Shown here: in pieces, positions 1-37,392 of the stretch | Layout: each line of letters opens with the position of its first letter | Position numbering within the stretch: the first letter of the stretch is position 1 | Virus record (IMG/VR): IMGVR_UViG_3300037479_000222 | Coordinates: 1 to 37,392 of that record | DNA: 37,392 bases | Source: a virus | Reading direction: 5' to 3' (one strand) | Notes under the pieces: generated by a model | Database searches by the model: none | Told to the model about the DNA's origin: nothing | What the model saw: the letters and a program-made list of their open reading frames with translations, nothing else | Made by a program: the position numbers and the translations under genes

Positions 1-127
1 GGCCGTTCGAGTCGTATATCGGCTACCCTGAAACGGCTCGGATTCTTGAAGAGTTGTCCGGCGTGAAGATACCAATCTCTCGCGCCCAGACTACTGTAGA
101 GCCGGGGGACACTCTGTTGATTGCTCG
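1..127. repeat. Terminal direct repeat, copy 1 (identical to 37266-37392)
   Basis: Base-by-base comparison shows 127/127 identity at an offset of 37,265. It lies inside a coding frame. Confidence 0.97.
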
Positions 128-218
128 GCTCAAATATCGGTTGGGCAATCCCGCCGATAAAGGGAAAACCACGCACACCTTGGACGATTTTGAATTCGCT
201 GTGTGCGAGGTGGAATAA
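1..218 (+). CDS. 3' part of the junction-spanning DUF1874 (STIV B116 / AcrIII-1 family)-like protein; continues from 37190..37392
   Basis: Frame 3 reads ..PFESYIGYPETARILEELSGVKIPISRAQTTVEPGDTLLIARLKYRLGNPADKGKTTHTLDDFEFAVCEVE, with stop TAA at 216-218. The joined gene is 97 aa. The motif pattern is recalled from DUF1874 proteins. Confidence 0.75.
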   Translation, partial: PFESYIGYPETARILEELSGVKIPISRAQTTVEPGDTLLIARLKYRLGNPADKGKTTHTLDDFEFAVCEVE

Positions 219-293
219 TTCGGGGCGGTGAGCGCCTCTGGCGCTGTGAACTGATTGAAACGTGGGGCAGCGCCTAAGGGAGAGACGAAGAGC

Positions 294-428
294 ATGGCCG
301 CAACACGGCTAGCGGACGCGCTGACAATCCCGTCGCCGCCGTTGAGTCGGCCAAGGTCGAAGCAAAGGAAATCGGGATGGCGCTACGTCGCCGCCACTTG
401 CAACGACCTGATGAAACAGGTCGAATAG
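294..428 (+). CDS. Hypothetical 44-aa protein (weak call)
   Basis: The ATG is preceded by AAGGGAGAG (276-284). Translation is MAATRLADALTIPSPPLSRPRSKQRKSGWRYVAATCNDLMKQVE, too short to judge. Confidence 0.3.
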   Translation: MAATRLADALTIPSPPLSRPRSKQRKSGWRYVAATCNDLMKQVE

Positions 429-533
429 TTACCGTATACGTCCGCCCGTGGCTCCTGGGCTTCGTGCCTGCGCTGCAATGGCGCATTCCACGGGCGGGCG
501 CCCTATTCAACAACGAACAACGGAGGAACAGAA

Positions 534-701
534 GTGCAATCACCAACTAACGCAGACATATGCAGCGACTTTCGCCTGTGGCAAGAATACGTTGACCCGA
601 ATGGAACAATTACCGAAGAGCAATTTGACGAAATGAGTTCCGAGGAAAAACGACAGATTATTCGCGACTGTTTTGGAGACGACGAGGCTGACAAAGACTA
701 A
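534..701 (+). CDS. Hypothetical acidic 55-aa protein
   Basis: A GTG start lies 7 nt after GGAGG within the recurring ACGGAGGAA leader. Translation is MQSPTNADICSDFRLWQEYVDPNGTITEEQFDEMSSEEKRQIIRDCFGDDEADKD. It is absent from the ORF track because it is under 60 aa. Confidence 0.5.
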   Translation: MQSPTNADICSDFRLWQEYVDPNGTITEEQFDEMSSEEKRQIIRDCFGDDEADKD

Positions 702-855
702 ACCACCGTTTTCCACGCTCAGGCAAGCCTGGCCCCATTGATGCCGCAAGGCGTTGCCCCGCGTGGGGCAAAATCAAACAATCGAGGCCGAGACAGTTCG
801 CGCCGCCTCGGCCCAGAACACAAACAATCTGAACCTGAAGGAGACCAGATTGATT

Positions 856-1131
856 ATGTCCAAACAAAAAATACTCTACAGCGATACCGCGACTCAACAC
901 GGCTTCGGCTCTGACCCCTTCAAATGGGTCAGCGGAGCCACAAAAGCCGAGCAAGCAGCCGCCAAACGCGGTGATATCGTGTTGTTCGAGCAATCAGTTC
1001 AGCGTAATGGCTCGTTCGTCTCTCGTCGGACAGAGTACCGACAAATGATCTACAAAAACGGTCGCTATCTGCCTCGCGTTCCGTCCGCCGATGTCGTTAC
1101 GGCCTACGAGCGCGGCGAGAAGGAGATTTAG
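856..1131 (+). CDS. Hypothetical protein, 91 aa
   Basis: An internal ATG of track ORF 754..1131 is preceded by AAGGAG. The upstream part of that ORF covers GC-rich hairpins. Confidence 0.6.
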   Translation: MSKQKILYSDTATQHGFGSDPFKWVSGATKAEQAAAKRGDIVLFEQSVQRNGSFVSRRTEYRQMIYKNGRYLPRVPSADVVTAYERGEKEI

Positions 1132-1132
1132 C

Positions 1133-1750
1133 ATGGTGACACTCACTGCAACCCTCATGGAGTTAGACGAGCGCGGGCAATGGCTGGCCCGCGCTCTGCG
1201 GAACGAGAGGTATCAAACTATCCAGGGCGCAACCGTGCGCATCGATAAATTTTCAGAGATACCTCTGCGCTCCGTGCTGTCCTACGAACGCCGATTTCGA
1301 TTATTTGACTCGCTCGGTAGGCCGCGCAAAGCGCCTTTGACTCAGGAAGAGGAAAAGCAGTTGGCGAATACGCTCCGCTGTTATGGCGATTCGTACAGCG
1401 GCTTGTGCTCCTTCTCGCCGATAGTGGAGATGTACGAGCAGGGCAATCGCTGCGCTCACTGCTGTTACGCTCAAAAGTGGGAGATGAGCCGCAAAGAAAT
1501 CGCCGACCTCGGCTTGCCATGCGGGCTAAATCTGAGCGCGCCAAACGACGCGCCACAACAGGCGCGAATCACTCAGATAAACAGCATGGGCAGATTCGCT
1601 CAATGGTGGATTGCGTTCGGCGGCTTTGAGCCGATCACCCTGAAAACATCGTGGCGCACCCAGGCCGCGCTAAATGCGCTATTCGGCAAACGTCGCGGCG
1701 TCCCTATTGATTCGGATATCCTAGATGAACGCTGCATGGGGAATAATTAA
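1133..1750 (+). CDS. Hypothetical protein, 205 aa (Cys-containing; carries an internal LSYERR hexapeptide)
   Basis: The ATG lies 8 nt after AAGGAG and 2 nt after the upstream stop. The frame is long, open and of normal composition. Confidence 0.7.
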   Translation: MVTLTATLMELDERGQWLARALRNERYQTIQGATVRIDKFSEIPLRSVLSYERRFRLFDSLGRPRKAPLTQEEEKQLANTLRCYGDSYSGLCSFSPIVEMYEQGNRCAHCCYAQKWEMSRKEIADLGLPCGLNLSAPNDAPQQARITQINSMGRFAQWWIAFGGFEPITLKTSWRTQAALNALFGKRRGVPIDSDILDERCMGNN

Positions 1751-1792
1751 CTATTCCCCAACGTCCCCACACACGTGGGGGTGAATCAAGCT

Positions 1793-2077
1793 ATGATAAA
1801 ACCACCATTCACAGCAAAACAGGGACTCTCCGGCATCTGGATCGAAGACGCCGACAACATCACCGTCTGTGATATTAGTTTACTGATCGAGCCATCAGAG
1901 GCGTTCAGGGTTGCCGAATTTCTAGTCAAGGGGGCCAATCTCTTATACGAGAGGCAAGAGCATGCTCGGAGGATCGGGAGAGAGTGCGGGGGCAGACCAC
2001 CACTCAAGAAACCGAGCAAGGCGGCTCTCGCCAAGAGAGAGAGCCGAAAGAGGCTCAAGCAACAAAAGCCGGAGTAA
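1793..2077 (+). CDS. Hypothetical protein, 94 aa, basic C-terminal tail
   Basis: An ATG within track ORF 1775..2077 is preceded by GGGGGTG. The gene is followed directly by a terminator. Confidence 0.6.
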   Translation: MIKPPFTAKQGLSGIWIEDADNITVCDISLLIEPSEAFRVAEFLVKGANLLYERQEHARRIGRECGGRPPLKKPSKAALAKRESRKRLKQQKPE

Positions 2078-2091
2078 ATCCGGCTTTTTTC
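2067..2091 (+). terminator. Rho-independent terminator ending the early accessory operon
   Basis: AGCCGGA-gtaaa-TCCGGCT hairpin followed by a T6 run, overlapping the stop codon of 1793..2077. Confidence 0.75.
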
Positions 2092-2370
2092 TTCTCCCGC
2101 TCTCTCCTATAGCCTGCCGTTTTAAAGCCTGCTTAACGCCTGAGCCACGAAATCAACCCAAGCCATACCGTAGGGTAGCCTGATGGTTTTCGATTCAACC
2201 ACGGGCAATTCTAGGCAAAATCTGGACATTGGGATTTCTGCCATTATCTGTAAATCTAAGTAAAGAAATATACTTCAGAGCTTTTTATGACGCTCTGTCA
2301 CAGAACTTCTATTCTTGGCCACCCGATCACCGATTTTTAGCAAACTCTGTAAATACAAAACCTTGCGGCG
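2092..2370. other. Candidate attP region downstream of the integrase gene
   Basis: This is 279 nt of non-coding DNA next to the int 3' end. It has a TCTGTAAAT direct repeat (2247-2255, 2346-2354) and a tRNA T-arm-like TGGTT-N8-AACCA (2184-2201). Confidence 0.3.
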
Positions 2371-3507
2371 TCATGCTTGCTGGCGCACAGAGGCGGTGGG
2401 AGGCATTTCATGGCCTGTCGCGAAGAAAAAGCCGTCAATTTCTCGACAATGCTTTTCAAGAATCTCGACCCCCTGTCTCATTGTCTCCAACCGGACATGG
2501 GTATACGTGGCTGTCTGATCACGGCGCTTGTGGCCGAGTATTGCCGAGACGGCTGAGTATGGGATGCCTGAAGACTCCATGACCGTACTGGCCAAGTGTC
2601 TAACGTCATAAAGAATCCAGCCGTCTTTGATTCGTTCGCCATATTCAACCTTGGCCATCTCCCCGGCCTTCTGTAGCGCTCGATAGAACCCGTTCTTTGG
2701 AATTTGTTTGAAAAATCTTGGGGCATGAACCTGGCGTGATTTCAACATCTCAAGAGCCATTTCAGACAGTGGGACAACGCGAACAGATCCGCCGCCTTTC
2801 TTGGTTTCGATTCTGACCGTCTTCCAATCCCAACTGACCTGGCTTTGTGTGAGATTCAAAATCTCCCCTTCCCTTGCGGCCGTCAAAAGCATGAGCCTGA
2901 AGAGATCAAAGATTTCATGTCTATGATCCATAGAAGCCATTTTCTCTCCCTTTTGTCTGTCGGCCCGGAGCGCCGCCAAGAGCTTCGAGACTTCTTGATT
3001 TGAGAGCAATCTTTCACGGCCCGGAGGATCGGGAAGCCACGGCGCGGTTGGGGGGCGCCATTCGCCAAGCTCCGGGAAATAATCCCCGGCTCTGTGAAGC
3101 GCGCTCGATACTCTCGACAGATATTGATTGATTGTTCCGGGTTGAAGCTTGCGGTCTGCGATGTGATCAAGAAACTTTTTCCAGTCAGCGCGAGTGAGTT
3201 TATTCAAGACCGTTTCATGTTCAACGGCTTCGAGAAATTCATTAAACACTCTAAGCATGGGTTTGCGTTGAGTAAGCGACTTGTCTTTAGTCAATTTGGC
3301 TTCGAGGTCTTTCAGCGTGATTGCCGGTTCGGGCGAGGCCATGCCGTAACGCTCTGCCCGGTTGCGTTCAAACAATGCCGCCACGGCATCCACGGCGTCT
3401 TTCTTTTTTCGCCATTCATATCGCCTGATTCTTTGCCCGGAAATAGTTATATCAAACCCCCATCGCCATGCCTGAAGGTCTTTCCGATATTGCCTTTTGA
3501 TTTTCAT
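2371..3507 (-). CDS. int: Tyrosine recombinase / phage integrase, 378 aa
   Basis: Catalytic-domain motifs are LLTAAREGEIL (Arg), YDVRHLAST, AILGHKRRDQTATYTHV (His..Tyr). The N-terminal region is arm-binding-like (MKIKRQYRKDLQAWRWGFD). Confidence 0.9.
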   Translation of the reverse strand: MKIKRQYRKDLQAWRWGFDITISGQRIRRYEWRKKKDAVDAVAALFERNRAERYGMASPEPAITLKDLEAKLTKDKSLTQRKPMLRVFNEFLEAVEHETVLNKLTRADWKKFLDHIADRKLQPGTINQYLSRVSSALHRAGDYFPELGEWRPPTAPWLPDPPGRERLLSNQEVSKLLAALRADRQKGEKMASMDHRHEIFDLFRLMLLTAAREGEILNLTQSQVSWDWKTVRIETKKGGGSVRVVPLSEMALEMLKSRQVHAPRFFKQIPKNGFYRALQKAGEMAKVEYGERIKDGWILYDVRHLASTVMESSGIPYSAVSAILGHKRRDQTATYTHVRLETMRQGVEILEKHCREIDGFFFATGHEMPPTASVRQQA

Positions 3508-3583
3508 GGAGTTTCAACGACAAAGCCGAGGTCATCCCCCGGCCTTGTCGCTTCCGTCTTTACTGGTTTGTCGCTCTTGTCGC

Positions 3584-3955
3584 TCACTTGTCATGATCAG
3601 CAATCCATTGCGCGATTGCTTTTTTTAGAGAAGCCCCTTTGTGCCGCTCTTTCATTTGTCGAAACGCCTCACCGCTCATGTGTGCGACGTAGGGTTGCTT
3701 GCGCTTCTTCACACCGTCGTGACTCGTCACGTAGTAGTCGCGGCGCAAGTCCCAACCGGCGCCATGCCGTCTGAAGAAATAGCCAGGCGTGGACGGTGGT
3801 TTTTTCGCTGTTTTCTGACTCGGCTTGCGCGTCCGTTTAGTCATTAATTCCGAACGCTTTACAGGCGTTTGGTGACGAGTCACCACGGTATGTGTTTCAG
3901 GCTCGACCGTGACGAGTCTCGGCGCTTCTATCACGGGGCCGTCGCGCGCCTTCAT
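3584..3955 (-). CDS. Hypothetical basic protein, 123 aa (the start could be the internal Met at 3844)
   Basis: The ORF sits between the membrane protein gene and int on the same strand, with a GGGGG-type SD before 3955. The protein is K/R-rich. Confidence 0.5.
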   Translation of the reverse strand: MKARDGPVIEAPRLVTVEPETHTVVTRHQTPVKRSELMTKRTRKPSQKTAKKPPSTPGYFFRRHGAGWDLRRDYYVTSHDGVKKRKQPYVAHMSGEAFRQMKERHKGASLKKAIAQWIADHDK

Positions 3956-3972
3956 TTCGACGCCCCCGGTCG

Positions 3973-4662
3973 TCAGTCCAAGCGGTCGTCTTCGACTTGA
4001 TAGCCAACCCTGCGGGGCATTTGTCTTGTGGCCTGACCATAGGCTGGAGCCGCAGCGATTCGGCCTTGATCGAGAATGCGAGTGGCCAAAACATCGGCTT
4101 CAAAGTCCGCTCGCTCTTCCATTGCCGCTTGGAGTTTTTGATTATCAAGAGCCGCTGTCTTGGCTTCCAAGATTTTCTCTTCCTGTTTGCCCTTATATCG
4201 AAGCTCCAACCTGACAAGACGAATCACCGGATCGGCCAGAGTGATAAACAAGACAATCAACAGGACCGTGATGAACACGCTCACAGCGCCCCAGGCTATC
4301 CAGCCTTCTTGAAATTCAGAGAGGGGAATATTCTTGACCATCATGAAATGTGTGATGAGATTTATCAGCATCACGATAACCAGAAAGGCCATGCCGGCAA
4401 GACAAATCAACCGTTCTGTCGCGGAAGAGAAGGCGCGCGTGAAGCCATAGACGAGCCAGAGAAAAGCTCCCTCGACCACTATTACCGCGAAGAGAGCCAA
4501 TACTGTCTGAAACGCCTCCGGGAAATCCGCGAAGCCGTCTCGATAAATCATGAAACTAGACACGCAGGAAAGAGCGGTGATCGCCAGCAAAATCACCATG
4601 CCGCCGATGATCACGTTCTTTCGAGCCTGATTGTATTTGAACGCTTCTTGAGTGTTGTTCAT
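3973..4662 (-). CDS. Polytopic membrane protein (about 4 TM) with a C-terminal coiled-coil, 229 aa
   Basis: Four long hydrophobic segments are followed by the charged heptad-like tail KGKQEEKILEAKTAALDNQKLQAAMEERADFEADV. A GAGG SD precedes the ATG. Confidence 0.7.
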   Translation of the reverse strand: MNNTQEAFKYNQARKNVIIGGMVILLAITALSCVSSFMIYRDGFADFPEAFQTVLALFAVIVVEGAFLWLVYGFTRAFSSATERLICLAGMAFLVIVMLINLITHFMMVKNIPLSEFQEGWIAWGAVSVFITVLLIVLFITLADPVIRLVRLELRYKGKQEEKILEAKTAALDNQKLQAAMEERADFEADVLATRILDQGRIAAAPAYGQATRQMPRRVGYQVEDDRLD

Positions 4663-4817
4663 TGTCGCCTCACTTTGTTTGAGGCAGGCAAGAAAGGGGG
4701 TTGCTAAGTCTAAGTCGATGGCTTAAAAAGCAATTGCCCATTGCGTACCTGCCGTATTCAGGTTTTAGGTCGGGCGAGGGTTTCAGCCTCACCGGCCCGC
4801 GATGGGCGCTATTCTAT

Positions 4818-5255
4818 CTATGGCCTTTCTCGATGTCTACGCTTGAACTGCCGTATGGCCACTCCAGCATGGACGTTCTTGCTGTTGATTGCCGAGAATC
4901 TATTATCAAAGATCAGGTAGTAACGCCCCGGATTGAGGGCGACATCAAAGGTCTTCAACCTGACTCGACCTGTATTGAGATAGGCGTTAAATGCCTGCCT
5001 ATTGATGAAATTTTCTAAGTTCTCGTAATCCACGATCCATAATTGAATATCGAAGTTGTTTGGCCCTTGAACGCTGATTCTACCGCCTATTTGACCCACG
5101 CCTTGCTCTCTATCGAAAGCAAATTCAAAGACCTGATAGCTTCGTTCTTGCACATGGTATGTCCCGTTGAGCAGGACGGATTCACTAGCGAGTTCTTGCC
5201 CAATCGCGGGAAAGGACAATAAACACAGGCATAAAAGCAATGCTGAGATTTTCAT
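4818..5255 (-). CDS. Secreted protein, 145 aa
   Basis: The N terminus is a signal peptide, MKISALLLCLCLLSFPAIGQ. AGGAG lies 7 nt before the ATG, and the mature part is beta-rich. Confidence 0.7.
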   Translation of the reverse strand: MKISALLLCLCLLSFPAIGQELASESVLLNGTYHVQERSYQVFEFAFDREQGVGQIGGRISVQGPNNFDIQLWIVDYENLENFINRQAFNAYLNTGRVRLKTFDVALNPGRYYLIFDNRFSAINSKNVHAGVAIRQFKRRHRERP

Positions 5256-5281
5256 GGGAGACTCCTATTAAGTGCGGGGCA

Positions 5282-5554
5282 TTAAGCTGTTTTTTTGATT
5301 TTTGGTTTATGGGAAGCCGCGCTTGCGGCAGAGGTTAATGTTTCTTCGTCGATGTTCACACTTGATTCAACGCCATAGTAGAGGGAGAGAATTGCTTCGA
5401 CGTGTTTTGTCATGGATCGCTTACACCGCTTGGCGTCCTTATCGATTATTTCCCAAAGGAATGTAGGGAGAATGATCGATCTGGTTTTTGGGTCTTCGTT
5501 GCGTTCTTGAGTTTGCACAGGGATGTCTCTCCTTAGAAAAGGCAGGACGGTCAT
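5282..5554 (-). CDS. Ribbon-helix-helix (CopG/Arc-like) DNA-binding protein, 90 aa; candidate lysogeny repressor
   Basis: ATG at 5554 lies 8 nt after AAGGAG (the track start at 5563 is a GTG inside the SD). The pattern SIILPTFLWEIIDKDAKRCKRSMTKHVEAILSLYY fits a beta-strand + two-helix fold. It is the first gene of the - strand operon that ends with int. Confidence 0.6.
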   Translation of the reverse strand: MTVLPFLRRDIPVQTQERNEDPKTRSIILPTFLWEIIDKDAKRCKRSMTKHVEAILSLYYGVESSVNIDEETLTSAASAASHKPKIKKTA

Positions 5555-5716
5555 TGGATACACTCCTTCTTAGTTTAATTCTTCAATACCCGCGTTTTCC
5601 CACGACGCCCGGCCAACATTTTTTCTGGGAAGTTGCCTAAAACTCAATATCAAAAAAGACTGGATAATGTCATCTATTATCATTTCAGAGAAAATATGGA
5701 CATATGTTTTTTTATG

Positions 5717-5745
5717 TTGACATATCACATAATTCAACATAGTCT
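5717..5745 (+). promoter_or_regulatory. Sigma70-like promoter for the rightward (lytic/early) block
   Basis: TTGACA (5717-5722), a 17-nt spacer, then TAGTCT (5740-5745), in an AT-rich divergent intergenic region. It would give an almost leaderless mRNA for the ATG at 5756. Confidence 0.35.
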
Positions 5746-5755
5746 CTTTCTCGCT

Positions 5756-5974
5756 ATGGAATACAAAACTTTTTCAATTCGCATACCTGCGGACCTGTGT
5801 GATTCATTGGAGGCTGAAGCTTTCAATAAGCGCAGAAATCGCAATCAAATGATTGTCGACATTTTCGCGGAACGCTATCACGCACATGCCCCCCCGTCAC
5901 CTCCCAAACGCTCAGTTTCCAAATCCCGCAACGGCCATAAGGTCAATCGCAAGACCAAAGCCGAAATCAGCTAG
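5756..5974 (+). CDS. Ribbon-helix-helix protein, 72 aa; Cro-like candidate
   Basis: MEYKTFSIRIPADLCDSLEAEAFNKRRNRNQMIVDIFAERY is a typical N-terminal RHH. There is no SD, consistent with a leaderless start. It is divergent from 5282..5554. Confidence 0.6.
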   Translation: MEYKTFSIRIPADLCDSLEAEAFNKRRNRNQMIVDIFAERYHAHAPPSPPKRSVSKSRNGHKVNRKTKAEIS

Positions 5975-6132
5975 TCAGTAATCACGCGCTACAAAGCCGC
6001 TCCCCCACTCAGCGACTTAGAAGCGCGTGCGGAGACGTGTCTATGCGGAGATTTATTCGATGGTATTTAGATCAATTGTCAAAAGCATGCCCTCCGGCTC
6101 TATCAAATTGTGACAAGAAAGGAGCAATAGCG

Positions 6133-6861
6133 ATGCCGTCTAAACGTAGATTGCTTGATCTGTTCTGCGGCGCCGGAGGCTGTACAAAAGGCTATCAGCG
6201 CGCAGGCTTTTATGTTCGTGGCGTTGATCACAAACGACAGCCGCGATATTGCGGAGAAGAGTTTATCCAGGCCGATGCTCTCGAATACCTGTCAGCATTG
6301 ATTGATTCGGGAGAGATTGAAGAGTTTCAGGCCGCTCACGCAAGCCCGCCATGTCAAGCAGACAGCAATGGTCGGAATTATGGGGGCAAGAAACGGCTAG
6401 AACCCGATCGCTACCCCCGATTGATTGGCCCTACGCGCGCCTTACTTCAACCACTCAATCTTCTGTGGGTGTTGGAAAACGTCATCGGCGCCGCTGATCA
6501 ACTGTCTTACCCGACCATGATTTGCGGTACCGCGCTTGGCTTGCGAGTCCAGCGCCATCGTTTGTTTGAATCAAACTTGAGATTGTTCGCCCCGTATCCA
6601 TGCCAGCATCGGCCATTCGATGTATCTGTGCGTCGAAGGCGTGCGGAGTTTCTTTTAGCCTATCAAGACGCAACAACAGCAAAAGGTCAGCAAGTACGCA
6701 GACCTCTGTCATGCTCAATCAAAATAGCGCGTGACGCGATGGGCATTGATTGGATGAACTTTGAGGAATTAGGTGAAGCCATCCCGCCTGCCTACACCGA
6801 ATGGATAGGCGAACAATTACTCAGCGCCATTCAAGCTCAGGAGGATCGTCATGCCCTCTAA
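6133..6861 (+). CDS. DNA (cytosine-5) methyltransferase, 242 aa
   Basis: Motif I is DLFCGAGG, motif IV SPPCQ, motif VI LENV, followed by QRHRLF. ATG at 6133 is preceded by AAAGGAG (the track ORF starts upstream at 6037). Confidence 0.85.
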   Translation: MPSKRRLLDLFCGAGGCTKGYQRAGFYVRGVDHKRQPRYCGEEFIQADALEYLSALIDSGEIEEFQAAHASPPCQADSNGRNYGGKKRLEPDRYPRLIGPTRALLQPLNLLWVLENVIGAADQLSYPTMICGTALGLRVQRHRLFESNLRLFAPYPCQHRPFDVSVRRRRAEFLLAYQDATTAKGQQVRRPLSCSIKIARDAMGIDWMNFEELGEAIPPAYTEWIGEQLLSAIQAQEDRHAL

Positions 6862-7162
6862 ATCACCTGACCGCTTTCTGAACTTTCAGGAAGTCGCTGA
6901 ATTGATCGGCCTTGATCTGCATACCGTGAAGAAGGGGAGATGCGGAACGGATTCAATCCCGCGCATCAAGCTTGGTTCTCGCGTCTTGTTCTCTATGCAT
7001 GCCGTTCAACGTTGGATGGAGCGAAAAGCCCGAGAAGCCGAAGAAGACCATCAACGCGAAAGAACGACAGTGATTGATCTGATGTCGAGACAGAGACGGC
7101 AATCGGTAAAGGCAATCGCACAATCAATCGTCAATGAAGAGAAACGGAGGTGGGAGAGATGA
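6851..7162 (+). CDS. Excisionase-family / MerR-like HTH DNA-binding protein, 103 aa
   Basis: FLNFQEVAELIGLDLHTVKKGRCGTDSIPRIKLGSRVLFSMHAVQRWM matches the Xis-type HTH pattern. An AGGAGG SD is present, and the gene overlaps the MTase gene by 11 nt. Confidence 0.7.
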   Translation: MPSKSPDRFLNFQEVAELIGLDLHTVKKGRCGTDSIPRIKLGSRVLFSMHAVQRWMERKAREAEEDHQRERTTVIDLMSRQRRQSVKAIAQSIVNEEKRRWER

Positions 7163-7263
7163 ACAGTAATCTAAAGATCTGGCGGGCATTCACGGTCGCC
7201 ACTCTCGCGAGCGCTCTTTTTTGGGCGATTGTTATTTATCTTCTGTGGAGGTTTTCTCAATGA
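7159..7263 (+). CDS. 34-aa single-TM peptide
   Basis: Translation is MNSNLKIWRAFTVATLASALFWAIVIYLLWRFSQ. It has ATGA stop/start overlaps with both neighbours and is absent from the track because it is too short. Confidence 0.4.
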   Translation: MNSNLKIWRAFTVATLASALFWAIVIYLLWRFSQ

Positions 7264-7505
7264 TGACTGAAGAGAGATGGGAACAAGCAATCAAAATCAA
7301 AAACGACATGATCAACGAAAAGAACGATCAGATTGTAAAGCTCGAAATGGAAGTCATGAGACTTCGCAGCGAACTTGAAAACATTGCCAATGTCTCCATC
7401 GCAGAGATTCGAGCTATCGACTTTCGCCAATGGGCGCAGAACAGAGCGCGCCATGCTCTTGGCCTGAAGCCCGGAGAATTGACGATCAGGAAGGAGAAGG
7501 CATGA
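7260..7505 (+). CDS. Hypothetical coiled-coil protein, 81 aa
   Basis: The ATG is preceded by GGAGG. The sequence is heptad-like (IVKLEMEVMRLRSELENI). Confidence 0.6.
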   Translation: MMTEERWEQAIKIKNDMINEKNDQIVKLEMEVMRLRSELENIANVSIAEIRAIDFRQWAQNRARHALGLKPGELTIRKEKA

Positions 7506-7675
7506 AACTATCACTGAAAGAATACGGGGCAATCCTCGCGGTCTCTTTCATAACCACGACGCTGATACAAGCGCTGTGGCCTAGTCCTTCCGTGTGGTGG
7601 GTAGTCGCGCACTTCGCAATCAACACAGTGGGGACATTTATCGGTTACGCGATGGGAGAGAGAAGCCATGACTAA
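7502..7675 (+). CDS. 57-aa two-TM membrane protein
   Basis: Translation is MKLSLKEYGAILAVSFITTTLIQALWPSPSVWWVVAHFAINTVGTFIGYAMGERSHD. An AGGAGAAGG SD is present and the start forms an ATGA overlap. Confidence 0.55.
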   Translation: MKLSLKEYGAILAVSFITTTLIQALWPSPSVWWVVAHFAINTVGTFIGYAMGERSHD

Positions 7676-7847
7676 TTGGGAGACATTCAGGATGCGCCGT
7701 GATCGCAAAGATAAAAAGCGCCGCGAAAGGCTCTTGATCAAACTTCAGAAGGCCCAGGCGATTGAGAAGCGCGAAGAAGTTGAAAGCCTTCCGACTTGGG
7801 GCCGTCGCTTCGGTCGAGTTTGCCGCTTGCGCTCAGAGAGACATTGA
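7668..7847 (+). CDS. Hypothetical basic 59-aa protein
   Basis: Translation is MTNWETFRMRRDRKDKKRRERLLIKLQKAQAIEKREEVESLPTWGRRFGRVCRLRSERH. It overlaps the upstream stop by 8 nt and is not in the track. Confidence 0.4.
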   Translation: MTNWETFRMRRDRKDKKRRERLLIKLQKAQAIEKREEVESLPTWGRRFGRVCRLRSERH

Positions 7848-8050
7848 AAGCTCTCCCTCTCCGGTCGCGCGCCCATCGGGGAGGGAAGTAAATGGGGCGC
7901 ATTGGTCTTTGAATCTATATCGGGAAGGAATCCCGCCGTGTTGTTCTTACAACTTGGTCTTGAGCACTGTAATCAAGAAAAGCAAATCGGAGTGATCCTC
8001 CGTCACGGCAGGATAAATCAATCAACAATCTCAACTCACCGGAGACACCC

Positions 8051-8290
8051 ATGAATATTTACGATAGATCGAACGCCCCAACGACAATCTTGGCTGAGCG
8101 CCAGCATCACATAAACGCGACATTAGGTGGGAACAAAATCATTCGTGATTACTACCGGACGCAATATCTAACAGGGGAGAGAGTCACGCGATTACTTCCT
8201 CGAAAGACCTGGCGCAGAGTCACGATGAACTTGATTCGGGAGAAAACAAAGAGGCTGCGGCGATTGCTCACCACAGCCCTGAGTGTTTAG
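8051..8290 (+). CDS. Hypothetical basic protein, 79 aa
   Basis: The ATG follows a GGAG. It is the only sizeable ORF in this interval. Confidence 0.5.
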   Translation: MNIYDRSNAPTTILAERQHHINATLGGNKIIRDYYRTQYLTGERVTRLLPRKTWRRVTMNLIREKTKRLRRLLTTALSV

Positions 8291-8335
8291 CGATATTGAT
8301 AACTAATTCTAGCCAACCGAAAGGAGATTTCAAAT

Positions 8336-9271
8336 ATGAGCCAATCAACAGCAATTCAGAAGACAGAAGACAGGGACAGAATCATGGAACGAGTAATAGC
8401 GCAGGGCGACTTGTCCGCGCTTACGCCAGAGCAAAGAGTTTCTTATTACAACGCCGTATGTCAATCACTCGGGGTCAACCCTCTGACCAGACCGTTTGAA
8501 TACATCGTACTGGATGGCAAATTGACGCTCTATGCCCGCAAAGACTGCACGGAGCAATTGCGCAAACTCAACGGCGTGTCGATTTGGAAAACAGAACAGA
8601 GAGAAGAGGCCGATTGTTGGATAGTCACGGCCTACGCAAAAACCTCTGATGGCCGCGAAGATATTGACGATGGCGTGGTCTACATCAAAGGCCAGCTTGG
8701 CCCCACCAGAGCCAACGCGATCATGAAAGCCATCACCAAAGCCAAACGCCGCGTGACTCTTTCAATCTGCGGCTTGGGCTTTCTTGATGAAAGCGAGATT
8801 GACTCGATCCCCGGAGCGCAGCAAATAGCTTCTCCTGAAGATGACGCCGTAATGACTGAGCAAGAAGCTCTGACGCTTCAGCACAGAGCCAGCGGTCTCG
8901 ACCAATGGAAATGCGGCAGAGCTTTGGCCATGCAGATAATCACGCTCTGTACCAATCACAAAGCCAAGGGCATGACCGATGACATCATCAAGTCATGGCT
9001 TCCGGCCGGCGTGACTTCTCGAAAAGACCTTGACGAAGGGGAAGCTCGATACTTCATCGCCAATCTGGAGCGAAGGCTTGAACTGTTCAATGTGTGCGGA
9101 GAATTGGCCGTGAAGGGCGTTGACAGCGAGACCATGAAAGGCCGTCTCCCCAGCGGCGTTCAATCCCTCAAAGACCTGAGCCTGCCACAAGTCGAAGAGG
9201 CTTTAAAAGCCTTCACCCACTGGCTCAAAACTTACAACGAAGTTGTGGAAGGGAGTGTGATCAATGGCTAA
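8336..9271 (+). CDS. Single-strand annealing recombinase (RecT/Redbeta/ERF-type; family unresolved), 311 aa
   Basis: The core LTLYARKDCTEQLRKLNG...ANAIMKAITKAKRRVTLSICGLGFLDESE resembles phage SSAPs. The C terminus carries a duplicated unit (WLPAGVTSRKDLDEGEA / RLPSGVQSLKDLSLPQV). An AAGGAG SD is present. Confidence 0.6.
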   Translation: MSQSTAIQKTEDRDRIMERVIAQGDLSALTPEQRVSYYNAVCQSLGVNPLTRPFEYIVLDGKLTLYARKDCTEQLRKLNGVSIWKTEQREEADCWIVTAYAKTSDGREDIDDGVVYIKGQLGPTRANAIMKAITKAKRRVTLSICGLGFLDESEIDSIPGAQQIASPEDDAVMTEQEALTLQHRASGLDQWKCGRALAMQIITLCTNHKAKGMTDDIIKSWLPAGVTSRKDLDEGEARYFIANLERRLELFNVCGELAVKGVDSETMKGRLPSGVQSLKDLSLPQVEEALKAFTHWLKTYNEVVEGSVING

Positions 9272-9536
9272 ATTTACTAAAGGACCGTGGACAGTTCATC
9301 TCGCGCAAACAGTTTCTATACGTCCTGTTAACTCAGACACGTTGATCGCTCGCTGTTTTGGAGCGTACGCGAAAGCTGAAGCCAATGCTCGCTTGATTGC
9401 TCTTACGCCTGAATTAGCGGAAGCCTGCATAGTTGCGCTTGTTCTCATTGAAGACGGCGCGGTTCGGACGGCGGCGGACAGATTGCGCGCAATAGTTGCC
9501 AAAATCGAAGGAAAGGAGGTCGCCACCAATGGCTAG
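9264..9536 (+). CDS. GPW/ANA-LIA family paralog 1, 90 aa
   Basis: Motifs are MAKFTKGPWTV...EANARLIALTPELAEA. The start ATGGCTAA overlaps the upstream stop. Confidence 0.75.
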   Translation: MAKFTKGPWTVHLAQTVSIRPVNSDTLIARCFGAYAKAEANARLIALTPELAEACIVALVLIEDGAVRTAADRLRAIVAKIEGKEVATNG

Positions 9537-10032
9537 ATTCAATGAAAAATGGTCGAAGGGAAAACAGGGCGGAACTGTGGTTTCGGATGCCCGAGCTAAA
9601 TTTACCATTCCCGATGGGCGTAGCCACAACGATGTTGACTACTACGGGGGCTATCTAGTCGCTGAATCCATCCCGAAGCAAGAGTACGTCAACCTGATCG
9701 CCCTGGCGCCGGATCTTTACAACAAACTCGAAGAGATAGAGCGGGTAATTGCCGAATGGCCAACGCTTCATGCTGATGGCGATTATCTACATGGCTGGAT
9801 TCTTAACTCAATCCGTGAACTGTTGAATCAAGTGGGCAAGGAAATAAAGCCACAGCCTGACGCTGTTGGCGAATTGGCCCAATCCTGCCAGCGGCTTAGA
9901 GAGATCATTCGCAATGAATTTAGCTCTGATGGTCAGAACTGGCAGGCAATCAAAAAGTATCAGGCCGATGTCGATCAGGCACTTGTCGCAATTCGCAACG
10001 TACGCGGAGAAAGCGAGGGGCAACATGGCTAA
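9529..10032 (+). CDS. GPW/ANA-LIA family paralog 2 (divergent), 167 aa
   Basis: Motifs are MARFNEKW...VNLIALAPDLYNKLEE. ATG at 9529 follows GGAAAGGAGG, and the start ATGGCTAG overlaps the upstream stop. Confidence 0.75.
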   Translation: MARFNEKWSKGKQGGTVVSDARAKFTIPDGRSHNDVDYYGGYLVAESIPKQEYVNLIALAPDLYNKLEEIERVIAEWPTLHADGDYLHGWILNSIRELLNQVGKEIKPQPDAVGELAQSCQRLREIIRNEFSSDGQNWQAIKKYQADVDQALVAIRNVRGESEGQHG

Positions 10033-10405
10033 TCACACACCGGGGCCGTGGCATATCAGATTGAATCCCGACACGGACGAATCGCTTAGGGCGTTTGCCG
10101 ACGAAAATTATCAAATTAGCGGTCAACCGAACGCCGCGCCGTGGATTGCTGAAACGTTTGGCGGATTGCGAGAAGGAGTAGCCGAAGCCAATGCCCATCT
10201 AATCGCCCGCGCCCCTTCAATGCTGGCCCTTCTCGAAAGGGCTTTGCCGATTATCGAAAGAGAGGCAGACGCCCGATGTGACGCCATGCAACAAAACGGA
10301 CTCACTACAGATAATTCCGCCTATTGGATTGAAATGGTTGAACTCAAACGCGAGATTCAAACCGAGATCGATAAGGTGAGAGGGAAGGAGGTCAAAGATG
10401 TCTGA
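10025..10405 (+). CDS. GPW/ANA-LIA family paralog 3, 126 aa
   Basis: Motifs are MANHTPGPWHI...EANAHLIARAPSMLALLERA. The start ATGGCTAA overlaps the upstream stop. Confidence 0.75.
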   Translation: MANHTPGPWHIRLNPDTDESLRAFADENYQISGQPNAAPWIAETFGGLREGVAEANAHLIARAPSMLALLERALPIIEREADARCDAMQQNGLTTDNSAYWIEMVELKREIQTEIDKVRGKEVKDV

Positions 10406-10628
10406 ACCATTCGACCTAATTGACTTGCTGAAGTTCCCAACCGTTCGCATCACCATTGGGCATGTCGGCTATCTGTGGATGTGCCACGTCAGCGGAAATT
10501 GGAATGTCTATTCAGCGAAGAAAAGTCGATCAACTGTTCATATCGTTGTCTCTACGCCGAATATCAATGAGGCCATTGCTGTGTTTGTCAAAGAGGCTGG
10601 AATCACCAAGGAGGACGCATATGGTTGA
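10398..10628 (+). CDS. Hypothetical protein, 76 aa
   Basis: The start forms an ATGTCTGA overlap with the upstream stop. The gene ends 8 nt inside the next gene. Confidence 0.6.
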   Translation: MSEPFDLIDLLKFPTVRITIGHVGYLWMCHVSGNWNVYSAKKSRSTVHIVVSTPNINEAIAVFVKEAGITKEDAYG

Positions 10629-11526
10629 CTTCGCAAAACTCATTGCTCAAAAGCGAGAGCAATACAATATCGAGAACAGGCCAAAAGCCCATCCCACTGT
10701 GTCTATCTCTGTCGCCGGCAGTGATTATGCAATCAAGTTCGGTTACGACGCGGCCCTACTGAAGAAGCTCAAAGATGCAATTCCCGAATCAGAGCGGACT
10801 TGGCACAAGACTCAAAAAGTCTGGCTTATCTCTCCCGATGAAATTGGGATGGCAATCAACGTCATCCGACTTCATACAGGCTACCCATTGGATTTGCCCG
10901 TTGAGAAGCCACAAGCCCCCGAGGTCTTAGAGAAAACATTCTTACTCGAATACCTGGGCGCAACGAAAGACCGGGGCAAAATCAAATCGGCTTACGGCTC
11001 AGTCAATAGGCAATGGGCTTCTGAATTTCCTGAAGAGGTCTTGAAAAACTTCTTTGAGGGGAGGGAAGCTGATCAATCGCCGTCAGGTCTTCAGACGCTT
11101 TATCAAGTCCTGTGTGTTTTGGAGAAGACCACACCGGAAGAGATCAAGAAAGCCTACAGGCGGCTATCTCTGCAATGGCATCCCGACGTGTGCAAAGAAC
11201 CCGACGCGCAAGAGATGTTTGTCAAAATCAATAGCGCCTACAAGGTCTTGAGCGACCCCGAACAGAAGAGACGCTATGACGCCGGGTTGTATTTCGAGAG
11301 GCAGAGCCATGAGCAAGACATGAGTATCAGGGTTTCGCGCTACACAGGCTATGGCTATCGCGCTCCTCTTCGATGTGGCCAGATCACGGCCAGAGGGACA
11401 GTTAGGCTCATGCGCTTTGTCGTTCAAGAAATCCTCAAGTGGGATGACATCACAAACGGAGAAGGCAAAACGATGGTCAGCCAATGGCCGACCGGAGCGG
11501 ACACTTTTCAAATTCTTTGGGTTTAA
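10621..11526 (+). CDS. J-domain (DnaJ-like) protein, 301 aa
   Basis: The J domain is LYQVLCVLEKTTPEEIKKAYRRLSLQWHPDVCKEPDAQEMFVKINSAYKVLSDPEQKRRYD, with the HPD triplet. ATG at 10621 follows AAGGAGG (the track ORF begins earlier, overlapping 10398..10628 out of frame). Confidence 0.8.
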   Translation: MVDFAKLIAQKREQYNIENRPKAHPTVSISVAGSDYAIKFGYDAALLKKLKDAIPESERTWHKTQKVWLISPDEIGMAINVIRLHTGYPLDLPVEKPQAPEVLEKTFLLEYLGATKDRGKIKSAYGSVNRQWASEFPEEVLKNFFEGREADQSPSGLQTLYQVLCVLEKTTPEEIKKAYRRLSLQWHPDVCKEPDAQEMFVKINSAYKVLSDPEQKRRYDAGLYFERQSHEQDMSIRVSRYTGYGYRAPLRCGQITARGTVRLMRFVVQEILKWDDITNGEGKTMVSQWPTGADTFQILWV

Positions 11527-11530
11527 TTCG

Positions 11531-12139
11531 ATGATCGCATTGCTTGATACAAGCCATGACCTGAGCCAAGCGGAGCAAGAATTGGGTTGCCCTGTCGAAC
11601 AACTCTTAACGCCGGCTCCGGGTTTTCGGCCCCAACATCCTTTCGCTCGCTTTGCGATTGATAACGGCGCCTTTGCCGGATTCAACCGCAAAAGATTCTT
11701 GAGCCTGTTGGAGCGCGAGCGTCCTAGGCGCCATCTTTGCCGATTCGTTGCCGTTCCCGATGTCGTTGCTTCGGCCCGTAGAACGCTTGAAGTTTTCGAC
11801 CGATGGTATGAGCAAATCAGTCAATGGCCGCTGGCTCTTGTCGCTCAGGACGGTCAAGAGGATTTGCCTATTCCGTGGGATTTCATTTCAGCAATCTTTA
11901 TTGGCGGATCAACCGAATGGAAACTGAGCAATCAAGCCAAAGATGTAATCAAGGCGGCACAGGCTCTTGATAAATGGGTTCATGCTGGTCGAGTCAACAC
12001 GCCCGCCCGCTTTGAATACTTCGATTCGCTTGGCGTTGATTCGATAGATGGCACAGGTCTGGCCCGTTATTCATGGATGCGAGAACGAATTTTCAGAGAT
12101 CAACACGAACCGAAATTATTTATGGAGGCTAAATCATGA
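11531..12139 (+). CDS. Hypothetical protein, 202 aa; possible TIM-barrel transglycosylase (TGT/DpdA-like), function uncertain
   Basis: The pattern FAIDNGAF ... VAVPDVV ... IFIGGSTEWK ... VHAGRVNT ... VDSIDGTGLARYSW recalls queuine/archaeosine-TGT-like DNA transglycosylases. The start is uncertain because there is no SD. Confidence 0.6.
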   Translation: MIALLDTSHDLSQAEQELGCPVEQLLTPAPGFRPQHPFARFAIDNGAFAGFNRKRFLSLLERERPRRHLCRFVAVPDVVASARRTLEVFDRWYEQISQWPLALVAQDGQEDLPIPWDFISAIFIGGSTEWKLSNQAKDVIKAAQALDKWVHAGRVNTPARFEYFDSLGVDSIDGTGLARYSWMRERIFRDQHEPKLFMEAKS

Positions 12140-12480
12140 CCAGACACGAACTAGCAGACGCAATGCTGAAGGGAAAGAACACGCCGGGAGTAGTCGAGCA
12201 TTCTGGATATTACTTGGAGCGTTCCCCTTTGTGCTGGGCCTGCGCTCTCGGCTGCGCGGTAATCGGTTTCTACAACGGCGATTTTCACAAGGCTGAAACG
12301 GAGCTTGAAAAAGCGGGATGCTTTGAATGGGAGTGTGATGAGGTTGGTATCATATCTGGCCTGCTCACAATTCCGCGCCAGCTTGCTACCACAATTGAAC
12401 ACAAACACCTGAACGGCATGCCCATTCAACAAATCGCCGCATGGCTGAAGACTTCAGAAGAGGAGGGCGCCCATGTCTGA
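12136..12480 (+). CDS. Hypothetical protein, 114 aa
   Basis: ATGA overlap with the upstream gene and normal composition. Confidence 0.65.
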   Translation: MTRHELADAMLKGKNTPGVVEHSGYYLERSPLCWACALGCAVIGFYNGDFHKAETELEKAGCFEWECDEVGIISGLLTIPRQLATTIEHKHLNGMPIQQIAAWLKTSEEEGAHV

Positions 12481-13036
12481 CACCCAACTTGTTTATGGCT
12501 CACTTCAAGACGTGGCTCAGCGGGAAAAGAAAAGCGTAGCCGAGACTTTCTTATCTGTTGACGCCTTAGTGATGGTGGACACAAGCGGCTCAATGGCCAT
12601 GAACGATTGTCAGAATAATCGTTCTCGCTACGATCTGGCCTGCGAGCAATTGATCAGGCTTCAACGAGATCTGCCCGGAAAGGTCGGCGTGATCAGTTGG
12701 AATAGTTATCAAAACTTTTGCGCCGGAGGAATTCCGACATCTCCTTGTGGCGGGACAGACCTTGCGGGCGTTCTCAAATTCGTCAAGCCGGCTGATAACA
12801 CGTCAATCAAATTGATTCTGATTTCAGATGGCGAACCGGACGACGAAGACAAGGCTTTAAAGCTCGCCGGTCAATTCAAATCGAAGATTAGCTGTATCTA
12901 CATCGGCCCGGAGTCCGGCTATGGCCGCGAGTTCTTGCGCAAGCTCGCAATGGCCACAGGGGGAGTCTCGGTCAGTCAATCAGTTCAAGACATCGCCAAT
13001 CTTCAACAGACAGTCATAAAACTTTTAACGGCTTAA
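12473..13036 (+). CDS. von Willebrand factor type A (vWA) domain protein, 187 aa
   Basis: MIDAS-type DTSGSM, then GGTDLAGVL and LILISDGEPDDE. A GGAGGG SD is present. Confidence 0.8.
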   Translation: MSDTQLVYGSLQDVAQREKKSVAETFLSVDALVMVDTSGSMAMNDCQNNRSRYDLACEQLIRLQRDLPGKVGVISWNSYQNFCAGGIPTSPCGGTDLAGVLKFVKPADNTSIKLILISDGEPDDEDKALKLAGQFKSKISCIYIGPESGYGREFLRKLAMATGGVSVSQSVQDIANLQQTVIKLLTA

Positions 13037-13053
13037 ATAACAAAGGAGGATTC

Positions 13054-13347
13054 ATGGCCAAACTGATAATCACAATCGAAGAGAAAGCCCAATCAATTGA
13101 GAACAATCAAACTATGGTCGCCTTCGGAGTTACGCAAGATATGGTTTGGGAAGGCGCCGAAAAGTCGCTGCTTCCATCAATGGGACCAATACTCACAGAG
13201 CTTGTTCTAAAAGCGATTTCGCTTATTCAGCAATATAGTGGAGGGACTCTTCACAAGGCCGATGTTTGCGACAGATCAATCCCGCTCGAATCTCACATGG
13301 CCGAACTGAAGGCCGAACTGTCGCAACCATTTTCGTCAGAACTTTAA
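13054..13347 (+). CDS. Hypothetical protein, 97 aa
   Basis: An AAAGGAGG SD lies 5 nt before the ATG. Confidence 0.65.
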   Translation: MAKLIITIEEKAQSIENNQTMVAFGVTQDMVWEGAEKSLLPSMGPILTELVLKAISLIQQYSGGTLHKADVCDRSIPLESHMAELKAELSQPFSSEL

Positions 13348-13384
13348 ACACTCAATCACAACAATCGAAGGAGGCTTTTTAATC

Positions 13385-14032
13385 ATGGCATTCGAGTACA
13401 ACAACGATGATGAGATCATCATTTCCAACGAACAATTTTGGGAGACGCCGCCATGCGACCGGCATCCAGCCGTCTGCATTGATATTGTTCCGGTCGGAGA
13501 AGAAGAACAGGAATACACGGACAAGCAAACTGGGATTACTACCAAGAAAGATGTCCCGAAGGTCTTTCTCGTTTTCCAGGTCTTTCCCGAAGACGGATCG
13601 AGGGACAGCGAAGGCCGGCCATTCCTGATCGACAATAAATTCACGGCTTCACTTGCGCCTGCGGCGATTCTTCGATTGAAGCTCGAAAGATGGAGAGGTC
13701 GCATGGTCAATGGCAAGGTTGAAGATCGCCCCTTCACCAATGAAGAGCTAAAGGGCTTCAATTTGGCCAAACTGAAGGGCATTCCGTGCTGGCTGTCGCT
13801 GATTCCTAACGGAAAGTTTGTCAACGTGTCGGACATCGAGCCTTATGTTGACGACTCCGGCAAGCCAATAACACCCGCTCCGGCGCCAGATTATTCGGCC
13901 TATCAGCGCCGGACCTACAAGAAGAAAGCCAAGGGCGAGAAAGCAACACAATCAAGCAACCCTACCTCATCAGGGAGATTAGACCCAAATGCAAAAGCAG
14001 ACATGGCAACAAATCAATGGGTTCCCTTTTAA
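13385..14032 (+). CDS. Hypothetical protein, 215 aa; possibly an OB-fold ssDNA-binding (DUF669-like) protein
   Basis: A GAAGGAGG SD is present. The core is beta-rich with a basic, low-complexity tail, and the gene sits between the recombinase and primase genes. The function is a guess. Confidence 0.7.
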   Translation: MAFEYNNDDEIIISNEQFWETPPCDRHPAVCIDIVPVGEEEQEYTDKQTGITTKKDVPKVFLVFQVFPEDGSRDSEGRPFLIDNKFTASLAPAAILRLKLERWRGRMVNGKVEDRPFTNEELKGFNLAKLKGIPCWLSLIPNGKFVNVSDIEPYVDDSGKPITPAPAPDYSAYQRRTYKKKAKGEKATQSSNPTSSGRLDPNAKADMATNQWVPF

Positions 14033-15977
14033 CGGGAACATCAAACTTAAAGATGCGGCGTTGATCTATGTCGAAGCGGGATTTTCAATAATCCCGCTTC
14101 ACTGGATTACTCGCAATAGATGTTCTTGCGGGAGTCAGATGTGTAGTTCTCCCGCTAAACACCCTCTCACCCAACACGGCCTGAAAGACGCAAGCAATGA
14201 TCCCACCCAGGTCAAAGCATGGTGGAAGCAATATCCGAAAGCCAATATCGGCGTCTGTACAGGGCAACCAAGTAACGGCTTGACCGTGATTGATTTCGAT
14301 TTACAGAAGGGCGCCATATCGCAGGGTTTACAAGGTCTGGGCTTGCCCGCCACGCTCGAAGTCACAACGGGCAATGGTTTTCATCTGTGGTTTCGATCAG
14401 ATCAGGAAATCAGAAATTCAGTGGGGAAGTTGGGACAGGGAATTGATGTCAGGGGATGGGGTGGCTATGTGGTCGCCCCGCCTTCTATCCACCACTCAGG
14501 TCAGATTTATACATTCGCCAATCAAAACTCCATTCTTGATTTTCCGTCTGAGATACTGGCCAAACTTCAGCCCGAGCCTGAGCCGGAAGACCCGGGTTTA
14601 GTCTTGAGCTACAAATCAAACATGGCGGATTTCTTTCCAGACGGCCAAAGAGATGTTGCTCTCACTTCAATGGCGGGCAAGCTCAGGCGACAGGGCTTTT
14701 CTCAAGAAGAGATCGAAGCGGCTTTACTGACAGCGAATCAAAAGCGATGCAATCCGCCTTTGACTGACAGACAAGTCAAGAAGATTGCTCGAAGTGTAAG
14801 CCGTTATCAGCCGGCCCAACAGATCGATACTCAGATCGAAGATGAACCGGAATTGATTTTGAGCGATAGCGGCGCTGTTGATCCTGACGATCCCCAACAG
14901 CCGCCAGACCTATCGTCGAATGCTTCAGGTAAGGATCCGCTGATCGGGGCGATCACAACAGGTCAATTAAGAACGACAGTTTTTGGTAGACCTGAAATGG
15001 TCTTACAAGGATTGTTCAGAAGCGATTGGGGATTGGTGATCGGGATTGGCTCTGTAGGCAAGTCCGCATTTCTCGTCAATGTCTGCGTTTCCCTCGCATG
15101 CGGTAGGCCGTTTTTACCTGTCGTTCCTGAAGGCCAGCCGCCACGGCGGATTCTCTATTTGGATTTTGAGGGGAGTAATTGGAGGTGGCAAGAGCAAGTT
15201 GAAATATTAGGCGAAGCCTTTACGGATGAAGAAATGGCGCTTATTGATATCAACCTACATTGGGGTATTGAGCCGGAAGTTGATAATAAACCCCTACGAT
15301 TGAACGACAAAAAATCCCTTCAAAATCTAGCGGCTTATATCAAGCAACATAAGATAGATTTGCTTATCGTTGATACAATCGCCCAGGCCGTCAATTTGAG
15401 AGACGAGAACAGCAACGGCGAGGTTCAGCAAAACGTAGTTGTTCCGATCAGGCGCCTTACCAAGCATTGCGATGTCGCCGCTCTTCTTGTTCACCACGAA
15501 GGAAGGGGAAAAAATCAGAACAAAGTTCATGACTCTCAGTACCGTGGCCGCGGAGCTACGTCCCTGATGGATGCCTCGCGTTATCAAATCGCAATGATTC
15601 CATTTGATCCGGACAAGCGAGGCCCCACTAAAATCGTCAATGCTAAAAACAAAGGGTATGGGTTTGATGAGGTCGTTATGACTCTTGATGAAGATACCCG
15701 CTGGTTTTCGCCGTCTGAAGCCCCACCACCACCACCGGCGCCGAAAGTTGCGGATATGATTGTTGACGTTCTTAATCAGTCTAGCGCTGCAGGAATGACC
15801 CCCGATGAAATCTCAGGACTGATTATGGGCGTTACCAAACGGACCATTGAAAGAAGGCTGCCCGAACTACTCAAAAGTGGCCGCATAGTGAAGGTAAAAA
15901 CAGGGGTGTATAGGTCTGGAAGCCCCCCGGTTAGCGCCTCGCCCCCTGCAGAAGATTTCGACCTCGACACACCCTGA
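13989..15977 (+). CDS. Bifunctional primase-polymerase (PrimPol) / PriCT / RecA-like P-loop helicase replication protein, 662 aa
   Basis: The N-terminal PrimPol region reads IIPLH..KHPL..GLKDAS..NIGVCTG..VIDFD..TGNGFHLWF..GIDVRGWGGYVVAPPSIH. A PriCT-like segment (ALTSMAGKLRRQGFSQEEIEAALL) follows. Walker A is GIGSVGKS and Walker B is LLIVDT, and the C terminus is wHTH-like. Confidence 0.9.
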   Translation: MQKQTWQQINGFPFNGNIKLKDAALIYVEAGFSIIPLHWITRNRCSCGSQMCSSPAKHPLTQHGLKDASNDPTQVKAWWKQYPKANIGVCTGQPSNGLTVIDFDLQKGAISQGLQGLGLPATLEVTTGNGFHLWFRSDQEIRNSVGKLGQGIDVRGWGGYVVAPPSIHHSGQIYTFANQNSILDFPSEILAKLQPEPEPEDPGLVLSYKSNMADFFPDGQRDVALTSMAGKLRRQGFSQEEIEAALLTANQKRCNPPLTDRQVKKIARSVSRYQPAQQIDTQIEDEPELILSDSGAVDPDDPQQPPDLSSNASGKDPLIGAITTGQLRTTVFGRPEMVLQGLFRSDWGLVIGIGSVGKSAFLVNVCVSLACGRPFLPVVPEGQPPRRILYLDFEGSNWRWQEQVEILGEAFTDEEMALIDINLHWGIEPEVDNKPLRLNDKKSLQNLAAYIKQHKIDLLIVDTIAQAVNLRDENSNGEVQQNVVVPIRRLTKHCDVAALLVHHEGRGKNQNKVHDSQYRGRGATSLMDASRYQIAMIPFDPDKRGPTKIVNAKNKGYGFDEVVMTLDEDTRWFSPSEAPPPPPAPKVADMIVDVLNQSSAAGMTPDEISGLIMGVTKRTIERRLPELLKSGRIVKVKTGVYRSGSPPVSASPPAEDFDLDTP

Positions 15978-15982
15978 AAAAT

Positions 15983-16038
15983 ACAAGACCGACAGACCGA
16001 CACTCCCTATAAGGGAATGTCGGTGGTGTCGGTCTTGT
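15983..16038. repeat. Long imperfect inverted repeat built from GACCGACA / TGTCGGTC iterons; candidate replication origin and/or terminator hairpin
   Basis: Stems of 12+6+5 bp surround a 3-nt loop, starting 6 nt after the primase-helicase stop. There are 4 iteron copies inside and a fifth (TGTCGGTCT) at 16095-16103. GGGGGCG occurs twice at 16047-16053 and 16064-16070. Confidence 0.6.
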
Positions 16039-16154
16039 AACTTATAGGGGGCGCTCTATTTACGGGGGCGTCCCAAAAATGGGAAAAAGTAGCCTGTCGG
16101 TCTAATAATTGGTCAAAAATACACCAAATGGTTTAAAAAGAAGGGAGCATTAGA

Positions 16155-16463
16155 ATGCCAATCAAGATCAAATCTGAGCCTGGAATCTATCGTCCGATAG
16201 TGATCTGCGACGCATGTGAAAAAGAAATTGAAGAGGCTAAAAAGGGAACTGTGGTCTTTATTCCAAGCACGACAGACCCCGCGGCCATCATGGAGATGTT
16301 TACTGTTCACAACAATCATGAATGCTTCGCAAGGTTCGAAAAAGCCCGCAATGATTTCGCCTCCGATATCCCACTTCCTGCATTTCTGATTTACCTGGAG
16401 CGGGGATTGAAACTCAATCGAAAGGATGCTGAAACGGAGGCCAAATTGCTGTCATGGGAATAG
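16155..16463 (+). CDS. Hypothetical protein, 102 aa
   Basis: An AAGGGAG SD is present. It is the first gene after the ori-like region. Confidence 0.65.
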   Translation: MPIKIKSEPGIYRPIVICDACEKEIEEAKKGTVVFIPSTTDPAAIMEMFTVHNNHECFARFEKARNDFASDIPLPAFLIYLERGLKLNRKDAETEAKLLSWE

Positions 16464-16738
16464 CAACAGAAGTCGAAAAACTACTCTCTACAATCTGTCA
16501 GGGTGGTCAAATCAAGATCGAGGGAGGCCACCTGTTTGTCAGCCCTCCCGAGATCGCCCGCAAGTTCGGAGACCAGATCAAGAGACTGAAGCCGGAGATT
16601 TTGATTGCCCTCGGGCATTGTCCGGTGTGCACAAGAGAATTGGTGGTCAAGGTTGAAGAAGCATCGAGCGAGAAGACCGCGCGACATGCTTATTGCTCCG
16701 GTCAGGAGATTTTGCATTACGACAGTTGGAAGTTTTAG
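16454..16738 (+). CDS. Hypothetical protein, 94 aa (CPVC...H..C putative zinc site)
   Basis: It overlaps the upstream gene by 10 nt and has normal composition. Confidence 0.6.
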   Translation: MGIATEVEKLLSTICQGGQIKIEGGHLFVSPPEIARKFGDQIKRLKPEILIALGHCPVCTRELVVKVEEASSEKTARHAYCSGQEILHYDSWKF

Positions 16739-16788
16739 GAGAAGGGAAACCATATGCTGAAAAACAAACAACAGGAGGTGAAAGCGGC

Positions 16789-16998
16789 ATGAAGCGAAGA
16801 CGCAGGGAGAAGAAAGAGCGCGTAGAGCTTCCGCTTCCGTTCGCTCTGAATTTGAATGAGCCTGTTGGGACACTTGATTTCATTATCGAAAAGACCGAAC
16901 AGACCTTAAAAGAATTGAAACGGCTGAGAATCATTCTTGTGCGAAGGCGAGAGAAAGAGCGTAAGCGATTTCTTGAGGAAAGGAGCATTGAACAGTGA
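16789..16998 (+). CDS. Hypothetical basic coiled-coil protein, 69 aa
   Basis: ATG at 16789 lies after CAGGAGGTG (the track ORF starts upstream at 16693). Confidence 0.55.
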   Translation: MKRRRREKKERVELPLPFALNLNEPVGTLDFIIEKTEQTLKELKRLRIILVRRREKERKRFLEERSIEQ

Positions 16999-17240
16999 AA
17001 CGACGATACGCAAACATCTTATTGCGCCTGGCCTTCAGAATCTTCCGGCGTTATCACGGCCAGTTGCCGAAAGAGTTGAACGGAATCATATGGGGAGAGA
17101 TGACGAGACCATATGCGCGAAATCATGCTGAGGCATGGTCAGGTTTCGATCCTCTTTGCTCAACGTGCGTGAGAGAGATGGAAGAAGAGAAAGCGAATCA
17201 AGAAACAGTCAAACGATGGTTGAAAGGAGAGATTGCATGA
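16995..17240 (+). CDS. Hypothetical protein, 81 aa
   Basis: A GTG start lies 9 nt after AGGAG and forms a GTGA overlap with the upstream stop. Confidence 0.5.
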   Translation: MKRRYANILLRLAFRIFRRYHGQLPKELNGIIWGEMTRPYARNHAEAWSGFDPLCSTCVREMEEEKANQETVKRWLKGEIA

Positions 17241-17440
17241 AAGAACAACAGTTTGAATATCATATTTCCTGGCATGCTGAGCCTAGCGCTAGATCGGATG
17301 TTGAAACCTATTTGAAGCGCAGTATTGATCGTCACGTTAACGAACTCGCCGCAATTGGTTGGCATCTTCATTCAATTGTGCCTGATGGATTGGGAAGATT
17401 CATGATCGTAATGGAAAGAAAAAGCGAGGTGAAGCGATGA
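17237..17440 (+). CDS. Hypothetical protein, 67 aa
   Basis: ATGA overlap and an AAAGGAGAG SD (the track ORF starts at 17135). Confidence 0.55.
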   Translation: MKEQQFEYHISWHAEPSARSDVETYLKRSIDRHVNELAAIGWHLHSIVPDGLGRFMIVMERKSEVKR

Positions 17441-17736
17441 CCGTTGAAGAGAGAGCGAGAATGGCGCTTGAGAAATTCCATCACTCAAGCAGAATCAAAG
17501 ATGGTCTAAAAGCGATTGAAGAAGCCCTCCGCGATCAGATCGAAGACTGCGCGAAGGTTGCGGATAAAGAATCAGACCGAGTGTTGTGCCTATCTGACGA
17601 ATACACAGGGAAGAAGGATTTTGAGGCAGCGTCTAGAACGTCTGCATGTGCCGTTACCGCCGCGAAACTTGGCCGAGACATTCGCGCCCTCGCCGCTCCG
17701 ACAGAACAAACAGAAGGGAAGGAGGGTGAGAGATGA
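17437..17736 (+). CDS. Hypothetical protein, 99 aa (distant member of the E-x-CA ... IRA family)
   Basis: ATGA overlap. Motifs are IEDCAKVADKE ... GRDIRALA. Confidence 0.6.
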   Translation: MTVEERARMALEKFHHSSRIKDGLKAIEEALRDQIEDCAKVADKESDRVLCLSDEYTGKKDFEAASRTSACAVTAAKLGRDIRALAAPTEQTEGKEGER

Positions 17737-17972
17737 CTCCGAAGCAGAGAGCCGCAATAGTAACGACCGTGATGATGCTTCGTTGGCGTGGCTCTACGGT
17801 TGAGGAGTGGAACGGGGCGATAGAGCGCGCCATTATTGAAGCTGTCGAAGAAGAGCGCGAAGCCTGCGCTGCGGAATGCGAAGCGATGGCGGAAGACGCT
17901 CCCAGAGGATCCACGCTGGCGCGCGCTTACCGGATTTGCGCGGAAGCAATCCGCGCCCGGTCGGAGTCTTAA
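17733..17972 (+). CDS. EEEREACA-motif small protein, 79 aa (paralog of 20503..20784)
   Basis: ATGA overlap. Motifs are IIEAVEEEREACAAECE...AEAIRARSES. Confidence 0.65.
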   Translation: MTPKQRAAIVTTVMMLRWRGSTVEEWNGAIERAIIEAVEEEREACAAECEAMAEDAPRGSTLARAYRICAEAIRARSES

Positions 17973-18000
17973 ACAAACAACAGAGGGGAGATTGAAGAAG

Positions 18001-18210
18001 ATGGAAGAAGAGCCGCAAAAAAAGAGTCTTGGTTATTACGGTGGTCGAATCGGCAAATATGAAGTAGTGGGAATGGATGCTGATCGCCGCTGGCATCTGT
18101 TTCTTGACGGTCGAGACACCGGACGCAGTTATAAAAGATTGACTGACGCCCGGAGGGCAATCAAGAACGAAGAGACAAAAGAGAAAGCCCGGTCGGAGAA
18201 AGGGGAGTGA
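18001..18210 (+). CDS. Hypothetical protein, 69 aa
   Basis: ATG at 18001 lies after GAGGGGAG (the track ORF starts at 17836, overlapping the previous gene). Confidence 0.55.
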   Translation: MEEEPQKKSLGYYGGRIGKYEVVGMDADRRWHLFLDGRDTGRSYKRLTDARRAIKNEETKEKARSEKGE

Positions 18211-18213
18211 AGC

Positions 18214-18369
18214 ATGAATATCTGCGCAATATGCCAGCAAGAGCAATGCGGGCGTGAAGAGATGTGCGCCCTCTTTTGGAATCTGGATCAAAATAATGAT
18301 GCCTATATTGATCTGGACGAAATAGAGCCGAGCGAATATGAACTACTCGAAGAAGAGTTAGATATTTAG
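18214..18369 (+). CDS. Hypothetical Cys-rich acidic 51-aa protein
   Basis: Translation is MNICAICQQEQCGREEMCALFWNLDQNNDAYIDLDEIEPSEYELLEEELDI. An AAAGGGGAG SD is present. It is not in the track. Confidence 0.45.
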   Translation: MNICAICQQEQCGREEMCALFWNLDQNNDAYIDLDEIEPSEYELLEEELDI

Positions 18370-18387
18370 AAAGGGGAGTGAAGAGAG

Positions 18388-19071
18388 ATGGCGAAAATAA
18401 AATTCTTTGATCCCGATCAAACTTACATTTCAATATCGCGCACATGCGCTAGACGGATGGAAGAGATGGAATTATTTCCTCAAGCAACTAGATTTGAAGA
18501 CGTGAGAAGGGTGATGGTCGCTGCGCTTCGTGATACTGCCGAGATCATACCTGACACGTCGGAGACTCACTTTCTAGCGAGATTCCATATACAAAACGAC
18601 ACGATTGACCGCAAACTTGTTGCCGCCTGCGTGGTGACAAAAAGCACTGGCTTGAATCTTCCTCATGTCTTGTTAGTTCGTGGGCTTATGAGTGAAGATG
18701 CCGCCCTGCAGATAATGCACAAAGGAAGAGGATTAAAGCCGTTGAAACATGACGATACGATGCAAAAGGTTGGCGTACTAGCGGCGTGTGTTCGCAGCGA
18801 TGCGGAAACGCTTCGCCCCTTAGACGATCCCGACGATGATGAGAAATCCTGGCGCCGAGCCGTGCGTTTGGCGAATGAAAGGGCACCTCATTTGTCGGCA
18901 GAACAGAGAAGGCTTTTAGCGTCGTTGATAAATGAAAAAGAATGGGTATACGGTCGTATCAATCTTCTTCCCTTGGACGCCCCAACACGTTTTGCCTATC
19001 TCACTAAATTGAAGGCTTTGAAATGGGCAATAGAACAATGCACAAATTCTGAAAGGAATAGAATGAGATGA
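18388..19071 (+). CDS. Hypothetical protein, 227 aa
   Basis: An AAAGGGGAG SD and a long ORF of normal composition. Confidence 0.7.
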   Translation: MAKIKFFDPDQTYISISRTCARRMEEMELFPQATRFEDVRRVMVAALRDTAEIIPDTSETHFLARFHIQNDTIDRKLVAACVVTKSTGLNLPHVLLVRGLMSEDAALQIMHKGRGLKPLKHDDTMQKVGVLAACVRSDAETLRPLDDPDDDEKSWRRAVRLANERAPHLSAEQRRLLASLINEKEWVYGRINLLPLDAPTRFAYLTKLKALKWAIEQCTNSERNRMR

Positions 19072-19370
19072 AAAGCATGTGGACTTTTTCTGCAACTAAA
19101 GGTTGGTTCCGGTCGGAGAATTCGTTGGCTGAAGTAGATTCGATTGAAGAAGCCAAACGAATGGGATTTAAGAACACGCTCGATACCGCCCCATCGGCTT
19201 TTGCGCCCGGTAAGGCAATCAGACAAGCCATATTCTTTCAGCGAGTGAAAAAAGCGAGAGTTGATTATCTTGGCTACTATCACATTGGCGGGGCTGACTT
19301 TTGGTTTTACATGCCGAACACGGCGTCATTCATTGAAGCCTTTAGTCGGTATCAATCAATCGTAAGATAA
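19068..19370 (+). CDS. Hypothetical protein, 100 aa
   Basis: ATGA overlap with the upstream gene. Confidence 0.65.
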   Translation: MKSMWTFSATKGWFRSENSLAEVDSIEEAKRMGFKNTLDTAPSAFAPGKAIRQAIFFQRVKKARVDYLGYYHIGGADFWFYMPNTASFIEAFSRYQSIVR

Positions 19371-19387
19371 ACAAGGGAGATTCACAG

Positions 19388-19828
19388 ATGAAGAAAAATA
19401 AGACAATCAAAACAGCGGATGAAAAGTTGGCGTTGTCAGGAGAGATGAGCGAAACAATCAGAGAGCAAATATTGGCGCGTGACGCAGATAGACATAAACT
19501 ACATATCCTCCTGAGCGAGCTTACGAGTTTAAGTCGCAAACTGCATGAACTCCTGCCAGAGTTTTCGCGTTTAGGCCGTTCACACCGCTTCTCACTTTAC
19601 GGGGAATTGGAATTTGCCGTGGCAGGCATTTGTCATGCACTCAATCACTATCATAAAGCACTGCCATATCACTACGAAGAACCCGATGAACATGATTGCA
19701 TCACTTGTGCCTTGATTTGGTTGACAGAAGAGACGGGAGAAAACCCACTCGAAGTTTTTGGCCAGATGTTTGCGGGCGAGTTTGTAAACGATCAATTGCA
19801 GCCTCAAGAAGAGTCCGAACAAAAATAG
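19388..19828 (+). CDS. Hypothetical protein, 146 aa
   Basis: An AAGGGAG SD is present. The protein looks helical, with His/Glu-rich segments. Confidence 0.65.
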   Translation: MKKNKTIKTADEKLALSGEMSETIREQILARDADRHKLHILLSELTSLSRKLHELLPEFSRLGRSHRFSLYGELEFAVAGICHALNHYHKALPYHYEEPDEHDCITCALIWLTEETGENPLEVFGQMFAGEFVNDQLQPQEESEQK

Positions 19829-19863
19829 ATTTTGACTCTTTACATAAGCCTGTTTTTGTAAAG

Positions 19864-19895
19864 ATTGATCGAAAATCGCGCGATTTTCGATCAAT
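19864..19895. repeat. Perfect 32-bp palindrome ATTGATCGAAAATCGC|GCGATTTTCGATCAAT; candidate recombinase core site or operator
   Basis: Verified base by base. It reads as 13-nt arms around a CGCGCG centre and lies 30 nt upstream of the small tyrosine recombinase gene. No T-run follows. Confidence 0.9.
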
Positions 19896-19925
19896 AGAAT
19901 CAAGGGATGACAAAGCGCGGCCAAT

Positions 19926-20498
19926 ATGAATAATGTAAAGAGTATGAGCGAAACCCGAAAATATCTGACCGAATCTGAGATCGAAATCTTTTTGAAGGCT
20001 TCGAAGAAGACCCGGAACGGAATCCGGGATTACTGTATGGCGATGATGGCCTATCGTCATGGATTCAGGGTAAGCGAACTTATCAGCGTTCGAATAAACG
20101 AAGTCCACCTGGACATGGCCCGGCTCGATGTTCGAAGGCTTAAGAAGGGGCTAGACGGTCATCACCCAATCGAGGGAGACGAACTTCGGGCGATTCGGGC
20201 ATGGCTCAAAGAAAGAACGGTCCATAAGTTTTCAGGCTCGCCCAATCTGTTTCTGAGCGAGCGCGGACCTTTCACAAGACAGGCCGTCAATTATCTCTTC
20301 GAGGTCATAGGCCAGAAAGCCGGCTTAACGATCAAGGTCCATCCCCACATGTTGCGCCATTCCTGTGGCTACAAGCTGGCCAATGACGAAAGAACGACGC
20401 GAGATATTCAAGACTATCTAGGCCATCGAGACATCAGGCAGACAGCCAAATACACGGCCCTCAACGCCGAGCGATTCAGAAACTTTTGGAGGAAATGA
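19926..20498 (+). CDS. Small tyrosine recombinase of the FimB/FimE (DNA invertase/resolvase-like) type, 190 aa
   Basis: It aligns by eye along its whole length with FimB: YLTESEIEIFLKA..RDYCMAMMAYRHGFRVSEL..RLKKG..HP..HPHMLRHSCGYKLAN..IQDYLGHRDIRQTAKYTALNAERF. The start could instead be the Met at 19944. Confidence 0.88.
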   Translation: MNNVKSMSETRKYLTESEIEIFLKASKKTRNGIRDYCMAMMAYRHGFRVSELISVRINEVHLDMARLDVRRLKKGLDGHHPIEGDELRAIRAWLKERTVHKFSGSPNLFLSERGPFTRQAVNYLFEVIGQKAGLTIKVHPHMLRHSCGYKLANDERTTRDIQDYLGHRDIRQTAKYTALNAERFRNFWRK

Positions 20499-20502
20499 AC
20501 CG

Positions 20503-20784
20503 ATGACACCAATGGAATACGCCGATGAATACTTTCGTCTCAATTTCGAGCGGCAAGCAGATCTCGCCAGAAAAGGTCAGCAACTTCGCCCCCTTGAAGA
20601 GGAGATTGCGATTTGCAAACAGATGATTGTAAAGATTGTCCAAGCCGCCATCGAGGAAGAAAGGGAAGCGTGTGCGGGGATCGCCCATGAAGAACTGGAA
20701 ATCGAAAGAGAGTTTGCGGAATCGCGCTCGGGTGAGGAAGTTGCCGAATATATTGAGGCTAGAATCCGCGCCCGCTCTTCATGA
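20503..20784 (+). CDS. EEEREACA-motif small protein, 93 aa (paralog of 17733..17972)
   Basis: A GGAGGAAA SD is present. Motifs are IVQAAIEEEREACAGIA...IEARIRARSS. Confidence 0.65.
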   Translation: MTPMEYADEYFRLNFERQADLARKGQQLRPLEEEIAICKQMIVKIVQAAIEEEREACAGIAHEELEIEREFAESRSGEEVAEYIEARIRARSS

Positions 20785-20832
20785 TATACTCCCCGCCATT
20801 GGGTGCATAGATTCTGTTTCCAAATCACTTTT

Positions 20833-20866
20833 AAGCCCTGGCGCGAGTCGGGGCTTTTCTCTTTCC
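20833..20866 (+). terminator. Rho-independent terminator ending the long + strand block
   Basis: AAGCCCTG-gcgcgagt-CGGGGCTT hairpin followed by a T-rich TTTTCTCTTTC tract. Confidence 0.6.
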
Positions 20867-20974
20867 CACTTCTCACCACAATAGGCCAATCGCTTCACAG
20901 GCCCGCCATTGTCGAAAGACATGAAGGTTGGCCTACTCCTGACAAGGGCAAAATCAATGTAGGTCAAATATGGC

Positions 20975-21010
20975 GAAAAAATAGGCCGTGAAGCATCCAA
21001 TTTCACGGCC
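20975..21010 (-). terminator. Rho-independent terminator ending the - strand late/lysis operon
   Basis: On the - strand a GGCCGTGAA-N9-TTCACGGCC hairpin is followed by TATTTTTT, 37 nt after the stop of 21047..21244. Confidence 0.7.
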
Positions 21011-21046
21011 CGGTAGGAGAGAATGAAAGATGGGGTTGGAAGTAAA

Positions 21047-21244
21047 TCAAGAATGCGATTTCTGAGGCCCACAGGCTTTGATATGGCCATCGAGTCTTTC
21101 AGTCATGACAGCCACGTCTCGTTTCACGTCACCAATTGTTCCGGCGAGTTTCCACAAGACGCCACCGACCGCAATAAAAGCCATGAGCATAGCGATGAAC
21201 ATCGTTACGACAGCAGGGTTGATATACATGTTGTGTGAGGTCAT
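21047..21244 (-). CDS. Holin-like single-TM protein, 65 aa
   Basis: MTSHNMYINPAVVTMFIAMLMAFIAVGGVLWKLAG is followed by a charged tail. It lies immediately downstream of the transglycosylase gene. The function is positional inference. Confidence 0.5.
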   Translation of the reverse strand: MTSHNMYINPAVVTMFIAMLMAFIAVGGVLWKLAGTIGDVKRDVAVMTERLDGHIKACGPQKSHS

Positions 21245-21286
21245 GTTGCGACTCTTTGGGGGAGTCAAAGTTGATAGGGCAATGTT

Positions 21287-21796
21287 TTAATCACTAAAGG
21301 CAAACCAGAGCAATAAGCCCGCGGCCCCTATTATAAGCCATACCGGGAAGTCTCCAGGGGAGACAGTCACTTGATCAAGATTGACAACAGAACTTTCAGT
21401 AAAGCCAGCCTGATTATAGATCGCTTGGGCATAAGCCTTTGCCGCGGCTGAAACCGTCCCGCGCTGGACGTTTCCGGGACCGCCATTGTAGCCCTGAAGG
21501 GCTTTGAGGTAATCGCCATTGAACATGGCTATCAGGGCAATCATATATCTGCCCCAGGCGTCGAGCGCGAGTTCAGGATTGTAGGCATTCGTATGAGGCC
21601 CAGAGCCGTAATCTTTCCATGTCGCCGGGGTGAATTGACTAATCCCTCTCTCACCCGCGCCGCCGACGAACGGCCCGAAGATCACATCCTGTCGCCAGCC
21701 TGATTCGCGTTGCATTTGAGCAAGGGCGATGTTCGGATCGATCCCGTACTGATTGGCTTTCGCGACAACTAATTGTTTGATCTCTTCAGTCGTCAT
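21287..21796 (-). CDS. Lytic transglycosylase (SLT domain) with a C-terminal TM anchor, 169 aa
   Basis: The SLT motif is IALAQMQRESGWRQD...GERGISQFTPATWKDYG...YNGGPGN. The C-terminal anchor is FPVWLIIGAAGLLLWFAF. Confidence 0.85.
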   Translation of the reverse strand: MTTEEIKQLVVAKANQYGIDPNIALAQMQRESGWRQDVIFGPFVGGAGERGISQFTPATWKDYGSGPHTNAYNPELALDAWGRYMIALIAMFNGDYLKALQGYNGGPGNVQRGTVSAAAKAYAQAIYNQAGFTESSVVNLDQVTVSPGDFPVWLIIGAAGLLLWFAFSD

Positions 21797-21799
21797 TTA

Positions 21800-21958
21800 T
21801 CATTCCCAACCCCAGGCTTTAAAAGCACGGTCGAGCAAATCACGCAAGGCCATCAATCTTGGCCGAAGTTTTACAGCCTTTGACCCATCAGGATTTTTTA
21901 CGACTTGCGTAAGCCAACTTTCAAAAGTCCCAAAAGCTATTGATTCCCACCAAGACAT
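21800..21958 (-). CDS. Hypothetical 52-aa Trp-rich amphipathic protein
   Basis: Translation is MSWWESIAFGTFESWLTQVVKNPDGSKAVKLRPRLMALRDLLDRAFKAWGWE. AGGAG lies 7 nt before the ATG. It fills the gap between two genes and is not in the track. Confidence 0.5.
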   Translation of the reverse strand: MSWWESIAFGTFESWLTQVVKNPDGSKAVKLRPRLMALRDLLDRAFKAWGWE

Positions 21959-21973
21959 AATTGCTTCTCCTGT

Positions 21974-22552
21974 TTAGTTTTGAACAAGTTCGATGATCGA
22001 GAGATTCTGAATTACGTCGTTATCCGCTGTCCCCTCACCGCTGACTAGCATAGTTATAGGGTTCAAGTTGAGATTAGGAAGCCCGGCAATAATCCCGTTG
22101 CGAACAGTAAACACTCCACCAGAACCAAAAGGAATATTGACATTCGCTGAATCTACACCCATCGCGTTAGCGCCAAAAAAATGACTCAATAAAACTGAGG
22201 TAGATGAAAGACGGACTATTCGCGCAGCAATCGCCCAACCCACACTGACAACAAGATCCCGAAGGCCAGTATCTTCCCATATCGTTCCGCCAAAACTAGT
22301 GACGACTCTTTTAAGATTGGCATTCGTCGCATAGTCACCGCCGTACCAAACATGCAAATAATCTCCATCACTTCGCAGACTGTTTGCGGGAAGGGAAAAA
22401 CTGTGAAGCGGATCAAGGCCTGCGCCCTGATTGCCAACTACCGCCGTATTGACTTCTATGTTGCGAACTAAGCCCACAAAACTAAACTCCCCAGTTGGCC
22501 GTTTGTGAAGCCCCAAGAGGCCCGCATGTCTTCGTTCATAAGAAAGCGCCAT
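21974..22552 (-). CDS. Spike/receptor-binding candidate B, 192 aa (N-terminal MALSYERRH)
   Basis: It shares the LSYERR N terminus with the upstream gene, while the rest is beta-rich and unrelated. The start lies 1 nt after the upstream stop. Confidence 0.7.
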   Translation of the reverse strand: MALSYERRHAGLLGLHKRPTGEFSFVGLVRNIEVNTAVVGNQGAGLDPLHSFSLPANSLRSDGDYLHVWYGGDYATNANLKRVVTSFGGTIWEDTGLRDLVVSVGWAIAARIVRLSSTSVLLSHFFGANAMGVDSANVNIPFGSGGVFTVRNGIIAGLPNLNLNPITMLVSGEGTADNDVIQNLSIIELVQN

Positions 22553-22553
22553 A

Positions 22554-23264
22554 TCATGGCCTAATTGCTATAAGCCCCGTCGCCCACGGCTCAGTTGGTG
22601 TATTTGGCAACCCCGTTGCGATCTTGTTTCCTGTCGCGCCCTGTGGCGTTAGATTGCCGGTAGACGTAAAAAGCAGCGTCACAGAACCATCGAGCCTGGT
22701 TGTCAGTACCGGAGTTACGCCACCTGGAGGGGTGATGCCGGGGAAATTCCACTTCGAGCAAAAGTAAACAATCAAACTGTTATTGATCGCTGTTGTGATT
22801 CCCGGCGCCGTGGCCGTTGCTCCTAGGCCCGTTGCCGTCGAAATTTCGCCTGGATCAACGGGTGTTATAAGGTCCGCTCCGAAAGCCGACATCATCCATG
22901 CGTTAGTTGAAGCATTCGCATGAGTGATTGTGTAGTTGGCCGGTTCTCCTGCGGCGATTTTTATCCAGGCGTAAGTGTCGACTGTGAAGATCGTTGTATC
23001 AGCCCGCGTGAGCGGAAAACCCGGCAAAATGCTAAATCCGGCCGGGGGCGTTGCGACCGGAGGCGCCGCCCCGCCACCTATGCCGTCTTCAAAGATCAGT
23101 AGTAGAAAATCGTCATCGGCCACGCCGGCCGGGGCATTGATAACCGTGTCTGTGCGCCCGCCCGCGAAATTAACGAACGAATCAGACCTGAACGTGACGG
23201 CGCCGGCCTGCGCCCCGCCACCCATGCCTCTGAAATGTCTTCTTCTTCTCTCGTAAGAAAGCAT
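22554..23264 (-). CDS. Spike/receptor-binding candidate A, 236 aa (N-terminal MLSYERRRRH)
   Basis: The protein is beta-rich and G/T/A/P-rich. The start abuts the upstream stop (TAGATG). Confidence 0.7.
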   Translation of the reverse strand: MLSYERRRRHFRGMGGGAQAGAVTFRSDSFVNFAGGRTDTVINAPAGVADDDFLLLIFEDGIGGGAAPPVATPPAGFSILPGFPLTRADTTIFTVDTYAWIKIAAGEPANYTITHANASTNAWMMSAFGADLITPVDPGEISTATGLGATATAPGITTAINNSLIVYFCSKWNFPGITPPGGVTPVLTTRLDGSVTLLFTSTGNLTPQGATGNKIATGLPNTPTEPWATGLIAIRP

Positions 23265-31291: not shown

Positions 31292-31645
31292 TTATCGTCC
31301 TCTCTTGCCCAACGTGAATAACAAGAAGCCGCCGACAATCAGCATGAGTGTCGTTTGTGATAGCTGAATCCCGCTTGACGGTTGCGGTTGTGCTCCAGGC
31401 GTTGGCGCAGGCACGGGAACCGGCGCGGGCGATGGCGTTGGAAACTGTGGATACGGTGGATAGCCGGCTACTTCTACAGTGGCGACCTGTGCGGCTCTCT
31501 CAATCGCCCGGTTGATTGAGTCTACGTACCAGGGCGTTTCGTAAGACGGCGCGCTTGCTGTTGGCTGTCTCGACGACCCTTCTTCAACCGGGACGATGTA
31601 ATCAACGTAAGGCAGGCCGAAATACTCAAATACTTGTTCGTCCAT
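31292..31645 (-). CDS. Tail-anchored membrane protein with a Pro-rich linker, 117 aa
   Basis: PYPQFPTPSPAPVPVPAPTPGAQPQP is followed by the TM TTLMLIVGGFLLFTLGKRGR. The start forms a TGATG overlap with the upstream gene. Confidence 0.7.
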   Translation of the reverse strand: MDEQVFEYFGLPYVDYIVPVEEGSSRQPTASAPSYETPWYVDSINRAIERAAQVATVEVAGYPPYPQFPTPSPAPVPVPAPTPGAQPQPSSGIQLSQTTLMLIVGGFLLFTLGKRGR

Positions 31646-32247
31646 CAGAGAATCTCCCAGGGAAGCTCAAATCCCCCGTCTAGTGTTTGTTGCCGCCAGC
31701 CCATTGGTTGGTCTTTGGCGACGGCATCAAGAGCCAACCATTCGCTACTGGGCATCAAGACTTCGCAATACACATGGCTTGCGCTCTCGCCGTCCACCCA
31801 CTGAGCTACGAAGCGAGGTCGAAGGCCGAGACACATCGCCAGCGTTGCGAGCAATACCGACAGGCTTACGCAATCGCCTCTCTTTAATTCGAGCGTTCGC
31901 CTTGCGTCCTGCAATGTCTGTTGATTTATCGGATGTGGTTCGTAGGTGATGTTGGCTATCACCCAATTGAACAGGGCGGCTATCTGACTTCGGGCATCGT
32001 GGTTGTTTGCGCCGGCAGTGATTTGATAAGCCGCCCTGATATTGAACTCGTCTTGATAGCCGCTGTAATCAGGACCGATGCGCCCCAACACGGCATCCCG
32101 CATTGCATCGAGCGTCATGAAAGTGGCGCCATCACCATCAGGTAACGGTCTGTATTCAATTGAGTGAGAGAGGGAGGCGGCGGGCGCAAGGCGTCTAAGC
32201 GGGTAGTAATCGCTAGTCCCAGAAAATGCGCCCATGTTTGCCGCCAT
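31645..32247 (-). CDS. Transglutaminase-like cysteine protease-fold protein, 200 aa
   Basis: The Cys-His-Asp core pattern is KRGDCVSLSVLLATLAMCLGLRPRFV...SHVYCEV...WLALDAV. It is the first gene of the late operon. Confidence 0.7.
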   Translation of the reverse strand: MAANMGAFSGTSDYYPLRRLAPAASLSHSIEYRPLPDGDGATFMTLDAMRDAVLGRIGPDYSGYQDEFNIRAAYQITAGANNHDARSQIAALFNWVIANITYEPHPINQQTLQDARRTLELKRGDCVSLSVLLATLAMCLGLRPRFVAQWVDGESASHVYCEVLMPSSEWLALDAVAKDQPMGWRQQTLDGGFELPWEIL

Positions 32248-32313
32248 AAAGTCGAAGCCTCAAAGCGACTCGCGACTACTACCGGGCGCAAGAAACCACA
32301 AAAGAATCTTAGG

Positions 32314-32360
32314 TGTCAAGCCATAAACGGTTGACAAATATTAGGTTTAAGGCGTATACG
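32314..32360 (+). promoter_or_regulatory. Divergent control region: inverted repeat TGTCAA-N11-TTGACA overlapping a sigma70-like promoter
   Basis: TTGACA (32331-32336), an 18-nt spacer, then TATACG (32355-32360), lying between the divergent late operon and the 32470 operon. Confidence 0.3.
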
Positions 32361-32469
32361 GCTTACGTTTGTTAAGTGAGAGTCTATCGGTTGTGATGTC
32401 TGAGTTTTACTCAAACTTCACTCCATGATCTGTTGAAAATATTTTTTTATCTCTCGGAAAGGAGTGGGA

Positions 32470-33876
32470 ATGCCGAGAAAGAAAACAGCCGAAGTTGAAA
32501 TCCTGCCACCTGAAGACAATCAAGCAAAGCAAGGGCGCCCGAAGATCGTTGAAGCCAAGCACACAATCGAGTTTAAAGCGCCCCACGCAATCGAAGAGCC
32601 AATTAACGAAGATGAAGAGATCGAGATTGATGATGATCTTGTCGCCGAAGACAGGCCGAAGAAGAAGCGCCAGAGCTATCGTGAAGAGCTTCGCAAAAAA
32701 CTCAGAGCGCAAGGCGTGTCGCCCGCGACTAGGCTGACGATCACAATCGAGCGGTACACGCACAGCGAGTCCGGCGAAAGCGGGATGTGGGCGGATCGAG
32801 AGTTTTGCGCCAAGAACTTTTGCGAAGAGCAATATGTTTTGGACGAAGGCTATATGGATTTGCTGAAGCAATGGGGGCCGGGGACGTATCGTATTACGCT
32901 CAGGTTGAACGGAACCATTGTTGACGCTTTCGATAAGCGAGTAGCCGCGCCTCCAAAAACAACTCCAATCATCCAACATGTCAATCCGAATGATCCGACT
33001 TCCCCGCAAGTGATCGTCCAAACAACCAACGGCGACGGCCAAGCGCAGCAAATCCCGATGTCAATCAAGGACATCATGAAAACTCAGCGCGAGGCTTTGA
33101 AAGAACAGTTCGAAATGGCGAAGCTCATGCGCGAGGCTTACGGATTCGCTCCTGAGCAATCGCAAGCGAATCAACAGCAAACAACCGATCCCGAACTAGC
33201 AGCATTACAACTAATCACAAAGAATCCTGATGTCATGGAGAAGATCGCCGGAGGTCTTGCGAAAACAATCTTCGGCGGCAAGGGCGGCAGTGACGACGCG
33301 CCCTGGTGGGCGGACATCTTAAAAGACTCAATAACGACGGGCCAGCTGGCGCCAACGGTTCAAGGAGTCGTTAAGGCGCTATTTCCCAACGGCCTATTTG
33401 GCGGTCTATTCCCCGGAGGCAATAATAATGGGCAAGCTCCAACAACGCAGGCGCAAACGCAGGCGGCGACAACTGCGCCAGCAACTACGCCGGAACAACA
33501 TTCACCTAATCCCAATGCCTTACTCAGTGATGGAGTGCATGCAGTTCATACAGAACGAACTGGCGAGGGAGTATCAGGAGTCACGCCCGAGCAACACGCG
33601 CTCTCAAGACTGATCGAGAACTGTCAACGCAATGTTCCCGTTCAAGTGGCGTTTCAACAGTTGGTCAACTATGCCGATGCGATCAATGAACAAGCCCCGG
33701 AATATTCAATCGACGGCTACATTGATTTGCTTGGCTCAATGGAGACAGAGCAAGTGATTGAATTCGTGAAGTCCCTTCCAGGCGGCGAGCAAATAGCGTC
33801 TTTGCCTCACGCGGCTTCATGGACAAGTGAGCTTCAGCGATTGATCAAAGAGAGTCAGGAGGGCGAAGAGGAATGA
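32470..33876 (+). CDS. Hypothetical protein, 468 aa (charged N terminus, Q/T/A/P/G-rich linker, helical C terminus)
   Basis: ATG at 32470 lies 6 nt after AGGAG. The ORF is long and has no P-loop. Confidence 0.75.
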   Translation: MPRKKTAEVEILPPEDNQAKQGRPKIVEAKHTIEFKAPHAIEEPINEDEEIEIDDDLVAEDRPKKKRQSYREELRKKLRAQGVSPATRLTITIERYTHSESGESGMWADREFCAKNFCEEQYVLDEGYMDLLKQWGPGTYRITLRLNGTIVDAFDKRVAAPPKTTPIIQHVNPNDPTSPQVIVQTTNGDGQAQQIPMSIKDIMKTQREALKEQFEMAKLMREAYGFAPEQSQANQQQTTDPELAALQLITKNPDVMEKIAGGLAKTIFGGKGGSDDAPWWADILKDSITTGQLAPTVQGVVKALFPNGLFGGLFPGGNNNGQAPTTQAQTQAATTAPATTPEQHSPNPNALLSDGVHAVHTERTGEGVSGVTPEQHALSRLIENCQRNVPVQVAFQQLVNYADAINEQAPEYSIDGYIDLLGSMETEQVIEFVKSLPGGEQIASLPHAASWTSELQRLIKESQEGEEE

Positions 33877-34319
33877 AATTAACCGATCGTCAAAAAGAAA
33901 TCTTAAAAGAGAAAAACCCCGTCCCATTTTGCGCGAAACCTCATGCTTGCCCGAAGTGCCATAAGAGACGCGTTCTATTTGTCCGTGACCGCAATCATGC
34001 AGGCCATCACCGGGGTTCTCGATTCTTTAACATTCGTGGGCATGGTCGTCGCCCTCGAAACGGATGGGCGATTGCGAGACGCCCTGTGTGTCGCCAGTGT
34101 TACGCCGAGCGCTACGCCCTTGAATGGGTGATTCCATTTATAGCCAGTTCAGCATGTATTGGTGTGGCAAGTCCATTTGTGTCTCATATGCCACGATTGT
34201 CGAAAAGCCAAATAGATAGTCTCACACATGAGATGACAACGCTTAGTGTGGGGGAGATGTTCTCAAAGTTCATTACTCCCATATTGCAATCTAAAAAGGG
34301 AGGGGAGAATAAATCATGA
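33873..34319 (+). CDS. Zinc-ribbon (CPKC...CRQC) protein with one TM segment, 148 aa
   Basis: ATGA overlap. The N terminus MKLTDRQKEIL resembles that of the 503-aa basic protein. Confidence 0.65.
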   Translation: MKLTDRQKEILKEKNPVPFCAKPHACPKCHKRRVLFVRDRNHAGHHRGSRFFNIRGHGRRPRNGWAIARRPVCRQCYAERYALEWVIPFIASSACIGVASPFVSHMPRLSKSQIDSLTHEMTTLSVGEMFSKFITPILQSKKGGENKS

Positions 34320-34705
34320 ACCTCGACATCACATCACTCTTCCCTGACCTGGAAGCCCTAACGCCTGATGGCCGTTGGAACATGCTTCAGGATTGGCTTG
34401 CGAAGAATCCCGAGTATGGAGAGCGAGTTGAAGAATGGTCAACACAGACAGTTGATAGAGTGTTTACCGAAATCTGTATTCTCGCAGTCAACAGATACGG
34501 CGCCTTGGCCGGCATGGTTCTCAGTTATCCAACAACGCAATCCAAACTCAAACGATGGATTGAGATTTTACAAGCCTGCTATCGAGAGAGAGCGGGGATA
34601 AACAATCAATCAGAAAAGGAGATCAAGAATGTCAAAAATAGACGAGCGATTAAACATGGGGCGATCACTCGAAGAAGAACCCCCAAGCGAACCGATCAGG
34701 CTTGA
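34316..34705 (+). CDS. Hypothetical protein, 129 aa, basic tail
   Basis: ATGA overlap and a GGGAGGGGAG SD. Confidence 0.65.
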   Translation: MNLDITSLFPDLEALTPDGRWNMLQDWLAKNPEYGERVEEWSTQTVDRVFTEICILAVNRYGALAGMVLSYPTTQSKLKRWIEILQACYRERAGINNQSEKEIKNVKNRRAIKHGAITRRRTPKRTDQA

Positions 34706-35048
34706 GACTGACGGCGTTTTCGATTCAGCCGGCTATCCATTCCCCGAACTTGACCCGGAGACGCTTATGGATAATCCGATGCTCGCGCTTCTGAAACCAC
34801 TGATTCAATACTTCGAGTCAATCAAGCCGCCAATGGCTTTTACTATGCCTCCGAAGAGCGAGCATAAGATCAGAATCTTTCGATTTAAAGACAGTCTAGG
34901 AATAGCCTCAATTGACAGCATTGAGAGAACAATCGAAAACATGTTGAACGACGGCTATTGCTGTCACATGCCTACTGTTGTTGGTGATTTCGTAATCATG
35001 GATTTTTCACGAAGAAAGGAGACTGAAGAGAATGAGCGAGAGCAATAA
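34629..35048 (+). CDS. Hypothetical protein, 139 aa
   Basis: An AAAGGAG SD lies 7 nt before the ATG. The gene overlaps the previous one by 77 nt. Confidence 0.6.
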   Translation: MSKIDERLNMGRSLEEEPPSEPIRLETDGVFDSAGYPFPELDPETLMDNPMLALLKPLIQYFESIKPPMAFTMPPKSEHKIRIFRFKDSLGIASIDSIERTIENMLNDGYCCHMPTVVGDFVIMDFSRRKETEENEREQ

Positions 35049-35424
35049 ACCTGAACTGACAGTAATCGAACCCGAAGTCATGCCCGGTCTGTCTTTCGAC
35101 TTTGAGTTTATCACGCAAACTTTAAACCTGATTCCGATCCAGGGAGGCAAAGCCGCGATTGCCCTGGCGGCGATCACGGACATCGAGCAAGACGAAAACG
35201 ACGATTGGGTTTTCACTCTCGACAACGATCAGCAATACACGCTTGACAACAACGACATGGCCGAGTTTGAGCAAAACCTGAGAAGACGAATCGAAGACAA
35301 TAAGACCAGAGCGAAAGACGCCATGAGAGATAACGCCCGCATACAGGCTGAATTGATGGCTGAGTTTCAGGGTGGCGTACAGCCTGGCAAAATCGTTGGA
35401 GTCGGGAGAAAGGGCTTTCACTGA
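35032..35424 (+). CDS. Hypothetical acidic protein, 130 aa
   Basis: It overlaps the upstream gene by 17 nt and is followed by a strong terminator. Confidence 0.65.
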   Translation: MSESNKPELTVIEPEVMPGLSFDFEFITQTLNLIPIQGGKAAIALAAITDIEQDENDDWVFTLDNDQQYTLDNNDMAEFEQNLRRRIEDNKTRAKDAMRDNARIQAELMAEFQGGVQPGKIVGVGRKGFH

Positions 35425-35450
35425 TGTTGTTTGGCGAATCCTCCATTTTG

Positions 35451-35484
35451 ATAGGGGCTGAGAGATCGGCCCCTATTTTTTTTT
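35451..35484 (+). terminator. Strong rho-independent terminator
   Basis: ATAGGGGC-N10-GCCCCTAT hairpin followed by a T9 run. Confidence 0.85.
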
Positions 35485-35505
35485 GACAAAACTATAAAAT
35501 AGTCC

Positions 35506-35533
35506 TTGACTAATCTATAGATTCTGATATTCT
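35506..35533 (+). promoter_or_regulatory. Sigma70-like promoter of the early accessory operon
   Basis: TTGACT (35506-35511), a 16-nt spacer, then TATTCT (35528-35533), in an AT-rich stretch right after the terminator. Confidence 0.4.
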
Positions 35534-35540
35534 CCCACCA

Positions 35541-35582
35541 TCGCAAGCGGCAATAAAGTAGCGCGATAACGGAGGAAAAGAA
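35541..35582 (+). repeat. Conserved leader element, copy 1 (AGCGGCA-N8-GCGCGATAACGGAGGAAA)
   Basis: A near-identical element lies at 35947-35990. Shorter versions containing ACGGAGGAA lie before the starts at 36359, 36667 and 534. Confidence 0.7.
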
Positions 35583-35945
35583 GTGAACGCAATCACAAAA
35601 GGCACACCGGAGCAAATCAAATGGGCGGCAGCCCTGGTTGAAAAGGAAATTGCCCGCCTCGATAAAATGCTCGCCCCAATTCCGCCGAAAGAACAGCGCA
35701 GCGAAGTCAGCCAGAAGCTTTACGGTGAGCAGATTGCGTTCGTGAAAACTGTTCGCAACACACTGGCGAACAAACTGCAAAGCGCCAAGTGGGTGATTGA
35801 TAATCGCAGTAATCTTTTCTATTACACCGCCGAATTGCTGCGGAAGCAGGACGCGCAATTCGCGGCCAGGTTCAACCAAGACTGGACGTATTCAATTATC
35901 AGCGCCGTCAACGACGGCAACTGGTTGAAAGGCGCTGGTTTTTAA
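35583..35945 (+). CDS. Hypothetical protein, 120 aa
   Basis: The GTG start lies 7 nt after GGAGG. Confidence 0.65.
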   Translation: MNAITKGTPEQIKWAAALVEKEIARLDKMLAPIPPKEQRSEVSQKLYGEQIAFVKTVRNTLANKLQSAKWVIDNRSNLFYYTAELLRKQDAQFAARFNQDWTYSIISAVNDGNWLKGAGF

Positions 35946-35946
35946 C

Positions 35947-35990
35947 TCACAACAGCGGCAGTTACGCCGCGCGATAACGGAGGAAAGAAA
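35947..35990 (+). repeat. Conserved leader element, copy 2
   Basis: CAGCGGCAGTTACGCCGCGCGATAACGGAGGAAAGAAA compares with AAGCGGCAATAAAGTAGCGCGATAACGGAGGAAAAGAA in copy 1. Confidence 0.7.
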
Positions 35991-36347
35991 ATGGCGAACC
36001 GAATCGAAGCGGCTGAGGCAATCGCGGAAATTATCAACGCGGACGACAATCACGGCGCGAGACTGTGGACAAAAGAAAACGCTGTGCGCTTGTATCTCAA
36101 ATACAACACGCAGGCGAAAAAGGGCTGGATTGATAACGGCTTCGTCGCCTTTCTGCCTGACGGAACGATTGACGTGAAAGCCGACCGTAACGCTTCGGTC
36201 GTTAAGGACGCTATTCGCCAATTTCAAGCAACTCAATCACTCACACCCGCGCAGACCGCCAAGCAATCGACCGAAATCCCCGGCGTTGACGACGAGGGCA
36301 ACGACTGGCGGATTCGTGACGTTGCGGGCGACGAGCGCGGGTACTAA
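35991..36347 (+). CDS. Hypothetical protein, 118 aa
   Basis: The ATG follows the conserved leader. Confidence 0.65.
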   Translation: MANRIEAAEAIAEIINADDNHGARLWTKENAVRLYLKYNTQAKKGWIDNGFVAFLPDGTIDVKADRNASVVKDAIRQFQATQSLTPAQTAKQSTEIPGVDDEGNDWRIRDVAGDERGY

Positions 36348-36358
36348 CGGAGGAAGAA

Positions 36359-36619
36359 ATGAAAGTTTCTGATTTTGAAAACAAGAAAGCTCAGATTTTG
36401 AGCGGCAAAGGCAACGCCGAAGACAAAAGCTTGGCGCTCACTTGCCTCTCTCAGGAGATTCGCCGATGCGCGTGGTCGCCTCACGCGCACAAAGCCGCGC
36501 ATAGCCTGGCGCGCCAGTGCGACGAAGCCGCCGCGAAATTGGTTGGCGCTTCGGTCAACCCGGCGCCGCGTTTCGATTCGTTCGAGAGCGGCGGGATTAT
36601 TTACCGAGCAATCAAGTAG
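36359..36619 (+). CDS. Hypothetical protein, 86 aa
   Basis: The ATG follows TAACGGAGGAAGAA. Confidence 0.6.
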   Translation: MKVSDFENKKAQILSGKGNAEDKSLALTCLSQEIRRCAWSPHAHKAAHSLARQCDEAAAKLVGASVNPAPRFDSFESGGIIYRAIK

Positions 36620-36666
36620 CATCCCACGGGGCGCTCGCCGCCCCATTTAATACGGAGGAAAAGAAC

Positions 36667-36867
36667 ATGGACAAAATTATCAATCAAGTCGCAGAAGAGA
36701 ATCAGAATCCCGCGCTGCGGCAAGATATTATCGCGGACATTTGGAATAGCCCGTTGGGCAAGGCTTTTGACTCGCCCGAGGAAATAGACAAGGCTTTGAG
36801 TGATGAATCAATGCCTGCGGTGTCCGCTAGGGCGCGGCAGTTTATGGGACTGCCAGTAATCGAGTAA
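36667..36867 (+). CDS. Hypothetical acidic protein, 66 aa
   Basis: ATG at 36667 follows ATACGGAGGAAAAGAAC (the track ORF starts at 36517, overlapping the previous gene). Confidence 0.6.
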   Translation: MDKIINQVAEENQNPALRQDIIADIWNSPLGKAFDSPEEIDKALSDESMPAVSARARQFMGLPVIE

Positions 36868-36883
36868 TCAATCATTGCCGATT

Positions 36884-36906
36884 GCTCTCCTGCGTGGAGA
36901 GCTTTC
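36884..36906 (+). promoter_or_regulatory. Hairpin GCTCTCC-tgcgt-GGAGAGC + TTTC; weak internal terminator/attenuator
   Basis: A 7-bp perfect stem and short T tract, in the 102-nt gap between 36867 and 36970. Confidence 0.35.
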
Positions 36907-36969
36907 GGGAGCGATTGAGGCTCTGGAAATCAACGCAGCTAATGCCCGCGATAGTGGGCGAGGTGAGAG

Positions 36970-37185
36970 ATGAAACACGCGGATTATAACAACGGATTTA
37001 TTGCCCACAACGTTGAAGAGCGATTGGGTTTACCTTGCGGCTCCGTGGCGATCGCATCAGAGAGCGAGGATGGCCCGCTGTACGCGCTGGTGGAATTCAA
37101 TGGCCGCGGGAACGGCCAAACGGTGGTGGCAGTTACGGAGCAAGACCAGAGATACGGGCTGACCTATGAAGAAATTACTAAATAG
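36970..37185 (+). CDS. Hypothetical protein, 71 aa
   Basis: A GAGGTGAGAG SD is present. Confidence 0.6.
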   Translation: MKHADYNNGFIAHNVEERLGLPCGSVAIASESEDGPLYALVEFNGRGNGQTVVAVTEQDQRYGLTYEEITK

Positions 37186-37189
37186 CGCA

Positions 37190-37392
37190 ATGATGCCCAA
37201 TCTCGATTGCGTCTATGATTGCCGCTCGTGCGGGCCGTACGAGTTCGCGCGCTATCTTCAAGCCGGGCCGTTCGAGTCGTATATCGGCTACCCTGAAACG
37301 GCTCGGATTCTTGAAGAGTTGTCCGGCGTGAAGATACCAATCTCTCGCGCCCAGACTACTGTAGAGCCGGGGGACACTCTGTTGATTGCTCG
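37190..37392 (+). CDS. 5' part of the junction-spanning DUF1874 (AcrIII-1 family)-like gene; continues at 1..218
   Basis: It starts ATGATGCCC and reads MMPNLDCVYDCRSCGPYEFARYLQAGPFESYIGYPETARILEELSGVKIPISRAQTTVEPGDTLLIAR... There is no stop before the window end, and the frame continues into position 3 of the window. Confidence 0.75.
   Translation, partial: MMPNLDCVYDCRSCGPYEFARYLQAGPFESYIGYPETARILEELSGVKIPISRAQTTVEPGDTLLIA
37266..37392. repeat. Terminal direct repeat, copy 2 (identical to 1-127)
   Basis: 127/127 identity with the window start. Confidence 0.97.

Follow-up and report, generated by a model that had tools for sequence, protein, structure and literature searches.

The recombinase gene and its circular element

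The window, by which we mean the whole stretch of viral DNA analysed here (37,392 nucleotides), repeats its bases 1-127 at 37266-37392 when compared with itself, and therefore represents a closed circle of 37,265 bp. Besides the genes listed below it codes for a DNA methyltransferase, a DnaJ-domain protein and a transglutaminase-like protein; a 10-kb minus-strand block gave no match in PHROG, Pfam and PDB-sequence searches. No DNA similarity between the window and known phages was found, and its syntenic relatives are soil metagenomic contigs only, about 30-36 kb in size. The locus of interest comprises a small tyrosine recombinase gene at the end of the rightward operon and, ahead of it, a perfect palindrome and three copies of a short motif, here called L, M and R. 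The features of the window that matter for the argument are these.

2371-3507, minus strand: full-length second integrase
13989-15977: PrimPol-helicase
19835..19866: candidate crossover core L-M, 13-6-13, made up of ACTCTTTACATAA (19835-47), GCCTGT (19848-53) and TTTTGTAAAGATT (19854-66)
19835-44: motif copy L, ACTCTTTACA, inverted
19857-66: motif copy M, TGTAAAGATT, direct
19864..19895, no strand: perfect 32-bp palindrome (13-6-13), ATTGATCGAAAATCGCGCGATTTTCGATCAAT, that is ATTGATCGAAAAT-CGCGCG-ATTTTCGATCAAT
19907..19934, plus strand: promoter-like ATGACA-16-AATAAT, score 10/12, downstream of the palindrome and overlapping R
19931..19943, plus strand: candidate accessory half-site R, 13 bp, TAATGTAAAGAGT, in the orientation of the core's right arm
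19934-43: motif copy R, TGTAAAGAGT, direct, abutting ATG 19944
19944..20498 (184 aa) or from ATG 19926 (190 aa), plus strand: catalytic-domain-only tyrosine recombinase, putative resolvase
20833..20856, plus strand: canonical intrinsic terminator (GC stem and T run), after a small ORF behind the recombinase
21287-21796, minus strand: SLT lysozyme

A first-pass annotation of this DNA had described a FimB/FimE-like mini-recombinase with a complete active site in a genome that already has a separate integrase, and both observations hold. The open reading frame at 19926-20498 contains the PF00589 Phage_integrase catalytic domain (E 9.5e-39, residues 12-182), and R48, K73, H141, R144, H167 and Y176 are invariant in 27 homologues. 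The protein resembles FimB and FimE in its size, in consisting of the catalytic domain only, and in aligning with them over its full length (46-49% identity, all catalytic residues present). It also aligns end to end with the FimB/FimE-type NCBIfam models named 'tyrosine-type DNA invertase' (for NF007370, protein residues 5-189 on profile positions 4-189 of 200), but its scores of 183.4 bits against NF007370 (cutoff 221) and 176 bits against NF007371 (cutoff 222) fall below the curated cutoffs, and it belongs to a separate sequence cluster. With XerA, XerC and XerD it aligns only in their C-terminal domains (XerD 109-287), the N-terminal domain being entirely missing from the window protein. 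Its true start is probably ATG 19944 (184 aa), since the 95%-identical homologue at locus L001 lacks an ATG in frame further upstream and MSE or MxK begins the majority of homologues; the palindrome is 30 or 48 nt from the start, according to which start codon is used.

The position of the small recombinase gene, at the end of the rightward operon and right before the convergent SLT gene, is constant in all syntenic relatives, and it is a core gene of these elements. It is also the best-conserved gene of the family (95% amino acid identity in L001). The block to which it belongs, 19834-20508, is sharply delimited, with a DNA identity of 80-87% among relatives as against about 70% in the flanks; the genes upstream of this cassette vary, and the conserved part starts at ACTCTTTACA (19835). 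The predicted terminator at 20833..20856 closes the rightward operon.

A conserved tripartite site and its genomic settings

At the DNA level, the recombinase clade has as its conserved partner a tripartite element of 109 bp, 19835-19943, which adjoins the gene. One 10-bp motif, TGTAAAGAGT, is present in it three times, with start-to-start spacings of 22 bp from L to M and 77-78 bp from M to R, and the centre of the L-M core, GCCTGT, is asymmetric. About 160 related loci formed the comparison set. When their recombinases were clustered by average linkage at 50% distance, the enzyme of the window fell into cluster 2 (68 sequences) and the Enterobacterales loci into cluster 3. The L-M-R triplet is found upstream of 46 loci, which represent 38 distinct element sequences, and its geometry is fixed whatever lies between the copies; the core keeps a constant position ahead of about 50 homologous genes. 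The recombinases of the L-M-R loci are 45-95% identical to that of the window and come from at least six phyla or classes, including Acidobacteriota, Verrucomicrobiota, Alphaproteobacteria, Desulfovibrionaceae, Chloroflexia and Clostridia. The consensus of the 38 distinct cores is ACTCtttACAaAAg....c.TtTTGTaAAGAGT, two inverted 13-bp arms about a variable 6-bp centre, and R is the best conserved of the three motif copies. In its strict form the core occurs at 37 of the 67 loci in the cluster of the window's recombinase, at none of the 46 loci in the fimbrial-invertase cluster, from which the window thus differs in this respect too, and at none of the 10 third-cluster loci. The anatomy of the element, its conservation and its clade specificity are established by these comparisons, and from the co-occurrence we infer that L-M-R is the target of the recombinase. 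The site lies near the maximum of the cumulative GC skew.

A minimum-free-energy fold pairs L with R or M as RNA. We rejected such pairing: L does not covary with M or R (in L071 it reads ACTCGATACA as against TGTAAAGAGT), which marks the copies as separate instances of a motif bound by protein and not as partners in an RNA helix. Nor is R merely a ribosome-binding site, since small ORFs intervene between R and the recombinase in L031, L154 and L157.

The annotation had considered an inversion switch whose partner site could not be found. No second L-M core was detected in the window or in any relative, so that each genome has one site, and with no genome carrying a second one an inversion switch is unsupported; the window also lacks the inverted pair of sites around an invertible segment on which FimB and FimE act. 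A core-like match at 3110-3142 within the integrase gene (13/14, gap 13) was dismissed as chance, about two such matches occurring per 1.95 Mb. A switch could in principle be smaller, the recombinase flipping the segment between L (19835-44) and R (19934-43) with the palindrome in it. Such a device would suit an enzyme so like FimB and FimE, and L and R are indeed inverted 10-bp copies of one motif at a constant distance of 99-100 bp. Yet not one of about 50 independent loci has the flipped arrangement, R has no partner half-site with which to make a full core, L is already paired with M as 13-6-13, and a palindromic hairpin reads the same after inversion. We regard this miniature switch as extremely improbable.

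The flanks that unrelated loci of the clade have in common are Tn3-family transposases (DDE_Tnp_Tn3 with DUF4158), which adjoin the module in at least nine loci (L068, L070, L071, L081, L082, L092, L097, L105 and L159). The transposase gene may be divergent, with L-M-R between both genes (L071), or colinear and upstream of the module (L097, L105 and L159). L159 is an annotated Sphingobium plasmid, on which a 'Tn3 family transposase' is followed by L-M-R (4855, 4877, 4955) and then by the recombinase. On a 16.6-kb Pukyongiella plasmid (L160) the recombinase and L-M-R lie among Rep, ParA and HicAB, and on a 17.9-kb Methylospira plasmid a recombinase of the clade, there without the L-M-R motif, lies among Rep/ParA/toxin-antitoxin-type genes. 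These genomic contexts are established, and judged by their gene content the Tn3 and small-plasmid neighbourhoods (Rep, ParA, toxin-antitoxin) are classic settings for cointegrate or multimer resolvases. A tblastn search of the window for a Tn3-family transposase gave no match better than E 0.27. In the literature we found no description of a FimB-like, catalytic-domain-only Tn3 resolvase, and nothing relevant on the motif.

The site also holds promoter-like sequences. An mRNA from the one at 19907..19934 would be leaderless or have a very short leader, and the sequences of many sister lineages contain an equivalent, TTGACG/TTGACA-17/18-AAGAAT with the -10 inside R, which may likewise be a promoter. 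In non-viral members M forms the -35 of a TTGTCA-17/18-TAtAAT promoter-like arrangement; the viral lineage has lost this ancestral -10, and its promoter-like site follows the hairpin. TAGAAT (19895-19900) was rejected as part of a sigma-70 promoter for want of a usable -35.

The overlap of M with the -35 in non-viral loci, and of R with a promoter, ribosome-binding site or start, would also fit a site that serves for autoregulation only. L, M and R would then be operators, the recombinase would act elsewhere, for instance in trans on switches of the host, and a different regulator, perhaps an immunity repressor, would use the palindrome as its operator; in phage immunity regions, operators typically covary fast with the specificity of the repressor. 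What the Tn3 and plasmid-maintenance contexts require, however, is a resolvase with its site in cis; an inverted pair spaced 13-6-13 about a centre that varies has the anatomy of a core site, and the arms of the palindrome have no further copies in the genome, unlike those of typical multi-operator repressors. An operator-only role is in our judgement improbable. The autoregulation that the annotation had proposed through a palindromic operator is plausible through R, which overlaps the promoter-like site and the start codon, but not through the palindrome.

The palindrome between core and half-site

The palindrome at 19864-19895 was correctly described as perfect and not a chance event. All 16 nested pairs are complementary, 16-pair perfect palindromes are expected 8.7e-6 times (about 9e-6) in 37 kb, and the longest palindromes across 30 shuffles had 6-10 pairs. 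It shares 3 bp with the right arm of the candidate core and takes up the first half of the spacer that separates this core from half-site R. Its appearance in the related loci varies as follows.

L001: same arms, other centre (AGCGTA as against CGCGCG in the window)
L021, L023, L040, L147, L156: imperfect or decayed palindrome
L026: perfect but different palindrome, ATTGGGCGAAATCAC-C-GTGATTTCGCCCAAT
L151: perfect but different palindrome, AAAGGTCGAAATC-GGAGCG-GATTTCGACCTTT
L158: near-perfect, different palindrome with one mismatch, TTGGCCGATCAGCGC/GCGCTAATCGGCCAA
L003, L029, L034, L033: perfect but different palindrome, a GC-rich hairpin with A-run and T-run flanks, as in intrinsic terminators
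L145, L149, L157: hairpin absent

The sequence of the palindrome is thus not conserved even among recombinases that are 77-89% identical. In L145, L147, L151, L156 and L158, whose recombinases are 65-89% identical, the arms differ or are lost and L-M-R is kept; all Tn3 and plasmid members are without the palindrome. The hairpins of L003, L029, L033 and L034 occupy the same M-to-R spacer, about 12 nt further from M. Folding of 17 lineages gave strong hairpins (z below -3.6) in nine, weak ones in five and none in three. A hairpin as a general feature of the M-to-R spacer was rejected (mean z -0.8, 7/38 below -2).

This variation bears directly on the claim that the palindrome is the lox/dif-like crossover site of the recombinase, serving either resolution or, together with a partner not seen, inversion. 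Its 13-6-13 architecture and its place next to the gene speak for that claim, as does L001, in which the 6-bp centre alone has changed, in the manner of a spacer. But the arms change completely in lineages whose recombinases share L-M-R, the palindrome is missing from L145, L149 and L157 and from all non-viral members, it has no second copy, its symmetric centre confers no directionality, and a separate conserved core lies 29 bp away. A crossover at the palindrome is very improbable, and the description as a lox/dif-like core passes to the different, conserved 13-6-13 core with its accessory half-site. With it goes the worry that a symmetric spacer would make the site non-directional, the centre of the candidate core being asymmetric and the accessory site one-sided. 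The 'partial half-site' AACGATCAAT at 19784-19793 did not survive closer inspection: 13-mer matches with three or fewer mismatches number 22 as against 20 expected by chance, and it falls inside an upstream ORF that is not conserved. Matches to the palindrome arm in the window and in ten related loci were at chance level only, and a search of the viral collection for the exact arm returned one close relative and no others.

Several other readings of the palindrome were tried and rejected. A dif site, a protelomerase target, an origin and an attP were discarded on the grounds that no motif matches, that the genome encodes no protelomerase, that the sequence varies among relatives and that the integrase is far off. 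No significance attaches to GATC (Dam), of which the genome shows no deficit (187 observed, 145 expected).

The relatives that do have a palindrome reveal what is selected in it. In an ungapped alignment of 11 lineages, 8 of the 13 pairs have changed on both sides and 80% of the cells are paired; none of 500 shuffles matched the observed pairing, and slid registers collapse. This covariation is established. Since the double-sided changes exceed all shuffles, complementarity or, equivalently, dyad symmetry is on this comparison under selection where the palindrome exists, with its sequence free and the element dispensable. Covariation of this kind is equally expected of a hairpin and of a symmetric protein-binding site. 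Mismatches in the decayed palindromes comprise five G.U and nine A.C, with no plus-strand G.U bias, so that they lend no specific support to an RNA-level role on the plus strand. Conservation is higher in the inner stem, CGAAA(A)T, than in the outer one, which hints at sequence-specific recognition.

As RNA, the palindrome of the window would form a 14-bp stem (-17.5 kcal/mol, z -4.45). No U run follows it: the palindrome is followed by AGAATCAAGG, and the tail of the stem-loop reads AGAAUCAAGG. A terminator scan of 18000-22000 did not call the palindrome, and an Rfam search of 19600-20200 gave nothing approaching any gathering score. The genome does use T-run terminators (20833-20856), and with its T run missing the palindrome is at best a weak or atypical one. 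We nevertheless favour an RNA-level hairpin that would stop or pause read-through from the early operon ahead of the recombinase promoter. The palindrome would then be a terminator-like insulator of the resolvase promoter and accessory site, with fast turnover between lineages. We infer this function from the promoter-like site downstream and from the four lineages that have canonical terminators in the spacer.

A DNA-level role within the resolution complex, either as the site of a dimeric accessory protein supplied by host or element, or as a bend or cruciform, helping in each case to fold R onto the core, is a serious rival, since there is no U run and no wobble bias and the inner stem is unusually conserved. 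The fixed distance of 77-78 bp from M to R indicates an architecture at the DNA level, and the 67-bp spacer loop needs bending. The palindrome's centre is 29 bp from that of the core and both units are 13-6-13; its symmetry is kept by double changes, and the inner arm CGAAA(A)T recurs where the outer arms differ. On the other side, L145, L149, L157, L021 and L147 keep L-M-R and the recombinase with the palindrome absent or decayed, the Tn3 and plasmid members do without it, and the cassette, a block delimited by 19834 and 20508, has no conserved candidate for a binding protein. A GC-rich centre also disfavours cruciform extrusion. On this evidence we think a DNA-level role unlikely, and retain the insulating hairpin as the preferred reading.

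A probable resolution module resembling TnpI/IRS

Taken together, the evidence tips, if modestly, towards a small recombinase that acts as a multimer resolvase on 19835-19943, with the palindrome as a dispensable insulating hairpin. As part of this joint reading the enzyme would be neither an invertase nor an integrase. Of the three options first considered for the recombinase and the palindrome, the comparative evidence favours the resolution of multimers of a circular element.

From the anatomy of the site and by analogy with known systems, resolution would proceed in several steps. One recombinase subunit would sit on each of the inverted 13-bp arms (19835-47 and 19854-66), and the two would exchange strands across GCCTGT, the asymmetric 6-bp centre. 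Half-site R (19931-43), in direct orientation at a distance of 77 bp, would hold an additional subunit. Being one-sided, R would limit recombination to directly repeated sites on one molecule, as in Tn4430 TnpI/IRS, and dimers of the circular genome would be converted to monomers. Recombinase bound at R may at the same time autoregulate its own gene. The window has no Tn3 transposase, and what the module would monomerise here is the circular replicon itself. Such a role agrees with the recombinase being a core gene of all relatives, beside a separate integrase.

The closest parallel is the internal resolution site of Tn4430. The IRS, 116 bp in length, precedes tnpI and has an inverted core of 32 bp with a 6-bp cleavage stagger; resolution selectivity is imposed by direct accessory motifs in which the core motif recurs, and the site contains promoters (PMC2847244, PMC7157771). 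The module of the window likewise couples a tyrosine recombinase to a site directly upstream of its gene (109 as against 116 bp), with an inverted-pair core of 32 bp and a 6-bp stagger, known in Tn4430 and presumed here, and with direct motif copies on the gene-proximal side and promoter-like sequences within the site. Relatives of the window's enzyme adjoin Tn3-family transposases, although the window itself is without one. The enzymes differ more: that of the window is a catalytic domain only, of 184 aa as against 284-306 aa, with a FimB/FimE-like sequence, and it lacks the core-binding domain of TnpI. The comparison is one of layout, made with the published IRS. There is one accessory half-site instead of two, 67 bp from the core instead of adjacent to it, and what the module serves here is not a transposon but a circular genome, virus- or plasmid-like.

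Two other systems share parts of this design. In Cre/loxP of phage P1, too, a phage/plasmid-borne tyrosine recombinase acts on one 13-N-13 site close to the recombinase gene and so monomerises a circular replicon. Cre, however, has two domains, no accessory site, an 8-bp loxP spacer and no detectable specific sequence relationship to the window's enzyme. XerCD at dif/cer, like the proposed module, combines a core with a 6-bp centre and one-sided accessory DNA to obtain resolution selectivity; the location close to the maximum of the cumulative GC skew is a further point in common. In contrast to XerCD, the window's enzyme is self-encoded and single, accessory binding would presumably be by the recombinase itself, and its motif is unrelated to dif. 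The cer site contains a structured RNA-coding segment (Rcd RNA); a transcript of that kind in the window would be speculative.

A wider view, which we put forward only tentatively and think unlikely as a whole, is that these enzymes form an undescribed, widespread class of minimal FimB-like, catalytic-domain-only tyrosine resolvases, each with its own res site of about 110 bp, and that the palindrome in the viral spacer belongs to the complex. They would add a fourth type to the resolution modules of Tn3-family transposons, and small plasmids would have recruited them; the Tn3-family resolvases described are serine TnpR, TnpI and TnpS/TnpT only (PMC7157771). Circular viruses of soil Acidobacteriota, about 35 kb in size and possibly of a tailless jelly-roll type, would also have recruited the module, which would have become a core gene in them, perhaps since circular monomers must be packaged. 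The structure-selected palindrome would in that case be a cruciform or bend, or would act as an Rcd-like checkpoint RNA, made in the synapsed, dimer state only.

Our best reading, by analogy, remains that the module combines a TnpI/IRS-like layout with a minimal FimB-like recombinase in a circular virus- or plasmid-like element. If this is true, a 184-aa enzyme and a site of about 110 bp would be among the smallest self-sufficient directional resolution systems, useful as a compact tool for genome engineering, and the Tn3 family would gain a new type of resolvase. The FimB-like 'invertases' annotated in soil metagenomes would often be resolvases. Finally, the module would provide a functional handle on an otherwise almost unannotated family of circular elements of Acidobacteriota.

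Topology and gene content of the element

With its exact terminal repeat of 127 nt (1-127 = 37266-37392), the window assembles as a closed circle of 37,265 bp and is not an integrated prophage. Cumulative GC skew is lowest close to the divergent intergenic region around 5.6 kb (within ~5-6 kb) and peaks at ~20-22 kb, where transcription converges and where the res-like site of the small, catalytic-domain-only recombinase is located. This placement at the skew maximum is similar to that of dif, a likeness inseparable from the effects of gene orientation. Directly 3' of the PrimPol-helicase gene, a 23-nt inverted repeat (15972-16049) is 83% complementary around a 32-nt loop.

Among relatives, a block of ~11 kb is conserved, for which PHROG, Pfam and PDB-sequence searches returned no match.

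21974-32247 (-) and 32464-33876 (+): conserved gene block
25843-26673: best-conserved protein of the block, 276 aa

Every one of the 155 homologues of the 276-aa protein lies on a contig of at most 44 kb. AF2 models it as a beta-rich fold (pLDDT 64), and the top Foldseek matches are nearly all jelly-roll virus capsid proteins, yet non-significant (E at least 0.026). The element may represent a jelly-roll virus of Acidobacteriota that lacks a tail.

Resemblances to the recombinase motif

Within the integrase gene, the stretch at 3110-3142 (ACTCTCGACA-N13-TGTTCCGGGT) agrees with the degenerate core at 13 of its 14 fixed positions, with a gap of 13 nt. Since off-target matches of this kind occur about twice in 1.95 Mb, it is probably a chance match. 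In locus L161 (8917-8992), TGTAGTGAGT occurs four times at a spacing of 22 bp, adjoining a RepB gene; these repeats are plasmid iterons whose likeness to the recombinase motif arises by chance.

The recombinase and its site in related loci

Some relatives carry an insertion of one or two small ORFs between R, the half-site that in the window abuts the recombinase start codon, and the recombinase, so the three-motif L-M-R site heads a small operon of variable cargo.

L031 2570-3904: small-ORF insertion after R
L154 9388-10489: small-ORF insertion after R
L157 ~2700-3558: small-ORF insertion after R

Two other relatives, L147 and L148, have ACTCTTAACA-12-TGTCAGGAGT followed by CTTTACTT-11-TTGTAAAGATT at ~9846-9925, 5' of a decayed palindrome; their L-M unit appears to be partly duplicated.

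Across several phyla, Tn3-family transposases directly adjoin the small recombinase and its L-M-R site.

L071 6742-10540: recombinase, L-M-R and Tn3-family transposase
L105 3714-10214: recombinase, L-M-R and Tn3-family transposase
L159 (Sphingobium plasmid) 1912-5528: recombinase, L-M-R and Tn3-family transposase
L068, L070, L081, L082, L092, L097: further loci of the same arrangement

Together, the small recombinase and L-M-R appear to constitute a Tn3-family resolution module so far undescribed.

Follow-up and report, generated by a model that had tools for sequence, protein, structure and literature searches.

The window analyzed here is a stretch of 37,392 nucleotides that covers positions 1 to 37,392 of the viral record IMGVR_UViG_3300037479_000222. 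A gene of the DUF1874 family begins close to its 3′-end and is completed at its 5′-end, and the locus comprises the following features:

36970..37185, + strand: upstream open reading frame (ORF) of 71 amino acids, which overlaps the start of the DUF1874 gene by 20 nt and has no PHROG or Pfam match
37166..37392, + strand: 5′-part of the DUF1874 gene, codons 1-75 plus 2 nt, with the ATG at 37166
1..127 = 37266..37392: terminal direct repeat, an exact match of 127 bp
37289..37291, and again at 24-26, + strand: TAC codon of Tyr42, at the position of the catalytic His47 of AcrIII-1 and His495 of Csx1-Crn2
128..218, + strand: 3′-part of the DUF1874 gene after joining of the ends, from Leu77 to the TAA at 216-218
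439..500: 13-nt inverted repeat (CGTCCGCCCGTGG / CCACGGGCGGGCG) with a 36-nt spacer, found by an inverted-repeat search between the DUF1874 gene and the AcrF31-like ORF
534..701, + strand: AcrF31-like ORF of 55 amino acids (Pfam PF25703, “Anti-CRISPR protein F31,” 48.6 bits against a cut-off of 27, E 8e-13)
2371..3507, − strand: tyrosine integrase (phrog_1 integrase, E 2e-48), approximately 2 kb downstream of the locus

In an end-to-end comparison, the first 127 bp of the window (1..127) were identical to the last (37266..37392), and the 37,392 bases thus comprise a 37,265-bp unit plus a terminal overlap. Such a repeat is the mark of an assembly that is circular or terminally redundant, and its length of exactly 127 bp probably reflects an assembler with a maximum k-mer of 127, which would leave an overlap of this size on circular contigs. 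The repeat falls within the DUF1874 gene, at codons 34-76, and the reading frame continues across the joined ends, as had been expected for a gene split by the junction. The original prediction placed a 97-residue product at 37190-37392, and joining the ends reproduces that sequence exactly; the gene does span the junction, but it occupies 37166..37392 joined to 128..218 and encodes 105 rather than 97 amino acids in one uninterrupted 105-codon frame (N-terminus MKKLLNSAMMPNL...). The frame is open upstream as far as a TGA at 37160-37162, and the true start is the ATG at 37166, eight codons upstream of the start of the 97-residue form. Four observations favor the longer form: an identical 105-residue protein is already present in the database (P0001); the N-terminus M-x-K-L-x-N-S-A-M-M-P is common to all 40 of the 40 homologs; the Pfam score rises from 26.8 bits for 97 residues to 30.7 bits for 105 residues, with profile positions 3-83 covered; and N6 and S7, which correspond to two ligand-binding residues, are missing from the 97-residue form. 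In the numbering of the 97-residue form, Tyr42 is residue 34. The 20-nt overlap between the 71-residue ORF and the DUF1874 gene suggests co-transcription or coupled translation.

On the other side of the gene, the AcrF31-like ORF starts 316 bp downstream of the DUF1874 stop codon on the same strand, and the two genes would thus form a small anti-CRISPR locus. The pair recurs on an independent JGI contig (L051), and a search for the AcrF31-like protein in all fetched loci found it only in this twin contig of the window. A literature search for AcrIF31 found no relevant paper, and a promoter and terminator scan of positions 1..1200 of the window gave nothing above chance. The element further contains a second integrase-like ORF, shorter than the first, together with genes for a DNA methyltransferase, a primase-polymerase/helicase, a DnaJ-domain protein, a lytic transglycosylase and a transglutaminase-like protein. 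PHROG and Pfam scans of the approximately 40 ORFs of the window recognized no capsid, portal or terminase. No match was obtained when the 470- and 539-residue ORFs were compared with the PDB by phmmer, when the 470-residue ORF was compared with phages by tblastn, or when 25 kb of the window was compared with the INPHARED phages by megablast, and no tRNA was found in the window. The tyrosine integrase indicates that the element is integrative and, since no capsid, portal or terminase was recognized, the term integrative mobile element is used for it here, although it may be a novel virus.

The assignment of the protein to the DUF1874 fold family is secure. The 105-residue form passes the gathering threshold of PF08960 (DUF1874 / STIV_B116-like; cut-off 26 bits), as does the 97-residue form, and this domain is also precomputed on all 40 close homologs; the protein also matches phrog_5063. 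In a phmmer search of the PDB it matched AFV3-109 (2j6b, E 1.7e-6), and a profile of the 40 homologs retrieved 2j6b (E 2e-16), Marinitoga Csx1-Crn2 (4e-9), SIRV1 gp29 (3e-7 and 2e-6, the latter for 6scf) and STIV B116 (1e-5). An AlphaFold2 monomer model built from the 40-sequence alignment had a pLDDT of 92.4 and a pTM of 0.84. When this model was compared with the PDB by Foldseek, the TM scores were 0.85 to 2j6b, 0.80-0.82 to 6scf (AcrIII-1 with cyclic tetra-adenylate, cA4) and 0.83 to 8y7g (Csx1-Crn2 with cA4), within a range of 0.74-0.85 across 2j6b, 6scf, 2x4i, 2j85 and 8y7g/8y7f; nothing outside the DUF1874 family scored better than E 2. The sequence motifs on which family membership had been proposed are likewise present (G-Y-x-x-T-A, IP.sR, GD..L, LkYR and DFEF).

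The catalytic column departs from the rest of the family. The original prediction expected a catalytic His in the loop that here contains a Tyr, and the primary papers bear this out: the AcrIII-1 paper describes His47 as an “absolutely conserved” general acid whose replacement (H47A) lowers activity by more than 2500-fold, and in the Crn2 literature H495A abolishes activity and E536A abolishes or markedly reduces it. The family His is described in this literature as absolutely or highly conserved. In alignments to the solved members (2j6b, 2j85, 2x4i/6scf and 8y7f/8y6z/8y7g), Tyr42 of the loop I-G-Y-P-E-T-A falls on the catalytic His of AFV3-109 (I-G-H-Q-A-T), STIV B116 and SIRV1 gp29 (both I-G-H-D-S-T; H47 in the latter) and Marinitoga Csx1-Crn2 (I-G-H-E-S-V; H495), and the Ala of the H495A crystal variant stands in the same column. 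The SIRV1 gp29 sequence used in the alignment is 100% identical to that of the virus genome. The Glu of the lid loop (E88 of AcrIII-1, E536 of Crn2) is replaced by Asn83, in a loop whose alignment is less certain than that of the core. The residues defined in Marinitoga Csx1-Crn2 correspond to those of the window protein as follows:

N451 and R514, which hold the scissile phosphate: N6 and R61, kept
S452 and K529, which hold the adjacent nucleotide (A1): S7 and R76, kept
L530, which contacts the adenine (A2): L77, kept
R533, the lid lock: R80, kept
H495, the general acid: Tyr42, replaced
E536 (= E88 of AcrIII-1), which props the His: Asn83, replaced

By the residues that define the functional family, the protein therefore lacks the catalytic His and the His-positioning Glu, and it retains the Asn and Arg of the scissile phosphate, the lock Arg and the basic and Leu contacts; N6, G41, R61 and R80 are invariant in a nine-sequence alignment that spans both classes. 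The cA4 pocket looks intact on these comparisons while the chemistry looks altered, the His-Glu pair being the sole replacement among the mapped residues. Thus, the DUF1874 profile and fold are present and the family His is not conserved elsewhere in the protein, which were the two points on which the prediction might have failed.

The substitution is a property of a large group of proteins. A profile search of 1.84 billion representatives gave 1,733 hits, and the best 150 of these, all above 100 bits, were pooled with the 40 close homologs into a set of 184 relatives at 30-84% identity. Position 42 in this set is Tyr in 183 sequences and Trp in one (P0169); neither His nor Phe occurs. Tyr is also found at this position in all 28 viral (IMG/VR) loci and all 18 genome loci, and the branch comprises at least 150 clusters at 50% identity. 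Another 88 proteins, every one of which carries His, were obtained with a profile that mixed the His and Tyr types. In a neighbor-joining tree computed after masking of columns 42 and 79, one split parts the 184 Tyr/Trp sequences from the 88 His sequences, in a sample that consists of two top-hit sets and in which intermediates may be under-sampled. By this tree the Tyr type is a single clade and not a one-off mutation. The two classes differ in three further motifs, given here for the His class and then for the Tyr class:

N-terminal motif: N-x-x-S-x-N; N-S-A-M-M-P plus Tyr17
catalytic loop: I-G-H-[DE]-S-T; I-G-Y-P-E-T
lid: R-L-[EP]-E-G-K, with E in 88 of 88; [RK]-L-K-Y-R-V-x-[DN]-P-x-x-K-G

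Pocket residues are strongly conserved among the 184 sequences (N6 in 178, R61 in 181, S7 in 157, R or K at position 76 in 179, L77 in 179 and R80 in 183), and two residues are newly conserved in the Tyr class, Tyr79 (170 of 184) and Lys87 (175 of 184). Position 83, which is Glu in all 88 His-type proteins, is Asp in 69 and Asn in 61 of 183 members of the Tyr clade. At position 97, aromatic residues are exchanged freely (Phe in 112 and Tyr in 59 of the 184); Phe never occurs at position 42 while other aromatic positions swap Tyr and Phe, and the hydroxyl of Tyr42 thus seems to be needed. The invariance of the Tyr, the true start, the replaced Glu partner and the occurrence of the clade in type III-A operons described below go beyond the original prediction. 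Literature searches for a Tyr-type variant of DUF1874, Crn2 or AcrIII-1 found no relevant paper, and this large branch of the family is apparently undescribed so far. A tblastn search did not detect the clade among the 50,697 deposited phage genomes of INPHARED, the sole match of the window protein being weak and partial, to a His-type protein (IGHEST) of Stygiolobus rod-shaped virus. Longer proteins that contain the domain were checked for fusions; the NUMOD3 and N-methylation motifs found in them probably stem from gene calls that ran on and were set aside as uninformative, and one protein (P0075), in which the domain is fused to XRE-type HTH domains, is the sole suggestive case.

Members of the clade occur in two kinds of surroundings. 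A scan of species-representative genomes identified 18 loci, 14 of which are in Candidatus Poribacteria MAGs; an Acidobacteriota MAG and a Chloroflexota MAG are among the others. The gene lies within a type III-A operon in 13 of these 18 loci, between csm5 and a gene for a Csx1-type CARF-HEPN protein. The order confirmed on one of these loci (L002) is cas10, csm2, csm3, csm4, csm5, the Tyr-type DUF1874 gene and a gene for a protein of approximately 400 residues; Cas10 of this locus has HD, Csm1_B and palm2 domains with intact HD and GGDD motifs, and nearby are a Cas6 and two CRISPR arrays, one with 59 and one with 93 repeats. The protein of approximately 400 residues scores 120 bits against TIGR02221, harbors a DxTHG CARF motif and an R-x4-H HEPN motif, and has a CARF domain that matches the cA4-activated Marinitoga Csx1 (E 9e-10); it is a predicted Csx1-type effector, and the Tyr clade therefore occupies the position of Crn2. 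Position 79 is usually His in the operon copies (L-R-H-R) in place of Tyr. Phage contigs of 52-58 kb encode the proteins nearest to that of the window (63-70% identity), within runs of small, early-type genes. One of these (P0012) has a weakly AcrVA2-like gene directly on its 3′-side and a restriction-alleviation gene near it, and another relative heads a RecT recombination module. P0005 and P0033 are encoded in the early regions of phages; clade members were present on 28 IMG/VR viral contigs, all of the Tyr type. The 297 spacers of the Poribacteria arrays that flank clade members matched neither the window nor the other fetched loci and thus connect no host with the element. Among these relatives in phages and operons, the copy in the window lies on an integrase-bearing circular element, so that mobile elements and type III loci are both represented.

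A feasible model may be that the 105-residue protein, of the homodimeric DUF1874 type, serves as an anti-defense gene product of the integrative mobile element. It would bind cA4, the second messenger of type III CRISPR systems, in a pocket at the dimer interface. There, N6 and R61 would contact the scissile phosphate, S7 and R76 the neighboring phosphate and adenine, and L77 the adenine, R80 would serve as the “lock” of the lid, and bound cA4 would be kept from activating Csx1-type effectors. The ligand may still be cleaved to A2>P, the hydroxyl of Tyr42 acting as a proton donor or as a hydrogen-bond donor to the transition state; cleavage would probably be slower than by the His enzymes, which turn over at roughly 5-10 per minute, and part of the inhibition would come from tight binding. 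The fold, the mapping of the residues, the invariance of the Tyr across the clade, the association of the clade with type III-A systems and Csx1, and the anti-CRISPR neighbor are shown by the analysis; that the protein dimerizes, that its ligand is cA4, that this ligand is cleaved and what the Tyr contributes are inferred. Most likely, the window protein neutralizes cA4, and it is probable that the chain of dimerization, cA4 binding, removal of cA4 from signaling and protection of the element from type III immunity holds as a whole. The link to cA4 is supported by the presence of the clade in type III-A operons in which the HD and GGDD motifs of Cas10 are intact and the neighbor is of the Csx1 type, and the anti-defense role by the AcrF31-like neighbor and by the location of relatives in phage early regions. 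On the other hand, the lack of a match between the Poribacteria spacers and the window speaks against an anti-CRISPR role, as does a homolog of AcrIII-1 that was inactive as an anti-CRISPR in its native virus owing to late expression.

How the messenger would be removed is a separate question, to which the original prediction had offered two answers, a variant nuclease or a cA4-binding sponge. A Tyr-dependent, probably slower ring nuclease is the reading favored here over a sponge, tentatively and at somewhat less than an even chance. It accords with the strict requirement for a hydroxyl at position 42, which is never Phe in the 184 sequences, with the retention of the phosphate-activating Asn (N6) and Arg (R61), and with the consideration that a regulator encoded by the cell must actually clear cA4. 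According to a suggestion in the 2019 AcrIII-1 preprint, the copies found in cells might be slower, “detuned” enzymes, and the Tyr clade is a candidate for such copies. Against a nuclease stand the loss of both members of the known catalytic pair, given that H47A, H495A and E536A cripple the relatives, and the Trp at position 42 of P0169, which could not give a proton as Tyr does. Both points suit a non-catalytic sponge, in which the lid of the dimer would close over cA4 and sequester it without cleavage, the phage copy blocking signaling stoichiometrically and the CRISPR-encoded copies buffering cA4 to set the activation threshold; this account is somewhat less likely than a nuclease. Csx1-Crn2 H495A does not cleave cA4 and still binds it with a KD of about 62 nM, so that a dead DUF1874 protein is a ready sponge; all the binding residues are retained, a Trp at position 42 suits a stacking or packing role, and Csx15 provides a precedent for sequestering and slow-cleaving members within one family. 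A merely non-catalytic residue should vary, however, and the Tyr found in 183 of the 184 sequences, with Phe in none, speaks for a needed hydroxyl; moreover, a host regulator unable to destroy cA4 could not itself reset the system. The near-invariance of N6 and R61, which stabilize the scissile phosphate in Crn2 and are required for its catalysis, also weighs against a sponge, but this is a weak point, as both residues also aid binding. It is also tempting to speculate, as a possibility of about the same rather low standing, that the Tyr clade forms a distinct arm of DUF1874 comprising either the first cA4 sponges of the family or His-free, Tyr-based ring nucleases.

The remaining accounts depart further from the Tyr-based nuclease. 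The pocket might be tuned to another nucleotide signal, either a cyclic oligoadenylate of another ring size or a cyclic nucleotide from outside type III systems, with Y42, Y79 and K87 reflecting altered specificity. The clade-wide remodeling of the lid loop, in which Y79 and K87 have become conserved, would fit this proposal, and the neighbors in the window point to no target system directly. It is nevertheless improbable, because the adjoining effector is of the Csx1 type and has cA4-activated Marinitoga Csx1 as its closest solved relative, every side chain defined as contacting cA4 in Crn2 is kept, and extrinsic ring nucleases known to date pair almost exclusively with cA4 effectors. A small probability likewise attaches to a role unrelated to cyclic nucleotides, such as the inhibition of a host protein, for which SIRV2 gp37 and its lysine methyltransferase partner provide an example: in the native system, the AcrIII-1 homolog had no anti-CRISPR effect during infection and inhibited a host methyltransferase, and nuclease activity is not to be assumed once the catalytic pair is lost. 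Such a role is difficult to reconcile with nucleotide-pocket residues being the most conserved positions of the clade, with its embedding in type III-A operons beside Csx1, with the restriction of the methyltransferase partner to Crenarchaeota, and with the gene of an anti-CRISPR family that adjoins the window copy. Finally, the protein could be an ordinary His-type AcrIII-1 that has been misaligned, or a decayed or erroneous copy, given that TAC (Tyr) and CAC (His) differ by a single transition and that one His (H92) near the lid is conserved in the 14 closest relatives. This reading is highly improbable and for practical purposes refuted: Tyr42 falls on the catalytic column in four independent alignments and by comparison with the H495A crystal variant, Tyr occupies this column in 183 of the 184 sequences, 28 of 28 viral loci and 18 of 18 genome loci, and the clade is monophyletic with the column masked. 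Position 92 is Pro in most of the clade, and His92, conserved in the 14 nearest relatives only, was set aside as a general stand-in for the missing His.

AcrIII-1/Crn2 is the textbook viral ring nuclease, with a mechanism built around an “absolutely conserved” histidine. In the Tyr branch, the His-Glu pair is exchanged for Tyr and Asp/Asn with the whole cA4 pocket kept. If the Tyr clade does form a distinct arm of DUF1874, the same type of protein would act as a detuned Crn2 regulator where Poribacteria and other bacteria carry it in type III-A operons, and as an anti-CRISPR in uncultured phages and mobile elements. The presence of the branch both in phages and beside Csx1 makes it a testable case of whether cells may domesticate an anti-CRISPR enzyme by slowing or disabling it, and of whether families of ring nucleases split into degraders and sponges, the sponge version being the most novel outcome if true. 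Searches and annotation keyed to the His motif would mislabel Tyr-type proteins or presume an activity that is perhaps absent. The Tyr-type DUF1874 proteins would be of interest to the type III CRISPR field, and they do not represent a new category of system.

Among known systems, AcrIII-1 (SIRV1 gp29, PDB 6SCF, and the homolog of phage THSA-485A) shares with the window protein its Pfam family and fold (TM 0.80-0.82), its nature as a small stand-alone protein on a mobile element, the GD motif and the terminal strand, and its N8, R66 and R85 correspond to N6, R61 and R80. By contrast, identity is only about 17-25%, H47 and E88 are replaced by Tyr42 and Asn83, and S11, N13 and S49 by Met9, Pro11 and Glu44; the lid R-L-E-E-G-K becomes R-L-G-N-P-A-D-K-G, with an additional conserved Tyr79 before the lock Arg. 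Crn2, including Marinitoga Csx1-Crn2 (PDB 8Y7G), shares the fold (TM 0.83) and the N-terminal motif L-N-S-x-[IM]-[LM]-P, and its N451, S452, R514, K529, L530 and R533 are all conserved in the window protein; its position beside Csx1 is filled by relatives from the clade, whose neighbor has a CARF domain homologous to that of Marinitoga Csx1. Its H495 and E536, both of which are required for activity, are Tyr and Asn in the window protein. The Marinitoga protein is a fusion, whereas in Poribacteria the genes are separate and adjacent, and Crn2 belongs to the CRISPR locus, whereas the gene in the window is carried by a mobile element. AFV3-109 (2J6B) is the best match in both sequence and structure (26% identity, TM 0.85, profile E 2e-16) and has in common with the window protein LNSAxxP, an aromatic residue at position 17 and L-K-x-R-L; however, this protein of an archaeal lipothrixvirus is of the His type (I-G-H-Q-A-T-A, R-L-P-E-G) and the window protein is of the Tyr type. 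Csx15 is a functional analog, a family of cA4-specific regulators or anti-CRISPRs of which some members only sequester the ligand and others cleave it slowly, a division that is also proposed for the Tyr clade, but its CARF fold is unrelated to DUF1874 and it acts by filament formation. By fold and pocket the window protein belongs to the AcrIII-1/Crn2 family, yet the defining His and Glu are missing, and homology does not justify its annotation as a ring nuclease.

The neighbour of the DUF1874 gene encodes a 55-aa protein that matches the Pfam family PF25703, "Anti-CRISPR protein F31" (48.6 bits in a Pfam scan, with a cut-off of 27), and this gene pair is also found on the JGI contig Ga0484938_101913. 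The AcrF31-like ORF and the DUF1874 gene constitute a predicted small anti-CRISPR locus in the window. A literature search for AcrIF31 found no paper. The gap between the two genes contains an inverted repeat that is not a typical intrinsic terminator, because it lacks a T-tract.

Window 534..701, +: AcrF31-like ORF, 55 aa
Window 439..451 / 488..500: GC-rich inverted repeat, 13 nt, with a 36-nt spacer

The DUF1874 protein belongs to the Tyr clade, in which Tyr occupies the position of the catalytic His of AcrIII-1/Crn2. H92, the sole His of the window protein (codon at window 173..175), is located just past the lid loop; it is retained in the 14 closest relatives (at least 63% identity), and most of the Tyr clade has Pro at this site. 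H92 might act as a source of imidazole in the subgroup of closest relatives. The residue at position 79 precedes the lid "lock" Arg (R80). Among the Poribacteria genome loci (L002-L018; for example, L002:4283-11526) there is a conserved type III-A operon with the order cas10-csm2-csm3-csm4-csm5-DUF1874(Tyr)-csx1, and position 79 is usually His in these operon copies (L-R-H-R), whereas it is Tyr in phage copies (L-K-Y-R). This swap hints that position 79 lies close to the active site.

The element that carries this gene has a 127-bp repeat at its ends. An overlap of this length is what remains on circular contigs when the largest k-mer of the assembler is 127; judging from its length, the repeat is probably a trace of circular assembly and not a terminal repeat of biological origin. 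None of the genes in the window was recognised as encoding a capsid, portal or terminase protein. Searches of PHROG, Pfam and the PDB, and tblastn against phages, gave no match for the ORFs of a block of ~12 kb, except for a lytic transglycosylase and a transglutaminase-like core. The element may be a novel type of virus or a non-viral integrative element. It has two integrase-like genes in 37 kb, and the window contains no tRNA gene. It also encodes a DnaJ-domain protein, which a small mobile element would not usually carry.

Window 1..127 and 37266..37392: exact 127-bp repeat
Window 2371..3507, -: tyrosine integrase, 378 aa
Window 10456..11526, +: DnaJ (J)-domain protein, 356 aa (domain at residues 215-275, 82 bits)
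Window 19926..20498, +: integrase-like ORF, 190 aa
Window 21287..33876: block of mostly minus-strand ORFs (117-539 aa) and a plus-strand 470-aa ORF
Window 21287..21796: lytic transglycosylase
Window 31645..32247: transglutaminase-like core

On a 52-kb phage contig (L020), the DUF1874(Tyr) gene of the relative P0012 is immediately followed by a gene (350 aa) whose AcrVA2-like Pfam match is weak, and has a Lar restriction-alleviation gene upstream; this region (features at L020:10390-11442 and L020:1882-2373) looks like an anti-defence island. Another member of the Tyr clade, P0075 (190 aa), is fused with XRE-type HTH domains (PF12844, PF01381, PF13560 and PF13443), an arrangement that resembles anti-CRISPR/Aca regulator fusions.
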